From: Desulfosudaceae bacterium
GTDB taxonomy: Bacteria; Desulfobacterota; Desulfobacteria; Desulfobacterales; Desulfosudaceae
Reading direction: 5' to 3'
Length of the DNA: 64,000 bases
Assembly (NCBI GenBank): GCA_963674745.2
Contig: CAXXDV010000003.1
Location: 1,824,001 to 1,888,000, forward strand
Shown here: one piece after another, positions 1-64,000 of the stretch
Numbering within the stretch: the first letter of the stretch is position 1
Layout of the letters: every line of letters begins with the position of its first letter
Position numbers and translations under genes: made by a program
The notes under the pieces: generated by a model
What the model was told of the DNA's origin: nothing
The model's database searches: none
What the model saw: the letters and a program-made list of their open reading frames with translations, nothing else

Positions 1-154
1 TAAAAAATATTCATTATTTCTATTGATGCATGAGATAGGCCACATAGTATATTGTTTTAAGCACTTCGGCGGAAAGCTTACAAATAGAAAAGGTTCAAGC
101 ACTGAAGAAAAATGGTGTGAGGACTATGCTTTAAATAAAATCAATAAAATCTAA
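1..154 (+). CDS. 3' end of HExxH protein cassette (copy of 6009-6485)
   Basis: Identical to the 3' part of 6009-6485 and to its attC. Confidence 0.85.
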   Translation, partial: KKYSLFLLMHEIGHIVYCFKHFGGKLTNRKGSSTEEKWCEDYALNKINKI

Positions 155-326
155 AAGCGGCACACAACAATCAAGCCCAAGTGGACAGCAAGGGCAGTCG
201 GGTTTTGAAAAACCGGGGGAAATTGAATAACCAAAACATTTAATCAAGTTGGTGGAAGCCCTTGCTGCCATTGGCTTGAGACGTTAGCCCTCGTAAAACG
301 TATTGTGTGTTCGAAATTTAAAATAC

Positions 327-902
327 ATGAAAACAGATCCTGAAAATGAAAAATGCTCAATTTGCAATTCATCCAGAATTATCAATGGATGCATAAATGA
401 TGGTGTAAGCAGGTCATTTTATATATTATATTTCGATATAGGCAATTCCAAATTTTTGAAAGGTCATTCAGGTGCTTCATTGAAAATTAATCCCTCTTTT
501 AAAACCTGTCCCGATTGTGGTCTTATTTGGAAAAAGATTGAAAAGACACGGGTTCGAGATTTTATTTCACGCTCTTCAAAAAACAAAAGAGTGATCGAAA
601 GAAAGAACAATCCTGGTTTATATGGGAATTGTGTAAATTGTAAATCCCAAAATATAATTTCTGGAAACTTTTATATTCTCCTACATTTAAGAAAATCGTT
701 TAAAAAAAGGGACGCTATTTACTTTGATCCAGGACATTTGAAAATATTTAGCTTTGCATGGAAACGAGGAGTTAAGGTTAATAGGCCGATAAAATGCTGT
801 GAAGATTGTGGTTATATCTTTTCAGAGATAGACAAAGATGAATTTAAAAGATTCACCACAAAACATTGTAAAAGTGACTTTTTTAATTTTTTGTATGAAT
901 AA
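327..902 (+). CDS. Cassette protein with two tandem Zn-ribbon-like (CxxC...CxxC) repeats
   Basis: CSIC..CPDC and CVNC..CEDC in two similar halves; ORF fills the cassette. Confidence 0.75.
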   Translation: MKTDPENEKCSICNSSRIINGCINDGVSRSFYILYFDIGNSKFLKGHSGASLKINPSFKTCPDCGLIWKKIEKTRVRDFISRSSKNKRVIERKNNPGLYGNCVNCKSQNIISGNFYILLHLRKSFKKRDAIYFDPGHLKIFSFAWKRGVKVNRPIKCCEDCGYIFSEIDKDEFKRFTTKHCKSDFFNFLYE

Positions 903-1053
903 ATTAAGGGCTAACCATTCAGCCCAGTAGGACCGCCAGGGCACTCGGGTTTTGAACAGCCGTGCTGAAATGAGAATCAGCCGACTTTAAGTCAGTCAGA
1001 GAAAGCCCTGGCGCCCTCTGGCTGAAGACGTTGGGCGTAAAGAAGGATATCGA

Positions 1054-1539
1054 ATGAATCAGAACATATTTACAATTCGGATCCCTGAAGAGGACGAAGT
1101 TTTTTCATTCAAGGTCGCCTCAGCCGAAATTTCAGCTTCTATAAAAGATGGTTCATTGGAGTTTGGAATAAATGTGTTTGCTGAAGAGAAAGAATTTGAA
1201 GAAGGAAATTTTGCTGAGCCATTTGCTTCATTGGGAAGCGTCATCCTCCCTTTTAATAATATCGAAGAGATGTTCACAAAAGGTATTGATATCGCGAATG
1301 GGTACGATGAGGAAAGCCCTTACTCACCTCATGATATGTATTTAACTGACCTATACTTTCTTGAGCATCTCGTTCTCAATAACAACATAATCGAATTCAG
1401 TAATTTCACAGGGGAAACGGTAGAAGTACGATGGACTGGCACTGCGAGCGAACATCCTGGAAGTGATGATAATCTGATTATTGAGCTTATAGCAAAAGCT
1501 AAAATATCTTTTGATGAAGAATTTATTCGACCGTATTGA
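1054..1539 (+). CDS. Acidic hypothetical cassette protein
   Basis: AAGGA RBS; fills the cassette. Confidence 0.8.
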   Translation: MNQNIFTIRIPEEDEVFSFKVASAEISASIKDGSLEFGINVFAEEKEFEEGNFAEPFASLGSVILPFNNIEEMFTKGIDIANGYDEESPYSPHDMYLTDLYFLEHLVLNNNIIEFSNFTGETVEVRWTGTASEHPGSDDNLIIELIAKAKISFDEEFIRPY

Positions 1540-1686
1540 TTAATTATATCGCCCAACAACGCCACTCACCCGGACTCGCAGGGGCGCGCGGCCTTGGGTT
1601 TGGCATAGTTTGGTGTTGAACGTACATTAAAAAAAGTCTGTACCCCCTGCTCGCCGGTGGTGGCAGACGTTATGCAGAATCAATTT

Positions 1687-2094
1687 ATGACTGACACTGC
1701 TTCAAAGAGAATTTTTATTATTATCTCATCAATAATATTGATACCTACTCCTGCCTTCATACTCTTCAAAGCCCTGCCGGCGATAAGCTTATCTGAAAAT
1801 TTTTGGGAATATTTCGATCATATTTCCGGCTTATGCCTTTTTGGATTTCTGTGGACTGGTTTCTTTATCTATTTGTTCCTTGGCCCTTGGTTACTCAAAA
1901 AATATGGGAAAAGAACTTTTACAGAAAGCTATGTATTATATTATTGGAAAAATTTTGAATCAGAATTAAAAGACATTGCACCTTCTATTAACGATTCATC
2001 TATTAAAATTACTTTTGCGATATTAAAAATCTGGAAGATAGGGATAGTGATAAGTATTATATTGAAATTATTCTCTGTATTTATAAATGCATAA
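1687..2094 (+). CDS. Membrane hypothetical cassette protein (copy 1)
   Basis: About 3 hydrophobic segments; stop is the TAA of the attC core; alternative ATG at 1672. Confidence 0.8.
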   Translation: MTDTASKRIFIIISSIILIPTPAFILFKALPAISLSENFWEYFDHISGLCLFGFLWTGFFIYLFLGPWLLKKYGKRTFTESYVLYYWKNFESELKDIAPSINDSSIKITFAILKIWKIGIVISIILKLFSVFINA

Positions 2095-2211
2095 CAAGGC
2101 AGCCCAAGAAGACATCCAGGGCTAAGGCGTTTTTGAACAACCGGGGATTATTGAACAGTAAACAACTTCAAGGAAGGCGGTGGAAGCCCTGGCTGCTTTT
2201 GGCTGCCGCCG

Positions 2212-2484
2212 TTGTGCGTATAAAACGCTTTTTGGAAAATCGAGCTACTCGATAATTTTTGGCAGGATGAATTTGAAACAAAGGGGAAAAAAGATATATT
2301 TTTCATCTTTGCGAATGAACCACCGGCATCGATCAGATCATGCGTTTCTGATCAGCCAGAAATTGGATTTTTTGAATTCGCCAGTCAATCCGGAAAAGAT
2401 GAAAAACGGTTTCTGTACTTTTTTGCAAAACTTTGTAACGAAAAGCCCTGCAAATTTTTGTGAATCACTATAAAATATATTTTC
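2212..2484. other. Probable gene-less cassette (type 2)
   Basis: Proper cassette ends (GTTGTGCG / CGCACAAC); only a doubtful 68-aa ORF (2267-2473); several inverted repeats. Confidence 0.55.
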
Positions 2485-2619
2485 GCACAACCAAGCAGCC
2501 CAAATGACAGCCAGGGCACTCGGGTTCGAAAATTCGGGGAAAATTGAACATTAACCATCTTTAAGGCAGTCGGAGAAAGCCCTGGCTACTTTGGCTGCAG
2601 ACGTTAAGTGCATAAAAGA

Positions 2620-3042
2620 ATGAGTGAACGTATTCTCTGTATCGTTCCACAGATAAATTATGACAAAATGACAAGATCTGTTGGTGATTTGGTGTTTACA
2701 AACCATAGGTGTATATTTTTAAGAACGCTATATGCTGCTGACATATTATCTATTTACTGGATATCTTTGCCTTTTATAAAGAGCAAGAAGAGATCATTAT
2801 CAATAAAGTCCATGACTATTAATGAGATTTTAGAAAGCAATTATCCAAAAAAAACAATCGAATATATAGCTGTTCAATCAATTTCTTATCGACAAAGTAT
2901 CTTTAGATCTTCTTTTATTCTCTTTGACTTGGATAATGGAAAAACAATGAGGTTTTGGGGAAAAAATAAAAGCATTAAGCATTTTTCAAAAGTCGCACAA
3001 GAGATAAATACAATAATAAAAGATACTAAATTAGGCACTTAA
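2620..3042 (+). CDS. Hypothetical cassette protein
   Basis: Fills the cassette; stop in the attC core. Confidence 0.75.
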   Translation: MSERILCIVPQINYDKMTRSVGDLVFTNHRCIFLRTLYAADILSIYWISLPFIKSKKRSLSIKSMTINEILESNYPKKTIEYIAVQSISYRQSIFRSSFILFDLDNGKTMRFWGKNKSIKHFSKVAQEINTIIKDTKLGT

Positions 3043-3171
3043 CCACGCCACCCACACGGACTCGCAGGGGCGGGCTGCTTTTGTCCTGGCAAAGTTTGGT
3101 GTTAAACTCACTTTAGCGAAATCCGCAACCCCTGCTCGCCGGTGGTGGCGGACGTTATGCAGAATCAATTT

Positions 3172-3579
3172 ATGACTGACACTGCTTCAAAGAGAATTTT
3201 TATTATTATCTCATCAATAATATTGATACCTACTCCTGCCATCATACTCTTCAAAGCCCTGCCGGCGATAAGCTTATCTGAAAATTTTTGGGAATATTTC
3301 GATCATATTTCCGGCTTATGCCTTTTTGGATTTCTGTGGACTGGTTTCTTTATCTATTTGTTCCTTGGCCCTTGGTTACTCAAAAAATATGGGAAAAGAT
3401 CTTTTACAGAAAGCTATGTATTATATTATTGGAAAAATTTTGAATCAGAATTAAAAGACATTGCACCTTCTATTAACGATTCATCTATTAAAATTACTTT
3501 TGCGATATTAAAAATCTGGAAGATAGGGATACTGATAAGTATTATATTGAAATTATTCTCTGTATTTATAAATGCATAA
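3172..3579 (+). CDS. Membrane hypothetical cassette protein (copy 2)
   Basis: Near-identical to 1687-2094 (3 aa changes), same attC. Confidence 0.8.
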   Translation: MTDTASKRIFIIISSIILIPTPAIILFKALPAISLSENFWEYFDHISGLCLFGFLWTGFFIYLFLGPWLLKKYGKRSFTESYVLYYWKNFESELKDIAPSINDSSIKITFAILKIWKIGILISIILKLFSVFINA

Positions 3580-3696
3580 CAAGGCAGCCCAAGAAGACAT
3601 CCAGGGCTAAGGCGTTTTTGAACAACCGGGGATTATTGAACAGTAAACAACTTCAAGGAAGGCGGTGGAAGCCCTGGCTGCTTTTGGCTGCCGCCG

Positions 3697-4102
3697 TTAA
3701 GTGCACTGAATCTGTACGGGAAACAAATAAAAAAAAGAATTTTGGCTGAATTCGACATTCATTGCCAAAATTGTAATTGTCACCAAGTTGATATTTTTGT
3801 CCAGTAAAGATAAATTGTAATTTCGAACTGGCGCGGCCAAATGATAATGCGCCTTTATTTGTCCGGATGAAAAGAGACCTACCCGTTTTCATAAGTTCAT
3901 GATGGACAAGGCGTAAAAAGAAAAATATCATTTTATTTTATTTGCCCATGCTGTCGTTTAAGTCTTTCTGAATAATGCGGGCACTTAACCAAGCAGCCCA
4001 AATGATAGCCAGGGCATTCGGCTTTTGAACATTCGGGGGAAATTGAACATCAACCACCTTAAAGTCAGTCACTGGAAGCCCTGGCTACTTTGGCTGCAGA
4101 CG
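3697..4102. other. Repeated gene-less cassette, copy 1 (incl. attC)
   Basis: GTTAAGTGC...GCACTTAAC; no + strand ORF; five near-identical copies. Confidence 0.85.
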
Positions 4103-4115
4103 TTGGGCATCGAAG

Positions 4116-4583
4116 ATGAAATACTTCTTCATAGCCACTTTTTTAATATTTTTTGCATGTGGATGCGAGAACTCCAATTCTACCTCACAGCCTCCACCAA
4201 AGGGATCTCTGTCTAATCATGAATTTGATGCGCAAGCATCTATATTGCTGGCAGGAAAATGGATTAACCACGATGAATATGAAGCCAGTGAAAAATGGTC
4301 GGAGCTTCACAATACTGTAGACTTTGACAATGATATTGAAGTTAAACGTTGGCTAGACTTACAAAAACAAATCTTAATAAACGCCAGTATGCCTGTAGGA
4401 ATAAAACGTTCTGCCATTCAAGAGTTCTATCTGCACCTCGATCATTCATATGAGTATGAAGCATGGTTTAAGCGGTGCAAGGATACAGGCTTCTTTAAAG
4501 ATTTATTTATCGACCAAAATGTTGATATTATAATTAATGCAATTAATAAAATGAAAAAAGAGCCCAACAATTCAGCCCAGTAG
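4116..4583 (+). CDS. Putative lipoprotein cassette
   Basis: Signal peptide with lipobox-like FACGC; stop lies inside the attC. Confidence 0.8.
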   Translation: MKYFFIATFLIFFACGCENSNSTSQPPPKGSLSNHEFDAQASILLAGKWINHDEYEASEKWSELHNTVDFDNDIEVKRWLDLQKQILINASMPVGIKRSAIQEFYLHLDHSYEYEAWFKRCKDTGFFKDLFIDQNVDIIINAINKMKKEPNNSAQ

Positions 4584-4702
4584 GATCGCCAGGGCACTCG
4601 GGTTTTGAATTTTTGAGAGAACTGGGCATTAACCACCTTTAAGCAAGTCGGAGTAAGCCCTGGCGCCCTCTGGCTGAAGACGTTGGAAGCAAAGGTAAAT
4701 TA

Positions 4703-5014
4703 GTGGGCAAAGCATCTCGATTAAAAAAGATGAGACGAATACAGGGTGCCCAATTTGAGAAAAAGAGAGATATAAAATCAGTTATAAGGCAGGTGACCTG
4801 GTTCAATATTTTGTGTGGGGCGTTTTTTATCCTTGTCGGCAGTATGTTTATTTTTGAAGGTATTGAGGCTTATAAAACTGGGGCTTTAATCCCTGGGACT
4901 TTCAAAGTTCCGCCTATGACAGGTCCGCAATCAATCTTAGCCGGATCTCTTATTGCTATTTTCGGTATATTTTTTGGTGGATATGAAATTTATAAAATTA
5001 AAAAAACGAAATAG
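4703..5014 (+). CDS. Two-TM membrane cassette protein
   Basis: GTG start with AAGGT RBS; two hydrophobic helices. Confidence 0.75.
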   Translation: MGKASRLKKMRRIQGAQFEKKRDIKSVIRQVTWFNILCGAFFILVGSMFIFEGIEAYKTGALIPGTFKVPPMTGPQSILAGSLIAIFGIFFGGYEIYKIKKTK

Positions 5015-5139
5015 AAAACGCTTCCAACAACGCCACTCACACGGACTCGCAGGGGCGGGCTGCCTTTGTCTTGGCATAGTTTGGTGTTGAACTAACTTTA
5101 GCGAAGTCCGCAATCCCTGCTCGCCGGTGGTGGCGGACG

Positions 5140-5545
5140 TTAAGTGCACTAAATCTGTACGTGGAAAAAATAAAAAAAAGAATTTTGGCTGAAATCGCCA
5201 TTCGTTGCCAAAATGGTAATTGTCACCAAGTTGATATTTTTGTCCAGTAAAGATAAATTGTAATTTCGAACTGGCGTGGCCAAATGATAATGCGCCTTTA
5301 TTTGTCCGGATGAAAAGAGACCTACCCGTTTTCATAAGTTCATGATGGACAAGGCGTAAAAAGAAAAATATCATTTTATTTTATTTGCCCATGCTGTCGT
5401 TAAAGTCTTTCTGAATAATGCGGGCACTTAACCAAGCAGCCCAAATGATAGCCAGGGCATTCGGGTTTTGAACATTCGGGGGAAATTGAACGTCAACCAC
5501 CTTAAAGTCAGTCACTGGAAGCCCTGGCTACTTTGGCTGCAAACG
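5140..5545. other. Repeated gene-less cassette, copy 2
   Basis: Near-identical to 3697-4102. Confidence 0.85.
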
Positions 5546-5556
5546 TTATATGCAAT

Positions 5557-5856
5557 ATGAATGATACAAATATCAAAAATTTGAAAGAAGCTGTTGGCTT
5601 GGCATGTGACGCATCGTACACGCCAAATATTTTGAAGGGGAGAGATATTATTCTCTCAATGCCAAAGAAATGGGTTCTTGAAAATATCGAAAATGTTGCG
5701 GCGGAAACGCTGAACTTATCCGACGAATGGCATTTTAGGCGGCTTCTGGAAGTTTACGAAACCCTTGATCAAGATTTGGTTACAAAATTAGTTGAGTTTG
5801 GTCTTAAAAGCACAAACGAAGAAATCGTTGAAGCCGCAACTGATTTTAAGAAATAA
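5557..5856 (+). CDS. Small helical hypothetical cassette protein
   Basis: Fills the cassette. Confidence 0.75.
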   Translation: MNDTNIKNLKEAVGLACDASYTPNILKGRDIILSMPKKWVLENIENVAAETLNLSDEWHFRRLLEVYETLDQDLVTKLVEFGLKSTNEEIVEAATDFKK

Positions 5857-6008
5857 TATTTTTGCATATAACAACGCCACCCACACGGACTCGCAGGGGC
5901 GGCCTGCCTTAGTTTTTGCATAGTGTGGTGTTGAACTAACATTTAAGAAGTCCGCAAACCCTGCTCGCCGGTGGTGGCGGACGTTGTGTGCTTGGGATTT
6001 GAGCCTAT

Positions 6009-6485
6009 ATGCAAATCATTTATGACAAAGTGTCCACCGATTATATATATCCATTGGGCGCTCGATCGGACATAGATGAATTAAAGGGCAAAATTGACGA
6101 TCACCTTTTAAATAAAATTTCAAAAATTCGATTTGGCTGTAATTTAAAAACAACCCAGGAAGCCCGTCTTGTTCAACGAGGCGAAAAATTTGAAATTAGG
6201 ATTAATTTTTGCCTCAAAGAATACAGATCCCCGATAATCACAGACAAAAAGGATTGGCTGCAGACCATTGAAAAGTTTGGCGGAAAACCTGATCCCAAAA
6301 GAAATACTGTACAGTGGAGCTTAGAAAGTGCTAAAAAATATTCATTATTTCTATTGATGCATGAGATAGGCCACATAGTATATTGTTTTAAGCACTTCGG
6401 CGGAAAGCTTACAAATAGAAAAGGTTCAAGCACTGAAGAAAAATGGTGTGAGGACTATGCTTTAAATAAAATCAATAAAATCTAA
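6009..6485 (+). CDS. HExxH-motif (zinc metallopeptidase-like) cassette protein
   Basis: LLMHEIGH followed by a downstream E..C..YA motif. Confidence 0.75.
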   Translation: MQIIYDKVSTDYIYPLGARSDIDELKGKIDDHLLNKISKIRFGCNLKTTQEARLVQRGEKFEIRINFCLKEYRSPIITDKKDWLQTIEKFGGKPDPKRNTVQWSLESAKKYSLFLLMHEIGHIVYCFKHFGGKLTNRKGSSTEEKWCEDYALNKINKI

Positions 6486-6651
6486 AAGCGGCACACAACA
6501 ATCAAGCCCAAGTGGACAGCAAGGGCAGTCGGGTTTTGAAAAACCGGGGGAAATTGAATAACCAAAACATTTAATCAAGTTGGTGGAAGCCCTTGCTGCC
6601 ATTGGCTTGAGACGTTATATGAATCAAGAATTTTAGAACTGGAGATACAAA

Positions 6652-7050
6652 ATGAAAAAGAACCTAAAATGGAAATTATTGGCCACTATCGTAGTATGCT
6701 GTATTGCAGTTTATTTAGTACTCACCAAACCAATTCCCCGTGGTATCGATTTGGCAGGTGGCACATACTTCACCATTGAAGTTATGACTGATGGCCTTTC
6801 AGATGAAAAGAAGAACGAAGCGGTTGATCAAACTCTTGCGGTATATCGTAATAGAGTTGATGAAATTGGCGTCGCTGGGACAATCATACAACGTGCAGGA
6901 GAAAATCAAATTCGCGTACAGATTCCTGGCATCGACACAAAAGAATCAGAGAGGATTAAAGGGATTTTATCAAGACAGGCGCACCTTGAATTTAGGGTCG
7001 TTGTAGATGGCCCTGGGAAACCAATAACAATAAATAATAAAAGCATATAA
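6652..7050 (+). CDS. SecD N-terminal fragment cassette (copy 1)
   Basis: TM1, then GIDLAGG, RNRVDEIGV..IQRAGENQIRVQIPG and LEFR motifs of the SecD N-terminus; GGAG RBS; 132 aa. Confidence 0.8.
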   Translation: MKKNLKWKLLATIVVCCIAVYLVLTKPIPRGIDLAGGTYFTIEVMTDGLSDEKKNEAVDQTLAVYRNRVDEIGVAGTIIQRAGENQIRVQIPGIDTKESERIKGILSRQAHLEFRVVVDGPGKPITINNKSI

Positions 7051-7177
7051 CAACACCATGCACTTGACTCGCAGGGGCGCGCTGCTTTTACAGTACCGTG
7101 GTTCGGTGTTTACGTGGCTTCGCTAAAGTCACGATTCCCTGCTCCCAAGTGACGGTGGACGTTAAGTACATAAAATT

Positions 7178-7588
7178 ATGATCACTCCGAATGATATAAA
7201 AAATAAAAAGATACCAAAGCAAATTGATCTTATATCGAAAGTATTGAGAGTTTCTTCAGAGGATACTGGAAACAAAAAGTATCAATTACTTGCGGTCAAC
7301 AAATCAAAAAGCCATATAGAAAATATCCGGGGAGAATTGCGATACTATAATCAATTCAATTCATTTATTGGTGTAGATTACGGTTTTTGCTACCAGAATG
7401 AAGTATTATCAAAAGAAGAATTTACAATTAATTTCGAAATAGATCCGCCTGAGAAATATTCGAGAGCTGACCTTGTTGTTTCTTTAGAAAACAGCAATTG
7501 GTATAAGAAGCATAAAGTCGAAATTTTAATTGTGGGAATGATCTTATTTATTATTTTTTCTGTGCTTCAAAAAATTTTTTTTAAATAA
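7178..7588 (+). CDS. Hypothetical cassette protein with C-terminal TM
   Basis: Fills the cassette. Confidence 0.75.
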   Translation: MITPNDIKNKKIPKQIDLISKVLRVSSEDTGNKKYQLLAVNKSKSHIENIRGELRYYNQFNSFIGVDYGFCYQNEVLSKEEFTINFEIDPPEKYSRADLVVSLENSNWYKKHKVEILIVGMILFIIFSVLQKIFFK

Positions 7589-7711
7589 TGGTACTTAACA
7601 ATTCAGCCCAGCAGGATCGCCAGGGCAGGCTTTGTTGAATAACCGGGGGAATTGAATATTAACCAACTTTAAGACAGTCGGAGAATCCCTGGCGCCCTCT
7701 GGCTGAAGACG

Positions 7712-8117
7712 TTAAGTGCACTGTATCTGTACGGGAAAAAAATAAAAAAAAGAGTTTTGGCTGAAATCGACATTCGTTGCCAAAATGGTAATTGTCACCA
7801 AGTTGATATTTTTGTCCAGTAAAGATAAATTGTAATTTCGAACTGGCGCGGCCAAGTGATAATGCGCCTTTATTTGTCCGGATGAAAAGAGACCTACCCG
7901 TTTTCATAAGTTCATGATGGACAAAGCGTAAAAAGAAAAATATCATTTTATTTTATTTGCCCATGCTGTCGTTTAAGTCTTTCTGAATAATGCGGGCACT
8001 TAACCAAGCAGCCCAAATGATAGCCAGGGCATTCGGCTTTTGAACATTCGGGGGAAATTGAACATCAACCACCTTAAAGTCAGTCACTGGAAGCCCTGGC
8101 TACTTTGGCTGCAGACG
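7712..8117. other. Repeated gene-less cassette, copy 3
   Basis: Near-identical to 3697-4102. Confidence 0.85.
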
Positions 8118-8140
8118 TTATATTTTTTAGAAGGAGCATC

Positions 8141-8581
8141 ATGAAGAGGGCAAAAATTTTTGTATTATCAATTTTGTTGTTGATCGCTGCTTCAGTAGTT
8201 TCCTTCTATTTCGGCGGAAAAGTTGGATTTCATCAAGGCTATTTTTATTGTAATGCCCAGCAAAAAATAATTAATGCAGCCGTGACAACTGAGGTTTTAC
8301 TCAGAATACGAGATAACAAAATTGACCAAACGAGAAGTTTGCTTGAAACAGTTTTGGATAGTCAAATTATAGGTCATAAATTCGAAATTGAAAAATTTCA
8401 ATCATTTCATGGGTTGTATTTCTATGACCGGGAAGAGCTACTGGATGAAGCATCTATCGGCATAATGAAAAGGGCATGTCAGTATCGGGAAAAATACCCA
8501 TACAAAAATGATAAAAGGACTGGCGCGGTTAATCAAAGGATAAAATCGGTACTTAATCATTATCTATCAAATGAAAATTAA
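8141..8581 (+). CDS. Exported/membrane-anchored hypothetical cassette protein
   Basis: AAGGAG RBS; N-terminal hydrophobic segment. Confidence 0.8.
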   Translation: MKRAKIFVLSILLLIAASVVSFYFGGKVGFHQGYFYCNAQQKIINAAVTTEVLLRIRDNKIDQTRSLLETVLDSQIIGHKFEIEKFQSFHGLYFYDREELLDEASIGIMKRACQYREKYPYKNDKRTGAVNQRIKSVLNHYLSNEN

Positions 8582-8716
8582 AATATAACCAAGCAGCCCA
8601 AAGGACCACCAGGGCACTCGGGTTTTGAACATTCAGGAAAAATTGAACATAAACCATTTTTAAGACAGTCGGAGGAAGCCCTGGTGCCCTCTGGCTGCAG
8701 ACGTTATAACGATTGA

Positions 8717-9172
8717 ATGAAATACCTAAAACTACTTTTCAAGATTTTGATCGGTCTCGTCGGACTTATTATAATCTTAAATATTTTTATTCTCATCGCT
8801 GAAAGTTACGAAACCGTTACAAAGCAAAATGGAAATGAAATCACTGAAATCGAAATCAAGAAGGTGTTTGGAAAAAAAATTTCAGAATGTACTATCAATG
8901 CTGACGGATTCTATCATGGCCCATCAAAAGGATGGTACCTCTTTAAAGGTGCCTTAAAAAGTGCGGGGAACTTTAAGAATGGGTATTGGAATGATCTTTG
9001 GACCTTCTACGATAGAAACAGTCAATTGATGATGCATATAGAATACAACATGGGAGTTCCTATCAAGATATTTTTACCTGATGGAAAAGATTTCAGAGAA
9101 CTCCCCAAAGAAGAATGGCCAAAACATTTAAAGTCCAAACAGAGTAGTCCACAAAGGGCGCATGAAAAATAA
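8717..9172 (+). CDS. MORN-variant repeat (YwqK-like) cassette protein
   Basis: HGPSKGWY..G.LKSAGNFKNGYWNDLWTFY repeat pattern; N-terminal TM. Confidence 0.65.
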   Translation: MKYLKLLFKILIGLVGLIIILNIFILIAESYETVTKQNGNEITEIEIKKVFGKKISECTINADGFYHGPSKGWYLFKGALKSAGNFKNGYWNDLWTFYDRNSQLMMHIEYNMGVPIKIFLPDGKDFRELPKEEWPKHLKSKQSSPQRAHEK

Positions 9173-9319
9173 ATGGCGCGTTATAACAATCCAGCCCAGT
9201 AGGATCGCCAGGGCACTCGGGTTTTGGACATTCGGGAGAAACTTGAACAGTAAACACCTTTAAGTCAGTCAGAGAAAGCCCTGGCGCCCTCTGGCTGGAG
9301 ACGTTCGACGTAACAGAAA

Positions 9320-9847
9320 ATGGATTATAACGGGCAAAAGATAAGCTGGTCAATTTCATCAGAAGATGAAAGCCTTACTTTGAAACGTAATAGCGGATAT
9401 CTACTGGACGTCTTATATATTGCCGTCCCAAGTCTCTTGCTCTTATGTGGATTGTTCTTTCTGACACTGGTAATTTCTGCATTTGATATTGTGGCTCTTT
9501 TTTGTATTTGTTTCTGTTTATTCAATCTTTTTGTTATTTACGCCATTTTAAAAACTGGAAGAATAGGCCTGAAAAGAATTGTTGTTTCGAAGCGACCGAA
9601 ATCGACAATTTTCTATTACCTGTTCGGCTTGAAACGAAAATTAAATGAAAATCCTTCACATATCCTGTTCAAATTTTATGACGCAAAATCTGAAATGATG
9701 ACAAATATAGTTTTTAAGGGGCACAAACATATAATCATCACCCTTTCCCGAGTCTTTGGAAGTGAAAAGGATTCATTGGAAAGAAGTATACAAATTGCGC
9801 AACCATTTTTAAATATGCTGGGGATATCGTATAAAACTGAAATATAA
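9320..9847 (+). CDS. Membrane hypothetical cassette protein
   Basis: Two TM segments; fills the cassette. Confidence 0.75.
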   Translation: MDYNGQKISWSISSEDESLTLKRNSGYLLDVLYIAVPSLLLLCGLFFLTLVISAFDIVALFCICFCLFNLFVIYAILKTGRIGLKRIVVSKRPKSTIFYYLFGLKRKLNENPSHILFKFYDAKSEMMTNIVFKGHKHIIITLSRVFGSEKDSLERSIQIAQPFLNMLGISYKTEI

Positions 9848-10005
9848 ACAATTAAATCGTCGAACAATTCAGCGCAAAAGGATCGCCAGGGCATTCAGTT
9901 TTTGAACATTCGGGGGAATTGAACTTTAACCATCTATAAGTCAGTTGGTGAAAGCCCTGGCGCCCTTTGGCTGCCGCCGTTATATTTTATGAAGGATATT
10001 TCTGA

Positions 10006-10518
10006 ATGGATAAGAAAAAATGTTTGATATGCTGTAGTGAAATAGATGTTCAGGCTAAAAAATGTCCTTTTTGTAAACACTGGCAAAATAAAATTAGCCT
10101 GGTGATTTGGCATCCATTTTTTACAGTAGCGATATTGCTTGTTCTTTACCTTCTATTCCAACAATTCTTCATTGATACACTTGGCCCTGGTGAGGATTTT
10201 GCTCCGGTAAGAAGTGAAATTGTTTTAAAGGATTGTACTATGGAGTTCGGTGAATCCAAATGCGGGCAAACAGTGGTCATTTTAGGAATGATTGAAAATA
10301 ATAGCGATCTAAATTGGGAAAAACCAAATTTTGAAATGATTTTCTTTGACAAGGATAAAAATATAATTGACACCGAACAGGAGGAAAATTACAGTTTTGT
10401 CCTACCATCAAAAGAAAAAGTCCCTTTTAAGGTATCGATTAGAAGAGAATTTCCGCAGGAACTTTATGACTCGTTTGAGATACGAATTGTAACGGCCAAA
10501 GAAGAAGGCCACTATTAA
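10006..10518 (+). CDS. Zn-ribbon + TM + FxLYD-like domain cassette protein
   Basis: CLIC..CPFC, one TM, then G.IENNS...FFDKDKNII. Confidence 0.7.
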   Translation: MDKKKCLICCSEIDVQAKKCPFCKHWQNKISLVIWHPFFTVAILLVLYLLFQQFFIDTLGPGEDFAPVRSEIVLKDCTMEFGESKCGQTVVILGMIENNSDLNWEKPNFEMIFFDKDKNIIDTEQEENYSFVLPSKEKVPFKVSIRREFPQELYDSFEIRIVTAKEEGHY

Positions 10519-10651
10519 AATATAACAACACGTTGGTAAGGGACCGCAAGGGGCGTCCGGTTTTGGCTCTTGCCACATAATTCAAAAACGAGTTTTCTGC
10601 GGGTGGCTCCCTCCCCTTGCGGCCCCACACCGTGGACGTTAGGTTCCAGAG

Positions 10652-10972
10652 ATGGAAGAATTGGAAAAATATTTTGCGAAAGTCATCTTTGGCTGGACGT
10701 GGCGTAGGTTTTTAACACTATGCGTTGCCATTAGTACAGTAGCTATGTTGGTATTCGCTTTGCTTTCCCTTTTACCATCCGAATCTCATAAAACGACAAG
10801 CTGGAAAGAGATTATTTTGCTTTCGCTACTCTTTGGGCCATTGGTGACAACCGCCGCTTTTCTATATTTTCGCTTCGTCAAAGGCCCAATGACATTGTCG
10901 AGGCTGCGATCTAAAGGCAGGACTGACGCTATCGAATTTTGTCATGAAATAATAAATAAAAACGGAACCTAA
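10652..10972 (+). CDS. Two-TM cassette protein
   Basis: Fills the cassette. Confidence 0.75.
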   Translation: MEELEKYFAKVIFGWTWRRFLTLCVAISTVAMLVFALLSLLPSESHKTTSWKEIILLSLLFGPLVTTAAFLYFRFVKGPMTLSRLRSKGRTDAIEFCHEIINKNGT

Positions 10973-11101
10973 CAACGCCACCCACACAGACTCGCAGGGG
11001 CGGGCTGTTTTGGCATTGGCGTAATTTGGAGTTAAACTTACTTTAGCGAAGTCTGCAAACCCTGCTCGCCGGTGGTGGCGGACGTTATGTGCAGGATATA
11101 A

Positions 11102-11620
11102 GTGATTACACACCTTGTAGAAAAATATGACAATGTAGACTTGGCAAATATTTTCCGGTTGAATGTCAAATTTTCGGGTTCTGTCTTTTTGCTCGCAATA
11201 GGAATAATGTTTGCCTTCTATTACGAAGATGGTTCATTAGACGAAGTACAAGCTTTATTTTGGTATATCCCCTTTTGTTTACTGATCTTTCTCAGCGGTT
11301 TGTTTGTGTTAATCAAGCAACGTTTTGTGAAGCAAATTTTTCGAATACATGCTTTATTTGCCTTGTTGTTGGCTGTTTTTGCTTTAATAGGATTAGTACC
11401 CTTTGTATTACAAGGTATTCCGGAAGGTAGTTTCCGCTGGAGCTTTGGCCTACCAACAGCCATAATAGTTTATGGAATATATCTGTTCAGAATTGGCTGG
11501 CTTGCAGACTGGGTCGATATTTATTGGTTTGTCAAATTCTCGCATGTGATAGCCGGTGCTTTTGTCGCATTATTAGAGCTCATTGTTTTAATATATATAA
11601 TTAAATTATTGGGCACATAA
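11102..11620 (+). CDS. Multi-TM cassette protein
   Basis: About 5 hydrophobic segments; GTG start. Confidence 0.75.
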   Translation: MITHLVEKYDNVDLANIFRLNVKFSGSVFLLAIGIMFAFYYEDGSLDEVQALFWYIPFCLLIFLSGLFVLIKQRFVKQIFRIHALFALLLAVFALIGLVPFVLQGIPEGSFRWSFGLPTAIIVYGIYLFRIGWLADWVDIYWFVKFSHVIAGAFVALLELIVLIYIIKLLGT

Positions 11621-11733
11621 CAATGCCTCTCACCCGGACTCGCAGGGGGCGGTCGGCCTTGGGTCTGGCGTTATTTGGAGTTAAACTCACTTTAGCGAAG
11701 TCCGCAAACCCTGCTTGCCGGTGGTGGCGGACG

Positions 11734-12138
11734 TTAAGTGCACTGAATCTGTACGGGAAACAAATAAAAAAAAGAATTTTGGCTGAAATCGACATTCGTT
11801 GCCAAAATGGTAATTGTCACCAAGTTGATATTTTTGTCCAGTAAAGATAAATTGTAATCTCGAACTGGCGCGGCCGAATGATAATGCGCCTTATTTGTCC
11901 GGATGAAAAGAGACCTACCCGTTTTCATAAGTTCATGATGGACAAGGCGTAAAAAGAAAAATATCATTTTATTTTATTTGCCCATGCTGTCGATAAAGTC
12001 TTTCTGAATAATGCGGGCACTTAACCAAGCAGCCCAAATGATAGCCAGGGCATTCGGCTTTTGAACATTCGGGGGAAATTGAACATCAACCACCTTAAAG
12101 TCAGTCACTGGAAGCCCTGGCTACTTTGGCTGCAGACG
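11734..12138. other. Repeated gene-less cassette, copy 4
   Basis: Near-identical to 3697-4102 with a 1-nt deletion. Confidence 0.85.
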
Positions 12139-12161
12139 TTAGTGTTTGAAAGAAAATCCTT

Positions 12162-12482
12162 ATGGGGCCTATAAATATCGAAGCGCGTGAAAAAGCGGCT
12201 ATCAAAGCAATCAAATCAGCATATGGTACTCCTGAGCAAGAAGATGGAGTTACCCTGTTTGCAGAACATCATATTGAAGAACTTGAACCTGAATATTGGG
12301 TGAAACACCTCGGGATTAAGAACCCAGACCCAAAAAAAGTATTGGATTTACTTGTGCTTCGGGAACACTGGGATGAAGATCGTGTTTTTGACTTTACTCT
12401 TCCAGAAAACGTTACGGATTATGTTATTAGCGTTGAGTTCGATGACAATGGTGAAATTGAAGATATAACGATGGAAAGTTAA
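12162..12482 (+). CDS. DUF2004-like cassette protein
   Basis: C-terminal DFTL..TDYVISVEFDDNGEIEDITMES motif, recognised from memory. Confidence 0.65.
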   Translation: MGPINIEAREKAAIKAIKSAYGTPEQEDGVTLFAEHHIEELEPEYWVKHLGIKNPDPKKVLDLLVLREHWDEDRVFDFTLPENVTDYVISVEFDDNGEIEDITMES

Positions 12483-12634
12483 TTAAAAAAACACTAACAA
12501 CGCCACCCACACGGACTCGCAGGGGCGGGCCGCCTTGGATTTGGCGTAATTTTGAGTTAAACTCACTTTAAGGAAGTCCGCAAACCCTGCTCGCCGGTGG
12601 TGGCGGACGTTATGCCGAAAAACCAGGAAAGATT

Positions 12635-13036
12635 ATGGCTGATTTAGACAAGCTGATAGAAGATATAAATAATTACCAGAGACGATCAGATATTGATGAG
12701 TTTAAATCAGAATTATTACAAAATTATTTATATTTCTTTCTCATAGATGATGGTTCATTTAAGCAAGTCACAGAAATAGTTTGGACAAGCAAAGATAGGC
12801 CTGTAAATGTCCCCCTAATAAATGAAGAAAATGAGACCTACGGCGTCCTATATACCTCCAAAAAGAACGCAATGAACAGTATGGAAGATAGATTTGTGAT
12901 TTCATATATGAAAGGCCCGAAAGCTTTAAAATTTATGCGAGGAATTAAAAATTTGACCCAGGTTATTGTTCAAGGAAAAAATACGTTTGTACATTTAGAT
13001 CGCACTACGATTGATGAAATATTAAGCAGGGCATAA
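12635..13036 (+). CDS. Hypothetical (possibly SseB-like) cassette protein
   Basis: AGGA RBS; P......LYTS motif is only weakly SseB-like. Confidence 0.6.
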   Translation: MADLDKLIEDINNYQRRSDIDEFKSELLQNYLYFFLIDDGSFKQVTEIVWTSKDRPVNVPLINEENETYGVLYTSKKNAMNSMEDRFVISYMKGPKALKFMRGIKNLTQVIVQGKNTFVHLDRTTIDEILSRA

Positions 13037-13163
13037 CCACGCCACCCACACTGACTCGCAGGGGCGGTCGGCCTTGGGTTTTGGCGTAATTTGGAGTTAA
13101 ACTCACTTTAGCGAAGTCCGCAAACCCTGCTCGCCGGTGGTGGCGGACGTTATATGATAAAAA

Positions 13164-13757
13164 ATGACTAACCTGACGCTAATGAGAAATAGGCTTTTTT
13201 TATTTGTTAAAATTTCAACAGGTACTATCTTGCTTGGTATATACTTAAATTTTATTATTATTTATGCTTGGGCGCATTTATTGAATTTGGAAATTGAAAT
13301 ATCTAAACAAATGTACTTCAATGTTGGACAACCAATTTTTTTATTAGGTTCTCCGTTGGCAATCTTTACTGTAATCATTCAACTGACAATCATAATCGGT
13401 TTAGCCTTTATCCTGAGTAAAAATCTAAAGTGGTACAGAAAAATTTATGTGTGTGTGGCAGTGGTATCCGTTGCAATATTTATAGCATTGCCAAATATTA
13501 TCACTTATAGAGGATCTTCTCATTGTCACAGACTTGAAGTTGTGTCTAACAATATGCTGGATAAAGCTACCTCATATTTCAGAATTCACCCAGACACAGA
13601 AGTTTTGCCCAAGGTTACAGATATTGTGGAAAGAGTTCCTCCTGGTTTTTCGGTCGAAATTTTCAGAAATGAAAATGAAAGAATAGAAATGATTGTAAAA
13701 ATAAAAAGAAATCAATGTCCAAAATTTGATTCGGTTACAAAATATGTCCAGATTTAA
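13164..13757 (+). CDS. Membrane cassette protein
   Basis: Three TM segments plus a C-terminal soluble domain. Confidence 0.75.
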   Translation: MTNLTLMRNRLFLFVKISTGTILLGIYLNFIIIYAWAHLLNLEIEISKQMYFNVGQPIFLLGSPLAIFTVIIQLTIIIGLAFILSKNLKWYRKIYVCVAVVSVAIFIALPNIITYRGSSHCHRLEVVSNNMLDKATSYFRIHPDTEVLPKVTDIVERVPPGFSVEIFRNENERIEMIVKIKRNQCPKFDSVTKYVQI

Positions 13758-13921
13758 ATAAAATCATATAACAATGCCACTCACCCGGACTCGCAGGGGC
13801 AGTCGGCCTTGAGTTTATGCATAGGTTAGTGTTAAACGCACTTTAGCGAAGTCTGCAAACCCTGCTCGCCGGTGGTGGCAGACGTTATATGAATCAAGAA
13901 TTTTAGAACTGGAGATACAAA

Positions 13922-14320
13922 ATGAAAAAGAACCTAAAATGGAAATTATTGGCCACTATCGTAGTATGCTGTATTGCAGTTTATTTTGTACTCACCAAAC
14001 CAATTCCCCGTGGTATCGATTTGGCAGGTGGCACATACTTCACCATTGAAGTTATGACTGATGGCCTTTCAGATGAAAAGAAGAACGAAGCGGTTGATCA
14101 AACTCTTGCGGTATATCGTAATAGAGTTGATGAAATTGGCGTCGCTGGGACAATCATACAACGTGCAGGAGAAAATCAAATTCGCGTACAGATTCCTGGC
14201 ATCGACACAAAAGAATCAGAGAGGATTAAAGGGATTTTATCAAGACAGGCGCACCTTGAATTTAGGGTCGTTGTAGATGGCCCTGGGAAACCAATAACAA
14301 TAAATAATAAAAGCATATAA
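13922..14320 (+). CDS. SecD N-terminal fragment cassette (copy 2)
   Basis: One aa difference from 6652-7050. Confidence 0.8.
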   Translation: MKKNLKWKLLATIVVCCIAVYFVLTKPIPRGIDLAGGTYFTIEVMTDGLSDEKKNEAVDQTLAVYRNRVDEIGVAGTIIQRAGENQIRVQIPGIDTKESERIKGILSRQAHLEFRVVVDGPGKPITINNKSI

Positions 14321-14477
14321 CAACACCATGCACTTGACTCGCAGGGGCGGGCTGCTTTTAAAGTATCGTGGTTCGGTGTTAACGTGGCTTTGCAAAAGTC
14401 ACCTTTCCCTGCTCCCAAGTGACGGTGGACGTTAACTGCATAATAGGTTCTAAATAAATTCAAGGGAAACGTTTCAG

Positions 14478-14798
14478 ATGCAAGATGTTTTCTTTTTATA
14501 TATTGTTTGTGCGATTACCCTAATACCAGTATGGATTACTTTGATACTGAGAAAATTCTTTCCAAATAAATTATGGCTTGGACTAATAGTCAGTTTCGTC
14601 TTTAATGGATTTGGACATTTTTATCGAAAAGGCGGATTCGTTTATTGCTTGGTGATTCTTTTAATCCAAGCCTTAATAATGATACAAACCGAAAACGAAG
14701 AGATTTTTTTTATTATACCAATGCTGCTCTCACCTTTAATTATGTTTGCCCGTTTTCGACTACCCGCAATCAATAATATTGAAGGGAACAGCAGTTAA
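14478..14798 (+). CDS. Small multi-TM cassette protein
   Basis: Hydrophobic; stop in the attC core. Confidence 0.75.
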   Translation: MQDVFFLYIVCAITLIPVWITLILRKFFPNKLWLGLIVSFVFNGFGHFYRKGGFVYCLVILLIQALIMIQTENEEIFFIIPMLLSPLIMFARFRLPAINNIEGNSS

Positions 14799-14924
14799 CA
14801 ACGCCACTCACGCCGACTCGCAGGGGCGGGCTGCCTTTGCCTTGGTGTAGGTTGGTGTTAAACTCACTTTAGCGAAGTCCGTAAACCCTGCTCGCCGGTG
14901 GTGGCGGACGTTAACTGTATATAA

Positions 14925-15122
14925 ATGACCAGATCTACGTTTGATAAGCTCAAGATTATTGGGCACATAATTGGAATGATAATCGTTCTTACTGGAGCAT
15001 ATCTTTCAATATTTACGAATTGTGGGGGGCAATACTTTATAGTTGGATTTTTGATTTATTGGGTCATCAACTATGGGTTCGTTAGAGGAATAATTGAAAT
15101 GAAATATCTCAAAGACGAATGA
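14925..15122 (+). CDS. Small two-TM cassette protein
   Basis: 65 aa, starts right after the core site. Confidence 0.65.
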   Translation: MTRSTFDKLKIIGHIIGMIIVLTGAYLSIFTNCGGQYFIVGFLIYWVINYGFVRGIIEMKYLKDE

Positions 15123-15338
15123 AAAAATACCAACCATTGGAATATTTAACCCAAATTTGAACAGACCGGATTAGAAAAAAACATATAAAAAAAAGCAGTT
15201 AACAACACGTTGGTAGGGACCGCAAGGGGCGTCCGGTTTTGGCTCTTACCACATTTATTCATTAACGAGTTTTTGCGGGTGGCCCGTTCCCCTTGCGGCC
15301 CCACACCGTGGACGTTATGCTCCATAAAAGGATGAGTC

Positions 15339-15743
15339 TTGGCCGATAAAATTTTAATGACCTTGATTTATATTCTCCCTATAGGAGGTATTTCCTACTT
15401 CCTTTTAAAAATTTCAGTTCGCCAATTCAAAGTATGGAAAAAAAGTTCGGCCAGCATTGAGGGTGTAAAGTCAGCGCGCATCAAATCGATCTTGTCAATT
15501 ATCGCATGTTTAGCGGGAATGACATTGGGCTCATTATGGCTTTGCATGATATGGTTTCCAAGCATCCAATTCCCTTTACTTGTGAAGATTCTTTTCTTTA
15601 TTCTTTTAATACCATTCATGTGCTTTTTGGCATTACTTGGGGGGTTGGGAAAAGCCGTTGGGGCTGGTGCTGATTCTGCCACGGGTGTATTGAATGATTT
15701 AAATAGTATGGTTTCTGAAAAGCCCGAGAATAAGGGCAATTAA
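15339..15743 (+). CDS. Membrane cassette protein
   Basis: TTG start with AAGGA RBS; three TM segments. Confidence 0.7.
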   Translation: MADKILMTLIYILPIGGISYFLLKISVRQFKVWKKSSASIEGVKSARIKSILSIIACLAGMTLGSLWLCMIWFPSIQFPLLVKILFFILLIPFMCFLALLGGLGKAVGAGADSATGVLNDLNSMVSEKPENKGN

Positions 15744-15877
15744 GGGAGCATAACCACGCCACTCACACGGACTCGCAAGGGCGGGCGGCTTTTGTTGTGG
15801 CGTAATTTGTAGTTGAACTCACTTTAGCGAAGTCCGCAAACCCTGCTCGCCGGTGGTGGCGGACGTTAGGAGCATTA

Positions 15878-16297
15878 ATGACTCTTTCAAATCGATGGGT
15901 CTTCAATCTCATAATAATTTGGTCAATTCCTTGGTGTTACGCAGCTGCGGTAGCAGGTTCAAGAGCGATATTTACCTTTCTTGATATGCAACCTGAACAA
16001 TATGGATCAATGGTTGGATTGATAATGATATTAACCCCCATAATAGTCCTGACAAATTTTAGATTTAACCCTTTTGGTAAATACGCAACAATTGCGCTAC
16101 TATTATTATATTCAATATTTTCTATTACTCATGTTGTGAACATGGTGAATACAGACTACTATGAAAAAACTGGGGAGTTTCCACTTACTCCTTTTATCTC
16201 TGCAATAAATCTCTTTGTTATTTATTATTTAATCGGTAAACCATACAAACAAAGATTTGAAGAGTTTAGACAAAAACAAAATGGGCAATTTGCATAA
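15878..16297 (+). CDS. Four-TM cassette protein
   Basis: AGGAG RBS overlapping the GTTAGGA core. Confidence 0.8.
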   Translation: MTLSNRWVFNLIIIWSIPWCYAAAVAGSRAIFTFLDMQPEQYGSMVGLIMILTPIIVLTNFRFNPFGKYATIALLLLYSIFSITHVVNMVNTDYYEKTGEFPLTPFISAINLFVIYYLIGKPYKQRFEEFRQKQNGQFA

Positions 16298-16448
16298 AAC
16301 GGCTCCTAACCATTCAGCCCAGTAGGATCGCCAGGGCACTCGGTTTTTGAACATCCGTGCTGAATTGAACATTAACAGACTTTAAGAAAGTCGGAGGAAG
16401 CCCTGGCGCCCTCTGGCTGAAGACGTTATGTGCAAAATGTGAATAAGC

Positions 16449-16931
16449 ATGAACCAAGATAAAAACGATTACAATTATATTAACGCTGCAGATGATGCAT
16501 ATAGGCATGCGATCTTTGAGGCCTTGATGCATTACCAAATGGTGGAAGATCTTTTACGTAATTGTATTTTATTGAGTTACGAAATTTTAAACGCATCATC
16601 TCATGAGAAAGTGACATATAAACCGTCCCAAAAACACCTTGACGATATACGAAAAAGAAAAGGCCTTGGAGGGCTAGTCGACGTTTTTGAGACATTAACT
16701 CATCATAAAGATTTGTGTGCCAGAATTAAACAGGAAGCTGCAAACAGAAATATTGTAGCACACCGAGCTGCTGCTGATTACTTACAATTTCCTTTAAGTA
16801 AAGACGGCGCTGAAGAGTGTTTTTTAAGAGCTTCAGATATTGATGAATTTGCAACTAAAGCAAGCTGGCTATACGAAGATTTATATAGAGTCCATGAAGA
16901 AATAGAAAAAATTCATGGTGAAATTGTCTGA
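16449..16931 (+). CDS. Hypothetical cassette protein (RNxxAH, HEPN-like motif)
   Basis: RNIVAH fits the Rx4H HEPN pattern; helical protein. Confidence 0.6.
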   Translation: MNQDKNDYNYINAADDAYRHAIFEALMHYQMVEDLLRNCILLSYEILNASSHEKVTYKPSQKHLDDIRKRKGLGGLVDVFETLTHHKDLCARIKQEAANRNIVAHRAAADYLQFPLSKDGAEECFLRASDIDEFATKASWLYEDLYRVHEEIEKIHGEIV

Positions 16932-17056
16932 AGCACATAACCATTCAGCGCAAGAGGATCGCCAGGGCATTCGGGTTTTGAACATTCAGAGGAAGTTGAA
17001 CATAAACCATCTTTAAGACAGTCAGAGTAAGCCCTGGCGCCCTTTGGCTGAAGACG

Positions 17057-17461
17057 TTAAGTGCACTGATTCTGTACGGGAAAAAATAAAAAAAAGAATT
17101 TTGGCTGAAATCGACATTCGTTGCCAAAATGGTAATTGTCACCAAGTTGAATTTTTCGGCCAGTAAAGACAAATTGTAATTTCGAACTGGCGCGGCCAAA
17201 TGATAATGCGCCTTTATTTGTCCGGATGAAAAGAGACCTACCCGTTTTCATAAGTTCATGATGGACAAGGCGTAAAAAGAAAAATATCATTTTATTTTAT
17301 TTGCCCATGCTGTCGTTAAAGTCTTTCTGTATAATGCGGGCACTTAACCAAGCAGCCCAAATGATAGCCAGGGCATTCGGCTTTTGAACATTCGGGGGCA
17401 ATTGAACATCAACCACCTTAAAGTCAGTCACTGGAAGCCCTGGCTACTTTGGCTGCAGACG
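17057..17461. other. Repeated gene-less cassette, copy 5 (most diverged)
   Basis: Same element with several substitutions; TATAAT near its 3' end. Confidence 0.85.
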
Positions 17462-17483
17462 TTATGCGTTACATATAATTGAC

Positions 17484-17912
17484 ATGATAAAAGTTCTATT
17501 CGCTTTAGATGTTAAGGATGACTGGCCGCCTGTTGCGACTGAGGGTGTGTGGTGCGAACGTAATGACGCAAGCTACAAATTACTGAACACCCCATTTTTC
17601 ATCCCAGGATTGGCTCGTGGCGATTCATTTATTGCAGAATGCGATTCCGTCAACGGCCATATCTTTGATTTTAAAGTCATCGAAGAATCAGGACACTCTG
17701 TAATTTGGGTCATTAATCATAGCCATGAAAGTATTCGTGCAGACTTGATTGAGATTGAAAAACTTGGATGCGGAATTGAAAAACTCGAACAGTATCATTT
17801 GCATTCAATTGATGTGCCGAAGGGAGTTAATATCATCCGGTTGGATGAAATAACCCAAAGTCTCGAAAACAAGGGAGTCGCAATAGCTTATCCAGTTTGG
17901 AGACACGATTAA
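17484..17912 (+). CDS. DUF4265-like cassette protein
   Basis: E.VW....YKLLNTPFF..GLARGD...SGHS.IWV pattern, recognised from memory. Confidence 0.7.
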   Translation: MIKVLFALDVKDDWPPVATEGVWCERNDASYKLLNTPFFIPGLARGDSFIAECDSVNGHIFDFKVIEESGHSVIWVINHSHESIRADLIEIEKLGCGIEKLEQYHLHSIDVPKGVNIIRLDEITQSLENKGVAIAYPVWRHD

Positions 17913-18059
17913 AACAACCCGCATAACAACGCCACTCACACGGACTCGCAGGGGCGTGCGCCTTTTTCTTTGGCATAGTTTGGTGTTGAACTCACTTTAG
18001 CGAGGTCCGCAAACCCTGCTCGCCGGTGGTGGCGGGCGTTATAATTTTAAAGGACACTA

Positions 18060-18599
18060 ATGAACACCATCAAGCAAATAGCGACCATTATTTTTACAGT
18101 TCTTGTCTTCATATTTTTTTCGGAATTATTAAGTGCGAAATTTTCATTGTCAGACTTTTTTAAAGGCTCCCCTAAACCAACAATAAGCATTTATTTGTTA
18201 CCTTCGTATAAAACGGCCATCTCTGCTTGTAATTACTTCGACGAGCAAATAAAGTCTTACCAAGATGCTTATCTTACTGGTGACTCAGGTTTGATTATGA
18301 TGGCGAAAGATCGTGCTCATGGGGTTCGGAATTGTCTTCAATTCATTACTGAAGAAGACCTACCAAGTCATCTACGAAATGACCTTAACGATTTACTTCA
18401 AGATTATGATAATTATACAAAGAAAGCTAATTCGGCATATTTGAGCATTGCTGAAGGGAATCTTGAACATCAAAACGCTATACTCGAGCTTGCACAAGAA
18501 CAAAGAGCTATAAACACAAAATTGAATCAATTAACGCAATATTTTTATAAAGAACTTTCTGATAGCATAGAAAAGGTAAACGAGTATTACAAATTATAA
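18060..18599 (+). CDS. Exported hypothetical cassette protein
   Basis: Signal peptide; AAGGA RBS. Confidence 0.8.
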   Translation: MNTIKQIATIIFTVLVFIFFSELLSAKFSLSDFFKGSPKPTISIYLLPSYKTAISACNYFDEQIKSYQDAYLTGDSGLIMMAKDRAHGVRNCLQFITEEDLPSHLRNDLNDLLQDYDNYTKKANSAYLSIAEGNLEHQNAILELAQEQRAINTKLNQLTQYFYKELSDSIEKVNEYYKL

Positions 18600-18736
18600 C
18601 AAGGCATCGCAAGAGGATCGCCAGGGCATTCGGGTTTTTGAAAAGTCGGGGAAACTGAATATTAAACATCTTTAAGGAAAGTCAGTGGGAGCCCTGGCGC
18701 CCTTTGGCTGCCGCCGTTAGGCATAAAAACGCATTT

Positions 18737-19546
18737 ATGAAAAAAGTGGCTATTCTATTAGTATTATTTTTAATTTTTACAGCATTGATTTTTTTTATGA
18801 TGACAAGAAAAGATAGTATTGACAGCGAATCAGCTCAAAAAATCACCGAACAACTAGTTCGTGATGCCGTGTTGATCAAGTTCACGAACGATCGAGGACA
18901 AACCCCACACTATTGGGGAGGTATCCCTTCTGTTAATAAGAACCAATCATGGCCTGTATGCCCGAATTGTGGTAAGCCCCAGACATTCCTCGCTCAGATT
19001 GATACGACGAAAACTCCTGTCCCAGTCCAGATGGATCTCCCTGTTTTATGTTTCTTTGTATGTTTGGACTGCATTGGTACTTGGTGGGACAGTGAAGGCC
19101 CTTTAGGCTTCTCAGTTCTTCGCTTTAGTGGTGTAGGTGATCAAAGTTTAAATAGCGACCTCCCTCCGCGAGAACTCTCAAAGAAGACCATTGAGATGAC
19201 ACTTGGCCACTCACTGCCTTCATGGGGATGCTTGAACCATTATTCGCCAGAACTCTCCAAGCTTTCGTGTGATGCAGACCCTGATAAACCATGGGGTTTG
19301 TATGATGCACTACATCATAAAATATCCTCTGTCTCCACATATGGAGTTCATATGGGAGGATATCCAGATTTCTTTGAGGAGATAGCAACGCCCACGTGCA
19401 AAGAGTGTGGCCGTGAGATGCTCTTGGCTTTACAGGTTTACTCCGAAAACGTTGACTTGCTGGACGATTTGGGCGCTTGCTCACTGTATTTTTTCGTCTG
19501 CAAAGATCATACTGATTCGTCGACTTTGAGATATCAATGCGAATAA
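18737..19546 (+). CDS. DUF1963/YwqG-like cassette protein
   Basis: GG.P...WP.C..CGKP.TFLAQID and GGYP...LALQ...G..YFF motifs; N-terminal TM. Confidence 0.7.
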   Translation: MKKVAILLVLFLIFTALIFFMMTRKDSIDSESAQKITEQLVRDAVLIKFTNDRGQTPHYWGGIPSVNKNQSWPVCPNCGKPQTFLAQIDTTKTPVPVQMDLPVLCFFVCLDCIGTWWDSEGPLGFSVLRFSGVGDQSLNSDLPPRELSKKTIEMTLGHSLPSWGCLNHYSPELSKLSCDADPDKPWGLYDALHHKISSVSTYGVHMGGYPDFFEEIATPTCKECGREMLLALQVYSENVDLLDDLGACSLYFFVCKDHTDSSTLRYQCE

Positions 19547-19562
19547 ATAAAGGTGCCTAACA

Positions 19563-20280
19563 CATACAAGATGACCAGGCTGATGATGTCGCCGATGCCC
19601 GGAACGGATTTCAACAGCATATAGCTGTGGTAATCGTGGCCCTTGGCATGTTTGAGGATATGATATTCAACGCTGGAAAGATGCTGGTCATAAAAGCCGA
19701 TCAGCTGGACATCCAGATCAATGCTTTTCTGGGCGCTGGGATCGTCAAATCGATCTTCGACCAGCTTGCGATTGGCTTTGTACTTTAAGTTTTTTCCGAT
19801 CTCCGGCAGGTTGTACTGGGTGTTGGTGTTTTGGATATGCGCGATGAGTTCGCCCCGTTTGCGCGTCAGATGCATTCTTCTTCGCAGCAGGTCCCGGGTG
19901 GCCCGCATCGCGGCGGGGTATACAAAGGCCACCGGGAAATTGCCGCCCCTGATCAGGCTGGCAATTTTGTATGAGTCGATCCTGTCGTTTTTGGCCTTGC
20001 CGCCATGAATGGCTTTCATGTAAAGGGCATGTCCGAGGATAAACGGAATATTGCGGTTTTCGCAGAAATCTGCTACCCAATACCAGGAGAACATACATTC
20101 CACGGCGATGACAAGATCGTCCAGGAAGGGGGAGATCGCACGTTCGAGTGCATCCGGTTTTGATTTGATTTTTTTGTGATAAACAACCTGACCGTCACTG
20201 TCCAGAATACAGACATACAGTGATCTGGCGTGAAGGTCGATACCGCAGTAATACTTGTGCTGTTTGGTATAGAATTTCAT
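19563..20280 (-). pseudogene. Truncated IS110 transposase
   Basis: Identical to the full copy up to LVILY, then reads out into the attC. Confidence 0.9.
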
Positions 20281-20368
20281 TGGGCTTCCTCCTTTGTTTT
20301 TGGTTTTTGCCAACTCCAATTTCTCAGCATAATGGTATGCTGTTTGAAGGGGGAGGCTCAATGATTAT
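19563..20368 (-). mobile_element. Internally deleted IS110/IS1111-type element in attC
   Basis: Identical to 22297-23102; flanked by the CA core; lacks the 3' non-coding region and the transposase C-terminus. Confidence 0.9.
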
Positions 20369-20520
20369 CAATGCCACTCACACAGACTCGCAGGGGCGCG
20401 CGGCATTGGTTCTGGCATAGTTTGGTGTTGAACTAACACTTAGCGAAGTTCGCCAACCCTGCTTGCCGGTGGTGGCCGACGTTAGAATTATTAACGAAAA
20501 TTTTTGCCGACAATCGTTTT

Positions 20521-20874
20521 ATGGGAGCAAATATGGAAGCGAAAATCATTGCAGATTATGAAGGGCTGGGAAAGTGTGCCTGGTGCGATAAGCAAATTGA
20601 TGAAAACTCTCCCGTCTATGGATTCGGCATACAATTTCGCGAAGGTGTTGAATTAACTAAATACGAAGGCAAGATGATTGAGCTATCAATTCTTACAGAG
20701 AATAAAAACGTCCCAATGATGATAACCATAGAAGGATCTGACGCGAAAATCGATGGTCACGATGCAATGTTTATGACCTGCTCCAACAAGTGTGGACATG
20801 AAATGAAAAAGGCTCTACTGAGAGAGAAATCCATTGGGGACATGTTTGAAGAAATAAACAACCTAAATAATTGA
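20521..20874 (+). CDS. Hypothetical cassette protein (CxxC, CxxxC)
   Basis: Fills the cassette. Confidence 0.75.
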   Translation: MGANMEAKIIADYEGLGKCAWCDKQIDENSPVYGFGIQFREGVELTKYEGKMIELSILTENKNVPMMITIEGSDAKIDGHDAMFMTCSNKCGHEMKKALLREKSIGDMFEEINNLNN

Positions 20875-21014
20875 AGAAATTCTAACAAGGCCGCTCAAAG
20901 GATCGCCAGGGCAGTCGGGTTTTGAAAAGTCAGGGGAGCTGAACATTAACCACCTTTAAGGCAAGTCAGTGGAAGCCCTGGCTCCCATTGGCGGCCGCCG
21001 TTAAGTGTATAAAA

Positions 21015-21485
21015 ATGAATTGTACACAATTTAAAAAACTCTATGAAAAATACTGGAATCTTGGCCCAGTAAATAATCAATATTCTTCTGAACATGCAAA
21101 TTGGAACAAGCATAAGGACGAATGTACTTCTTGTTTTGAGTGGTCCAGAACCCAATATTGTATTTATCGTGGGATTGATCCAGACAATCACTGCTGTTTA
21201 AATATGGCATACGCTATCTCCCATCCAATCGAAACAATACATCAGGGGAAAAACCGAATTTTAGATTGGGAAGCAATTACGGACGAATATTTGATCCCGA
21301 TACCTTATGATGGATACAAAGCGACGATCATTAGTTACTGTCCTTTCTGCGGGAAAACTTTACCGGAATCAAAGCGAGACCTATGGTACAAAAAACTTTA
21401 CGAGCTGGGTTATGATGATCCTGGAAAACAAAATATACCACCAGATTTCCGGTCAGATAAATGGTGGCGGAATAGAAACACTTAA
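21015..21485 (+). CDS. DUF6980-like Cys-rich cassette protein
   Basis: HCC..M....I.YCPFCGKTLPESKRDLW..L..LG.DDP....P..F.SD.WW motif. Confidence 0.7.
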   Translation: MNCTQFKKLYEKYWNLGPVNNQYSSEHANWNKHKDECTSCFEWSRTQYCIYRGIDPDNHCCLNMAYAISHPIETIHQGKNRILDWEAITDEYLIPIPYDGYKATIISYCPFCGKTLPESKRDLWYKKLYELGYDDPGKQNIPPDFRSDKWWRNRNT

Positions 21486-21509
21486 CACATATGAGCCGCC
21501 CGGAGTCAA
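21486..21509 (-). promoter_or_regulatory. -35 half of the IS circle-junction promoter
   Basis: TTGACT (21509-21504) + 17 nt + GATAAT, the -10 forming only when joined to the other end (23102-23098). Confidence 0.8.
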
Positions 21510-21970
21510 TAGGGAATAAAAATTTTTTAGGGCCTGAGTTTTTACTCCCCCTTTCCGTTTTTTAAACAGAACGGACTCACTGTCTTTAATTCAAAGCGCG
21601 TAGTAAAATAGCTGCTACAAACACATATTGAGGGTCTCTTACGCAGTATCTGCTGCCGGTTTACCAAGTTGAACAACACAGTGGTAAACGCCCTAGAATA
21701 TATTCGGTGACCTCATGCCGCCCTATTCAAAGGTCGGGGTTGATCACGATACTGCCGTGACCATCCAGTTATAATGCAGGGTCGGGTAAGGCGCAGCGTT
21801 TCCTGTTCCGTTTATTATTTAAATGCCGCCACTCTAATCAACGCCAAGGGATCCCAACCGGTTGCTTTATTGATATTTAAGCAGTCGGGCTGCGGAAATT
21901 CAATTTCACATATCACTGTCAAAGTCATTTTCACAGGTCCCAGTTAGGCATCAAGCTGTGGCGGCAAGCT
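21488..21970 (-). ncRNA. Putative bridge/seek RNA region of the IS1111-type element
   Basis: ~480-nt non-coding 3' end with 8-nt matches to the target attC and to the donor junction; RNA ends unknown. Confidence 0.6.
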
Positions 21971-23014
21971 TTACGTCGGAAGAAACCGTTCCATATTAAA
22001 CGGTTCCTTATGTTTGAGCATATAATACACTGTCCGGCCTAACTTGTGGGCCAGGATGGTAAGTGATTTTCCTTTACTGTGCCGTTTGGTCAATCTATTG
22101 ACATAGGCCTTGATCGGTTCGTTGCCTCTTATGGATAGGACGGCTGCTTCAGAAAAGGCCCATTTTAAATGGGCGTTGCCGATTTTGGCGCCGGAGGTGC
22201 CGTAGATTTTTCCGGCTGACTCTGCCCTGCATTTGACCAGCCGGGCATACGAGGCAAAGTCCTGGACGGTCGGGAACCGGCTGATGTCGTAGATTTCATA
22301 CAAGATGACCAGGCTGATGATGTCGCCGATGCCCGGAACGGATTTCAACAGCATATAGCTGTGGTAATCGTGGCCCTTGGCATGTTTGAGGATATGATAT
22401 TCAACGCTGGAAAGATGCTGGTCATAAAAGCCGATCAGCTGGACATCCAGATCAATGCTTTTCTGGGCGCTGGGATCGTCAAATCGATCTTCGACCAGCT
22501 TGCGATTGGCTTTGTACTTTAAGTTTTTTCCGATCTCCGGCAGGTTGTACTGGGTGTTGGTGTTTTGGATATGCGCGATGAGTTCGCCCCGTTTGCGCGT
22601 CAGATGCATTCTTCTTCGCAGCAGGTCCCGGGTGGCCCGCATCGCGGCGGGGTATACAAAGGCCACCGGGAAATTGCCGCCCCTGATCAGGCTGGCAATT
22701 TTGTATGAGTCGATCCTGTCGTTTTTGGCCTTGCCGCCATGAATGGCTTTCATGTAAAGGGCATGTCCGAGGATAAACGGAATATTGCGGTTTTCGCAGA
22801 AATCTGCTACCCAATACCAGGAGAACATACATTCCACGGCGATGACAAGATCGTCCAGGAAGGGGGAGATCGCACGTTCGAGTGCATCCGGTTTTGATTT
22901 GATTTTTTTGTGATAAACAACCTGACCGTCACTGTCCAGAATACAGACATACAGTGATCTGGCGTGAAGGTCGATACCGCAGTAATACTTGTGCTGTTTG
23001 GTATAGAATTTCAT
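21971..23014 (-). CDS. IS110-family DEDD transposase/recombinase
   Basis: CGIDLH, AVE, KNDRIDS, SVPGIG, ESAGK, GNAHLKWAF motifs; GGAGG RBS before ATG 23014. Confidence 0.95.
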   Translation of the reverse strand: MKFYTKQHKYYCGIDLHARSLYVCILDSDGQVVYHKKIKSKPDALERAISPFLDDLVIAVECMFSWYWVADFCENRNIPFILGHALYMKAIHGGKAKNDRIDSYKIASLIRGGNFPVAFVYPAAMRATRDLLRRRMHLTRKRGELIAHIQNTNTQYNLPEIGKNLKYKANRKLVEDRFDDPSAQKSIDLDVQLIGFYDQHLSSVEYHILKHAKGHDYHSYMLLKSVPGIGDIISLVILYEIYDISRFPTVQDFASYARLVKCRAESAGKIYGTSGAKIGNAHLKWAFSEAAVLSIRGNEPIKAYVNRLTKRHSKGKSLTILAHKLGRTVYYMLKHKEPFNMERFLPT

Positions 23015-23214
23015 TGGGCTTCCTCCTTTGTTTTTGGTTTTTGCCAACTCCAATTTCTCAGCATAATGGTATGCTGTTTGAAGGGGGAGGCTCAATGATT
23101 ATCAATGCCACTCACACAGACTCGCAGGGGCGCGCGGCATTGGTTCTGGCGTAGTTTGGAGTTAAACTCACTTTAGCGAAGTCCGCAATCCCTGCTCGCC
23201 GGTGGTGGCGGACG

Positions 23215-23555
23215 TTCAAGTAAGCTGCCGCAGGTTTATGCGACAATTTTGGGCATTAAGTTATAATTTAGGGGCGAGCACAATTATAAAAAGGGGCTTA
23301 CGCTTCAGTCTTCATAAGCTCGGATCAGCTGGTACATTTTTGTTTTATTTGTGCGATATTCATCGGCATTAAGAACCAGATCCGATTCTGGGAAAAGGCT
23401 GAAAAAATGATTTTGAAGTCTGAAAAAGGGAAATTGATGAACCAATTCCTGGTGGCCGAAGGTAATAATGATTCTAAAAAGGGTCATGTCCAGGGGATAA
23501 AAAAATATTTTAAACGGACAGTCGGTACTTTTCACCATTAATATAGAAGGGCCGA
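23215..23555. other. Cassette without + strand ORF (gene-less or inverted small ORF)
   Basis: GTTCAAGT / ACTTGAAC ends; only a minus-strand ~77-aa ORF (23538-23305). Confidence 0.55.
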
Positions 23556-23660
23556 CTTGAACAATGAGTTGTAGCTGACAAACTGGCTGGCCGACCGAGG
23601 CCAATTTATTTTTTTTCTCTCCAGTTTGCAGCTAACCTCAGACGTTGGATTTGAGAGAGC

Positions 23661-24281
23661 ATGAATAGGATGTCATATTCGCTGGCCTTGATGATTGTGG
23701 TTGCGTCGTTTGTTTGTGGATGCGCAACTCAATCGTCCAGGCAGAGCCTTATCGAAGACATCGATTCTGTAATCCCTCCGGGGTGGTACACGTTCGACCG
23801 CGGAGATGGAATTTGGGTTATCAGAAAACAACCAGTTCGGATGACCAGCTTTCTGTCCTCCTTGGGTGGGAGTGCAGAACCACACTCCAAAACATATCAG
23901 ATTGTGCTTTCCAATGCTGATTTCATTCCCCCATCGGAATTCCATGTTGTCAGAAAGAAGCAGGAGGAGGTCGACGACTTGCGCAAACAAGTGATGGTCA
24001 TTCCGCATGAGAAGGACAAGACGAGGCATCCACGAGATTGGAAATTCCAGCCTCGCACAAAGGCGGAAGAAAACATGATTCTTGAGTACCGGAATAAGTC
24101 TCAACGGATTAAGCCTCTTCCGAACCTCTACTGGAGGCATCACGCATTCCGTATGGATCAAGGGTTCCTAATGGATTCCTTCGAAGTTGAATCTGATGAA
24201 AAGGAATGCATAGCAGTACTCAAGTCCGTTTTGAGTCTATTCAATGAATATGGAGACCAATCCAATTGGGATAGGGAGTAG
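23661..24281 (+). CDS. Putative lipoprotein cassette
   Basis: Lipobox VCGC; present stop is inside the intron, while the original stop lies in the attC once the intron is removed. Confidence 0.75.
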   Translation: MNRMSYSLALMIVVASFVCGCATQSSRQSLIEDIDSVIPPGWYTFDRGDGIWVIRKQPVRMTSFLSSLGGSAEPHSKTYQIVLSNADFIPPSEFHVVRKKQEEVDDLRKQVMVIPHEKDKTRHPRDWKFQPRTKAEENMILEYRNKSQRIKPLPNLYWRHHAFRMDQGFLMDSFEVESDEKECIAVLKSVLSLFNEYGDQSNWDRE

Positions 24282-24974
24282 CCTCACGGCTACCCCCTCC
24301 CACACCACCTGGCATACGGATCACGTACCAAGGCGGTTCGGCTGGTACTGATGAAACCGGCTGTGAGTTATCCCACCAGCTCTACCGGGTTTTCAGAGAA
24401 AGCTCGCTACGTGAATTTCGGCAGCTGCCGCATTATCCCCGTAAGAGATACTCCCTTACTTGCCACCACCATTTACCCGTGCCATTCGGTCCGGGCACCG
24501 TTCCGGCCTTCACCGGGGTGAGTCCTCCGGGTATACTTCTCCCGCTTAAGGGAGGCCCGGCTCGTTTCCGCCGGCTACTATGCCTTCTGCTGACTTCTCC
24601 CCTGCGGTCAGGGCCGGTTACCCGACCCTCAGCCGTTGTACGGCACAGGAGAGATCTCCCGGGGTAAGCACGTGTCTTTCGGTACGTAAATGCCAAGTTT
24701 ACGGACACGCCTTAAGATGGATAGAGGACTTTGCCTTGTGGTGCAGGCTCGTCCCGGCGTGCGCGCCTTATACTCGATTCCTGTGCGTCATCCCGTACCT
24801 TCGCGGTACCCTGCCGCAGCAGGGCGGCTTCCTCCCGAAGCACCGTCACCGGTACCCCGTTGCACTACCGCTACACCCTTCGCCTCCATCAAGCTGGGTC
24901 TAAGACTTGCCAAAATTATCAAATATATGATAGCCTTGGCTCACTTTTAAGAACATGTGCCGTGCCCGGCACAC
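24265..24974 (-). mobile_element. ORF-less group IIC-attC intron, copy 1 (710 nt)
   Basis: 5' GTGTG, 3' CCCAAT; DV GAACCGCC..GTACG; inserted at A|AC of the attC core, bottom strand. Confidence 0.9.
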
Positions 24975-25071
24975 ACAAAGCCATCGACGGCGACTGAGTA
25001 AACCGCGCCTTCGGCACGGTTCCCTCAGCGCGTCATGGCCGACGTTATCATAATAAAAGGTATAATGTATA

Positions 25072-25347
25072 ATGAAGAAGAAAATCAAAAAACAGAAATC
25101 AGAAATACCAGAAACCGATGATTTCGAGCCTGATTGGCTTTATGACAAGCCTACTGATATCAATAAGCCATATACTGATGAAGAAATTGAACTATTTGTT
25201 GAAGGTTTTATTGATGCACACAGTGACACTCAAGCTTGGAAAGAAACGGTACGCAAGATAGGCATAGAAGGAGCAAAACAACAATTAAGAAACGGTTTTA
25301 AAAATACAGACACAAGAAAAGATCGCAAACTACCATCTTTACATTAA
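25072..25347 (+). CDS. Small hypothetical cassette protein
   Basis: Fills the cassette. Confidence 0.7.
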   Translation: MKKKIKKQKSEIPETDDFEPDWLYDKPTDINKPYTDEEIELFVEGFIDAHSDTQAWKETVRKIGIEGAKQQLRNGFKNTDTRKDRKLPSLH

Positions 25348-25473
25348 TATATGATACCAACGCCACTCACACAGACTCGCAGGGGCGGGCCGCCTTGGCT
25401 TTTGCATAGTTTGGTGTTGAACTCACTTTAGCGAAGTCCGCAAACCCTGTTCGCCGGTGGTGGCGGACGTTAT

Positions 25474-27730
25474 TTGCGACCCGAGGTTGTATGATTGAAT
25501 GTGTAAAAGGAGAAAGACCAACACTTATTACACCTGGCGTGTCCCCGCCAGTACCCTAGGATGGCATGCGTGCTGCGCGCTGTGCAGTGGGTATGAAGCC
25601 CATCCGACAACGTACCGAATCAGGAGAAGGCCGTGAGGCCGAATCCTTTCCGGGAACCCCACCCGGTTAAGGGCCAGGGTCAGAAAGATATGACGAGATT
25701 ATTCGAAGAATCGCACGCGCCGTCAGTCGCCGACCGACCTACGGGGGTTAAGAGGTCGAAGACATGCTTCTCTTGTGCTTGCATGTGCGGAGAGGTTGCA
25801 GGTCTATAACGTGCCTGCACGGGACCCATCAGTCCGTCGGTGTCCAGATTCCGTCTAAGTCTTTCGTTAAGGTCAATCATGCAGAACGGGGGAACCCCGT
25901 CACTTCGCCCGACGCAAGGTCAGGCAGGCATTACCGTAAGGCGTGCTGTGGGAGGGATGGGATTGAGAGGTTGGAAGAAGCAAATGCCGTCGGGAAAGCC
26001 GGCGGATAGAGCATGAAACATGGCTTAATCACGAAGATCGGCGGTATCGCCCCGATGAATAGTGAGCCGACGTCCAACAGGTGTTTCATTGCGAGAGAAT
26101 CTGGAGAACCTTTGCACATGAGAAAGCAAATGACGGCGAAAGCTGGTGCGCTCATGGACGATGCCGGGATGTGGAAAACCATTGACTGGAAGCAGGCCCG
26201 GCATACCGTTAGAAGACTGCAGGTGCGTATCGCAAAGGCTGTAAAGGAAAACAGGTGGAACAAAGTCAAGGCTCTGCAATATCTGTTGACCCGCTCGTTC
26301 CACGCCAGACTACTGGCTGTCAAACGAGTGACTTCCAATAAGGGGAAAAAGACCCCGGGCGTTGACGGTATCCTGTGGCGGGATGCCGGAGCCAAATGGC
26401 GGGCTGTCCTCAGCCTGCACAGACGTGGATACAGGCCCCAGCCGCTGAGCAGAATCTATATTCCCAAAAAGAACGGCAAGAAAAGACCGCTTTCAATACC
26501 CACCATGAACGACAGGACCATGCAGGCGCTATACAAGCAGGCCCTGGCGCCGGTAGCAGAAACCGTGGCCGACAGGAACTCTTACGGCTTCCGGGAAGGC
26601 AGAGCCTGCGCCGATGCCGTTGAAGCCGCCTTCAATGCGCTGTCCAAGCCCAACTCGGCAACATGGGTACTGGAAGGGGACATCAAGGGATGCTTCGACA
26701 ACATCTCCCATGAATGGATGCTAGCAAATATCCCCATGGATAAAGTCGTTCTGGCCAAGTGGCTGAAGGCCGGATATGTCGAGAACGGTATTATGTACCC
26801 GACAAAAAAAGGGAACGCCACAGGGGGGCATTATTAGCCCCACCTTATCAAACCTAGTCCTGGACGGACTGGAGCAAACCGTGCACAATGCGGTCCGGCG
26901 CCGGTCCCGGGTCAACTTTGTCCGCTATGCCGACGATTTTATCATTACCGGTAAATCCAAACGGATACTGGAGATAAACGTCAAACCAGCGGTAGAGGCG
27001 TTCCTGAGTGAGCGCGGCCTGACGTTATCAACCGAAAAGACCGTGATCACTCACATCAAAAAGGGTTTTACCTTCCTCGGGCAGACCTTCCGCAAGCACG
27101 GCAGAAAGCTTTACATTACACCATCTGCCGACGGCGTTCGCGTCCTTATCCGGAAGGTGAGCGAACATATCCGTAAACACGTTGGTTCGCCGATGCCGGT
27201 CCTGATCAAGAAGCTTAACGCAATACTTCGCGGTTGGGCCAATTACCACCGCCACGTGGTATCATCGGAGATCTTCTCGCGTATCGACACCTTTGTGTTT
27301 GAACAACTATGGCGCATGGTCAGACGACGCCACCCAAACAAGCCCAAAGGATGGCTGGTCAACAAATACTGGTCGGCCCCCAATGGAAAACACTGGTTCA
27401 GCGTCAAACACAAAACTGTAAAAGGCGTAAAGGTCTATACGGTTTTACGAACCTGTGCTATTGGTATTAGAAGATACGTGAAAATCAGAGCAGATGCAAA
27501 TCCTTACTCACCGGAAGACGCCGGATACTTCCAGCGACGCCGGGAAAACAAGGAGAGCAAGCTCTCACCGGCTATGTCACATCGTGAATATCGAGCCATG
27601 GCCGCTTAGGAAGTTAACAGCCGGGTCGTCCACCAGAGCGGCCCTTGAAATGCTTGAGCCGTGTGACGGGAAACTGTCACGCACGGTTCTTAGGGGGGAA
27701 AGGGACCGAAAGGTCCCTGCCCTACCCGGT
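25474..27730 (+). mobile_element. Group II intron (non-C class, En-minus IEP) inserted just after an attC GTT core, top strand
   Basis: 5' TTGCG; DV GAGCCGTGTGACGGGAAACTGTCACGCACGGTTC; DVI hairpin; removal restores GTTATGTTTC, complementary to the cassette end GAAACATA(AC). Confidence 0.88.
26118..27609 (+). pseudogene. ltrA: Group II intron RT/maturase with +1 frameshift
   Basis: RVT_N domain, TPGVDG, PQGG, YADD; frame break in the A7 run at 26804-26810. Confidence 0.85.
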
Positions 27731-27739
27731 GTTTCGTTG

Positions 27740-28225
27740 ATGAAAAAGCTAATCTTTCTAATATTGTTCTTTCCAATAATTTGTTTCGCGAGCGAACTGC
27801 CCCAAGCAGATTCCGTTTTAGTGAAAAAACATGATAGGAAGATGTACCTGATAAAAAATGATAAGCCATTCAAGGAATATAAGATCGTTCTCGGAGCTAA
27901 CCCAAAAGGGCATAAAATTCAGGAGGGCGATGAGCGAACACCCGAAGGGAAATATGTGCTTGATTATAAAAAATCAGATAGCGCCTTTTATAAAGCTATC
28001 CATATTTCTTATCCAAACTTACAGGACAAGAAGAAAGCTCAAGAACTTGGCGTTAATCCAGGTGGCGCAATCATGATACATGGACAAAAAAATGGGTTAA
28101 GTTGGCTGGGCTTTATATCTCAATCGTTCGACTGGACTGATGGTTGCATTGCCGTAACAAACGATGAAATGGATGAAATATGGGATTCCGTGAAAATTGG
28201 AACACCTATTCTGATTGAACCGTGA
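27740..28225 (+). CDS. L,D-transpeptidase (YkuD) family cassette protein
   Basis: Signal peptide; GD.RTPEG, IMIHG, WTDGCIAV catalytic motif. Confidence 0.9.
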   Translation: MKKLIFLILFFPIICFASELPQADSVLVKKHDRKMYLIKNDKPFKEYKIVLGANPKGHKIQEGDERTPEGKYVLDYKKSDSAFYKAIHISYPNLQDKKKAQELGVNPGGAIMIHGQKNGLSWLGFISQSFDWTDGCIAVTNDEMDEIWDSVKIGTPILIEP

Positions 28226-28231
28226 AACATA

Positions 28232-28941
28232 ATTGGGATAGGGAGTAGCCTCACGGCTACCCCCTCCCACACCACCTGGCATACGGATCACGTACCAAGG
28301 CGGTTCGGCTGGTACTGATGAAACCGGCTGTGAGTTATCCCACCAGTTCCACCGGGTTTTCAGAGAAAGCTCGCTACGTGAATTTCGGCAGCTGCCGCAT
28401 TATCCCCGTAAGAGATACTCCCTTACTTGCCACCACCATTTACCCGTGCCATTCGGTCCGGGCACCGTTCCGGCCTTCACCGGGGTGAGTCCTCCGGGTA
28501 TACTTCTCCCGCTTAAGGGAGGCCCGGCTCGTTTCCGCCGGCTACTATGCCTTCTGCTGACTTCTCCCCTGCGGTCAGGGCCGGTTACCCGACCCTCAGC
28601 CGTTGTACGGCACAGGAGAGATCTCCCGGGGTAAGCACGTGTCTTTCGGTACGTAAATGCCAAGTTTACGGACACGCCTTAAGATGGATAGAGGACTTTG
28701 CCTTGTGGTGCAGGCTCGTCCCGGCGTGCGCGCCTTATACTCGATTCCTGTGCGTCATCCCGTACCTTCGCGGTACCCTGCCGCAGCAGGGCGGCTTCCT
28801 CCCGAAGCACCGTCACCGGTACCCCGTTGCACTACCGCTACACCCTTCGCCTCCATCAAGCTGGGTCTAAGACTTGCCAAAATTATCAAATATATGATAG
28901 CCTTGGCTCACTTTTAAGAACATGTGCCGTGCCCGGCACAC
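28232..28941 (-). mobile_element. ORF-less group IIC-attC intron, copy 2 (710 nt)
   Basis: Near-identical to 24265-24974; splits an attC at A|AC. Confidence 0.9.
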
Positions 28942-29073
28942 ACCATTCAGCGCAAGAGGATCGCCAGGGCATTCGAGTTTTGAACACTCGAAGATAATTG
29001 ACCATAAAACAACTTTAAGTCAGTCGGAGGAAGCCCTGGCGCCCTTTGGCTGAAGACGTTCTGCATAAAAAAC

Positions 29074-29109
29074 TTGACCGCTAATTTATGGTATGATATA
29101 TAATACCAC
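29074..29109 (+). promoter_or_regulatory. Putative TA promoter/operator
   Basis: TTGACC and TATAAT boxes (spacing imperfect); TGGTAT..ATACCA inverted repeat. Confidence 0.5.
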
Positions 29110-29529
29110 ATGAAAATTGTTTTAGATACAAATGTTCTTTTCACGGGTTTAAAATCTCGAAAAGGGGCCTCTTTCCTCCTGCTCTCATTTTTGCCGAGCA
29201 AGAAGTTTTCGATCGCGATATCCGTCCCTTTGATTATTGAATATGAATCCGTACTAATGAGGGGCAAACTACCGGCATCGATATCTGAGAAAGACATCGG
29301 TGATGTTATTGATTTCCTCTGCCATATTGGGAACAAGCAAGACATATTCTTCCTTTGGCGACCTTGTTTGCCTGATCCATCAGATGATCTTGTTTTGGAG
29401 GTCGCAGTTGCCGGAGATTGCGATGCGATAATCACTTATAATAAGAAACATTTTAAACACGCCGAGAGATTTGGATTGAATGTTTACGACCCGAAGGAAT
29501 TTCTTATTGAAATAGGAGTATTGAAATGA
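29110..29529 (+). CDS. PIN-domain toxin
   Basis: IVLDTNV, DPSDD, IITYNKKHF motifs. Confidence 0.9.
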   Translation: MKIVLDTNVLFTGLKSRKGASFLLLSFLPSKKFSIAISVPLIIEYESVLMRGKLPASISEKDIGDVIDFLCHIGNKQDIFFLWRPCLPDPSDDLVLEVAVAGDCDAIITYNKKHFKHAERFGLNVYDPKEFLIEIGVLK

Positions 29530-29762
29530 GCACTTTAAGCTTACGAATCCCGCACTCTTTGCACGAACAGATTAGGGTTCTTGCTAAAAGGGAAGGTATT
29601 TCCATCAATCAGTTTGTTGCGTCAGCAGCCTCTGAAAAAATGGCCGCCCTATTAACTGAAGAATATATTGAGGCAAGAGCTAAAAAAGGAAGTATAAAAA
29701 AATTTGAGAAAGTGCTTAAAAAAGTGCCGGATTCAGAACCAGACCATTATGACAGAATATAA
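29526..29762 (+). CDS. Ribbon-helix-helix antitoxin (HicB-like)
   Basis: LSLRIP.SLH....A.REGISINQ; overlaps the toxin stop codon. Confidence 0.85.
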   Translation: MSTLSLRIPHSLHEQIRVLAKREGISINQFVASAASEKMAALLTEEYIEARAKKGSIKKFEKVLKKVPDSEPDHYDRI

Positions 29763-29774
29763 TTAATTTGCAGA

Positions 29775-30484
29775 ATTGGGATAGGGAGTAGCCTCACGGC
29801 TACCCCCTCCCACACCACCTGGCATACGGATCACGTACCAAGGCGGTTCGGCTGGTACTGATGAGACCGGCTGTGAGTTATCCCACCAGTTCCACCGGGT
29901 TTTCAGAGAAAGCTCGCTACGTGAATTTCGGCAGCTGCCGCATTATCCCCGTAAGAGATACTCCCTTACTTGCCACCACCATTTACCCGTGCCATTCGGT
30001 CCGGGCACCGTTCCGGCCTTCACCGGGGTGAGTCCTCCGGGTATACTTCTCCCGCTTAAGGGAGGCCCGGCTCGTTTCCGCCGGCTACTATGCCTTCTGC
30101 TGACTTCTCCCCTGCGGTCAGGGCCGGTTACCCGACCCTCAGCCGTTGTACGGCACAGGAGAGATCTCCCGGGGTAAGCACGTGTCTTTCGGTACGTAAA
30201 TGCCGAGTTTACGGACACGCCTTAAGATGGATAGAGGACTTTGCCTTGTGGTGCAGGCTCGTCCCGGCGTGCGCGCCTTATACTCGATTCCTGTGCGTCA
30301 TCCCGTACCTTCGCGGTACCCTGCCGCAGCAGGGCGGCTTCCTCCCGAAGCACCGTCACCGGTACCCCGTTGCACTACCGCTACACCCTTCGCCTCCATC
30401 AGGCTGGGTCTAAGACTTGCCAAAATTATCAAATATATGATAGCCTTGGATCACTTTTAAGAACATGTGCCGTGCCCGGCACAC
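29775..30484 (-). mobile_element. ORF-less group IIC-attC intron, copy 3 (710 nt)
   Basis: Near-identical to the other two; splits a short (~60 bp) attC. Confidence 0.9.
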
Positions 30485-30553
30485 ACCAGGGCATCCAGCA
30501 GACCGCAAAAAGCCGCGGCTGCTGATGCCCGCCGTTATGCATCTTAAAAAAGC

Positions 30554-30582
30554 TTGACAAAGCGTACGCAATAACGTACATA
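30554..30582 (+). promoter_or_regulatory. Putative yefM-yoeB promoter/operator
   Basis: TTGACA-17-TACATA with two CGTAC palindromic cores. Confidence 0.55.
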
Positions 30583-30619
30583 AAGGTAGGTTCAAAAATT
30601 ATATTATAAGAGGTAAATC

Positions 30620-30862
30620 ATGCCGACATTAACTGCCACAGAAGCAAGGTCAAAACTCTATGGCCTGATCGATGAAACAACTGCGTCCCATGAGCCAATA
30701 ATTATAAAAGGCAAGCGCGGTAATGCAGTGCTTATCTCTGAAGATGACTGGCGCTCTATCCAAGAAACAATTTATCTCTTGAATATTCCAGGTATGCGGG
30801 AATCGATACGAGACGGTTTAGCCACCCCCGTCGAGGAGTGTACAGAGGAACTTGATTGGTAA
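30620..30862 (+). CDS. yefM: Phd/YefM antitoxin
   Basis: ATEARSKL...PIII..KRGNAVLIS...ETIYLL motif. Confidence 0.9.
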   Translation: MPTLTATEARSKLYGLIDETTASHEPIIIKGKRGNAVLISEDDWRSIQETIYLLNIPGMRESIRDGLATPVEECTEELDW

Positions 30863-31122
30863 TGTGGCTGATCGTCTTCACAAAGCAAGCGCAAAAAGAC
30901 GCAAAAAAACTTTCCTCTGCCGGTTTAAAGCCAAAAGCAGAGATGTTGATTGCGGTTTTGCGTGAAAATCCTTTTATGACACCTCCTCCCTATGAAAAGT
31001 TATTGGGTGATTTATCAGGGGCGTATTCCCGTCGCATCAATATTCATCATCGTCTTGTCTATCAAGTTCTTGAGGCTGAAAAAACAGTTAAGATTATACG
31101 AATGTGGACTCATTACGAATAA
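30862..31122 (+). CDS. yoeB: Txe/YoeB toxin
   Basis: EKLLGDLSGAYSRRINIHHRLVY...HYE; coupled to the antitoxin. Confidence 0.9.
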   Translation: MWLIVFTKQAQKDAKKLSSAGLKPKAEMLIAVLRENPFMTPPPYEKLLGDLSGAYSRRINIHHRLVYQVLEAEKTVKIIRMWTHYE

Positions 31123-31133
31123 TTTTTTGCATA

Positions 31134-33065
31134 ATCGGGATAGGACTCCCCATTACTGAGGAGCCCTCCCACACCACCTGGCATACGGATCACGTACCAA
31201 GGCGGTTCGGCTGATCAGGAAGATTAGTTTCCGGGTAGATAAAATCCTTTGTCAGTAAAATATTTCTCGGGCATGGCGATGGCTACCCACTTGATTTTGC
31301 TCATGTGCCAGTACTTCTTGCGGGCATTGCCGCAGAGCATGGCGTCCTTGTGAGCGATACCAAGTTTCTCAAGGTTGCGAACCCTGGCTTTCGGATTCTT
31401 CCATTGTTTCCAGACAAGACTCCGTAGTCTTCGCAGTATCCAGATTTTGAGCCCTTTGAGGAAGGACTTGGCTTCCGTGAGCCGGAAGTAGTTCCACCAT
31501 CCCCGAATGTATCGGTTCAACTCCTGAATAACCTGCCGCAGGCTTTTTCCCCGCTTGCGGCTGGTCAGTTCCCTGACCTTGTCTTTGAAGCGTTTCATGC
31601 TTTCGGCATGAACCCGGATTTTTGACTGTCCTTACATTTGCAAATACGTGAATCCGAGAAATTTGCGCAGCCATGGCCTGCTGACGGCACTCTTGTCCTG
31701 GTTTACCTTGAGCTTGAGTTTCACAGTCAGGAACCTGGTGATACTTCGCATTACCCTTTCGGCAGCTTTTCGGCTCCTGCAGTAGATCCTGAAGTCGTCG
31801 GCATAACGGACATATCTGTGCCCTCTTTTCTCCAGTTCTTTGTCCAGTTCGTCCAGGACGATATTGGACAGCAGCGGAGACAGGGGGCCTCCCTGGGGCG
31901 TTCCTTCTTCCGTGTGAACCGCAACCCCTTCGATCATCACGCCGGACCTCAGATATTGCCGTATCACCTTCAATACGCGCTTATCCTTGATCCTTGTGGC
32001 GAGTCTGCTCATCAGCCGGTCATGGTTGACCCGGTCGAAGAATTTGGACAGGTCCATGTCGACGACATGGGTGTATCCGTCTACCATGTGCCGCTTACCC
32101 TGCATAACCGCATCATGCGCGGATCTACCGGGCCTGAACCCATAACTGGATTCAGAAAAGGCGGGCTCCCAGATCTGTTCTACGATCTGGGCGACGGCTT
32201 GCTGGATACACCGGTCAAGCACCGTGGGTATTCCCAGTAAACGCACCCCCCCGCCCGGTTTGGGAATCTCTTTCCTTTTCACCGGCAGCGGTTTGTGGGT
32301 GCCGTTTTGCAGGTCGTTCTTAATTTCAGGCCAATGCCTGGCCAGGTATTTCCCGAGTTGATCGGTTTTCATCCCATCAACTCCGGGCGCTCCCTGGTTG
32401 GCACAAACCTGTTTCCAGGCCCGGATAATGTTACTGCGGTCAAGAATCATCTCCATTAACCGGTCACTTTCTCCCAGACGTTCGGCAATCTGTGACGCTG
32501 CAAATATTTCCATCTGCTGTGGCTTTGTATTCACAAGTACACACCTCCTAATCGTCACTATCATTTACCCGTCCCATTCGGTCCGGGCACCGTTCCGGCC
32601 TTCACCGGGGTGAGTCCTCCGGGTATACTTCTCCCGCTTAAGGGAGGCCCGGCTCGTATCCTCCAGCTACTATGCCATCTGCTGACTTCTCCCATGCGGT
32701 CAGGGCCGGTTACCCGACCCTCAGCCGTTTTCCGGCACATGGGAGATCTCCCGGGGTAAACACATGTCTTTCGATACGTGAATGCCGAGTTTACGGACAC
32801 GCCTTAAGATGGATAGAGGACTTTATCTTGTTGTGCAGACTCGTCCCGGCGTGCGCGCCTTATACTCGATTCCTGTGCGTCATCCCGTACCTTCGCGGTG
32901 CCCCGCCGCAGCAGGGCGGCTTCCTTCCGAAGCACCGTCACCGGCACCCCGTTGCACTACCGCTACACCCTTCGCCTCCATCAGGCTGGGTCTAAGACTT
33001 GCCAAATACGTCAATATCTTATATGTTTGGCTCACTTTTAAGAACATGTGCCGTGCCCGGCACAC
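31134..33065 (-). mobile_element. Full-length group IIC-attC intron
   Basis: 5' GTGTG, 3' CCCGAT; inserted after TTGT on the attC bottom strand; ribozyme closely related to the ORF-less copies. Confidence 0.92.
31224..32534 (-). pseudogene. ltrA: Class C intron RT/maturase with in-frame TAA
   Basis: GAPGVDG, PQGG, YADD, FLGF; TAA at 31634-31632, then the X domain continues in the same frame; GTG start with AGGAGG. Confidence 0.85.
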
Positions 33066-33211
33066 ACAATCAATCAAGCGCAAAGGACAGCAAGGGCACT
33101 CGGGTTTTGAACATTTGGGGGGGGTGAACAACCGTAACCATAAACCAAGTCAGTGGAAGCCCTGGCTGCCATTGGCTTCAGACGTTATCGCTCTCATACA
33201 GAAAAGGACTT

Positions 33212-33793
33212 ATGCATAAGTACCTGACATCAAATGCAACTATAGACTGGGAAACCCCTAAAGTCATAGCTAAAGCAAATGAACTTGCTCAAGGCATTGA
33301 TAGTTCTGTGGAAATTGCAAAAAAATGTTTTGTATTTGTACGTGATGAAATAAAACATAGTAACGATCACCAATTAAATCCTGTTACATGCAAAGCTTCA
33401 GATGTGCTTGAACACAAAACAGGATTTTGCTATGCCAAAAGCCATCTATTAGCAGCTTTGCTCAGGGCAAATAAAATTCCGGCAGGGCTTTGTTATCAGC
33501 GGCTTACCATCGAAAATGATAAGCCACCATTCTGTTTGCATGGCCTTAATGCTGTATATCTGCCAGATATTGGGTGGTATCGCATTGATGCAAGAGGGAA
33601 TAAAGAAGATGTTTCCGCAGAATTTAGTCCTCCTGTAGAAAGACTTGCTTTCAAAATCGTCCATGAAGGTGAGGCAGATTTTCAAGAAATATGGTCAGAA
33701 CCATTACCTGAAATAAAGGAAGTATTGGAATCATCAAGCTCATATCAGGAAGTGGCTGACAATTTACCTGATATTGAAATAATTAAGAGCTAA
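33212..33793 (+). CDS. Transglutaminase-like cassette protein
   Basis: GFCYAKSHL, HGLN, WYRID catalytic triad pattern. Confidence 0.9.
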   Translation: MHKYLTSNATIDWETPKVIAKANELAQGIDSSVEIAKKCFVFVRDEIKHSNDHQLNPVTCKASDVLEHKTGFCYAKSHLLAALLRANKIPAGLCYQRLTIENDKPPFCLHGLNAVYLPDIGWYRIDARGNKEDVSAEFSPPVERLAFKIVHEGEADFQEIWSEPLPEIKEVLESSSSYQEVADNLPDIEIIKS

Positions 33794-33937
33794 CAATCAA
33801 TCAAGCGCAAAGGACAGCAAGGGCACTCGGGTTTTGAAATATCGGGGGATTTGAACAACCGAAAACTTTAACCAGGTCAGTGGAAGCCCTGGCTCCCATT
33901 GGCGGCCGCCGTTAAGCAAAATAATGAAATATAAAAT

Positions 33938-34744
33938 ATGAAGTATAAAATGCCCCTTACTTTTTGTATTATTTTCACCATGGCCATATCGGCGATTTCT
34001 CAAGACGATCACGTCTTTGAAGACATTATCCGCGGTGCTTTTGCTGGACGTGAAGGGACTTTTGTTATCATCGACTGCTCAACTAGCGAAATTCATGATT
34101 TCTATCCGAATACATCCTCAAAAAGAATTGCACCCTGCTCTACATTTAAAATATGGAATACCTTGATTGGACTTGAGAGCGGATTAATTTCCTCATCGGA
34201 TGAATCTTTCTATAAGTGGGATGGCATCGAGCGATCAATTCTGGCATGGAACAAGGACTTGACGTTGCAGGAAGCCTTTCAGGCTTCGTGCGTACCAGCC
34301 TTCCAGTCTCTCGCTCGAAAAATTGGCCCTAAGAAAATGCACTCATGGATTGACAAGATTGGTTATGGAAACAAAGATACATCGGCAGGAATAGATGTTT
34401 TCTGGCTTCCTGCCAGCGGCAGAAGAACCATTTTAATTTCGCCGATGGAGCAAGCGCAACTGATTTACAAACTTATTTCAGGCAATATGCCTTTTTCGGA
34501 TAAATCTATAGCCGCTGTCAAGGACATCATGAAAGTTCGAGAAACCGACCTTGGGACTCTTTATGGCAAAACCGGCACAGCTACAAATGAAACCGGAACT
34601 TATGTCTTAGGATGGTACGTTGGGTTTGTGGAAAGTAAAGGAAAGACATATGCCTTTGCTTGCACAGCAACGGGTGATAACGTTATGGGCAAAGATTCAC
34701 GTGTAATAGTTGAAAGAATTTTGATGAAACAAGGGATATTGTAA
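33938..34744 (+). CDS. Class D beta-lactamase-like (OXA/penicillin-binding) protein
   Basis: Signal peptide; STFK, SCV, YGN, FWL, KTG motifs. Confidence 0.85.
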   Translation: MKYKMPLTFCIIFTMAISAISQDDHVFEDIIRGAFAGREGTFVIIDCSTSEIHDFYPNTSSKRIAPCSTFKIWNTLIGLESGLISSSDESFYKWDGIERSILAWNKDLTLQEAFQASCVPAFQSLARKIGPKKMHSWIDKIGYGNKDTSAGIDVFWLPASGRRTILISPMEQAQLIYKLISGNMPFSDKSIAAVKDIMKVRETDLGTLYGKTGTATNETGTYVLGWYVGFVESKGKTYAFACTATGDNVMGKDSRVIVERILMKQGIL

Positions 34745-34759
34745 AAAAATAATCGCGCT

Positions 34760-35731
34760 TCATTTGAGCGCGTATGTGATCACCGGCTCTTCGGTCTTCC
34801 GGTAAATGCGGCCTTTGTTCTCCAGGTAGCGTAAATGGGAAATGGCCTCTCCGGTGGCAAACCATTTCTGGGCCGGTGGGAATTTCTCCCAGTTCTCGGC
34901 CTCAATATCCCAGGTCATGTACGAAGCGGTTTGAAAGGCATCCAGCGGCGCGTGATGCGCCAGGATGTCCATGACTTCTTCCAGGCGGTGGGCGTGATGG
35001 GATTTAAGTTCATCGATCCGCTCCCGGCAGTTGTCAAACAGCCGGCGATGTCCCGGCAGGACGTGTTTCACCTCCAGGGCCCGCACTTTGTCCAGGCTGG
35101 CCAGGTAATTGGCCAGAGGGTCATCATCCTCGGACCAGCACTGAATGTTGGGCGTAATGTCGATCAGAATATGATCGCCGGCAATCAGGATCTGGTGTTG
35201 CGGTTCATACAGGCACATATGCCCCCTGGTGTGGCCCGGCGTAAGGACACTGGTGAATCGGTACGGGCCTGCTTTCATCTGATGACCGTCGTTTAATATC
35301 TTCAAGGGCGGGCGCCAGTCCGTGCCGAACTTCCGGCCGGGATGCTTTTTAAGAGAAGCCCGCAAAGCCTCTTCGGCCAGGCCGTTTTTAACAGCGTATT
35401 GGATCATGGGCTCAAAGCCCTGCCAGTTTTCGATAATCTCAGCATCCGGACGATTGAAGTACACTTGTGTATTATCACCGGCCATTCGGGTCACCAAACC
35501 GAAATGATCGGCATGCATGTGGGTGATAAAAAGATCGGCCTGCTCCATATCCAGGCCGATTTCCGCCAGTCCGTTCTGCATGGCCTCAAAGCAGATATCA
35601 TGGTTCAGGCCGGTGTCAACGATCAGGGCCCGGGGTTCGGATCGAACAACATAACTGTTCAGGTATTTCAGCGGTGTATCGGGCAGCGGGATCTTGATCC
35701 GGAACAGGTCGGGAATAATTTCTTCAACCAT
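34760..35731 (-). CDS. MBL-fold metallo-hydrolase
   Basis: THMHADH, TPGH, GDH, PGH motifs. Confidence 0.9.
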   Translation of the reverse strand: MVEEIIPDLFRIKIPLPDTPLKYLNSYVVRSEPRALIVDTGLNHDICFEAMQNGLAEIGLDMEQADLFITHMHADHFGLVTRMAGDNTQVYFNRPDAEIIENWQGFEPMIQYAVKNGLAEEALRASLKKHPGRKFGTDWRPPLKILNDGHQMKAGPYRFTSVLTPGHTRGHMCLYEPQHQILIAGDHILIDITPNIQCWSEDDDPLANYLASLDKVRALEVKHVLPGHRRLFDNCRERIDELKSHHAHRLEEVMDILAHHAPLDAFQTASYMTWDIEAENWEKFPPAQKWFATGEAISHLRYLENKGRIYRKTEEPVITYALK

Positions 35732-35763
35732 GAACGACGCTCCTTGCATAAATGATTCTGCTA

Positions 35764-36510
35764 TCATTCAAGCGACTGCAGGCAGGACAGGTCACAGCTC
35801 TGAAACATGCTGATGTCCATTTCCTCCTCAATATACCGCAAATCTTCGGCCAGCATGCAATCAGCGGTTTCACCGCGGAAACGTTGTTTGTAGGCGGCAA
35901 ACAGGCGGGGTTTTTTGGCACCGAGTTCGACGGCTATTTCAACCGCCCGGTCGATGACCCGGGACGGATCGACCAGCTCGTCGACCATACCGGCCGCAAG
36001 CGCAGACGTACCGTCGAATTTACGGCCGGAGAGGAATGCAAGGTCGGTCACGCGGCTGCCGACCACGTAATTCACCATGGCCAGGCATCCCGAGGGCGGA
36101 ATAATGGCGACATCGATTTCCGGAAAAGTGCAGACCGCTTTCTCGTTTTTCATGACCCGGTAGTCCAGGCACATGGAAAACGCCAGGGCACTGGCCACAA
36201 CATGACCGTTAATGGCAGCGATCACGGGTTTGGGGAAAATAAACGCCCGATGGAAAAAAGTAAACAGTTCCTTGAAGAACTGCTTGATAGCGTCTTCTTC
36301 AAGCCCCATCACGTACTGAATATCCATACCGGCTGAAAAATACTGAACGCCGCTGCCGGCAACCACCACACCGCGAACGGCGTCATCGGCTTCAATATCG
36401 TCAAGAGCCTTGTTAAACTGTTGAATTATGTCGCTGTTAAAGGCATTCTCCGGCGGGTTTTCCATAAACAGTACGGCTATTTCATTTCTGGTTTCAATTC
36501 TGACTGACAT
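35764..36510 (-). CDS. Enoyl-CoA hydratase/isomerase family
   Basis: FSAGMD and PKPVIAAINGH motifs. Confidence 0.9.
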   Translation of the reverse strand: MSVRIETRNEIAVLFMENPPENAFNSDIIQQFNKALDDIEADDAVRGVVVAGSGVQYFSAGMDIQYVMGLEEDAIKQFFKELFTFFHRAFIFPKPVIAAINGHVVASALAFSMCLDYRVMKNEKAVCTFPEIDVAIIPPSGCLAMVNYVVGSRVTDLAFLSGRKFDGTSALAAGMVDELVDPSRVIDRAVEIAVELGAKKPRLFAAYKQRFRGETADCMLAEDLRYIEEEMDISMFQSCDLSCLQSLE

Positions 36511-36859
36511 GGGGAACCTCCTTTTTGCATGCTGAAATGAAGACTTCTGGACAAAAATAAATTATCATAGAAAAAAACGATCTGCAACGCCAGGTGTCGG
36601 GCGGCACCCGATTTTTTTACACCCTCACCGTAAAAGCCTGATAAATTCATCGAAAACGACAAGCAGGCAGTTGTGTTTGAGGTAAAATATCCTTCTTGAC
36701 ACAACTTATCACCCTGATATATATTTTTAGGAACCGTGCAAACGGCGTTCCATCAATGAAACGGGGGTCTCCAAAGAAAAGCGTGCAGGCTTTGTCATTG
36801 TTTTTTTCTTTTTGAATCCGTTTCTTTTTTTACAGTCACGACAAACCAAGGAGCTAATC

Positions 36860-37468
36860 ATGACGGCACCCGCCATTCAGGTAGCACCGGATGTGGCCAA
36901 TCCCCTGATCGCCGAAGTCATGGAACGTTCCGGACAGAATCTTCTCACCTGCTATCAGTGCCGCCGGTGCGCCGGAGCCTGCGCGGTGGGCGATGAGACA
37001 GGATTCTTTACCCCGGACCGTTTAATTCGCGCCATTCTCATCGGCGACCGGCAAACCGCCTTGAATAACGAACTGATCTGGAAATGCGTCTCCTGCTATA
37101 CCTGCGGGATTCGTTGTCCCAACGGCATTCAAACCGGTCGCATTACCGAAACCCTCAAAAAAATGGCCAAAGAAGCCCATCAGAAATCACCCCACCCCAA
37201 AGTGGTTCATTTCCATGACGCCTTTGTCAAATCCGGTGTTCGCTGGGGCCGGGTGAACGAAACCGAATTTATGGCCGCCTATGAAATAAAAAACACGGCC
37301 GCTGACCTGAGAAAATTCGACTTTCGTGCCGTCACCGAAGAAATTGCCCGGCAGTTGAAACTGGCCATGGCCATGTTACGGTTGGGCCGGATGCATTTCG
37401 GCTTTCTCTCGGCCAAAGGCCGGGGCGAAATCAAACGGCTGAAAAAGGCGAAAACCAAAACACAATAA
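36860..37468 (+). CDS. hdrC: Heterodisulfide reductase subunit C
   Basis: Two CxxCxxCxxxC motifs; operon context. Confidence 0.88.
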   Translation: MTAPAIQVAPDVANPLIAEVMERSGQNLLTCYQCRRCAGACAVGDETGFFTPDRLIRAILIGDRQTALNNELIWKCVSCYTCGIRCPNGIQTGRITETLKKMAKEAHQKSPHPKVVHFHDAFVKSGVRWGRVNETEFMAAYEIKNTAADLRKFDFRAVTEEIARQLKLAMAMLRLGRMHFGFLSAKGRGEIKRLKKAKTKTQ

Positions 37469-37478
37469 GAGGTCTGCC

Positions 37479-38366
37479 ATGGAATTAGCCTATTACCCGG
37501 GGTGTTCGCTGAAACAATCCTCTGCGCTTTATGATCACCAGACCCGTCTTGTTTTTGATAAGCTCGGCGTGCAGCTCCGGGAACTGGCCGACTGGAACTG
37601 CTGCGGCGCCACATCGGCCGGTAAAACCGACGATTTTCTGTCTATCGCCATGCCCGCCCGCAATCTGGGTATCGCCGCCCAGTCCGGCTTGAATGAAATG
37701 GTCATCCCCTGTTCGGCCTGTTATTCCCGCACCCTGGTGGCCCAGCAATACCTGGAGGCGAACCCGGATTTAAAAGAAGAAATCAATGCCGGTGTGTCCA
37801 AAAAGATTACAACACCGGTCAAGGTGTCATCCATCCTGGAAGTACTGCTTGCCCTTCTGGATTCCGGAACGCTGGCCGAAAAACTGATCTACAAACCTAA
37901 AAGCTTAAAACCGGTCTGTTATTACGGCTGCATGATGACCCGTTTTCCTTTTCCGGTGCCGGTCCCGGACAGTATCGAAAATCCCCGGGGCATGGAAATC
38001 ATTTTAGAAGCCCTGGGCCTGCATCCCATAGACTGGAACTACAAAACCAACTGCTGCGGGGCCTCGGCCGCCGTCACCGATCCGGCCGTGGCCCACACAC
38101 TGATGGCCAAAATCCTGAACGATGCGCTGGCTCGCAGCGCCAACTGCCTGATAACCACCTGCCCTATGTGCCAGATGAACCTGGACGCCTACCAGGAAGA
38201 CATCTGCCGGGAACACAACATCAGCGAACGACTGCCGGTCTTTTTCATTACCGAGGTGGTGGGAATGGCCATGGGTTTGGACATCAAATCGTTGGAGATC
38301 GACAAGCACTTTATCAACGGAACGGAACTCTTCAAGGAGCTGGAGCAATATGAATCAGAGCACTAA
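37479..38366 (+). CDS. hdrB: Heterodisulfide reductase subunit B
   Basis: YYPGC, two CCG domains, CPMC. Confidence 0.92.
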   Translation: MELAYYPGCSLKQSSALYDHQTRLVFDKLGVQLRELADWNCCGATSAGKTDDFLSIAMPARNLGIAAQSGLNEMVIPCSACYSRTLVAQQYLEANPDLKEEINAGVSKKITTPVKVSSILEVLLALLDSGTLAEKLIYKPKSLKPVCYYGCMMTRFPFPVPVPDSIENPRGMEIILEALGLHPIDWNYKTNCCGASAAVTDPAVAHTLMAKILNDALARSANCLITTCPMCQMNLDAYQEDICREHNISERLPVFFITEVVGMAMGLDIKSLEIDKHFINGTELFKELEQYESEH

Positions 38367-41358
38367 ACCATCAGGTTCGGTGATGATCGTCGGGGGCGGC
38401 ATCGGCGGTATGCAGGCGGCCCTGGACCTGGCTGACAGCGGTTTCAAAGTTCACATTGTCCAGAAGGACTCCTCCCTGGGCGGCACCATGGTCATGCTGG
38501 ACAAGACCTTCCCCACCGGTGACTGTTCCATGTGCATGATTTCGCCCAAAATGGTGGAAATCGGACGTCATCCCAACATTGAAATTCATACCCTGGCGGA
38601 AGTAACCGGCATTGACGGCGAACCCGGCCGCTTCAGCGTGACCGTCAAACTCCTGCCCCGGTATGTGGATCCTGACAAATGTACCGGCTGCGGTATCTGT
38701 GAAAAAAAATGCCCCAAGCTGGTCACCAGCGAGTTTGAACAGGGGCTGACAAAGCGTAAGGCCATTTACGCCCTGATGCCCCAGGCCGTCCCCAATACCC
38801 GCGTCATCGACCATGACAACTGCCTTTATTTTCAAAGAGGCAGGTGCAAGGCTTGTGAAAAATTCTGCACCAACGGCGCCATCAACTTCGAAGACACAGG
38901 CAAAGAAATTACGCTCACCGTCGGCGCGGTGATCCTTTCACCAGGGCTGGCCCGCCACAGTGCCGACCGTCATCCGGAACTGGGTTTCGGCCGCTGGCCC
39001 AACGTGGTCTCTTCTGTACAGTTTGAGCGTATCCTGTCGGCTTCGGGCCCCTTTTCCGGCGAAATACTGCGGCCCAGCGACAAAAAACATCCTCACAAGA
39101 TTGCCTGGATTCAGTGTGTGGGATCCCGGGACAATAACCACGGCAACCCATGGTGTTCTTCGGTATGCTGTATGTATGCCACCAAGCAGGCGGTCATTGC
39201 CCGGGAACACGACGCCTCGATCACGCCCACTATCTTCTACATGGAGATGCGGGCCTTTGGAAAAGACTTTGACAAATACGTGGACCGGGCCAAAAACCAG
39301 TACGGGGTCCGCTATCACCGGGCCATGGTTTCCGCTGTCCATGAAGAAGCAGGAACAGACAACCTGATATTGCGGTATGCCCAAATGGACGGCACCCTGG
39401 TCGACGAGGTGTTCGACATGGTGGTGCTGTCCATAGGGCTGGAACCTCACCGGGATGCGTTGGCGTTCGCGAAGACCTTTCAAATTGAATCCAACCGGCA
39501 TGGATTTGCCAAAACAACGCCTTTCACCCCGGTGGACACCACCCGCCCCGGCATGTTCGTAACCGGCACGTTTCAGGGTCCCAAGGACATTCCCGAAACC
39601 GTACTCCAGGGCAGTGCTGTGGCCGGTAAAGCCATGGCCCTTCTGGGAGAAGCCCGGGGCACGGAGATTACCGCCAAAGAGCTTCCGCCGGAAACCGACA
39701 CAAGTGAAGCGGATGCCCGGATCGGTGTGTTGATTTGCCATTGCGGAATCAATATATCACAGACTGTGGACATCCCCGCAGTGGTGGAAGCCGCGAAAGC
39801 CCTGCCCCATGTGGTTTTTGCCGATGACCTGATGTATGCCTGCTCCCAGGACAGCCAGGACGCCATCAAAGCCCTGGTCAAAGAGCACAACCTGACCCGG
39901 GTGGTGGTGGCTTCATGCACGCCCCGAACCCACCAGCCCCTGTTCCAGGAAACTATACGGGACGCGGGTTTGAACAAGTACCTGTTTGAACTGGCCGACA
40001 TCCGGGAACAATGTTCCTGGTGTCACATGGGTCAGAATGAACCCGCCACCAAAAAAGCCATTGATATCGTCAAGATGACGGTAGCCAAAACCGCCCTGTT
40101 TGAAGCCATTCACACCGATTCGGTACCGGTCACCCATGCGGCCCTGGTTATCGGCGGCGGTATGGCCGGCATGACCGCGGCCCTTGCCCTGGGAGACCAG
40201 GGATATGACGTGCATATTATTGAAAATCAGGATGCCCTGGGCGGCCTGGTCAACAATCTCTACCGGACCCTGGACGGCAGCGACGTGCAGGCCTTTTTGA
40301 AGGACAGTATCGATAAAGTCGGCAACCACCCGAAAATCACCGTACATACAGGCGTGGATATAAAGAAAACCGACGGGTTTGTCGGCAATTTCGTGACCAC
40401 CCTGACCGACGACACAACGATTCCTCATGGTGCCATTATTATTGCCACCGGCGGGGTGGAATACGAGCCAGACGAATACGAATACGGCAGCAGCAGCGCC
40501 ATCATGACCCAGCGTGAGCTCGAAAAGCGGCTTGAGACCGAAACTTTTTCGCCTTCAGCGACCTTTGCCATGATCCAGTGCGTGGGCTCCCGGGAAGAAC
40601 CGTTTAATTACTGTTCCCGGATCTGCTGCCAGGACGCCATCAAAAACGCCATCGCTATTAAGACAAAATATCCCGGAGCCGCTGTCACCATTTTCTACCG
40701 GGACATTCGCACCTATGGCCTGCGGGAAGATTATTACCATCAGGCCAGAAGCCTGGGCGTGCTATTTGTCCGCTTTGAACCGGACAACAAACCCGAGGTG
40801 AGCATAAGCGGTGACAAGGTGACCGTCAGCGCCTTTGATTTCATGCTCAACCGCCCGATTGAAGTCCGGACCGATTACCTGGCCCTGTCGACCGGCCTGC
40901 GGCCCCATCCCTCCACCGAAGAAGTGGGCAAGCGTTACAAACTGACCCGCAACCCGGACGGCTATTTTCTGGAGGCCCATGTCAAGCTGCGGCCGGTGGA
41001 TTTTCCCAGTGAAGGGCTTTTTGTGGCCGGGCTGGCCCATGCCCCCAAAAACCTGGACGAAACTATCAGCCAGGCCCTGGCCGCTTCCGGCCGGGCCGGG
41101 GTTCTACTTTCCAAAGACAGACTGGATGTCTCCGGCATCATATCAAAACACAACCGGGACCTCTGTATGTCCTGCCTGGCCTGCTTCCGCGTCTGCCCGT
41201 TTGATTCACCGTTTATCGATGAGGACGGACGCATCAGCCACAACGAAGTCAAGTGCATGGGCTGCGGCATCTGTGCCGGCGTCTGCCCGGCCAAGGCGTT
41301 CCAGGTCAACAACTTCAGAGATGACCAGATTATCGCCATGATCGACGCGGTAACCTGA
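38350..41358 (+). CDS. hdrA: Heterodisulfide reductase subunit A (large form, two FAD-binding motifs)
   Basis: GGGIGG, LDKTFPT, QCVGSR twice, ferredoxin motifs. Confidence 0.93.
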   Translation: MNQSTKPSGSVMIVGGGIGGMQAALDLADSGFKVHIVQKDSSLGGTMVMLDKTFPTGDCSMCMISPKMVEIGRHPNIEIHTLAEVTGIDGEPGRFSVTVKLLPRYVDPDKCTGCGICEKKCPKLVTSEFEQGLTKRKAIYALMPQAVPNTRVIDHDNCLYFQRGRCKACEKFCTNGAINFEDTGKEITLTVGAVILSPGLARHSADRHPELGFGRWPNVVSSVQFERILSASGPFSGEILRPSDKKHPHKIAWIQCVGSRDNNHGNPWCSSVCCMYATKQAVIAREHDASITPTIFYMEMRAFGKDFDKYVDRAKNQYGVRYHRAMVSAVHEEAGTDNLILRYAQMDGTLVDEVFDMVVLSIGLEPHRDALAFAKTFQIESNRHGFAKTTPFTPVDTTRPGMFVTGTFQGPKDIPETVLQGSAVAGKAMALLGEARGTEITAKELPPETDTSEADARIGVLICHCGINISQTVDIPAVVEAAKALPHVVFADDLMYACSQDSQDAIKALVKEHNLTRVVVASCTPRTHQPLFQETIRDAGLNKYLFELADIREQCSWCHMGQNEPATKKAIDIVKMTVAKTALFEAIHTDSVPVTHAALVIGGGMAGMTAALALGDQGYDVHIIENQDALGGLVNNLYRTLDGSDVQAFLKDSIDKVGNHPKITVHTGVDIKKTDGFVGNFVTTLTDDTTIPHGAIIIATGGVEYEPDEYEYGSSSAIMTQRELEKRLETETFSPSATFAMIQCVGSREEPFNYCSRICCQDAIKNAIAIKTKYPGAAVTIFYRDIRTYGLREDYYHQARSLGVLFVRFEPDNKPEVSISGDKVTVSAFDFMLNRPIEVRTDYLALSTGLRPHPSTEEVGKRYKLTRNPDGYFLEAHVKLRPVDFPSEGLFVAGLAHAPKNLDETISQALAASGRAGVLLSKDRLDVSGIISKHNRDLCMSCLACFRVCPFDSPFIDEDGRISHNEVKCMGCGICAGVCPAKAFQVNNFRDDQIIAMIDAVT

Positions 41359-41390
41359 AATTAGAATAACTGATTGAAAAGGGATACTCC

Positions 41391-41888
41391 ATGAGCAAAG
41401 AACCCGCAGCCGCAGGCAAACAGGAAACCGCGCCGCCCATCGAGCGACCGGTTGAGGTCCCTGCCGGCTGGGAACCCGACATTCTGGCCATTGCCTGCCA
41501 TTACTGCGCCTTTGCCGCAGCCGACCTGGCAGGTGTGATGCGGCTTTCCTACCCGCCCAACGTCAAAGTCATCCGTCTGCCCTGTACCGGCAAGCTGGAC
41601 CACTATTATGTGCTGCGCGCCCTGGAAAGGGGGTTTGACGGCGTTTTCGTGGCCGGGTGACTGGAGGGCCAATGTCATTTCCTGGAAGGAAATACCAACG
41701 CCAAAAAACGAATCGACTATCTGAAAAAACTGATCGTGCAGGTCGGCATCGACCCTGCCCGTATCGAAATGTACAACCTGTCCGCGGCCATGGGACCGCG
41801 ATGGGCCGAGATATGTACCGAATTTACAGACCGCATACGTCAGATGGGGCCTTCTCCTGTCCGTCCCCCTGGCCATAAACCATCATAA
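41391..41888 (+). CDS. mvhD: MvhD (hydrogenase delta subunit), selenoprotein
   Basis: In-frame TGA at 41658-60 in GVFVAG-U-LEGQCHF; the frame continues to TAA 41886-88. Confidence 0.88.
41677..41693 (+). promoter_or_regulatory. Putative bacterial SECIS hairpin
   Basis: ATTTCCT-GGA-AGGAAAT starting 16 nt after the UGA. Confidence 0.65.
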
Positions 41889-41903
41889 ACAAGGAGTCGC
41901 ACC

Positions 41904-42572
41904 ATGATCGTGGGTGAACAAAAACCTTTAGAAGAGATCTGGGAGATGATCAAACCCTACAAAAAGGTGCTGGTCTTCGGCTGCAATACATGTGTGGCCG
42001 TCTGCCACACCGGCGGCAACAAGGAGGCCGAGATGCTGGGTTCCCTCCTGCGCATGCAGGCCACGCAGGACGGCGTTGACATGGAAATAAAAGATTCCGG
42101 CATAGAGCGTCAGTGTGAACATGAGTTTTATGATTCAGCCAGAGAAGACCTGGACTGGGCCGACCTGGTGCTGTCAACCGCCTGCGGTGTAGGCGTACAG
42201 TTTACGGCCGAAAAAATGCCGACCACACCGGTGTTTCCCGCGCTCAACACAACCTTTATGGGAGCGGTCGACGCGCCCGGAATTTTCAGCGAGCGCTGCC
42301 AGGGATGCGGCCAGTGCATCCTGGCGGTCACCGGCGGTATCTGCCCGGTATCCCGTTGTGCCAAGCGGCTGTTTAACGGACCCTGCGGCGGATCAACGAA
42401 CGGCAAATGTGAAATAAGTAAAGACACGGACTGCGCCTGGCAGTTGATCGTTGACCGGCTGACAGCTTTAAACCGGCTGGATGACTATGAAACACTGGCG
42501 CCGATAAAAGACTGGTCCAACGAACGTTCCGGCGGACCCAGAAAACTGGTCAGGGAGGATTTGCAAAAATGA
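41904..42572 (+). CDS. metV: Methylene-THF reductase subunit MetV
   Basis: C.GCGQC...GICPVSRCAK...NGPCGG...CE...CAW motif. Confidence 0.88.
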   Translation: MIVGEQKPLEEIWEMIKPYKKVLVFGCNTCVAVCHTGGNKEAEMLGSLLRMQATQDGVDMEIKDSGIERQCEHEFYDSAREDLDWADLVLSTACGVGVQFTAEKMPTTPVFPALNTTFMGAVDAPGIFSERCQGCGQCILAVTGGICPVSRCAKRLFNGPCGGSTNGKCEISKDTDCAWQLIVDRLTALNRLDDYETLAPIKDWSNERSGGPRKLVREDLQK

Positions 42573-43498
42573 GCGAAAACACACCCAGCAAACTGGAAAA
42601 GATCCTTCGCCAGGGACATTTAGCGGTTACTTCCGAGTGCGGCCCGCCCCGGGGCAGTGATCCGGCGGCCATTACCGAAAAGGCCGAAATGATCAAGGAT
42701 TACGTGGATGCCATCAACATCACCGACAACCAGACTTCCATGACCCGCATGTGCAGCCTGGCGTCCTGCATCCATTTGAAACTGATGGGGCTGGAACCCG
42801 TGCTGCAGATGGTGACCCGGGACCGGAACCGTATTGCCCTGCAGAGTGACATCCTCGGCGCGGCTTCCTTCGGGATTAATAATATGCTGTGCCTTTCCGG
42901 TGATCACCAGAGTTTCGGCGACTGCCCAACCGGACAGAATGTTCACGACATCGACTCCATGCAGTTGCTTCAGACCGTCCGGCTCATGCGGGATGAAGGT
43001 AAATTCCTGGGAGGTGACGAAATTAAACGCCCGCCCCAGATGTTCGTGGGCGCGGCGGCCAACCCTTTTGCCGACCCCTTTAATATAAGGGTTCCCCGTC
43101 TGGCCAAAAAGGTCGCCGCCGGCGCGGAATTCATCCAGACCCAGTGTATTTACAACCTGGACAAGTTTGAAGAGTGGATGAAACTGATCCGGGACCGCGG
43201 CCTGCATGAAAAGGTATTTATCCTGGCCGGTCTGACCCCCATGAAATCGGCCGGCATGGCCAGATACATGAAAAACCGGGTACCCGGCATGGATGTGCCC
43301 GATGAAGTGGTCAAACGCCTGGCTGACACGCCCAAAGAAAAACAGGCTGAAGAAGGCGTCAAGATGTGCATTGAATCGATTCAACGCCTCAAAGAAGTGG
43401 AAGGTGTAAAAGGCTTTCATATCATGGCCATTGAGTGGGAGGAAAAGGTTCCCGAAATCGTAGAGCAGGCGGGTCTCTATCCGCGTCCTGCCGTATAA
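42569..43498 (+). CDS. metF: Methylenetetrahydrofolate reductase
   Basis: ITDN, RDRNR..LQ, GD, QTQ motifs. Confidence 0.92.
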   Translation: MSENTPSKLEKILRQGHLAVTSECGPPRGSDPAAITEKAEMIKDYVDAINITDNQTSMTRMCSLASCIHLKLMGLEPVLQMVTRDRNRIALQSDILGAASFGINNMLCLSGDHQSFGDCPTGQNVHDIDSMQLLQTVRLMRDEGKFLGGDEIKRPPQMFVGAAANPFADPFNIRVPRLAKKVAAGAEFIQTQCIYNLDKFEEWMKLIRDRGLHEKVFILAGLTPMKSAGMARYMKNRVPGMDVPDEVVKRLADTPKEKQAEEGVKMCIESIQRLKEVEGVKGFHIMAIEWEEKVPEIVEQAGLYPRPAV

Positions 43499-43513
43499 TC
43501 CTGAGGAGCGCGC

Positions 43514-44608
43514 ATGAAAACCTTTGAAGACCTGATCAAGGAAGTACAGGAACCGGGACTTTGCCATCATTGCGGGGGGTGCGTCACCTTCTGTACCTCG
43601 ATCAACTATGGTGCCCTGGAGATCGACACCAACGGCATGCCCCGTTTCGCAGACCGGGACAAGTGCATCGAGTGCGGCCTGTGTTATTCCATCTGCCCGG
43701 AAATCAACGAACTGGATGATGAAACCAAAAAAATGGTGGCCTGGGAGCCGCCCATCGGTAAAATCATCGAGCTGACCGCGGCCCGGGCGCTGGACCCGGC
43801 CATTCGTAAAAAAGCCACCGACGGTGGAGCCGTAACCGCCATTCTATTATATCTTTTCGATACCGGACGCATTGATGGCGCTATCGTCACCCATCACACG
43901 GATGAATTCAGTCGTGAACCTCATTTGGCCACCACCCGTGAGGATATTATCGCGTCGGCCGGTTTTTTCATGGACACGTCCCACGGCATGAAGCACTTCG
44001 GTCATGATTACTCTACCTACTCTCCATCTGTTCAGGAATTCCGTCCGGTAATGGAAAAGGGCCTGAGCCGAATTGCCCTGGTCGGAACCCCCTGCCAGAT
44101 CGAAGCCGTCCGTAAAATCGAAGCCCTGGGCATCGTGCCCTCCGATTCCATTAAATTCTGCCTGGGGCTTTTCTGCTCCGGCAACTTTTCTTTTTCTGAA
44201 AAAGAAAAGGTGGAAATGGAAAACATCGGTGAGTTTAAGTGGGACGCCGTTTCCCGCATCAATATTAAAGAGAACTTCATGGTTTACCTGAGTAACGGCG
44301 AAGTCATTTCCATCCCGCTGGATCGGCTGGATTTCATGAAACGATTCGCCTGCCGTTTCTGCATGGACTATTCCGCCGAATACGCCGACATCTCCTTCGG
44401 CGGCGTCGGTGCCAAAGACGGATGGACAACGTTGATCACCCGGACCCCCCTGGGCAGAGCGGTAGTGGCCGATGCCAGGGGGAAAACCATTGAGACCGAC
44501 ATTACCTTGGGTTTAAACCGCTCACAGAAGGAAACCATTGACATCGTTCGTCAGGCATCCAAACAAAAGCTGCAAAAGGCCCGGACCAACCGGCAAAACC
44601 TGTTTTAA
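43514..44608 (+). CDS. FrhB/FdhB-family protein with N-terminal ferredoxin
   Basis: DGGAVT, VGTPCQ, GLFC, C..C.D..AEYADISFG motifs. Confidence 0.88.
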   Translation: MKTFEDLIKEVQEPGLCHHCGGCVTFCTSINYGALEIDTNGMPRFADRDKCIECGLCYSICPEINELDDETKKMVAWEPPIGKIIELTAARALDPAIRKKATDGGAVTAILLYLFDTGRIDGAIVTHHTDEFSREPHLATTREDIIASAGFFMDTSHGMKHFGHDYSTYSPSVQEFRPVMEKGLSRIALVGTPCQIEAVRKIEALGIVPSDSIKFCLGLFCSGNFSFSEKEKVEMENIGEFKWDAVSRINIKENFMVYLSNGEVISIPLDRLDFMKRFACRFCMDYSAEYADISFGGVGAKDGWTTLITRTPLGRAVVADARGKTIETDITLGLNRSQKETIDIVRQASKQKLQKARTNRQNLF

Positions 44609-44836
44609 AGTGGATCTTCTCCAATTTTATGGAGGCAGGGTTCAAGGGGTCGAGGGTTCAAGGACTTGGACTGAACTGAAAATACCGTCCCGGTGACGTT
44701 ATCTTTTCAGTCAACCATGCAGCCGATTGTGTTTCTCTCCACTTGCCCTTACGGCAAAGCCTTTGATCACACCTTGATTTTTAACGCTTTCTGGGCCATA
44801 TTATCGATATAATATGCAAAAAATGGAGATGCAGGC

Positions 44837-47356
44837 ATGAACGGTCAAAAAGACCTGTCCGGGAAAAAAAGAAAACACTTTACAGCTTGGTTTCTGGTAA
44901 TAACCACCCTGTTGTCGATTGGAATATCACGGGCTTCGGCCCAGGAAGCAGAAGAACCGCCGATAAGCTTAAAACAATCCATCGAAGAATCACTGCAACT
45001 GGAAAAAAACCTGCTGATCGATCTGGAAAAGGACTATAACCGGATTCAACAACTGGAACCAACGCTGGCTGTCGAGCTGGAGACCTATAAAGTTCTGCAC
45101 ACAACTTATACCAATATGTTGGCCCGGCAGATGCCGGACATGGAAAGCCTGGAGCAGGCTGCCGCCAATGTCAAAGCGGCTATCATCCGAACCCGGGAAC
45201 GGTTAAACTCGCTTAACAAACATTACGACGCCATTCGGCCCCTTCGTAACGGTTTACAGGAACAACTGGACACCAACACCGCCTATCTCAAAGAAATTAA
45301 AATCACACGCAACAAACAGCCGGAAGCCGCAGCTTCTATTCAAAATCTCAAAACCCTGATCGATATTATCAACAAGAAACGGCAATACCTTGATGAGATG
45401 AATGATTTTTATCAGTCATCGATCACAAAAATGGGAGCCATTCATGAAAACCTGATTTCGCTGTCAAACAGACTGGATGCCGGCATTAACCGGAGTCGAA
45501 CCAGCTCCCGTTTCATCCGGAGGACGACTCTGTTTGCCGCCGGTGGAGGGCTTGCGCTGAAAAAAGAAGCCGACCAGCTTCTGGAACAAGCGGGTCATGT
45601 CATGTCGGCATCTTACCTGAGCAAAGAAATGGGTCTGATGTGGAAGTCGGTGAATTCGTTCATGACCCTACCGGTCCTGATCTTTTTGTTGGGGCTGATT
45701 CTGGCTTTCCGGGTACGAAAATCTTATCTGAAGATATGGGAAAATCCGTCTTTTAAAGACTGCCCGGCCTTCCGTTTGTCCTGGCGGATTTTCAACCGTT
45801 CGATTTTTCTGCTGGTCATTACCGGGGGCCTGTTTGCTTTTACGCAAATAAACAGGCTTTATGTGCCTGTCCATGTCGTCACTGTCCTTTACCTGTTTCA
45901 GCTTTTTCTGTTCACGGAATGGGGGCTGGACATGGTCTCGGGTTTCGACCAACTGGAACGGATCAAAATGATGCCGAAATTTGGGAAACTTCTTCGCGCC
46001 CTTATAATCCTGGTTCGCTGTTATATAACGGCCTACATTGTTATTGCCCAACTTTTACAGTCGAGTAGTGTTCTGTTGATCTGGGCCAGGTTGATATTTG
46101 AAATTCTTCTTATTGCCTGGTGCCTGAAATGCTGGAGAAAAGACCGGCAACAGCCGTCAGTTGAACTTATCCCGAACGGGATAGTAAAAAAACAAGCCGT
46201 TAAAACGATGGCTTATCTGATCAGCTTCGGCGGTCTGGCCTTTGAAATCGCCGGTTACGGTGACATGGCCTTTTTCTGGTATGCGTCATGGGGCCGGACC
46301 CTGATCATCGGTTTGTGGGCGGTGTTGCTGTATAGTGGGTTGCGGGAACTATCCATCATCTATCAGGTCAACCCCGACCAGGACAAAGATGTTGCTGAAG
46401 CCTCGGGAGCGCCGATCACCTGGCTTTTTCTGAAATTAGGGCAGCCGGTGGTGGTCGTTTTTTTCCTGGTGGCCGTGATCCTGGCCTGGGGCGGTAAACG
46501 GGCTTTTTTGATCGGCCTGTTTGAGACGATTCGTCACACCTACCGGATCGGCAGTATAGAATTCAGCATCATGGGGTTTGTTTACGCCCTGATTGTATTG
46601 CTGATCACCCACATCACCGCCCAAACCTGGCGATATGTTTTCCAGCAGAAATTTCTGGCCCGCAGCGGCATGGTGGTAGGCTTGCAGGAATCCCTCACCA
46701 CCATCAGTGTTTATGTTTTGTGGTTGCTGGGCGTACTGATCGCCCTCAATTTTATCGGCCTGAATACCACCACCCTGACGGTTGCTTTCGGTGCCCTGGG
46801 TATCGGACTGGGATTCGGGTTGCAGAACATCTTCAATAACTTTGTCAGCGGCATTATTCTTCTACTGGAACGTCCCATCCAGGTGGGTGATGACCTTCAG
46901 ATCAACGACGTCTGGGCCACGGTTAAAAAAATCAATGTGCGTGCTACCGTTGTGCAGACCTATGACAACGCCGCCTTGATCATCCCCAACGCCGATCTTG
47001 TCAGCAACCAGGTCACCAACTGGAGTTTCAAGGACAAACGCCTGCGCCGGAACATTATGGTGGGCGTGGCTTACGGATCAGACGTCGAGCTGGTGCGCCA
47101 GACCTTATTGGAAGCGGCGGACAGCACGCCTCGCGTACTGAAACAACCCAAACCGGACGTTATTTTTAAAGACTTCGGCGACAGCGCCCTGACTTTCAAC
47201 CTGCGCATCTGGACGCACATCGCCTATTATTACGCGGTTGAAAGCGACGTTCGTTTTACCATTGACCGCCTGTTTCGGGAAAGAAATATCGTCATCGCCT
47301 TTCCTCAGCGGGATATTCATGTGTTTTATGAGAATAAACCGGAACAGGAAATTTAA
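44837..47356 (+). CDS. Large MscS-family mechanosensitive channel
   Basis: GIGLGFGLQNIFNNFVSG, ERPI.VGD, IPN, FPQRD motifs. Confidence 0.9.
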   Translation: MNGQKDLSGKKRKHFTAWFLVITTLLSIGISRASAQEAEEPPISLKQSIEESLQLEKNLLIDLEKDYNRIQQLEPTLAVELETYKVLHTTYTNMLARQMPDMESLEQAAANVKAAIIRTRERLNSLNKHYDAIRPLRNGLQEQLDTNTAYLKEIKITRNKQPEAAASIQNLKTLIDIINKKRQYLDEMNDFYQSSITKMGAIHENLISLSNRLDAGINRSRTSSRFIRRTTLFAAGGGLALKKEADQLLEQAGHVMSASYLSKEMGLMWKSVNSFMTLPVLIFLLGLILAFRVRKSYLKIWENPSFKDCPAFRLSWRIFNRSIFLLVITGGLFAFTQINRLYVPVHVVTVLYLFQLFLFTEWGLDMVSGFDQLERIKMMPKFGKLLRALIILVRCYITAYIVIAQLLQSSSVLLIWARLIFEILLIAWCLKCWRKDRQQPSVELIPNGIVKKQAVKTMAYLISFGGLAFEIAGYGDMAFFWYASWGRTLIIGLWAVLLYSGLRELSIIYQVNPDQDKDVAEASGAPITWLFLKLGQPVVVVFFLVAVILAWGGKRAFLIGLFETIRHTYRIGSIEFSIMGFVYALIVLLITHITAQTWRYVFQQKFLARSGMVVGLQESLTTISVYVLWLLGVLIALNFIGLNTTTLTVAFGALGIGLGFGLQNIFNNFVSGIILLLERPIQVGDDLQINDVWATVKKINVRATVVQTYDNAALIIPNADLVSNQVTNWSFKDKRLRRNIMVGVAYGSDVELVRQTLLEAADSTPRVLKQPKPDVIFKDFGDSALTFNLRIWTHIAYYYAVESDVRFTIDRLFRERNIVIAFPQRDIHVFYENKPEQEI

Positions 47357-47475
47357 TAGGATTCAAGGGGTCGAGGGGTCGAGGGTTTATTGTTGTTATA
47401 AACGAATAATATTAAGGCATCAAATCCTTCAAAAATCGAGACTTTCGTCAAAGCCATAACAATCAGGAGTGAACC

Positions 47476-48537
47476 ATGCGCTTTATTCCACGCACCTCAA
47501 AAAAACCGGGCATGTCACCGGGCACCCTGGTCCATGTCGGTGAAAAGCGGGCCGAAACGATCAACATCACCCGTATCGAATATAACCAGTCTGGAATTTC
47601 GGAACAGAAACTCAACGACATTTCGGAACTGGTGCCCGTTGAAAAAGACAGTGATGTCGTCACCTGGGTCAACATTGACGGTCTTCATGACTTGTCCCTG
47701 ATGGAAACCATCGGCAATCTCTTCGGTATCCATTCCCTGGTAATGGAAGATATCGTCAATACCACCCAGCGTCCCAAAATTGAAGATTTTGAGGATTACC
47801 TGTTTATAACCCTTAAAATGTTTTATCTTGATGATTCCGATCAGATTGAAGCCGAACAGATCAGCATAATTCTCGGCAGGAATTATGTCCTCTCGTTTAC
47901 CGAGAACACCAGGGACTCTCTGAATATGATAAAAGACCGGTTGCGCAAGGGCAAAGGCAAGATCCGCAAAAGCGGGGGAGATTACCTGACTTATGCCCTG
48001 CTCGATGTAGTGGTTGACAATTATTTTATCGCTCTGGATTATTACAACAAAACAATCGATTCACTGGAAGATGAAATTATCGAAACGCCACAACCGGAAA
48101 CCCTTCAATCCATTCATGCCGCCAAAAGAGAACTGATTTTCTTTCACCGCCAGATATGGCCGTTACGTGAAATTATGGGGCAACTGAAAAAAGGCGACCT
48201 CCCCCCGGTTCAGGCAACCACTCAAATCTACCTGGCGGATGTATATGACCACTTAACTCAGGTACTTGAAACAACCGAATCCTTCAGAGACATCTTGAGC
48301 GGATTGCAGGATCTTTATCTTTCCAACATCAGCTATAAAATGAACGAGGTGATGAAGGTGCTGACCATTATCGCCACCATCTTCATTCCCCTGACCTTTA
48401 TCGCCGGCGTCTACGGCATGAACTTCAATTATATGCCTGAACTTAAGTGGCACTGGGCTTATTTCACGGTCTGGGGCGTAATGATCGCCATCGGCGGCGG
48501 CCTGCTCTATTATTTCAGGAAAAAACGATGGCTCTGA
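47476..48537 (+). CDS. corA: Mg/Co transporter CorA
   Basis: YGMNF.YMPEL signature. Confidence 0.95.
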   Translation: MRFIPRTSKKPGMSPGTLVHVGEKRAETINITRIEYNQSGISEQKLNDISELVPVEKDSDVVTWVNIDGLHDLSLMETIGNLFGIHSLVMEDIVNTTQRPKIEDFEDYLFITLKMFYLDDSDQIEAEQISIILGRNYVLSFTENTRDSLNMIKDRLRKGKGKIRKSGGDYLTYALLDVVVDNYFIALDYYNKTIDSLEDEIIETPQPETLQSIHAAKRELIFFHRQIWPLREIMGQLKKGDLPPVQATTQIYLADVYDHLTQVLETTESFRDILSGLQDLYLSNISYKMNEVMKVLTIIATIFIPLTFIAGVYGMNFNYMPELKWHWAYFTVWGVMIAIGGGLLYYFRKKRWL

Positions 48538-48718
48538 ATTTAAAATTCTAAAATTCTTATTTTGAATAATAATTATAGGCTTCATTTTCAAATCAGCAAC
48601 GGGTTCTGGTTTTGGTTTGATCATACGTTTTTTCCGGAATAATGGAATATTGGGATAAGCCGAAAAAGTTCTAAGCACATGTACGTCCGCTATGACAGGA
48701 GTTTATCAACATATGGTT

Positions 48719-49954
48719 TTATTCAAGCGCTGCCTCAGAAAACCAGTAATAATACATCAGAAAAACTAATCCTATTCCAATCAGCATGGAGGGAGAAAAC
48801 AAATAGATCAGTAAACTGAGAAAAGACATATCCACGTATTTGAAAAAATCATATATAAACAAATAATGTACACCAAGTAGTAAAATGGCATAAATCGTAT
48901 ACTTTCCAATTTTTTTCATTTCCATAAGCACTGGAAGCAACGGAAAAAGAAGCGTCCCAAAATCATATCTGAACACAAAAACCAATATGATCAGTAATAA
49001 TGTTGCAAATATTTTTAGATAGTATTCTTTTTCTTTGTATTTATGGGTAACAATTATGATTCTGAGGCATAAAATCAATGACAAAATGGTATATATTACA
49101 CCGATCACGGCGCCATACAGGTTGAGATGGGAGGCGGGAATAATTCTTTTGACATACAATTTTAGTGGAAAATCAGACAATCCTGAATAAATATACGCCG
49201 CTCTATCCGAGGCTTCTAACAAATTAATTTTTCGATTCGCATAATCGATCAAAATAGCATCAATCATATCAAAGTGTGTTTTAATGCCAAAGATCAGTAA
49301 GGAGGAGACCAAGAACAGAAGAGCAAATGCTGTTGAATATAAAAAAAGTTTATATTTTCTGGCGATAAGCGGTGCTACCATAAGCGGTATTAAGAATATC
49401 TTGAAGGTAACAGCAAGGCTTAAAAAAAACGCACATAAAACAAATTTTGAATTTTTATAAAAAAAGACGGACAGCAACAAACAAAACATGACTTCAACAT
49501 ATACATTCAGCAAATATAGCTGAGAGACAAAAAAAGTAACGGTAAAACAAAGAATCGGTAATATTATATCTTTATAAGGCAGCTTTGATCGATACGAGTG
49601 GTGGCATAAAAGCCGAATCGAGATTACATATATAACTATTATTATGATAAGTTTGATAATTTTTGCCGGTAATAGTGGAAGAAAGGCATAAGGAAGGCAA
49701 AGGAAGCTCATAAAAGGGGTGTTAAAAAACCGATTAAAAGAGGAGTTATAAAGGACGCTTGTTTTTATGAAACGCACCATATCCAAATATAAAACTAAAA
49801 AATCAACGCCCAGGCATTGATTTAATCCCCAACCAGCAGCTGTGGCTTCCAGGTACAATCCATAAGCGGTGTAAGCCACGCTGAAAAGAGACAAAGAAAG
49901 AATTCCCATGACTACTAAATTATAACGGCGTAAAAAAAGCTTTTTCATAAACAT
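48719..49954 (-). CDS. GT87-like membrane glycosyltransferase (low GC)
   Basis: DF motif after TM1, N.P.., K..P in a multi-TM protein. Confidence 0.6.
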   Translation of the reverse strand: MFMKKLFLRRYNLVVMGILSLSLFSVAYTAYGLYLEATAAGWGLNQCLGVDFLVLYLDMVRFIKTSVLYNSSFNRFFNTPFMSFLCLPYAFLPLLPAKIIKLIIIIVIYVISIRLLCHHSYRSKLPYKDIILPILCFTVTFFVSQLYLLNVYVEVMFCLLLSVFFYKNSKFVLCAFFLSLAVTFKIFLIPLMVAPLIARKYKLFLYSTAFALLFLVSSLLIFGIKTHFDMIDAILIDYANRKINLLEASDRAAYIYSGLSDFPLKLYVKRIIPASHLNLYGAVIGVIYTILSLILCLRIIIVTHKYKEKEYYLKIFATLLLIILVFVFRYDFGTLLFPLLPVLMEMKKIGKYTIYAILLLGVHYLFIYDFFKYVDMSFLSLLIYLFSPSMLIGIGLVFLMYYYWFSEAALE

Positions 49955-50391
49955 TTTTTCCAGATAAAATAGTAGCCTTTAAATGTAAAACATAGTTGAT
50001 GAGAAAGGGTTATCATCAATGTCCCTGCCGTAAATCTTGATCCATTTTTTTTCCTATAGACGTTTTTTAATTTAAGAGATCAGGGGAATTTGTTTTGCCA
50101 TATTTCGGACATGTTGTTTTTCATTCCTTTCTCTTTCTTGAAATTCTGGTTGTCCACAATAATTCTAGTGACGCCACCCGCGATATCGCCCTAAAGGCGG
50201 GGCGGGGTGCCCGGGTCGTGCCCGAAACCCGCCAGGGCTATGGATGACTATTATTTTAAAACGCAGATTTCAATATCATGTACGATAAAATAAGAATGCC
50301 CTCTGGAATTGATTAGTATGTATGCATACTTGATGCGGAAACGTCTTTTCAAAAGGCCCTGGTCGATATTTATTCTGACTGGGAAACAGAC

Positions 50392-51339
50392 TTAAAATAG
50401 TGTTCCCAGAGCTGCCGCAACCATCGAAATGACAGCCGACAGCATCATCAGACGGCATGCTTTTTCGATATGCAGGGGCCGCACTTTCGCCATTCCCTGA
50501 CCGATATAGGGTTTTTCCACCAGCCGGCCGAAATAGAAGTTCGGCCCCCCCAGGCAAACGGAAAGCCCGCCGGCAAAGGCCGCTTCGGGATAACCGGCAT
50601 TGGGGCTGCTGTGATTGCGCCCCTGCCTGACCGCCGTTGAACAGGCGGGTTTTCCGGTTCGAAACAATATAAAAGCGGCCAGAGAAATGATCAGCACGGA
50701 AATCCGGGCAGGAATAAAATTGGCCACATCATCAATTCTGGCGGCGGCTTTGCCGAAGTCCACGTAGCGCTCATTTTTATAGCCCACCATAGAGTCCAGC
50801 GTGTTCACCATCTTAAACGCCAGGGCCAGTGGCGCTCCGCCGATGACCGCGAAAAAAAGCGGTGAGATTACGCCGTCCACCAGGTTCTCCGCCACGGTTT
50901 CCACTGCGGCCCTTGAAATACCGGACGCGTCAAGGGCATCCACATCCCGGCCGACAATCATGGACAGATTGTTTTTGGCCTCTTCCAGGCGTTTTTTTGC
51001 CAAACAGTTCCGGATACCAAGCGCTTCTTTTTCCAGACACCTGGCGGAAATACAAAAATAAATTATGATAATGTTGACCACTCCGGCCAGTACGGGAGAT
51101 ATGGCCGCGGCCAGCAGCACAATTACCACGGCCACGACCCAGGTGCCCAGGATCAGGCTGACGGCGAACAGGAGTCCGGAAAAAAACAGAGGCGTGGATA
51201 AGTGTCGGAAAAGCGATTCGGTAAGCAACACCACCCTGCCCAGCAACCGGATGGGATGGAGCGAAAAGTTCGGGTCACCCAGAAAATAGTCCAGAGCAAA
51301 GGCTGCCGGAATGATGTACCAGGACAGTTCAAGTGTCAT
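50392..51339 (-). CDS. cbiB: Adenosylcobinamide-phosphate synthase
   Basis: GDP..HP, VGRD, AEN..DG, NTLDSMVGY, SPNAG motifs. Confidence 0.93.
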   Translation of the reverse strand: MTLELSWYIIPAAFALDYFLGDPNFSLHPIRLLGRVVLLTESLFRHLSTPLFFSGLLFAVSLILGTWVVAVVIVLLAAAISPVLAGVVNIIIIYFCISARCLEKEALGIRNCLAKKRLEEAKNNLSMIVGRDVDALDASGISRAAVETVAENLVDGVISPLFFAVIGGAPLALAFKMVNTLDSMVGYKNERYVDFGKAAARIDDVANFIPARISVLIISLAAFILFRTGKPACSTAVRQGRNHSSPNAGYPEAAFAGGLSVCLGGPNFYFGRLVEKPYIGQGMAKVRPLHIEKACRLMMLSAVISMVAAALGTLF

Positions 51340-51992
51340 CAGAACCCCAGATCTTCATTAATCAGCACGACTTTAATCCTGTTTTTGGGAAACGATTTTT
51401 CCGTAATCACCCAGGTGTTACATATCCGGTCCGGACTGGAACAATCCTGGCAGGCAAATGTTGCGGCACAGGGTGTTTTCTTGTCCAGCCGGCGGGTATT
51501 GACCGGTGCGGCATAATTCTTGATACGCTGGACAGCGGCATCCACATCAGCGACGATCTTGTTTCGACCGGCCAACACAATGACATGTTTCGGGCCAAAA
51601 GCCAGAGCCCCCACACGATTGCCGATCATATCCAGATTGACCAGTTTGCCGCTTTCGGTAATGGCGTTGGTGCCGGTAAAAAAAAGATCAGTCAACAAGG
51701 CCTGACGACGACGTTCCAGGCTGTCCTCCCGGGAGATCTCCTTATCATAGGTATCCAGAATTTTGATATCCGTGCGACTTTTGAGTTGATCATACAGGCC
51801 GGTGGATGTGAACGTCATCGACCCGCCCCAGGAGATACTGGCCGGTGACAGTGCCGGAATCAGGGTTTCTGTTACCAGGCCGGCGGCATCTTTGACATTC
51901 TGGACCAGATGGACTTCAAAATTGTTCGACATCAGGGTTTTCCTGACGGCACCAAGCCGGGTCTGCCAGTAATCATCAAAATAATTATCCAT
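51339..51992 (-). CDS. LUD-domain (lactate utilisation) protein
   Basis: GGSMT, NAIT..G.LVN.D..GNRV, GRNK motifs. Confidence 0.85.
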   Translation of the reverse strand: MDNYFDDYWQTRLGAVRKTLMSNNFEVHLVQNVKDAAGLVTETLIPALSPASISWGGSMTFTSTGLYDQLKSRTDIKILDTYDKEISREDSLERRRQALLTDLFFTGTNAITESGKLVNLDMIGNRVGALAFGPKHVIVLAGRNKIVADVDAAVQRIKNYAAPVNTRRLDKKTPCAATFACQDCSSPDRICNTWVITEKSFPKNRIKVVLINEDLGF

Positions 51993-53092
51993 TATTTCAG
52001 ATCCTTATTGTTAAAAAAACAAACCAATTTATTAACTAATGAGGCGTTTTCCGAATGTGTCTTCAATGAAAAACGGACGTATCTTGAAGACAACCCGTAG
52101 AAATTTTCACAGTTCCGGATCAATATCTTTTGACGGCCAAGGTAACGACAAATGTCCTCAGCCCCGTCCTCTTGTTCCAGCGATGCCAGCATAAACGAGG
52201 TAACCGAAGAAAACACGTTAATACCCGTTATCGCTCCTAAACGGCCTGACAAGAACACTTTTTCAGCATCCAGGGCATTGACGGTTTCCGTCACAAAACG
52301 GCTGACGGCATCTTTGTTTTTCATCAGCCAGGCCACCGCTGCCTGGGACAGGCTGTTGACGCTCCAGGGCAGGCTGTAACCGTTCAGCCGTTTAACCAAC
52401 GGACGGGATGTATATACAAAACCAATCCGCAGGCCCGGAATTTTAAACAGCTTGGACATGGAATTCAATACAATGATATTCTCCGGAGCGTTTTCATCCA
52501 TCAGGCTCAACGCCTGCCCCCCAGGGACAAACCCGAGATAGGACTCATCCACAATAAAACGCACCCCGGAATGGATATGGCAGAGATTAAGAATAACCTT
52601 TCGGGGCATCAGCACCCCGGTGGGGTTGTTGGGATTACAGATAAAAACCGTGTCCGCGCCGGACTTTGTGACGGATTCGGAGATCCGGTCCGGATCATGA
52701 GCAAAGCCGCCGGCTTCATCGGTTATCAGAAATTCATACCGGACATTGTTCATACGGCAGGCGTCGGCATAATCGGCGTAAGTCGGGCCCAGAATGAGCA
52801 CCCGGTTGCTTTGAAGCGCCCGCGGCAGACAGTAGATAAACTGGGTCGATCCGTTTCCGGCCAGAACACGCTCTGGGTCAACACCATAATGATCGGCAAA
52901 AGCGCTTCTGATTCGGCCGGCGTCAACTTCCGGCAGCGCTGTGGCCAGGTCAAGGTTTTCCGCCAGAAACGCTACCAGGCCCGGGGGTGGGCCGAAGGGA
53001 TTGACGTTACTGCTCATGTCGACAATATCCGACGGCGCGCAGCCAAGCGCCTGTGCCAGATCGTAAATATTACCGCCATGTCCCTGTATCAT
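51992..53092 (-). CDS. cobD: Threonine-phosphate decarboxylase
   Basis: HGG, D.S.N.NP, CNPNNPTG, DESY, S.SK...PGLRIG motifs. Confidence 0.88.
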   Translation of the reverse strand: MIQGHGGNIYDLAQALGCAPSDIVDMSSNVNPFGPPPGLVAFLAENLDLATALPEVDAGRIRSAFADHYGVDPERVLAGNGSTQFIYCLPRALQSNRVLILGPTYADYADACRMNNVRYEFLITDEAGGFAHDPDRISESVTKSGADTVFICNPNNPTGVLMPRKVILNLCHIHSGVRFIVDESYLGFVPGGQALSLMDENAPENIIVLNSMSKLFKIPGLRIGFVYTSRPLVKRLNGYSLPWSVNSLSQAAVAWLMKNKDAVSRFVTETVNALDAEKVFLSGRLGAITGINVFSSVTSFMLASLEQEDGAEDICRYLGRQKILIRNCENFYGLSSRYVRFSLKTHSENASLVNKLVCFFNNKDLK

Positions 53093-53117
53093 ATCTACTA
53101 CGACCCCCTGCCTGGTG

Positions 53118-53840
53118 TTACCACGCCGCAACGCCGAGAAAAAGCACCACCTCGGAAATCTCGATCATGGCGCCCAACATATCGCCGGTGATACACCCGA
53201 TTTTACGTTTATAAAACAGCAATATGGCCAATATGGTCAGCGCCGACAGGCCATTGACCACAAAGCAGCGCCAGCCGGTCAAAAGCGAAAACGCTGCCAG
53301 GAGCAGGCACCAGCGGCAATCATACCAGGAAAGGGGCTCGTCAAAAAACGCCCGGGCCGTACCCTCGTCCTGCCGCCCATAACCGAGATACATAAAACCG
53401 AACAGCACCCCTGCCCGGGCATAAGCCGGAACCAGCATCAACAGAACAAACCGGCATTGATCCAGGCTGAAGATGCCGGCCCATTTGGCCAGCAGACAGC
53501 AAACCACCGCCACCACACCGATGGCGCCGGTACGGCTGTCTTTCATGATCTCAAGGGCCCGTTCCCGGGTCTTGCCGCCGTACAAACCGTCAACCGTGTC
53601 GGCCAGACCGTCCAGGTGCAGCCCGCCGCTGACAATAGCGAGAAACACAACATCAAGGACCGCCACCGCCGGTGCCGGCCAGAGCTGCATGGCCAGAAAA
53701 TCAAAAACCGCCGTCATCAGGCCGATGATCAAGCCGGCCGTGGGTAGAGACGTGACCAGGCGCCTGGGAGCGAATTCTCCGTCGCCTGCCCCCAGGGGCA
53801 GAATGGTGAAAAACCGCAAAGCTGAAAGAACGTCCTTCAT
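53118..53840 (-). CDS. cobS: Adenosylcobinamide-GDP ribazoletransferase
   Basis: GGLHLDGLADT.DG, IMKDSR.G, GD.LGA motifs. Confidence 0.93.
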   Translation of the reverse strand: MKDVLSALRFFTILPLGAGDGEFAPRRLVTSLPTAGLIIGLMTAVFDFLAMQLWPAPAVAVLDVVFLAIVSGGLHLDGLADTVDGLYGGKTRERALEIMKDSRTGAIGVVAVVCCLLAKWAGIFSLDQCRFVLLMLVPAYARAGVLFGFMYLGYGRQDEGTARAFFDEPLSWYDCRWCLLLAAFSLLTGWRCFVVNGLSALTILAILLFYKRKIGCITGDMLGAMIEISEVVLFLGVAAW

Positions 53841-54370
53841 CGGCCGTCTCCCTTGATAACCACCGGTATACCGGAGACCATCCAGACGACCTTATCGGCG
53901 GTGGCGGCTGTTCGCTGATTGGCCATTCCGGCCATGTCCCGAAACAGGCGCGATATTCGATCAGCCGGTACAATACCGCAGCCGACTTCGTTGGTTACCA
54001 GGATGACACTGCCGGCAGCATTAACCAGGGCCTGTTGTAACTGATCGATATATTTTTCGATACCATCCTGCTGACAGGTTTTTCCGAGAATATTGTTCAT
54101 CCACAGGGTCAGGCAATCCACCAGCACAACGGTATCCTTTGCCGCGGCCTGCTGAATAACAGAACTGATATCCAGAGGACATTCGATGGTTTCCCATTCC
54201 GGTCCCCGGTCTTGCTGATGACGGTCTACCCGGTCCTGCATCTCTGCATCAGCCGGCACGCAGGTGGCCAGAAAACATCGGCGGGTGACGTCCATAGCGG
54301 CTGCCAGGGCCAGGGCGTGCGCGCTTTTACCGCTTCTGCAGCCGCCGCTGACCAGTATAATTTCCTTCAT
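53837..54370 (-). CDS. cobU: Adenosylcobinamide kinase/guanylyltransferase
   Basis: GG.RSGKS, DCLTLW, NEVG.G motifs. Confidence 0.93.
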   Translation of the reverse strand: MKEIILVSGGCRSGKSAHALALAAAMDVTRRCFLATCVPADAEMQDRVDRHQQDRGPEWETIECPLDISSVIQQAAAKDTVVLVDCLTLWMNNILGKTCQQDGIEKYIDQLQQALVNAAGSVILVTNEVGCGIVPADRISRLFRDMAGMANQRTAATADKVVWMVSGIPVVIKGDGR

Positions 54371-54536
54371 GGCTTTCCTTCTAACACATAAAACTTTAAC
54401 ACGCTAAAACCCTAGAGCCTATTCAAGGTAACCGGACGTGTTCGTAACCACATAACCACTTAAACACATAATCACTTAAACACATAATCGCCTGAATTAG
54501 AAGACACCCCAAAAGCTAATGCATCAAATTAGAATT

Positions 54537-55583
54537 TTATTTATAACTATTTGATTTTAAAAAGCTCACATACCAACCCATGGAAACGGCCAACCCCTGG
54601 CGGATGTCATGGGTCGGGGCATAGCCCAGCCGGGTTCGGGCCTTTGAGATATCTGCCAGGGAATGGCGCACATCTCCCGGCCTGAAATCCCGGTATACCG
54701 GTTCACATTTCAGTATCCCGGGAAAACGGGCGCCGAGGTCTTCGCGCAGAAGCCCGAAAAGCGTGTTCAAGCTGGTACGCTCTCCAAAGGCGACATTGTA
54801 TACCTGGCTGGCCGCTTCGGGGTGGTCGGTCACGGCGGACAGCAGGTTGGCCTGAACAGCATTGTCGACATAGCAGAAATCGCGGCTGGTTTCACCATCA
54901 CCGTTGATGTAAATCGTCTGCCCGCGTAGCATGGCGCTTATCCACAGGGGAATGACCGCGGCATAAGCCCCTTCCGGATCCTGCCGGGGGCCGAACACAT
55001 TGAAGTAACGCAGGCCCACTGCCCGGGTACCATAGGTGTCGGCAAAAACATCGGCGTATATTTCATTGACCAGCTTGGTAACGGCATACGGCGACAGGGG
55101 TTTGCCGATATGTTCCTCTTTTTTGGGCAGATCCGGATGATCTCCATAGGTGGAACTGGAAGCCGCATAAACAAAGCGCCTGACCTTTTCATCCCGTGCC
55201 GCCACCAGCATGTTCAGAAAACCGGTGATATTGGCGGCATTGGTTAAAAGCGGGTTTTCAATGGAACGGGGCACAGACCCCAGCGCCCCCTGGTGAAGCA
55301 CAAAGTCAACGCCCCGGCAGGCTGTATGGCATATGTCCGGATCCCGGATATCGCCGTCAATCAGTGTAAATCGTTGCCATTGAAGGTCATCCACCAGGCC
55401 CCGGACTTCATCCAGGTTATGCCGGTAACCGGTGGCGAAATTATCCAGCCCGACCACCACCTGATCCAGCTTGAGCAACGTTTCCAGGATATTGGACCCG
55501 ATAAAACCGGCCACGCCGGTGACCAGCCAGGTGGCGGGCTCGGCCTTGAGCTGTTGTTTTAATGTTTCATAAGGTGTCGGCAT
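54537..55583 (-). CDS. UDP-GlcNAc C4-epimerase (WbpP/TviC-like SDR)
   Basis: [27 protein letters not shown] motifs. Confidence 0.9.
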
Positions 55584-55680
55584 AATAATTAATTTATATC
55601 GTTAAGGGGTTGCCTGTTTAAGTGTTGATAAATACGCCAATCAGCCCTGTTTTGCAAGGTCAGTTTTCAGCCGGTTGATA

Positions 55681-56184
55681 CTATCTTTCCAGGACCGTTA
55701 CACTTTCAATATTTGTAAACAGCCAGCCAGCCTCAACTTTTTCCAGGGAAAAAACCAGTTCGTGAATTTCCCGCACCGGATCACCGGCGTTGGCCTCGGC
55801 GCTGACAAAAGCGGTTACATCGACTTCGGCCAGGCCGTCCTGCGGGAATACGATATTAAAATCATAAAAATTAATGGACAGGTTTGTGTACCGTGACCGC
55901 GCCATCATCACATAGGGGTGGACATCCTTTCCGGAAAAGGTCCGGTCTACATCGTAACCCGGCAGATAGACCCGGCATTCCTCGGCAAACATATCGCCGA
56001 TATGCCTGGCTTTTGCGGCACTGACCAGATTGTTTTCCGGCGATTCTTTGGCCATCTGGTCGGCCAGATAGTGGAACCGCCTTTTGACAACGGCGGCATC
56101 ACTGTAATAATAAACGAAAAAACCGATAATACCCACCACCGCAATAACGGCGGCAACCGGAACGACTGTTTTTGACTTTACCAT
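55681..56184 (-). CDS. Membrane-anchored NTF2/SnoaL-like hypothetical protein
   Basis: N-terminal TM; coupled to lepB. Confidence 0.65.
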   Translation of the reverse strand: MVKSKTVVPVAAVIAVVGIIGFFVYYYSDAAVVKRRFHYLADQMAKESPENNLVSAAKARHIGDMFAEECRVYLPGYDVDRTFSGKDVHPYVMMARSRYTNLSINFYDFNIVFPQDGLAEVDVTAFVSAEANAGDPVREIHELVFSLEKVEAGWLFTNIESVTVLER

Positions 56185-56675
56185 AACGGCACTCCTGTTA
56201 TCCGGCGGACCGGGGTTTGTCCGAATTGGTGCCTTTCCATGGGCACACTGCGGTTGTCTCCGACAACATAAACATGTCCGGGTTTCACCCGGCGGGGCTC
56301 AAGATCCCAGTCGCAGGGACCGCTCACGTAAGGCTCTTTAACCGGCGCCTGATTGACGAACAGGCGGCCGTTTCGGAAAGCCACCGTATCATCGGCCAGG
56401 GCGACAATTCTTTTTAACAGCATGACCCTGTTTCCGGCCAGGCGGATGGTCACCACGTCGTTTCGCTTTGGGCTGGAAAAAAGATAGGCCGGTGTAAAAC
56501 AGAAATTTATCCGCCCGTCCCGGTAGGTCGGCCACATGCTGTCGCCATCGATACGAAAAGGGATCAGCAGGTATTTAAAAACTATAAAAGCGGTGACCGT
56601 TACGATCAGGATGCGAACCAGGTATTTCCGGTTAATTTTCGGAAATAAAAATTTCTTTATTCTGTTTTCGGTCAT
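56178..56675 (-). CDS. lepB: Signal peptidase I
   Basis: SM.PT, KRI, GDNR motifs. Confidence 0.88.
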   Translation of the reverse strand: MTENRIKKFLFPKINRKYLVRILIVTVTAFIVFKYLLIPFRIDGDSMWPTYRDGRINFCFTPAYLFSSPKRNDVVTIRLAGNRVMLLKRIVALADDTVAFRNGRLFVNQAPVKEPYVSGPCDWDLEPRRVKPGHVYVVGDNRSVPMERHQFGQTPVRRITGVPLW

Positions 56676-56811
56676 TAACACTCTTTTAAAAAATTGGGGG
56701 ATGCGCTCCGGCACTTTCCGATTAAAAAACCGAAAAAACTTTGTATATAGCGTAAATATGGTACAATAAAAACAAGTCAGTCAATCTTTCTTTTTCAAGG
56801 AGGATCTCGAC

Positions 56812-58314
56812 ATGAACAATTCTTCCCACCACTACCATCGTCTTACCGGTTATGACCGTCACCACATGTCACCCCATCGTCTGGACTGGGCGGGGCAGCC
56901 ACAGCTTGACAAACACTACCCCGACCTGCCGATTGTCAACCTGCCTGAGCCTTCTAAGCTGTATAAGGCAGGTTTATGGGATGTGCTGACCGGTAAAATC
57001 AAACCCGGGCAAGAAGCCGCCCCTGATCTGCAGCAGATATCAAGAGCCCTTTACCTGGCCAACGGGCTGACCGGCCGGTCCCGGCAGGGAAACGGCTATT
57101 TTTATTTTCGCAGTCCGCCTTCGGCCGGCGCACTTTACCCGAATGAGCTCTATCTGGCCTGGTTCAACACAAACGATGAGCTGGAAGCCGGTATTTACTA
57201 TTATGACACCTATCAGCGCCGCCTGCTCTGCATTCGCCGGGCAGACTGCCGCGCCTTCTTTCCGGAAACAGACAACCACACCTGCGGTCTTTTGTTGATG
57301 ACCGGCATATTCTTCCGAAGTGCCTGGAAATACCGTAAACGCGCCTTCCGTTACGTCCTGCTGGACGGCGGGCATCTGCTGGAAAGCACCCGGCTGGCCC
57401 TGACGGCCATGGGACGGAAAAGCGTTCTTGCCTATGATTTTGACGATGATCAATATAACCGTCTGCTGGGTCTGGATACGGACCGGGAAGTCTGCCTGGC
57501 GACCATCACCATCAACGGCCCGGAAGTAACCGGCGTTTCTTCTCTTTCGGAGATGTCTGAGCTTTCACCGGCAATTGCCGAAGCCAGCCGGGTATCTCCC
57601 CGTGAAACCGTTTATGACGAAATTACCGAAACATACCGGGCTGGAAAATCGATTCCCACCTCTGCCGCAAAGCCCCCCCGATTGGACTCGGACGATCTGG
57701 GCCTGCGTGTTAGCACCTGGAAGCCCATTAAGCCGCTTGCACCTGAAAATGACGATCCGGTCAGTCTGAACTATGCGGAATCGGTTCTGCGTCGGCGTTC
57801 GAAACGGAACTTCGTCCCCGAACCCGTTTCCGAGGCGCAACTCCTGAGTGTACTGGGAATGATCCGCCGGGCCTGCCTGGCCGGTGGTCAGGCGTTTCCG
57901 AATGCATCAAAAACCGTTCAAACGGGCTTTCTCTCCTGGGGTGTGGACAACATGAAACCGGGTTTTTATCTGCTGGATCCTTTTTCGGGAACTATCGGCA
58001 GCGTGCATGATATGGATTTGATCCCGCAGATGACCTCAGCCTGTCTGGATCAGGCCTGGCTTAAAAACGCGGCCCTGCATTTTCTCTTTATGACCAACCT
58101 GGCAAAACTGGATGACGACATGGGGGCCAGGGGATATCGATACGCCATGATGACCGCCGGCCGCCTGGGGCATATCATTTACCTGGCCGCCACATCAATG
58201 GGGCTGGGCTGTTGCGGCATCGGCGCTTTTTATGATCGCGAGGCCGAACAACTGCTGGGGTTGAACCGGGACGCGACACTGCTGTATCTGGTGGCAGTGG
58301 GACAAACGCGATAA
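56812..58314 (+). CDS. SagB/ThcOx-family nitroreductase (two domains)
   Basis: PSAGALYP, KY..RA.RY..LD.GH, RRS.R, GIGAF.D motifs. Confidence 0.88.
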   Translation: MNNSSHHYHRLTGYDRHHMSPHRLDWAGQPQLDKHYPDLPIVNLPEPSKLYKAGLWDVLTGKIKPGQEAAPDLQQISRALYLANGLTGRSRQGNGYFYFRSPPSAGALYPNELYLAWFNTNDELEAGIYYYDTYQRRLLCIRRADCRAFFPETDNHTCGLLLMTGIFFRSAWKYRKRAFRYVLLDGGHLLESTRLALTAMGRKSVLAYDFDDDQYNRLLGLDTDREVCLATITINGPEVTGVSSLSEMSELSPAIAEASRVSPRETVYDEITETYRAGKSIPTSAAKPPRLDSDDLGLRVSTWKPIKPLAPENDDPVSLNYAESVLRRRSKRNFVPEPVSEAQLLSVLGMIRRACLAGGQAFPNASKTVQTGFLSWGVDNMKPGFYLLDPFSGTIGSVHDMDLIPQMTSACLDQAWLKNAALHFLFMTNLAKLDDDMGARGYRYAMMTAGRLGHIIYLAATSMGLGCCGIGAFYDREAEQLLGLNRDATLLYLVAVGQTR

Positions 58315-58325
58315 AACAGCCGACG

Positions 58326-58488
58326 GGCAGGCACGGGGGCCTGCCCCTACATTATTCATAAACGTCCGCCCTGGCCCGTAGGAGCAACCCCCTGTGGTTG
58401 CCCATCACCGGGCAGGCACGGGGGCCTGCCCCTACACCATATATGAACGACCTCCACGGCCCGTAGGAGCAACCCCCTGTGGTTGCCC
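58326..58488. repeat. REP-like palindrome cluster (GTAG type)
   Basis: Two copies each of GGGCAGGCACGGGGGCCTGCCCCTAC and GTAGGAGCAACCCCCTGTGGTTGCCC between convergent genes. Confidence 0.75.
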
Positions 58489-58498
58489 TTTTACCAAG

Positions 58499-59296
58499 CT
58501 AGCTGATATCCACGACCATCCGCTCGATTGATCGCCCGTCCGCCAGCGCATAAACACATTTTTTCATCCGCAAACGGTCTTCCGCAAACAACTGGACGCA
58601 AGCCGGGTAAAGTTGCCACTCTAAATTAAGGCCCTTTTTCCGGACATTCTCAATCGTATCATCGGGCTGAATTTCAAAAGCCCGTTGCCCGATGATCGGG
58701 CCGGTATCTTCACCGTAATCAATAAAATGAACGGTGCACCCGCCGACTTTGCATCCATACCGGAACGTATCGCCATAACCGTCCACGCCCGGGAATGACG
58801 GCAGCAGGGCCGGATGAATGTTCATAATCCGGGGATGTTCCGGGTCCTTGTTGACCCGGTCAATAAAATACGGTGTCAGATTTCGCATGAAACCGGCCAG
58901 GATCAGCAGGTCAAAAGGACTGGCCGACATATGTGACAGCAATTGATGTTCGGCCACGGCCCGGGACGTTAAAAAGGCCCGGGCTTTATCGTCCGGAAGA
59001 TCTCCCGGAAGCAAGGCGGTCTTGCGAAACACCGCCTTCAAATCGAAATCATCGGGAACGGCCAGGGAATCCGGCGCTTGCCCCCCCGGCACCTGCCGGA
59101 ACTCCCGGATGATCTGCCGGTAATCAACGAAAAAGGTCGGTACGCCTGCCGCACGGGCTTTTTCAAGGCCGGCGGCGTCTGGATTATCAGCACCCACAAA
59201 AACCATTGTGCCGTCAATTTTACCTGCCTTGCAGGCGTCCAGTACAGCTGTCATGTTGGTGCCGGTTCCGGAAATCAAGGCGCCGATACGTATCAT
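58499..59296 (-). CDS. purN: Phosphoribosylglycinamide formyltransferase
   Basis: ISG.GTN, LAGFM, NIHPALLP, G.TVH..D..DTGPII motifs. Confidence 0.93.
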   Translation of the reverse strand: MIRIGALISGTGTNMTAVLDACKAGKIDGTMVFVGADNPDAAGLEKARAAGVPTFFVDYRQIIREFRQVPGGQAPDSLAVPDDFDLKAVFRKTALLPGDLPDDKARAFLTSRAVAEHQLLSHMSASPFDLLILAGFMRNLTPYFIDRVNKDPEHPRIMNIHPALLPSFPGVDGYGDTFRYGCKVGGCTVHFIDYGEDTGPIIGQRAFEIQPDDTIENVRKKGLNLEWQLYPACVQLFAEDRLRMKKCVYALADGRSIERMVVDIS

Positions 59297-59419
59297 GGTG
59301 ATTAGTCCTTGCCAGGTTAAACCAGTTATGGAATAAATTGTAATAAACTATACTCATGATTGAGGCGGTGTTTCAAGATAAAACCGCCGGAACAAACGTC
59401 GACTCGATACAGGTTTAGC

Positions 59420-60670
59420 ATGCAGTCTTTCGATGTCATCATCATCGGCGCCGGGCCGGCCGGTGCGACATGTGCCCGGCAACTGGCTCGCAGAAACATG
59501 CGTGTTCTGCTTCTGGACAAGGCCCGTTTCCCCCGGACAAAACCTTGCGGCGGTGGCTTTTCTCAAAAAGCCAGAGACCTGTTTGATTTTGATTTATCCG
59601 CCGTCATTGAAGCAGAGATCACCGAAGCCGAGATATCCCTGCGCTCCAGGAACCCGGCCCTGGTCAATCGACCCGATGGTGCCGGATATATGATCACCCG
59701 GGACAAATTTGACACATTGCTGGTCAAAAAAGCGATCGAAGCAGGCACCGAGGTGCATGAACAGGAGGCCTTTGTCAAGCTGCATCCGGAAAAAACCGGC
59801 TGGGTGGTCAAAACCGAACGTGATCAATACTATGGCGACTTTCTGGTCGGTACCGACGGTGCGGTATCCAGAACCGCCCGAGCCCTCGGGCTGATGCGCG
59901 GTTTTGACCGATATGCACCGGCGCTGACCGCTGAAGTCGAGATATCTTCCGACCAGCTTAAATCTTTTACACACCGTGTCAGCTTTGATTTTCACGTGGT
60001 TAAAAAAGGATATGCCTGGATTTTCCCCAAATCGGACCATTTATCCGTCGGCGTATTTTCCACCATATTGCGCCAGAAAGGCATGAATGCCATTCTGCTG
60101 AAGTTCATCAACAATCATGAACTCCTGCAGGGGAAAAAAATCCGCTACTGGAAAGGGGGCTTGATCCCCAGGGGAGGGACACCGCATCCGCTGGTCAAAG
60201 ACAGTGCCCTGCTGGCCGGAGACGCCGCCGCCATGACCGATCCTTTTTTCGGAGAAGGCATATACTATGCCGCCAGGTCGGGGATGCTGGCCGCCGAAGC
60301 CATCGGGAAAGCCGTAAACGAAGGAACCGGTTCCCTCCAGCATTATGAACAGGTCATTAACCGGGAAATTACCCGTGATCTCTGGTGGGCCAGGGTATTC
60401 AACTTCGGATTTTACCGGTTCCCCTTTGTTTTTTACCCGGCCGTGCGTCACTCCAGTCGCCTTCAGCAACTTATCATTGATGTCAACAGCGGCCGGATAA
60501 GCTGGCGGGAAAGTGTCCGTGAACTGGTCCGCACCCTCCCCTTGTGGGTCTCACAAGCACTACTCCCCCTAGCCCGAATATTTCACGAACAGGGGCGACC
60601 CGCCGGTCGCCCCTACGCCCTTGGCAACAAATTAGTACCCTCGAGACACGGAACCCGAAAAAACACATAA
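59420..60670 (+). CDS. Geranylgeranyl reductase family flavoprotein
   Basis: GAGPAG, KPCGG, GYAWIFP, GDAA...GEGI motifs. Confidence 0.9.
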   Translation: MQSFDVIIIGAGPAGATCARQLARRNMRVLLLDKARFPRTKPCGGGFSQKARDLFDFDLSAVIEAEITEAEISLRSRNPALVNRPDGAGYMITRDKFDTLLVKKAIEAGTEVHEQEAFVKLHPEKTGWVVKTERDQYYGDFLVGTDGAVSRTARALGLMRGFDRYAPALTAEVEISSDQLKSFTHRVSFDFHVVKKGYAWIFPKSDHLSVGVFSTILRQKGMNAILLKFINNHELLQGKKIRYWKGGLIPRGGTPHPLVKDSALLAGDAAAMTDPFFGEGIYYAARSGMLAAEAIGKAVNEGTGSLQHYEQVINREITRDLWWARVFNFGFYRFPFVFYPAVRHSSRLQQLIIDVNSGRISWRESVRELVRTLPLWVSQALLPLARIFHEQGRPAGRPYALGNKLVPSRHGTRKNT

Positions 60671-60867
60671 ACGCCCATATAATCAAACGCTTAATAATAT
60701 AAATGCTGTTACCAACCGGGCACCCATATATTTAAATTCATTGACCGTGATAAGCATTTCTGATATAATTTAAAAGTTAGAATTAAGGTTTATAAACCTT
60801 GCCCGGTTGGAGACTGGACTTGTAGAAAATAGACCTGAGAAGAACCTGGAGAGCTGAAACTGCTGTG

Positions 60868-61542
60868 ATGAAAAAAGTTATTTGGGCCGGGTTTTTAACC
60901 CTGACCATTCTGTTAATCCTTATTGATGCCGGTATCAGTGCTGAGCGTGACTGGACCCACCTTTTCGCCAAGGACGGAATTGATGTTTATTACAAAACCT
61001 ATCCCGGCACCCCTGTCTGTGCCTTTAAAGGCGTCGGCTTTGTGAATGCCGGTATGGCGGTTGTCCGTTCCGTTCTCCAGGATATTTCCGCCTACCCCCA
61101 ATGGATGGCCCGATGCAAAGAGTCGGTGATTCTGAAAAACGTCGATCCTGATACCAGAATCTTCTACGGCGTGGTTGACACGCCCCTTCCTTTTAAAGAC
61201 CGGGACATGATTTTAAGCAACCGGACGATTCATCATCCCGACAAAGGACGGGCTGAAATCATTTTTGATCTGTCTGACCAGGGGATTGTCCCGCCCAGAA
61301 AAAAATATTTCAGGGTTACGGAACTTTCCGGCAAGTACATTCTTGAAAAAATCGACTGCAACAAAACCCGGGTCACTTTTATCTACCAGGGCGATCCCGG
61401 CGGCAAAATTCCCGTTGCCATTGCCAACTGGCTTGAAAGCAGGTATTATCCCCATCGTATTTTAATGGGGTTACGGGAAATGGTAAAAAAAGATAAATAT
61501 CTTTCATCAGCGCGGTCTGATAGTGACCTGAACCGGAACTGA
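60868..61542 (+). CDS. START-domain protein
   Basis: W.....DGI.VY, P.PF.DRD, DPGG.IP motifs. Confidence 0.8.
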   Translation: MKKVIWAGFLTLTILLILIDAGISAERDWTHLFAKDGIDVYYKTYPGTPVCAFKGVGFVNAGMAVVRSVLQDISAYPQWMARCKESVILKNVDPDTRIFYGVVDTPLPFKDRDMILSNRTIHHPDKGRAEIIFDLSDQGIVPPRKKYFRVTELSGKYILEKIDCNKTRVTFIYQGDPGGKIPVAIANWLESRYYPHRILMGLREMVKKDKYLSSARSDSDLNRN

Positions 61543-61655
61543 TCCAACCTGGAAAGACTCGGCCGTCTCCAGGTCCAGTCTTTTAAGCAACATAGCGCTG
61601 CTCCACGCAATGAAGTCAGAAGTTTTAGGTTTTATGTTCCTGGACGTACAAGTCA

Positions 61656-63167
61656 GTGCGCCGGAAAAAACACAGGGCTCCTATCCATTTGCTGCTTAAA
61701 ACGAAAATTTTGGGAAGAGGACATCTACGTCACTTTGTTTTGATGTGCGTCGTCCTATTGATTGTGGCCTGCAGCCAACCGCCGGCCGACAACCAGGTAA
61801 ATGAGGGTGAGGGGCACCGGCTGGATGCCCACCTTTCAAAGGCATATACCGACGATCTTCCCGGCCTGTTAAAAAGAAAATATATCCGTGTTCTCACCAC
61901 CATGAACCGGACAAACTTTTTCCTGGTAGACGGCCGGCTCCATGGCTTTGAATACTCCCTGCTTAAAGCCTATGAAAAACAACTGAACAAAAGTATCGGC
62001 CGCAATGAACTGAAAGTGACCATGGAATTTATTCCTGTTCCCCGGGACCGGTTGTTACCCGGTCTGGTGGAAGGAATCGGAGACATCGCCGCCGCCGGCC
62101 TGACCATTACCCAACAACGACAGGAAAGCATCGATTTCACAAGGCCCTACCTGACCGGGGTGGATGAAGTGCTTGTCAGCCACAAGCAGGTCAAGCCACC
62201 GCCCGACCTTGATGCGTTATCTGGCCAGGAAATTTTTGTAAGGAAAAGCAGCAGTTATTATGACAGCCTGCTGAGCTTGAATCATCACCTGTCTGAAAAA
62301 GGTCTTAAACCGGTAATAATCGAAGCGGCCGATGAAACCCTTGAAACCGAAGACATCCTTGAAATGGTCAACACCGGCGCCATCAAGCGGACCATTGCTG
62401 ACAGTCATCTGGCCGGGATCTGGTCCAATGTACTCGAAAATATACATGTGTATGAAAGCATTAAATTTCGTGAAGAAAGCAAAATCGCCTGGGCCGTCCG
62501 GGAGGACAATCCGCAATTGAAACAGAGCCTGGATACTTTCTTAAAGACCCACCGTAAAGGCACGCTGCTGGGGAACATCTTTTTCAACCGCTATTATAAA
62601 GACAACGCCTGGATCCAAAATCCGCTTGAAAACAGCGACAGTCAAAAAGTGAAGGCGCTCAAGCCTTTGATTGAAAAGTATGCCGACCGTTACGGTTTTG
62701 ACTGGCGGTTGATTCTGGCCATGGCTTATCAGGAATCTGGCCTGGACCCGGATAAAAAAAGCGACAAGGGCGCAACAGGACTCCTGCAACTCCTGCCGTC
62801 TACCGCCGCCGATCCCAATGTGAACATCAAAAACATCAGTGACCTTGAGAACAATATCCACGCCGGTATCAAATACCTGGACTTTCTCAGAGACCGTTAC
62901 TTCGCAGACAGCCGCATCCTTCCCCGGGACCGGGTCAGATTCTCTCTGGCATCCTATAATGCCGGCCCGGCCAATATCCGCCGGGCCAGGGCAAAGGCGA
63001 CAGAAATGGGGCTTGACCCGGATCGCTGGTTCCGAAACGTGGAGGTGGCTGCCCTGCAATCCATCAGCCGGGAACCGGTACTATACGTCAGTAACATCAA
63101 TAAATACTACGTGATTTACCAGAACGCCTTACCCGGAGAAGGTGAAGATGAGCCACAGCGGCCATAG
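61656..63167 (+). CDS. MltF-like lytic transglycosylase (SBP + SLT); start uncertain
   Basis: GFEY, D.AAAGLT, YQES, GL.Q, ASYNAG motifs. Confidence 0.88.
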   Translation: MRRKKHRAPIHLLLKTKILGRGHLRHFVLMCVVLLIVACSQPPADNQVNEGEGHRLDAHLSKAYTDDLPGLLKRKYIRVLTTMNRTNFFLVDGRLHGFEYSLLKAYEKQLNKSIGRNELKVTMEFIPVPRDRLLPGLVEGIGDIAAAGLTITQQRQESIDFTRPYLTGVDEVLVSHKQVKPPPDLDALSGQEIFVRKSSSYYDSLLSLNHHLSEKGLKPVIIEAADETLETEDILEMVNTGAIKRTIADSHLAGIWSNVLENIHVYESIKFREESKIAWAVREDNPQLKQSLDTFLKTHRKGTLLGNIFFNRYYKDNAWIQNPLENSDSQKVKALKPLIEKYADRYGFDWRLILAMAYQESGLDPDKKSDKGATGLLQLLPSTAADPNVNIKNISDLENNIHAGIKYLDFLRDRYFADSRILPRDRVRFSLASYNAGPANIRRARAKATEMGLDPDRWFRNVEVAALQSISREPVLYVSNINKYYVIYQNALPGEGEDEPQRP

Positions 63168-63310
63168 CGGATACTTGCCCGTCCCCCTGTTGGTGCCCTT
63201 TTATCGGGCGGCCACAGGGAACCGCCCCTACAACATTTGCAGGCATCCTGCAACAAAAGGGAACCATCTAGGGCAACTCACCCGAAGGGTGAAGTGTCCG
63301 GGCTAAAGGC

Positions 63311-64000
63311 TCAGTCAACGCCTCCCGGGGAAAAACGGCCAGGCCTCAACCGTGAAGCCGGATCCTGGCGGTAATATTCTTTTAGAACATGATAAAGCCG
63401 GGGCGCGTGGTTAAGCATGACATCAGGTTGGTCAAAAAACTGCTCTGTGGCGACAGCGAAAAATTCGGCTTCATTGACAGCGCCATAAGCATTCAGGAAT
63501 GTTCTTCGACCGCTTCCGGCATCCTGTCGCAACCGCAGGAACTCTTCGGCACATATGCTTACCCACTCACCATATTCAGAACGGTTGCGCAGCGGCGGTG
63601 TGCCGTCGGCCGCGCCATCGAGCATGTCCAGCTTGTGGGCGAACTCGTGATAAATCACATTATGCCCCAGTTCCGGATGCCGGCTGCCTCGAAGTGCGGC
63701 GTCCCAGACGATAATAACCGGTCCGTGCTGAAAAGCCTGCCCATGAAGGGGTTGACTCGGCTCGAGCGGGGATCGGACGATTTCAAAGAGACCGGGTTTC
63801 CGCTGAGGCGGGATGACCGTGGAAGGATACACAATAATCGTCTTAACATTCCGATAATAATTATGATCCAGCCCCAGCAGCAACAGGCAGGCCTGGGCTG
63901 AAACGGTAACGCGAATCTCATCGTTCAGGACAAGGCCACCGGCCCCTTCCCAGTATTTTTCGGCAATAAACACCTGAATGAGGGCACGTAACCGGGCCCG
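63311..64000 (-). CDS. MtfA-like zinc-dependent peptidase (5' end outside window)
   Basis: HEFAHKLD...DG.P and EFFAVATE.FF motifs. Confidence 0.88.
   Translation of the reverse strand, partial: RARLRALIQVFIAEKYWEGAGGLVLNDEIRVTVSAQACLLLLGLDHNYYRNVKTIIVYPSTVIPPQRKPGLFEIVRSPLEPSQPLHGQAFQHGPVIIVWDAALRGSRHPELGHNVIYHEFAHKLDMLDGAADGTPPLRNRSEYGEWVSICAEEFLRLRQDAGSGRRTFLNAYGAVNEAEFFAVATEQFFDQPDVMLNHAPRLYHVLKEYYRQDPASRLRPGRFSPGGVD

Follow-up and report, generated by a model that had tools for sequence, protein, structure and literature searches.

The question raised by this locus is what a short unit with no evident gene is, and why it recurs along an integron array. In the window, by which we mean the whole 64,000-nt stretch of DNA analysed, the first-pass annotation had reported five such units, at 3697, 5140, 7712, 11734 and 17057, and all five are there, 405-406 bp each, with a mean column identity of 98%. 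All lie on the + strand and belong to type A, one of two main subtypes (A and B). Copies 1 to 3 occupy 3697..4102, 5140..5545 and 7712..8117; copy 4 (11734..12138) has a 1-bp deletion at cassette position 158, and copy 5 (17057..17461) has one in an A-run near position 25-28. Each opens with G|TTAAGT and closes with an attC of its own, ~120 nt long, the bottom strand of which gives a long imperfect hairpin. In copy 1 the body is 3697-3980, the cassette ends in ...GACG|TT, and the attC is found at 3981..4108 (+), from R'' ACTTAAC to R' G|TTGGGC; its bottom strand is a long bulged hairpin with a DNA fold of -21.4 kcal/mol (z -2.4). The G|TTAAGT start, which fits the G|TTRRRY core site of cassette borders, is present in all 27 copies known from the genome, and the following unit starts G|TT.... 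Each unit is a true integron cassette. Numbering along the array by attC detection, which possibly misses a few sites, places the copies at ordinals 8, 11, 16, 22 and 31; the first three are as annotated, and the annotated 23 and 33 for the last two are compatible with this.

Amplification is real, but the figure of five is too low, being what the window holds of a family of 27 full-length copies in six arrays of the genome. BLAST and an nhmmer profile arrive at the same count, and the next nhmmer matches have E values of at least 0.42. In the genome, attC-like sites number at least 234 and fall into 13 clusters, and among the corresponding attC-bounded units, also at least 234, this is the largest cassette family, the next having 8 members. 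Counted over 220 delimited cassette bodies, the family has 24, the next 8 and the others at most 4. The TIGR02249 cut-off is exceeded by three intI genes, each of which adjoins an array with a family copy; no intI lies near the array in the window.

The claim that the unit is mobile is borne out: cassettes of 100% identity form four groups whose members differ in their flanking sequence, and one such pair is split between contigs. Copy 2, for instance, is identical to the copy at C1:1489111 on contig C1 across the 400 nt compared. Since identical copies stand in different contexts, the integrase-mediated spread is recent. One family copy is cassette number 1 beside intI at C3:27977, and another is cassette number 1 beside a truncated intI-like N-terminus at 906 kb on C1, an ORF recognised by eye only. 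The family is spread over the six arrays via integrase-mediated excision and re-insertion. The annotation had also called the most distal window copy the most diverged, which holds only marginally, at 9 differences from the type-A majority versus 5-8 for the others, and the ranking means little because the nearest relative of every window copy is in another array.

The divergence among copies reaches 12% at most. The cassette body found no match in searches of 60 relatives and of 400 other genomes of the order, the latter matching the attC part alone. Variants of the body at 85-97% identity occur in sediment metagenome contigs; exact-pattern scans for the conserved core gave no match in genome contigs or metagenome contigs. 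The contigs of run X8 cover the upstream cassette and attCs, with the body uncovered, and such contigs cannot show absence. The family is young, species-restricted and paralogous.

As to a gene, the copy 1 body has no + strand ORF of at least 25 aa, in agreement with its description as gene-less on that strand. The antisense ORF of copy 1 (3653..3931, minus strand, 92 aa) leaves the cassette into the upstream attC. As annotated, its end differs by copy (92, 145, 95, 77 and 77 aa in copies 1 to 5) and the deletion in copy 4 shifts its frame. It remains to be weighed whether this strand encodes a real small protein of ~73-95 aa, intact in either subtype A or subtype B and expressed from a promoter in or near an attC, as an addiction-type or other orphan cassette protein might be. 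Integron cassette proteins are frequently orphans, and an ORF of at least 73 aa is open in 23 of the 27 copies; reading from the second ATG opens it in the 12%-diverged copy as well. Public gene callers also predict it, with 79-95% identity, in three further assemblies. Of the six frames, this one scores best on codon usage, at 0.03, where the reference means are 0.15 ± 0.08 in frame and -0.21 ± 0.14 off frame.

Against a protein are the losses and the context of the frame: the ATG is missing from two copies, a third shifts frame beyond it and a fourth stops at codon 37; the C-terminal half is in a different frame in subtype B than in A; and for the majority of type-A copies the stop lies in whichever attC is upstream, making the tail vary by context. 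The ratio of synonymous to non-synonymous changes is alike across all six frames (6:12 and 10:32 in the ORF frame versus 14:27 in a stop-bearing frame), and comparing type A with the 12%-diverged copy gives a pN/pS of 0.87, although such constraint tests have low power because the copies are so young. A codon-position signal between A and B in the subtype-B frame (8, 3 and 8 differences at positions 1-3; 5 synonymous and 9 non-synonymous codons) was set aside as weak coding evidence, a + strand frame with stops matching it. No Shine-Dalgarno-like purine run precedes the antisense ATG, and the -10 of the predicted antisense promoter-like site overlaps it.

Homology searching points in the same direction. 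No Pfam family reaches its cut-off for the ORF; the sole hit is PF24061 on the copy-4 ORF at E = 0.022, which at 14.3 bits against a cut-off of 27 is below threshold. Two protein collections, of 5.8 and 1.84 billion proteins, return near-identical copies only, and scanning metagenome contigs with the back-translated ORF alignment gave 336 pattern matches, 0 of them relatives. The AlphaFold2 model of the 92-aa ORF from a single sequence has a mean pLDDT of 46, which is uninformative. The language-model recognition score in the ESM Atlas is low (1089), and the best Atlas match, at 0.86, falls under the 0.9 lead level. The cassette carries no functional gene; a small antisense protein is clearly unlikely, and the annotators' judgement of a probably non-coding ORF stands.

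The annotation went on to propose a structured non-coding RNA, built on five nested helices. The inverted repeats can all be found in copy 1, but in an alignment of 22 rows, 6 of them subtype B, helices 1-3 are broken in all 6 of the subtype-B rows. An A/G change said to keep the pairing of the first hairpin is real, but it is a one-sided change from U-A to U-G lying outside the listed 7-bp stem. The long-range repeat TGATATTTTT/AAAAATATCA loses pairs, uncompensated, in 3-12 of the 22 rows, which probably makes it a coincidence of AT-rich DNA. A search of Rfam 15 finds nothing, either at the gathering threshold or when relaxed to E ≤ 1. Compensatory change is seen at 0 of the 35 claimed pairs and 0 of the 59 RNAalifold pairs; the RNAalifold covariation term is -0.16 kcal/mol, and for the claimed structure a two-sided change occurs in 1 of 769 cells, with 377 of 500 shuffles reaching the observed covariation. 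Folded whole, the body is near its shuffles on both strands (on the + strand z is -1.32 and 22 of 200 shuffles do as well; on the - strand z is -0.88 and 32 of 200 do).

What stands out is a central imperfect hairpin at 3848..3915, with no strand assigned, made of CGCCTT/AAGGCG, TTGTCC/GGACAA and an inner stem. As a 73-nt segment (3846-3918), it has z -2.8 on the + strand, with 3 of 200 shuffles as good, and -2.1 on the - strand. It is near-invariant in subtypes A and B, and 2 of its 4 variant cells are wobble-compatible. These points favor the body being a structured RNA that the cassette carries as its cargo and that would act in cis or in trans. The long hairpin is, however, no longer preferred by the + strand of the most diverged copy (z -0.5), and with the covariation results above we regard a structured RNA as very improbable. 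A conserved structured RNA is not supported. A terminator role was also dismissed, there being no terminator-like site in 3600-4200.

There remains transcription initiation. The annotation had pointed to AATAAT just before the attC as a -10 hexamer; its change to TATAAT in copy 5 is as described, but AATAAT has no -35 partner in the promoter scan. The scan instead predicts a sigma-70-like sense site 45 bp upstream of it in the conserved half of the body, TGGACA-17-TATCAT (3903..3931, +), which matches at 10 of 12 positions with a start predicted near 3938. A 9 of 12 antisense prediction, ACGACA-16-TAAAAT (3930..3957, minus strand), overlaps the sense -10 as well as the ATG of the antisense ORF. 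Promoter-like sites number 6 in 600 bp versus 0.9 ± 0.8 in shuffles. The sense site is predicted in all five window copies, which thereby supply 5 of the 15 sites scoring at least 10/12 in 20 kb. Other sites of that score or better number nine in the remaining ~18 kb, a base rate of about 1 per 2 kb, and so the chance of one falling in a 0.29-kb body is roughly 0.1. Through the family, 26 of the 27 copies keep the -35 unchanged and every one has the 17-nt spacer; the -10 is intact in 19 and changed in 8, about as neutral drift would leave it, and therefore no purifying selection on the -10 is visible. An internal sense promoter is plausible from these matches, and a weaker, overlapping antisense promoter site may be present. 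The further proposal that the cassette was repeatedly selected to re-start transcription finds no support other than copy number, and the window copies are draws from a genome-wide pool.

The conserved half mentioned above is set off by a mosaic between the subtypes. Within a variable segment at 3727..3846 (cassette positions 31-150, no strand assigned) A and B differ by 18-33% versus 3-7% for the remainder, including the attC-proximal 135 bp with the hairpin and the AT-rich tract. One way to account for it is that the 135 bp is a cis-acting mobility aid, which would help in, for example, attC strand extrusion or integrase loading, making the family a specialised integron parasite living off the three co-resident integrases. 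Drift would then be free to act on the middle of the body, and hence the mosaic; the family could in that case be neither promoter nor relic. We consider this quite improbable.

Comparison with known cassettes helps in deciding what sort of family this is. Large chromosomal integrons carry antisense toxin-antitoxin cassettes, and the present family resembles those in having a reverse-oriented ORF and multiple copies in arrays; it differs from them in that its one ORF is short, matches no family, is not kept in frame between subtypes and shows no sign of purifying selection. A closer likeness is to the paralogous non-coding cassettes of Vibrio chromosomal integrons, described, in the passages drawn on here, by Boucher et al. 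in 2006 (PMC1382264), where two V. vulnificus strains have 45 and 34 copies, to be set beside the 27 here. Like those families, as far as these passages describe them, it has many paralogues per genome, conservation along the whole length, a narrow taxonomic range with homologues close or none, and protein matches to family copies only. Unlike them, it is in a host that is not a Vibrio, its copies occupy six arrays, of which three have an intI to themselves, and its sequence similarity is limited to its own species and a few sediment metagenome contigs. The antisense ORF also exceeds the limit in the non-coding definition stated there, no ORF over 150 bp (PMC1382264), and, being at least 73 aa in 23 of 27 copies, the definition of gene-less as ORFs under 70 aa (PMC11014356); it agrees with gene-less cassettes in lacking a protein match and in a variation pattern unlike that of synonymous sites.

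The other likeness is to promoter cassettes. Blanco et al. in 2024 report, in the portion of the paper used here, sense promoter activity in most of 29 Vibrio gene-less cassettes, adding that in-silico prediction missed the real promoters (PMC11014356), and ORF-less promoter cassettes are likewise described from an oral metagenome (PMC6557892, same limit). As those sources present them, these Vibrionaceae superintegron and oral cassettes are short with no credible sense gene, and have a sense sigma-70-like site upstream of their own attC and a possible antisense one, as is predicted here. Unlike ours, known by a consensus match, theirs were measured by reporters and 5'-RACE, and the parts of the Vibrionaceae work drawn on do not rely on copy number (PMC11014356). 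The cassette is a newly found family of an already known type, that of the Vibrio paralogous non-coding or promoter cassettes.

The reading we prefer, tentatively and with somewhat less than even confidence, is a gene-less integron cassette in a young 27-copy family spread by integrase, for which the likeliest activity, if there is any, is transcriptional. Transcripts begun at the sigma-70-type sense promoter in the attC-proximal half would cross the cassette's own attC and continue into its downstream neighbour. Both the activity of this promoter and any advantage it gives to cassettes further along are what we infer here from sequence. The main competitor is a selfish or neutral hitch-hiker with no host function, multiplying like a non-autonomous mobile element as its attC is recombined often by the three resident integrases, with promoter-like sites and hairpin incidental to AT-rich DNA. 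Selfish elements are one of two readings given for the Vibrio families by Boucher et al., in whose pertinent passages gene conversion and the selfish versus promoter or RNA alternatives are already discussed (PMC1382264). Such a hitch-hiker would fit a copy number above that of every other cassette family in the genome, the sharing of identical copies between arrays, the two attI-type junctions at which a copy comes first, five tandem pairs, and a body confined as described above. It would also fit the undetectable constraint on any frame, -10 hexamer or helices, and a diversity within type A that is similar in body (2-8%) and attC (2-7%). It sits less well with all 27 copies being full length, with indels of just 1-3 bp, with the contrast between the attC-proximal 135 bp and the middle, and with the enrichment of promoter-like sites over shuffles. 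Youth and gene conversion could account for each of those three observations too, and we rate the hitch-hiker as rather doubtful.

Amplified gene-less cassettes are a recurrent and poorly explained part of large chromosomal integrons, and this family is a clear case outside Vibrio, in a host with three integrases and several integrase-less arrays. The sense promoter, if real, would explain the expression of arrays without an integron promoter; if it is not real, the family would be a clean example of a cassette spreading for its own sake. Either way, the type is already known and current views are not overturned. The identical copies in different arrays mean that cassettes are still moving between the arrays of this organism.

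Aligned from the cassette borders, the five window copies of the 405-406 bp unit (starting at 3697, 5140, 7712, 11734 and 17057) hold together as first described, with a mean column identity of 98%, and every one begins with G|TTAAGT. The repeat finder places the five direct repeats at 3668-4104, 5111-5547, 7683-8119, 11705-12140 and 17027-17463. The attC that each copy was said to carry is also there, with a length of about 120 nt, R'' ACTTAAC and R' G|TT..., and its bottom strand folds, at -21.4 kcal/mol (z = -2.4), into a long hairpin with bulges. By attC detection, which may miss sites, the copies rank 8, 11, 16, 22 and 31 in the window, and the ranks assigned before are compatible with this count.

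The 5.55-Mb genome contains exactly 27 full-length copies, both by BLAST and by an nhmmer profile whose subsequent matches come only at E ≥ 0.42. Among 220 delimited cassette bodies this is the largest family, with n = 24, the 3 further copies being outside the delimited set because no attC was detected upstream of them; the second family is of n = 8 and the rest have at most 4. There are at least 234 attC-like sites in the genome, the largest cluster having 87 of them at 1.48-1.53 Mb of contig C1. Family copies are found in 6 attC clusters, 3 of which adjoin integron integrase genes above the NCBIfam TIGR02249 cut-off (C3:27977-28915 and C3:2348261-2349205 on contig C3, and C1:2117407-2118342). 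No integron integrase gene was found near the array of the window itself, and at least 5 attC clusters have no integrase nearby.

Other cassettes are also duplicated. The second most amplified family has a 270-bp body and 8 copies, 97-100% identical, located at window 2217-2486, C3:37264, C3:2344278, and C1:1515150, 1518498, 1518890, 1522844 and 2115051; a sense-strand frame is open over most of the body, and one copy has a 68-aa ORF starting with ATG. Inside the array, direct repeats of 286-300 nt and 96-100% identity occur as pairs at window 1634-1933/3119-3418, 6584-6883/13854-14153, 1-286/6332-6617 and 19563-19862/22297-22596. By Rfam, group II intron domains D1-D4 (RF02001 and RF01998) occur 4 times in window 24261-32947, on the minus strand, and the plus strand has one intron at 25533-27730, inside the cassette array (RF02012 for the 5' part, RF00029 for domain V-VI), these matches coinciding with repeat families D3-D6. 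Introns opposed to the cassette direction are presumably reminiscent of the group IIC introns that target attC.

Recent movement of the family is indicated by 4 groups of copies with no difference over the 400 nt compared but with different flanks, one identical pair joining contigs C1 and C3. The first cassette beside intI at C3:27977 is a family copy, as is the first cassette of the array at C1:906 kb, and there are 5 tandem pairs. Because the nearest or joint-nearest relative of all 5 window copies sits in another array, we regard them as draws from a genome-wide pool and not as a local series. The family copy at C1:906 kb adjoins a 103-aa ORF (L024:1983-2294, a locus at about 906.6 kb of C1) that by eye resembles an integron integrase N terminus; an oxidoreductase-like gene lies where this ORF breaks off, an attI-like junction is adjacent, and the locus is probably a decayed integron. 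Family copies at C1:903342, C1:1523235, C1:2106394 and C3:29521 keep the body and the left half of the attC and differ in its right half, on the L'/R' side. These 4 altered attCs are hybrid sites, in the pattern expected of recombination between attCs.

The family has two main forms, with 17 copies of subtype A, including one that is 12% diverged and one A/B chimera, and 10 of subtype B; the window copies are type A. The subtypes diverge by 18-33% at cassette positions 31-150, against no more than 3-7% across positions 1-30 and 151-390. This mosaic can be explained without function, either by a single recombination with a more diverged relative or by conversion tracts starting at the shared attC borders.

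Beyond the genome, the cassette body has no match in 60 relatives. In a search of 400 genomes of the order, 47 others match at E ≤ 0.01, and all matches below 10−5 are limited to query positions 285-406, that is, to the attC. Exact-pattern scans of genome and metagenome contigs found nothing. Contigs of 2 marine-sediment metagenome runs do cover the body, over 3845-4016, and show 5-15 differences there, and a second sample with the same organism label has both subtypes. Two protein collections hold just 3 predicted proteins of 79-95% identity, which are read-through translations of such cassette copies. The cassette immediately upstream of copy 1 (window 3401-3698; ORF 3142-3579) has 5 differences over 298 nt to a contig of run X8, labeled as a different organism, a match suggesting that cassettes may be exchanged between organisms.

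The antisense ORF of copy 1 has 92 aa and continues past the cassette border into the attC upstream. An ORF of at least 73 aa is present in 23 of the 27 copies; the ATG is lost in 2 of the others, one has a frameshift right after it, and one a stop at codon 37. Subtype B has its C-terminal half in another frame than A, one that copy 4 enters through a separate 1-bp deletion, and the subtype-B ORF ends within the cassette at 73 aa. Variable sites among the copies give no synonymous excess in the ORF frame (6:12 and 10:32, versus, for example, 14:27 in a stop-containing frame), and for the 12%-diverged copy versus type A, pN/pS in the open frame is 0.87. Codon usage scores 0.03 per codon, the best of the 6 frames and intermediate overall, where real array ORFs score 0.15 ± 0.08 and off frames -0.21 ± 0.14. 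No Pfam family reaches its cut-off, the Atlas recognition score of the product is low at 1089, and AlphaFold2 from the single sequence gives a mean pLDDT of 46. Our conclusion is that selection does not act on the ORF at the protein level, with the power of these tests limited by the youth of the copies.

What a cassette lacking a functional gene might do had been put down in the first-pass annotation to a structured RNA, an internal promoter, or both. The RNA reading is not supported, having neither an Rfam match (none at the gathering threshold or E ≤ 1), nor covariation, nor a whole-body fold beyond shuffles (289 nt; z = -1.32 for the plus strand and -0.88 for the minus). The 5 helices proposed from inverted repeats in copy 1 were scored on 22 distinct aligned copies, where 91.9% of cells pair, yet by every measure 377 of 500 shuffles score as high. 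The 6 subtype-B rows break pairs in helices 1-3, and helices 4-5 hardly vary. The RNAalifold covariation term is -0.16 kcal/mol, and none of the 59 pairs is compensated. Only a central hairpin at 3846-3918 exceeds chance, being matched by 3 of 200 shuffles (z = -2.8); in the 12%-diverged copy the plus strand favors another fold in its place (z = -0.5).

For a promoter, a scan of the 600 bp around copy 1 finds 6 sigma-70-like sites versus 0.9 ± 0.8 in shuffles. The best, TGGACA-17-TATCAT at 3903-3931, scores 10/12 and belongs to the sense strand of the cassette's conserved half; an antisense site, ACGACA-16-TAAAAT, overlaps it. Of the 15 sites of at least 10/12 in 20 kb, this sense site accounts for 5 and the antisense site of copy 4 for one; the base rate elsewhere is about 1 per 2 kb. 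The sense site keeps its -35 in 26 and its 17-nt spacer in all 27 copies, and its -10 in only 19. The AATAAT nominated previously as a -10 survives in 24 of the 27 copies and acquires no -35 partner in the scan, which also found no terminator-like site within the cassette. In the study of Blanco et al. (PMC11014356), most of 29 Vibrio gene-less cassettes have sense promoter activity, and real promoters were missed by software, so we treat the predicted sense site as a lead and not a finding.

The noncoding cassettes described by Boucher et al. (PMC1382264) tend to occur as paralogs (45 of them in a single V. vulnificus strain) and have close homologs or none; gene conversion may homogenize them, and they may be selfish elements or vehicles for promoters or RNAs. 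The present family matches this account on all points except a formal ORF-length limit. The unit is a real integron cassette that lacks a functional gene, has been strongly amplified and has moved recently, and is of a kind already known. The most likely activity of the cassette would be that of a sense promoter, with purely selfish spread almost as probable.

Follow-up and report, generated by a model that had tools for sequence, protein, structure and literature searches.

How does an insertion sequence come to lie at the same position in one attC after another, always in the same orientation, and does it find these sites by means of an RNA of its own? The question is raised by an element in the window, the 64,000-nucleotide stretch of a Desulfosudaceae genome (assembly GCA_963674745.2, contig CAXXDV010000003.1, positions 1,824,001 to 1,888,000). 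The best explanation is that this element is probably an IS110-superfamily insertion sequence, IS1111-like in architecture and active in the recent past; its features are collected in Table 1.

The element boundaries were set from three junctions in the genome together with intact family-A attCs, the interrupted attC being assigned from the repeat families D2-D4. The site reads TTAA-CA-(element)-CA-ATGCCACTC, with CA at 21486-87 and at 23103-04; a CA-core insertion in a family-A attC had been proposed in a first-pass annotation of this DNA, and all of its strings are found where it placed them. The same annotation put a second window copy at the equivalent position. This copy does share the junction at its transposase-proximal end (TTATCA followed by ATGCCACTC) but is truncated, with the left end, about three quarters of the transposase gene and none of the non-coding region; the attC flanking it is a different family-A member, with 104 of 119 aligned positions identical. 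Another full-length copy lies elsewhere in the genome (G000:C3:2335045-2336663), differs from the window copy by three substitutions, and has the junction TTAA-CA-(element)-CA-ACGCCACTC. The three insertions are at one register in different attCs of the genome, near the attC 5' end and orientation-specific, as is characteristic of the IS1111-attC group. Both full copies have an uninterrupted 347-aa transposase frame, the two differing by one residue, and the element is apparently intact, as first described. Its non-coding ends are 483 nt long 3' of the gene and 88 nt long 5' of it.

Table 1. Features of the insertion sequence, its predicted RNA and its target, in window positions
Feature	Position	Strand	Remarks
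Full-length insertion sequence	21486-23104	minus	1,619 bp, CA (TG on minus strand) core counted at both ends
Truncated copy	19563-20370	minus	first 808 bp only, identical to full copy
Transposase/recombinase gene, 347 aa	21971-23014	minus	PF01548 (4.5e-16), PF02371 (1.5e-18)
Remainder of interrupted family-A attC	23105-23222	plus	81-92% identity to other family-A attCs
R'' box of interrupted attC	21479-21485		other side of element from rest of attC
Sub-terminal inverted repeat, left copy TGAGCCTCCC	23085-23094	minus	9/10 positions match right copy
Sub-terminal inverted repeat, right copy	21492-21501	plus	TGAGCCGCCC on plus strand
-35 hexamer TTGACT of predicted junction promoter	21504-21509	minus	in right end; predicted from sequence
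-10 hexamer GATAAT of predicted junction promoter	23098-23103	minus	one-base overlap with core
Target-binding module of predicted bridge/seekRNA	21823-21967	minus	closing stem 21967-21958 paired with 21832-21823
Candidate right-target guide GCCUAAC	21943-21949	minus	complementary to G+TTAGGC of attC R'' box (element's orientation)
Candidate left-target guide UUGGCGU + core UG	21839-21847	minus	the first-pass CAACGCCA (21839-46) read on other strand
First-pass donor match TCACATAT	21906-21913	minus	variable interior of target module
Second conserved module, multi-loop, presumed donor-binding	21611-21797	minus	alignment and RNAalifold, 30 relatives
Candidate donor (right-end) guide CUCAAUAUG, core UG, then UUUGU	21617-21632	minus	covaries with right end

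The recombinase combines an N-terminal DEDD/RuvC-like domain with a C-terminal IS116/IS110/IS902 domain, the arrangement that defines the IS110 superfamily, and matches the model NF033542, 'IS110 family RNA-guided transposase', with 206.6 bits (cut-off 140). At positions at least 95% conserved in an alignment of 59 unique clade proteins, read by eye, the window protein has the conserved residue. The clade's C-terminal motif is RL------SxGK, which lacks the proline and has S and G separated by one additional residue, and thus departs from GL-P----S(T)G, the conserved C-terminal-domain motif reported for the IS1111 group (PMC11187229). For comparison 25 elements were fetched by a 20-nt motif common to the printed ISKpn4 and ISPst6 sequences, and these carry GMTPREFSSG.

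Members of the IS1111 group have sub-terminal inverted repeats of 7-17 bp, a long non-coding region downstream of the recombinase gene, and a promoter formed at the circle junction. All three features are found in the window element, the promoter at the level of sequence. The inverted repeats lie 8 nt and 4 nt inwards from the ends that adjoin the core, an arrangement common to the relatives. When the ends are joined through one core they give TTGACT-17 nt-GATAAT, with TGn before the -10 hexamer, directed into the transposase gene. This putative promoter had been proposed at the outset; its strings are verified and it recurs among relatives, with TTGAC upstream of the inverted repeat in 43 of the 44 unique relatives whose right end was located from the inverted repeat alone, and a -10 equivalent of GATACT (37), GATAAT (4), GATAGT (2) or GATTCT (1). 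A search of the non-coding region for a separate RNA promoter gave no excess, with 3 promoter-like sites against 3.0 ± 1.7 in shuffles.

The element is inserted at the 5' (R'') end of the attC, antisense to the cassettes. It parts the R'' box from the rest of the site, and the recombination site of this cassette should therefore be disabled. Several group II intron copies occupy the same cassette array in the window; with the element and these introns together, the array resembles a landing zone that site-specific mobile elements share.

Relatives are abundant: among 578 candidate stretches from species-representative genomes, at least 555 code for one. Of 79 loci, 12 lack the left-end motif as searched for by pattern, and both ends were set in 50 loci and in the window; removal of one locus with a misassigned right end (L083) leaves 50 elements analysed, the window element included. 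The closest relative (L022) has 78% protein identity to the window element; both carry UGAUUAG, but the left guide that precedes it differs between them. Of five relatives' genomes examined for an integron integrase gene, three have one in the neighbourhood of the copies (at 4-13 kb, at 11-45 kb, and as a truncated gene at 3 kb), one has none nearby, and in one the case is unclear. This proximity was substituted for a crude attC-shape test (R' partner and DNA fold), which was dropped because it recovered the window's own attC poorly. Named ISKpn4-type elements were sought in a plasmid collection, and neither of the two matches opened lies in an integron.

The 3' non-coding region contains two conserved modules. 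The second is closed by a long-range helix of GCUGC (21797-21793) with GCAGC (21615-21611), whose outermost pair is UA in 14, UG in 8, CG in 4 and GC in 1 of 30 relatives, and the module encloses a second UAACUGG loop as well as a conserved GGNCGGCAUGAGG segment. It also contains the candidate donor guide. In 24 unique pairs, the five bases before the donor-guide core match the element's own last five right-end bases at 115 of 120 positions, against 94.2 ± 2.9 in shuffles that leave the relatedness of the elements uncontrolled, as do all covariation shuffles given here, and 0 of 10,000 shuffles reach this value. The donor guide was not found by pattern in 3 of 50 elements (L010, L019 and L058). 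No corresponding left-end guide was detected: the complement of the core G and the first five left-end bases occurs in 2 of 44 unique non-coding regions, at scattered places, and the same-sense form of the segment is likewise scattered over the non-coding regions. Of the two donor halves, then, the right-end guide is found and the 6-nt left-end complement has no conserved place. The second UAACUGG loop (21768-21774) was considered as a right-flank guide and rejected, with 196 of 336 matches against 191.7 ± 5.8, a value reached by 2,585 of 10,000 shuffles; some of the anchors are misplaced.

The resemblance of the donor guide to the right end could also arise if the conserved 3' segments act as DNA, positions 21617-21632 being a copy of the right end, internal to the element and read directly by the recombinase. 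Recombination would then keep the internal copy identical to the true end, and the covariation would be uninformative about a guide RNA. Two solo right-end pieces of 133-136 nt in the genome start no more than 3 nt from this internal site, 3' pieces are tandemly duplicated in two relatives, with the joint exactly at the internal site in L065 and at another internal TG in L014, and circles formed from sub-modules are reported for ISPpu9 (PMC12288879). However, DNA that encodes a guide necessarily copies its target, so recombination at this site is expected under the RNA model too. The segment lies between two covarying helices, as expected of a loop strand, and a DNA role leaves the first module unexplained, since both of its guides covary with flanking host DNA and not with element DNA. 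We regard the DNA explanation as improbable and prefer the RNA-guided reading.

That first module would bind the target. A 10-bp closing stem is predicted by RNAalifold from 40 unique relatives, with each pair canonical in 32-38 of the 40 sequences, compensatory changes at all ten pairs, and at least four pair types among the commonest listed. The window sequence folded alone reaches -51 kcal/mol (z -4.2), and the non-coding region has no family match in Rfam. In the 50 elements analysed the right-target guide precedes a conserved UGG and the left-target guide precedes a conserved AUU(G/A)G and then the closing stem, the right guide lying about 95 nt further 5' in the RNA than the left. The left guide pairs with a segment 5' of the right guide in the single-sequence fold, a helix that is absent from the 40-relative consensus fold. 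Both guides covary with the DNA beside the elements: the left guide agrees with the left flank at 152 of 308 positions (98.5 ± 7.2 in shuffles; reached by 0 of 10,000), and the right guide with the right flank at 245 of 352 (224.3 ± 4.8; reached by 1 of 10,000). The guide core, UG or GG, tracks the site core in most elements. Loop segments that match both target strands are characteristic of bridge/seekRNAs and are present here at the level of sequence and covariation; with the covarying stem, they support the early suggestion that the 3' non-coding region is laid out as such an RNA.

The matches between guides and flanks are incomplete. Agreement of the left guide averages about 3.5 of 7 positions and is poor (1-3 of 7) in many relatives, down to 1-2 of 7 in some, the right guide's TAAC hardly varies, and the right guide of the window element matches its two occupied sites at TAAC and one further base only (5 and 4 of 8). 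Poorly matched left flanks and a nearly invariant TAAC would suit a choice of site that depends chiefly on the shape attC takes when folded as a single strand, or on the protein reading R'' directly, with RNA-DNA matches secondary. Two attC families have been entered in this genome, a remnant (L005) lying in a family-B attC, which agrees with such a choice, as does the report that group IIC-attC introns and the IS1111-attC group enter the same attC end in the same orientation (PMC3001079). The significant covariation of both guides with their flanks argues the other way, and so does a relative on a Pseudomonas plasmid (30.5% identity over 96% of the length; a single copy with ends set by eye), which keeps the guide-UGG frame as AAGGGGAC-UGG, complementary to its own non-attC flank. 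ISEc11, moreover, has been reprogrammed experimentally (PMC11187229). Recognition by shape or protein is likewise improbable, slightly more so than the DNA explanation, and guidance by RNA is again preferred.

The left guide of the window element fits its host. Empty host sites that match the left guide, core and TAAC (TAACAAYGCCAC) number 48, against 0 for a reversed control, and the left guide and core correspond to the majority family-A variant, which is consistent with the original view that the element is programmed against this host's attC family.

The individual guides named in the first-pass annotation were partly right when set against 49 related elements. Its CAACGCCA (21839-46) has a fixed position in the family alignment and covaries with the flank, and probably represents the left-target guide and core. 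Its CGCCACTC (21827-34, minus strand), also taken for a guide, falls largely on the 3' side of the closing stem, and helical covariation of that stem across 40 relatives rules the segment out as a guide. Its proposed partners TGATA (21871-75) and TGTT (21804-07) are present but are only 4-5-mers and do not act as partners, the right-target guide being GCCUAAC. The donor match TCACATAT is not conserved in position and is absent from the closest relative; the covarying donor segment lies elsewhere (Table 1). Of 40 relatives, 4 have a match of at least 8 nt between the target-module interior and their own circle junction, against 49 of 1,538 mismatched pairings, a marginal enrichment in which the cases are not independent because L031 and L052 are near-identical. 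By a rough estimate, about 0.3 8-mer matches are expected by chance (485 nt, two strands, a 20-30-nt site), and the short matches other than CAACGCCA appear not to exceed this. Chance is a poor explanation for CAACGCCA, for the single register of the three insertions and for the recurring junction promoter. An RNA guided by CGCCACTC and TCACATAT with the two partners about 31 nt away is thus very unlikely, being already contradicted by the family alignment, even though each string is present and fits attC or the joined ends and the interior-junction matches are somewhat commoner than in mismatched pairings.

We therefore consider an RNA-guided cycle the best explanation, with a probability of about 0.8. 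The anatomy of the region, its conservation, the covariation of its helices and the covariation of guides with flanks are observed; we infer production of the RNA, its binding by the recombinase and its role in directing the reaction. In the cycle we propose, which draws on published work with IS621, ISEc11 and ISKpn4, the DEDD recombinase would excise the element as a circle, the joined ends would act as a sigma-70 promoter for the recombinase gene and the downstream non-coding region, and the latter would yield a bridge/seekRNA. The target module would form an internal loop closed by the 10-bp stem, with GCCUAAC on its 5' side pairing with the strand that reads G-TTAGGC, the attC R'' box, and UUGGCGU-UG on its 3' side pairing with the opposite strand of TGGCGT-TG. 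Pairing of both guides would lead to insertion at TAA-CA-AYGCCA of family-A attCs, always antisense to the cassettes. In the multi-loop module CAAUAUG-UG-UUU, which copies the last right-end bases and the core, would serve as the donor guide.

Taken together, the observations allow a broader reading that we offer tentatively and consider somewhat doubtful as a whole. The clade may be a second RNA-guided insertion sequence lineage that acquired attC targeting independently of ISKpn4 and ISPst6 and is widespread in environmental chromosomal integrons of many phyla. Its three-part RNA of about 350 nt would read the R'' box directly at the crossover and would specify one donor half, the other end being recognised by protein or inverted repeats, and the DNA of the donor guide would serve as a secondary recombination site that gives rise to right-end mini-elements of about 130 nt and to tandem 3' modules. 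Bridge/seekRNA recombinases are under development as programmable genome-writing tools, work that natural diversity supplies; the clade would offer it a different RNA scaffold with three guide segments readable directly from covariation. For integron biology it would be a second, abundant lineage that presumably disables attC sites at the R'' box. The basic picture drawn in 2008-2009 and in 2024 is unchanged.

The predicted RNA resembles the bridge RNA of IS621, of the IS110 group, in having target and donor modules, in having guides for both strands that flank a 2-nt core, and in that the left-guide strand continues a few bases beyond the core. It differs in that the RNA is encoded 3' of the gene, the guide order is reversed, and no left-end guide emerges at a conserved place in 44 unique non-coding regions. 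A further difference is the multi-loop form of the donor part, a feature that Durrant et al. describe in many members of IS1111 (PMC11208160). As in the natural re-direction of ISEc11 and ISXne4, close relatives such as the window element and L022 retain the scaffold and differ in guide, although re-direction here is mostly within the attC sites of different hosts. The modular transposition of ISPpu9 is paralleled by sub-modules found alone in the genome, but the piece found alone here comprises the final ~133 nt and lacks the target module.

The IS1111-attC group (ISKpn4, ISPst6, ISPa21, ISPa25) was reportedly recognised by Tetu and Holmes in 2008 and Post and Hall in 2009 as a monophyletic recombinase clade holding ISPst6 and ISPa21. 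The window clade shares with it a DEDD recombinase, sub-terminal inverted repeats and a long 3' non-coding region. Insertion near the attC 5' end, antisense to the cassettes, is likewise described for that group (PMC3001079). A seekRNA function was demonstrated experimentally for the attC-targeting ISKpn4 and ISPst6 in 2024 (PMC11187229), and in that account too the segment complementary to the top strand lies 5' of the segment matching it. In our comparison of the printed sequences of ISKpn4 and ISPst6, UAAC in the 5' segment reads the R'' box, and GGAUAU(G/A)CG in the printed non-coding regions tracks the right end (CATATG in ISKpn4, CATATA in ISPst6), in parallel with the donor guide described here (PMC11187229).

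The two groups nevertheless differ. The recombinases of the 25 comparators have just five weak BLASTP matches to the clade, four of them over a C-terminal stretch of ~160-170 residues, with 18-20% identity (best E 0.003), and the fifth over 95 residues at 23% (E 2.4); judged by BLASTP, the clade falls outside the ISPst6/ISPa21 recombinase clade, and the non-attC Pseudomonas relative is closer. The 'IS1111-type' label first given to the element accordingly holds for its architecture, not for a close relationship to the attC-targeting group already described. In the window clade the non-coding region spans about 480 nt against about 260 nt in the comparators, with no sequence likeness by eye. 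Of 50 unique comparator flanks, 36 have GTTA beginning 6 nt past the right end and 13 have it at 4-5 nt, an offset that agrees with the published IS1111-attC site TTGAA*CGAATTGTTAG (PMC13604230). In the window clade GTT begins 1 nt past the right end in 37 of 46 flanks; its crossover is about 5 nt nearer the R'' box, and not at TTGAA*CG some 6 nt before GTTAG. The kind of element is already known, and the window clade, as far as its sequences tell, is a separate and widespread lineage that enters attC at a different position.

The window is taken up by a long array of integron cassettes whose attCs belong to two families, its main repeat families numbering 21 and 15 copies, and the IS110/IS1111-type element splits a family-A attC right behind the R'' box (...ACTTAA-CA-(element)-CA-ATGCCACTC). 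CA flanks the element on both sides and it lies antisense to the cassettes; the first-pass annotation had described the insertion correctly as to its CA core, its family-A attC and the shared register of the sites. A search of the source genome with the element gave five matches: two full copies, which are three substitutions apart and have intact reading frames differing by one residue, a 5' remnant, and two right-end pieces of 133-136 nt. The other copy had been placed at an equivalent position, and it does occupy the same kind of site, although within the window that copy is the 808-bp remnant. The attCs adjoining the two window copies are identical at only 104 of 119 aligned positions and are therefore different sites. 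Coordinates are collected in the table.

Coordinates of the element, its predicted RNA features, related copies and neighboring introns (window positions unless a contig is named)
Feature	Coordinates	Strand	Remarks
Element	21486-23104	minus	1,619 bp
Recombinase gene	23014-21971	minus	347 aa; both IS110-family domains present
Closing stem, target module	21967-21958 paired with 21832-21823	minus	
Right-target guide (5' variable segment)	21949-21943	minus	GCCUAAC
Left-target guide and core (3' variable segment)	21847-21839	minus	UUGGCGU-UG
Donor guide	21632-21617	minus	
5' remnant	19563-20370		808 bp
Second full copy	C3:2335045-2336663		another family-A attC, TTAA-CA-...-CA-ACGCCACTC
Solo right-end piece L004	G000:C1:1481764-1481896		last ~133 nt
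Solo right-end piece L005	G000:C1:2287287-2287422		last ~133 nt
Short group II intron, four near-identical ORF-less copies	24264-24978, 28231-28945, 29774-30488, 32549-33069	minus	Rfam D1-D4-3, D1-D4-1; 118-122 bits
Further group II intron	25533-27730	plus	

The recombinase scores 206.6 bits against a cut-off of 140 on the NCBI model 'IS110 family RNA-guided transposase', and its gene is bordered by non-coding ends of 88 nt (5') and 483 nt (3'), with sub-terminal inverted repeats of 10 bp identical at 9 of 10 positions. Joining the ends with a single core creates the junction promoter recognized earlier, TTGACT and GATAAT separated by 17 nt, with a TGn before the GATAAT. With the relatives' right ends placed solely by complementarity to the left inverted repeat, TTGAC stands directly upstream in 43 of 44 unique relatives, and the -10 is GATACT in 37, GATAAT in four, GATAGT in two and GATTCT in one. 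A hairpin (CAGCAUA...UAUGCUG; 23045-23065, minus strand) lies in the 5' leader between the -10 and the ribosome-binding site; it recurs with differing sequence in many relatives and may regulate translation of the transposase.

Relatives are widespread: scanning prokaryotes at one genome for each species yielded at least 578 candidate stretches, at least 555 of which encode one. The best 79 loci are 53-78% identical, and their hosts include Desulfobacterota, Nitrospirota, Acidobacteriota, Spirochaetota, Planctomycetota, Gammaproteobacteria and others. Both ends could be defined in 50 loci plus the window (locus L083, whose right end was misassigned, was left out); in nearly all the left end is ...T-TG-ATACT... 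and the right end ...ATAnG-TG-TTA(G/T)GC, where the core G and the right flank make up the GTTRRRY box. At one locus on a Holophagales contig, ~25 nt of left flank recur in the right flank, such that the target is duplicated on both sides; this sets the locus apart from other copies in the same genome.

One layout is common to the 3' non-coding regions of all 50 elements, beginning in most 0-30 nt past the stop codon and later where an inserted leader is present. It opens with a stem strand, followed by a conserved AGCYY and a variable 7-8-mer that ends in AAC and precedes UGG. An interior of 70-120 nt, which includes a conserved hairpin, separates these from a variable 7-mer, UG (GG in some), AUU(G/A)G and the complementary stem strand. 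RNAalifold predicts the closing stem from 40 unique sequences, each of its ten pairs being canonical in 32-38 of the 40 and showing at least four pair types among the commonest listed. The 3' variable segment has the sense of the left flank in element orientation and matches it at 152 of 308 positions in 44 unique pairs (shuffled sites 98.5 +/- 7.2; none of 10,000 shuffles reaches this), and the 5' segment is complementary to the core G and right flank at 245 of 352 positions (224.3 +/- 4.8; reached by one shuffle in 10,000); because the shuffles ignore relatedness and agreement is partial, this covariation is support for guide function and not proof.

A 30%-identical relative on a Pseudomonas aeruginosa plasmid (NZ_CP093017.1, 3900-5560) keeps both the end architecture and the 'guide-UGG' frame; in this single copy, with ends assigned by eye, the guide AAGGGGAC-UGG is complementary to its own right flank, the non-attC G-TCCCCTT, and the donor guide matches its own right end.

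These assignments retain the central idea of the first-pass annotation but overturn two of its three guides and both partners. Its CAACGCCA (21839-46), in plus-strand reading, is the left-target guide with the core, but CGCCACTC (21827-34), also proposed as a guide, is part of the closing stem, and TCACATAT (21906-13), taken as a donor match, sits in the variable interior at no fixed position and is missing in the closest relative. Matches of at least 8 nt between the target-module interior and the element's own junction occur in 4 of 40 elements, compared with 49 of 1,538 mismatched pairings. Neither TGATA nor TGTT is a partner segment, the partner of the left guide being the right-target GCCUAAC. 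A point against the RNA model in its first-pass form is that the single-sequence fold of the window (-51 kcal/mol, z -4.2) pairs the left guide with bases 5' of the right guide; this helix is absent from the consensus fold.

A second conserved block further 3' is predicted to form the donor module. It has a long-range helix NCUGC/GCAGN with a covarying outer pair and, besides two inner helices, a second UAACUGG loop and a conserved GGNCGGCAUGAGG. Directly ahead of its closing strand stands C(A/G/U)AUAnn-UG-UUUGG. In 24 unique pairs the five bases before its core agree with the final five of the same element's right end at 115 of 120 positions (shuffles 94.2 +/- 2.9; 0 of 10,000 reach 115), and six right-end variants are tracked in a listing read by eye (ATATG, ATAAG, ATAGG, ATAGA, ATAAA and ATACG). 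The UUU(G)G that comes after the core is similar to TTAGG, with which the right flank begins; the target strand likewise continues into AU, with which the left end begins. No left-end guide was found in the elements' non-coding regions, and the second UAACUGG loop showed no covariation with the flank. In many IS1111 members the donor-binding bases are located in a multi-loop, according to Durrant et al. (PMC11208160).

The host offers many sites that fit the predicted left guide and core. There are 48 unoccupied occurrences of TAACAAYGCCAC in the genome and none of the reversed control, all 48 lie within cassette-array regions, and most are the C variant that fits the guide exactly; the window site has T at this position, which would make a G-T wobble. 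The distal GCC of the right guide fits few host sites (CCTAAC at three) and none of the occupied ones. The element itself is real, and it is apparently an active RNA-guided insertion sequence directed at its host's attC family.

Of the two solo right-end pieces, one sits in a family-A attC and the other in a family-B attC. TG-TTAGGC follows each, and each has its start no more than 3 nt away from the internal donor-guide site (21617-21623); they may be mini-elements or what a site-specific deletion left behind. At 19540-19575, on the deleted side of the 5' remnant, a CA inside the transposase gene is joined to an attC R'' box, GCCTAA-CA; a target half-site looks to have recombined with a poor internal match. 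In an Olavius symbiont scaffold (L065) the 3' non-coding region contains the 3' piece seen in the solo copies twice in tandem, the joint falling exactly at the internal donor-guide site; in a Desulfopila chromosome (L014) a comparable duplication has its joint at another internal TG. All of these arrangements would fit recombination at half-matching sites.

No integron integrase gene was found within the window's array. The source genome contains several separate attC arrays and three full integrase genes (C3:27977, C3:2348261 and C1:2117407), and the second full copy has one of these 12 kb away. Among five relatives' genomes, integrase genes lie 4-13 kb from copies in one and 11-45 kb in another, a third has a truncated gene 3 kb away, a fourth has none near and the fifth is ambiguous. 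The four short group II introns in the window are also antisense to the cassettes, with ends adjoining attC-like sequence; the introns may be of the group IIC kind that targets attC, occupying the array together with the insertion sequence.

Elements of the IS1111 family that target attC were reportedly described in 2008-2009. Co-purification of their seekRNAs with transposase was shown in 2024 (PMC11187229), and a 20-nt motif common to the ISKpn4 and ISPst6 non-coding regions printed there retrieved 67 metagenome loci as comparators. BLASTP of 25 comparator recombinases against the window protein gave only five weak matches, four over the C-terminal ~160-170 residues at 18-20% identity (best E 0.003) and one over 95 residues (23%, E 2.4). 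GTTA lies 6 nt past the comparators' right end in 36 of 50 unique flanks, 4-5 nt in 13 and is lacking in one, whereas in the element's clade GTT lies 1 nt past the right end in 37 of 46 flanks; the crossover site TTGAA*CGAATTGTTAG, from Table 1 of PMC13604230, agrees with the comparator offset. The two groups thus share orientation and attC end but differ in lineage and register, and the RNA of the element's clade is longer and, as judged by eye, unrelated in sequence. The clade's C-terminal motif also deviates from the IS1111 consensus. Among the papers listed under seekRNA and IS1111, under IS1111-attC, or under attC paired with bridge RNA or IS110, no title or abstract opening describes the clade or register. 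The type of element is known; its clade and insertion register appear to be a new form of it.

Follow-up and report, generated by a model that had tools for sequence, protein, structure and literature searches.

ORF-less group IIC introns in the attC sites of a Desulfosudaceae bacterium, probably mobilised in trans by a full-length relative

The stretch of 64,000 nucleotides analysed here (the window) comes from the genome of a Desulfosudaceae bacterium and contains a cassette array in which four related introns lie on the reverse strand:

24265..24974, reverse strand: ORF-less IIC intron copy S1, 710 nt, EBS1 ACCA, at TTGT|T with a mismatch at -3
28232..28941, reverse strand: ORF-less IIC intron copy S2, 710 nt, EBS1 ACCA, at TGGT|T
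29775..30484, reverse strand: ORF-less IIC intron copy S3, 710 nt, EBS1 ACCA, at TGGT|T
31134..33065, reverse strand: full-length IIC intron F, 1932 nt, EBS1 ACAA, at TTGT|T
24295..24344, reverse strand: 50-nt stretch with domain V (CGC triad) in S1, identical in all seven copies of the genome

The three 710-nt introns and their 1932-nt relative have exactly the coordinates given in the original prediction, and a wider check of the genome found three additional ORF-less copies beyond the window, which brings the total to six ORF-less introns plus F. The six differ from one another by just 2–8 nt. The ends of S1–S3 and F (GUGUG ... CCAAU/CCGAU) fit the 5' GUGYG and 3' AY of group II introns; Rfam model RF02001 matches all four at 119–122 bits and RF01998 also matches the intron copies, so that the domain I (DI) core and domains V and VI (DV/DVI) are recognised, while RF00029 stays below its own threshold on S1–S3 and F. 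The CGC triad in DV is a mark of class C (IIC) introns, and the predicted DV/DVI fold has this triad together with an unpaired UA near the intron 3' end. The fold of one 710-nt copy (S3) has a z-score of -5.7, and none of 20 shuffles was equally stable. The proposal that the short introns keep both DV and DVI of the full copy holds for the identical DV stretch; the DVI hairpin has the same shape but another sequence. With no RT ORF and multiple independent insertions, S1–S3 are, as far as sequence and predicted structure can tell, non-autonomous ORF-less group IIC introns.

Each of the four introns interrupts an attC site, the adjoining part of which lies on the forward strand:

24975..25050, forward strand: attC interrupted by S1, within the R'' AAC box (flank comparison, attC calls)
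28942..29064, forward strand: attC interrupted by S2 (flank comparison, attC calls)
30485..30540, forward strand: attC interrupted by S3 (flank comparison, attC calls)
33066..33190, forward strand: attC interrupted by F (flank comparison, attC hairpin)

All seven copies of the genome run antisense to the cassettes, inserted at R'' of the attC bottom strand, and all seven split the R'' AAC without duplication; the empty sites fold as attC hairpins, with the hairpin upstream of the insertion point. The 5' exons end in TTGT (S1 and F) or TGGT (S2 and S3), and among the seven copies the target is TTGT|T in two and TGGT|T in five. The seven 3' exons all begin with T, yet all differ, and the first ~40 nt of the adjoining attC are common to only two copies, both on contig C1. 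The seven insertions are thus precise and each is in a different attC site. The differing flanks rule out segmental duplication as the source of the copies and bear out the earlier view that they were inserted independently.

The specificity of these insertions has been attributed to a hairpin that was proposed to carry EBS1:

24733..24748, reverse strand: d3 hairpin of S1, EBS1 ACCA at 24742-24739 (covariation)
28709-28706 (S2) and 30252-30249 (S3), reverse strand: EBS1 ACCA in the same d3 hairpin
32825..32840, reverse strand: d3 hairpin of F, EBS1 ACAA at 32834-32831

Its sequence is as originally described, GCCU-GCACCACA-AGGC in S1–S3 and GUCU-GCACAACA-AGAU in F, and the loop is indeed EBS1, because it covaries with the insertion register across 66 relatives: AAC- loops occur with NGTT| junctions in 40 of 44 cases and AC-- loops with NNGT|T junctions in 20 of 20. 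The top covarying intron column for exon position -2 is position 234 (95% Watson-Crick), and the 4-nt loop covaries with exon positions -4 to -1, the short EBS1-IBS1 pairing of IIC introns, in which a DNA hairpin upstream takes the place of IBS2. For EBS3, a covariation scan gave no intron column separable from lineage effects, all seven 3' exons here beginning with T.

The candidate helper for the short introns is F, in which three further features were located:

31632..32534, reverse strand: RT domain of F with YADD, starting at GTG behind an AGGAGG RBS, ended by a premature TAA at 31634-31632
31224..31631, reverse strand: maturase/thumb portion (X, GIIM) of the RT ORF, downstream of the stop and still in frame
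32999..33027, forward strand: Pout-like outward promoter match in F, TTGCCA-17-TATGTT (consensus match only)

The best PDB match of the F RT is the GsI-IIC RT (E=5.6e-116, against 5.7e-39 for LtrA), which places it in class C. The full copy was described as RT-encoding, and it does carry a class C RT ORF with YADD, but an in-frame TAA sits between the RT and X domains. No class C RT locus other than F was found in the genome, the other RTs of which belong to other classes and are 29–37% identical; the intact class C RT that had been sought was not found there by tblastn and a PF00078 search. An assembly error behind the TAA was considered and rejected, as the contigs from short-read runs X1 and X2 cover 31468-31997 and show no difference there, these runs probably being the source sample and hence not independent of the assembly. 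Since the sole class C RT carries a nonsense codon, the helper is broken and mobilisation in trans is likely past or dormant. An intact RT of the family is that of L071, 446 aa long and 86% identical to F. In one other genome (G327; completeness not given) ORF-less copies are present and no family RT was found, the best match being 35% identical. The Pout-like motif, compared with Table 3 of PMC3001079, matches at 9 of 12 positions in F and is absent from the ORF-less copies, whose -10 box is changed; 15 such matches were found vs 8.9 expected by chance. The RTs of Desulfobacterota form their own clade (100/99), and joining them with two RTs of GTACGCC-type attC introns (L201, L210) costs 14–17 lnL (AU 0.068/0.051; 17 sequences). 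An earlier test of this clade (AU 0.007) was set aside because its constraint forced L201 from its sister L210.

The ORF-less copies have in place of the RT ORF a short domain IV (DIV):

24345..24469, reverse strand: short domain IV of S1, RT start-region remnant with a conserved hairpin, plus capping hairpin, alike in S2 and S3; RBS and start codon lost

It had been proposed that ~130 nt replaced the ORF. A short DIV of this length is present, and it is a remnant of an RT start region, not foreign sequence. Its type is common to a large ORF-less family of Desulfobacterota-type genomes, with 51 metagenome matches. When the DIV core is aligned to the 5' end of RT ORFs, two relatives score above their shuffle maxima, L081 (59 vs 40) and L052 (51.5 vs 45), whereas the alignment with F is not significant (35.5 vs 44). 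AGGAG is absent from all 44 ORF-less DIVs that could be parsed (46 examined), ATG/GTG is absent at the start position in 10 of the 10 rows not selected on that codon, and a 1-nt deletion is common to the family. Covariation is seen in the DIV helices: pairing reaches 95%, double changes occur in 11 of 22 pairs, none of 500 shuffles scored as high and slid controls were paired at 46% or less, with the structure predicted from the same alignment that was used to score covariation; between subfamilies the ORF-less DIVs are only 53–68% alike. Taken together, these observations describe an RT start-region remnant that has lost its RBS and start codon and conserved its predicted structure.

The remainder of the ribozyme has a different history. 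In four genomes (G000, G199, G326 and G328) DI-DIII in the ORF-less copies share 93–100% identity with the resident RT intron, and the start of DIV only 54–62%, the values for G199 being 100% and 62%. The DI tree rejects monophyly of the ORF-less introns (AU 1e-43) and the DIV tree, with 80 columns, does not (AU 0.17), which is no proof of a single origin. Four-gamete conflicts make recombination evident among the six ORF-less copies of this genome. Plasmids yielded no DNA closely related to the ORF-less intron, the best matches covering at most 34% of the query. Because DI-DIII match the resident RT intron while DIV does not, the ORF-less copies are best read as chimeras rather than simple deletions, with a DIV that does not derive from the neighbouring F. 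Recombination would likely have placed the family-wide ORF-less DIV onto the ribozyme of the resident intron.

Other origins for the short introns have to be weighed against this one. They could have arisen by simple deletion from a sister of F, spread a single time and since become fossils, their DIVs being alike through convergent decay of RT start regions; such derivatives do occur in the family (L016, L044 and L048), the helper RT is broken and the identity of DIVs across genomes is modest. True deletions, however, keep the RBS and start codon that the ORF-less DIVs have lost, and neither the shared 1-nt deletion nor the disparity seen in G199 fits this improbable history. That DIV is kept for a peptide and not for its RNA structure is hardly credible: 39 of 46 distinct DIVs do contain a 21-codon frame from ATG to stop, and the synonymous share is 0.39 in frame vs 0.23–0.25 out of frame, but third positions were not constrained by the search pattern in the first place, the frame is broken in 7 of the 46 and its stop codon falls within a conserved helix. 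The three codon positions vary equally (0.20/0.18/0.21), the third being the least variable outside the search motif, and for this lack of a coding signature the peptide was rejected. It is also very unlikely that the introns are RT-independent ribozymes, or that they spread as DNA by recombination between copies or by integrase shuffling of cassettes. The recombination among copies, the ~40 nt shared by the two C1 copies and three integrase-like genes located elsewhere in the genome would agree with spread as DNA; yet cassette duplication would copy the 3' exon, which differs in every case, and DIV is conserved where RT binding is expected. The copying of a group II intron as DNA into a new empty site requires reverse transcription.

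A further reading concerns the loop. It was proposed that the change from ACAA to ACCA tracks the targets and extended the range of the ORF-less lineage to AACC-type attC sites, closed to its ACAA parent and common in the array. With attC sites called heuristically, AACC-type sites are in fact a minority (17 of 48 in the window array, 81 of 224 in the arrays of the genome). The ORF-less copies do favour TGGT (5 of 6 vs a 37% base rate; binomial p=0.03, the copies not being independent) and ACCA is the commoner loop among them (4 of 6), but loop and target match in just 4 of the 7 copies (p=1.0): two copies on C1 keep ACAA yet are located at TGGT, and S1 has ACCA yet is located at TTGT. Family-wide, EBS1 position 3 pairs with exon position -3 in 17 of 24 introns (Fisher p=0.047, related introns not being independent); with this genome excluded the count is 13 of 17. 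Against this, 5 of 14 ACAA-type loops are on NGGT, two of them the C1 copies and the others including RT-derived ACAA introns at TGGT in the related genomes G006 and G009, and 2 of 10 ACC- loops are on TTGT; one RT-bearing ACCA intron is likewise located at TTGT. The range extension is unsupported because ACAA introns already occupy TGGT sites, and the presence of ACCA in RT-bearing introns (L003, L156) means that it is no ORF-less innovation. A switch of specificity that opened these sites is therefore rather unlikely. The effect of the loop suggested by these sequences is weak, and most likely it is a minor retuning of EBS1-IBS1 gained after the lineage had occupied TGGT; taken alone it is small and has precedent. 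The direction of the change is uncertain, with a slight preference for ACAA first. The two ACAA copies have a GUCU/AGGC stem found in only 2 of 70 introns, which could be a conversion tract from F.

The explanation we favour, with good though not full confidence, is that the full-length relative supplied the RT by which these ORF-less IIC introns of attC bottom strands were spliced and copied in trans, and that the introns formed by recombination of DIV onto a resident ribozyme. Mobilisation in trans, as originally proposed, is the likely route. By analogy with IIC-attC and Thermosynechococcus introns, the RT of the relative would bind the hairpin retained in DIV, and the RNP would reverse-splice into the single-stranded attC hairpin through the 4-nt EBS1-IBS1 pairing, one mismatch being tolerated. 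Given the nonsense codon of the helper, the copies will probably not move before an intact relative arrives. Among the assembled short-read contigs no spliced or empty-site joint was interpretable. A broader scheme, tentative but a reasonable possibility, is that an old, horizontally spreading ORF-less DIV module parasitises attC-targeting IIC introns: it would enter a resident RT intron, replace the ORF, inherit a ribozyme matched to the helper and outnumber that helper until it decays. The host would be a second IIC clade of attC bottom strands apart from S.ma.I2, in which a slide of EBS1 from ACAA to AACA shifted the insertion by one base.

ORF-less group II introns have been called rare in bacteria, in reviews which also allow that some may be overlooked by surveys that start from the RT ORF (PMC4424553; PMC2504315). 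The present family is a large one, invisible to RT searches and lodged in the recombination sites of integrons, so that the excision, expression and formation of cassettes could be affected. Should the DIV swap prove real, bacteria would have in it a route for one RT to serve many ORF-less introns; the EBS1 variants ACAA, ACCA, ACCT, AACA and CACA are a natural series for the choice of splice point by IIC introns on the attC hairpin. The original prediction is thus supported in part; it had missed the broken helper, the widespread ORF-less family and the chimeric DIV.

Several known systems invite comparison. Near-identical ORF-less copies beside a complete relative also occur in B.c.I7 of Bacillus cereus E33L and in the dnaN introns of Trichodesmium, and have been read as mobile or spliced in trans; they do not target attC, and their descriptions in PMC2504315 and PMC12584367 include no DIV module shared across genomes. 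The IIC-attC introns (S.ma.I2, Sh.ba.I2, Ge.s.I1 lineage), with a consensus target of TTGT/T, have in common with the present family a class C RT and an insertion point at R'' of the attC bottom strand, in antisense orientation (PMC3001079; PMC7923331), as well as a Pout-like TTGCCA box in DI (PMC3001079), here in F only. Table 3 of PMC3001079 gives RT accessions (or ND) for its introns and, in the available text of that paper, "ORF-less" occurs solely in a reference title, whereas the present family has frequent ORF-less members, another 5' end and a second register, NGTT|N with EBS1 AACA, which dominates our sample. A test of shared ancestry between the RTs of the two groups gave AU 0.05–0.07 (17 sequences). 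The closest precedent is that of the Thermosynechococcus ORF-less introns, the trans-mobilisation of which was demonstrated experimentally in T. elongatus (Mohr et al., 2010; PMC2882425). As described there, TeI3 comprises ORF-less introns in multiple copies, which retain ORF remnants, carry a change of 1 nt in DIVa that disrupts the frame and fall into EBS-defined families with differing targets; they are mobilised in trans by a related RT, a step that would apply here by inference. TeI3 is a IIB1/CL intron with a single origin within one genome, whereas the introns described here are IIC introns at attC hairpins, in which one type of DIV recurs across many genomes and families, chimeric with their resident RT introns.

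The ORF-less group IIC introns in attC sites of the window are real. They lie beside a full-length intron (F) that carries a reverse transcriptase (RT):

24265-24974, minus strand: ORF-less intron S1, 710 nt
28232-28941, minus strand: ORF-less intron S2, 710 nt
29775-30484, minus strand: ORF-less intron S3, 710 nt
31134-33065, minus strand: full-length intron F, 1932 nt

All four have a GUGUG 5' end and a CCAAU or CCGAU 3' end, and the DI core is matched in 4/4 (Rfam). The hairpin and target sequences of the original prediction were exact on recheck, and the search for more copies that it proposed yielded three further 710-nt introns on contig C1 of the same genome (99.96% complete), in which no second full-length copy besides F was found. 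The six 710-nt copies differ from one another by 2–8 nt and from F by 33 differences across the first 505 positions. A 50-nt stretch of DV is identical in both, in agreement with the proposed retention of ribozyme domains, but DVI, also thought to be kept, differs between the short copies and F, as does DIV.

All seven copies in this genome lie antisense to the cassettes in the attC bottom strand, where they split the AAC of the R'' box and leave no target duplication, and the reconstructed empty sites fold as attC hairpins. Since all seven 3' exons differ, the insertions are independent rather than segmental duplications, as had been argued. No tyrosine recombinase was found near the array, and three integrase-like genes elsewhere in the genome are read as candidate integron integrases. 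Heuristic calling over seven arrays, with a few visible false calls, gave 139 AACA, 81 AACC and 4 other attC sites, and a leaning towards TGGT is seen among the ORF-less copies (5/6, p=0.03). The attC calling also picked up false candidates in numerous palindromes of ~108-130 bp, repeated in tandem and with GGGCAACC...GGTTGCCC at their ends (contig C3, ~1.10-1.22 Mb, and elsewhere), which we take to be REP/BIME-like. As for the cassettes, toxin-antitoxin (TA) cassettes of the PIN-domain and YefM/YoeB types occupy 29110-29760 and 30620-31122, S3 and F sit in the attC sites of these cassettes, and the C1 intron copies likewise adjoin TA-like cassettes. The cassette ORF 23661-24281 has no stop ahead of its attC, so S1 provides a new C-terminal end; the final cassette (33938-34744) encodes a 268-aa transpeptidase-fold protein, possibly class D beta-lactamase-like.

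Relatives were gathered from 61 related genomes and a 5'-end pattern scan of genome contigs (at least 119 loci), and metagenomes were scanned with a DIV pattern, which gave 51 loci. Among the matches listed, a hairpin could be parsed in 70 of 199 5'-end matches, the others being cut off, divergent or chance; 66 introns were kept and 4 dropped, their flank being too short or another intron. The named 5'-end matches, among those listed, are mostly Thermodesulfobacteriota, an affiliation that probably holds for the genome of the window too. Of 301 genomes in the class, 18 matched a related DIV type, 5 of them weakly (E above 1e-4). Among the matches listed, loops starting with AAC stand at NGTT junctions in 40/44 cases and loops starting with AC at NNGT junctions in 20/20, while the single CACA and CCAA loops stand at GGTG and TGGT. 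At exon position -2, the best covarying intron column is the facing loop base (95% Watson-Crick). Such complementarity, in kin that are not independent, is what the proposed identification of the loop as EBS1 predicts, and it speaks for that assignment. Because loop type tracks junction register, what EBS1 mainly changes in this family is where the intron inserts, by one base. Locus L156 holds two introns of the family head-to-tail: an RT-type one and, directly upstream of it, an ORF-less one with EBS1 ACCT at AGGT.

The notion that a switch from ACAA to ACCA extended the range to AACC sites was overstated, given that the loop follows its target only loosely. EBS1 position 3 matches in 4/7 copies of this genome; the mismatches are two ORF-less C1 copies (ACAA at TGGT) and S1 (ACCA at TTGT). 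Among the matches listed, with four added cases from genome G327, ACA- loops face T at -3 in 9/14 and ACC- loops face G in 8/10 (Fisher p=0.047, cases not independent; p=0.35 without the four), and both kinds of mismatch occur in RT-derived introns. AACC sites are reachable without the switch, whichever state came first, ACAA copies being already at TGGT. The DI tree, in which the identical S1 and S2 count as one, unites the ACCA copies in a supported clade (99/89). Copies with ACAA fall outside it, adjoining F, which favours ACAA as the probable ancestral state and ACCA as a later retuning. It is possible that the ACAA copies got their sequence by conversion from F, given their GUCU/AGGC stem (2/70 introns, unique to them among the matches listed) and the four-gamete conflicts among the 710-nt copies; an ancestral ACAA is the reading favoured by the tree.

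More interesting than the switch are the breadth of the family, the shift in register and the chimeric nature of DIV. Over its first ~65 nt, the short DIV can be aligned to the stretch around the RBS and start codon in RT introns of the family, and it is closer to loci L081 and L052 than to F. In the 46 short DIVs examined, the RBS is absent from 44/44 parsed and another triplet stands in place of the start codon. Part of this codon was preset in the metagenome pattern, but ATG/GTG is absent in 10/10 rows found independently of it. A 1-nt deletion that they share closes the frame left over from the ORF at 21 codons (39/46), and no coding signature was found in this frame. The short DIV folds with covarying helices, and its hairpin is a predicted RT-binding site by analogy with DIVa, the IEP-binding region of IIA introns according to PMC2882425.

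Monophyly of the ORF-less introns (33, with 11 RT-type, 44 in all) is rejected on DI (AU 1e-43) and not rejected on 80 nt of DIV (AU 0.17). Up to the start of DIV, ORF-less copies match the resident RT intron at 93% in the genome of the window and at 100%, 99% and 99% in genomes G199, G326 and G328; just past it, the values are 56%, 62%, 54% and 54%. As G326 and G328 represent one backbone, three independent backbones show the mismatch. True deletion derivatives (L016, L044, L048) retain the parental RBS and start. Recombination between conserved flanks, the DIV-start motif and DV, would have put the short DIV onto the resident intron. The degraded RT-type intron L002 (G009:C6) shares its DVI type and a nearly equal 3' exon, in a different attC, with the ORF-less copy C1:1482610-1483319, a pattern that recombination between copies of the intron would produce.

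The mechanism first proposed, mobilisation in trans, was right in outline. The intact class C RT sought in the genome was not encountered: the ORF of F is class C with YADD intact, and its maturase domain is cut off by a stop codon (TAA, 31634-31632) in place of the Cys seen in an intact relative; short-read contigs, likely of the same sample, agree with this. The other RTs of the genome (one frameshifted in the window, two intact copies of another class) are 29-37% identical to that of F and seem unlikely helpers. The resident RT copies of G006, G009 and G199 also appear damaged, and the one in G328 appears open; in G327 the family RT was not found, though ORF-less copies are present. Further elements adjoin attC sites:

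25474-27730, plus strand: second, unrelated group II intron, inserted at GTTAT|GT (the bar marking the junction) in the R' box of an attC and with RVT_N, RT and X domains
C1 ~2271120-2273100 (plus) and C3 ~2339050-2341040 (minus): a third intron type with an intact 467-aa RT, in two copies that match each other
~21700-23100 and ~19530-20360 of the window, minus strand: IS110-family elements, one full and one partial, abutting attC sites

The second intron starts TTGCG and has a frameshift in its ORF near 26804; at that point a contig of sequencing run X6 (depth 5.6) is one base shorter. The third type, unusual in starting GCGCG, is inserted in the top strand just after an attC GTTA. This makes three intron lineages that target attC sites in a single genome. 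The IS110-family elements, with a third copy at C3 ~2335-2336 kb, apparently replace the R'' end and are presumably IS1111-attC-like.

Among the papers reached by full-text literature searches, none was found to describe ORF-less IIC-attC introns, an NGTT|N register or DIV swapping. Placement of the family's RTs in the published IIC-attC RT clade was borderline in a tree test (AU 0.05-0.07). The ORF-less copies would resemble the TeI3 introns of T. elongatus in their mode of working (PMC2882425), and they and F resemble the IIC-attC introns in the type of target (PMC3001079, PMC7923331).
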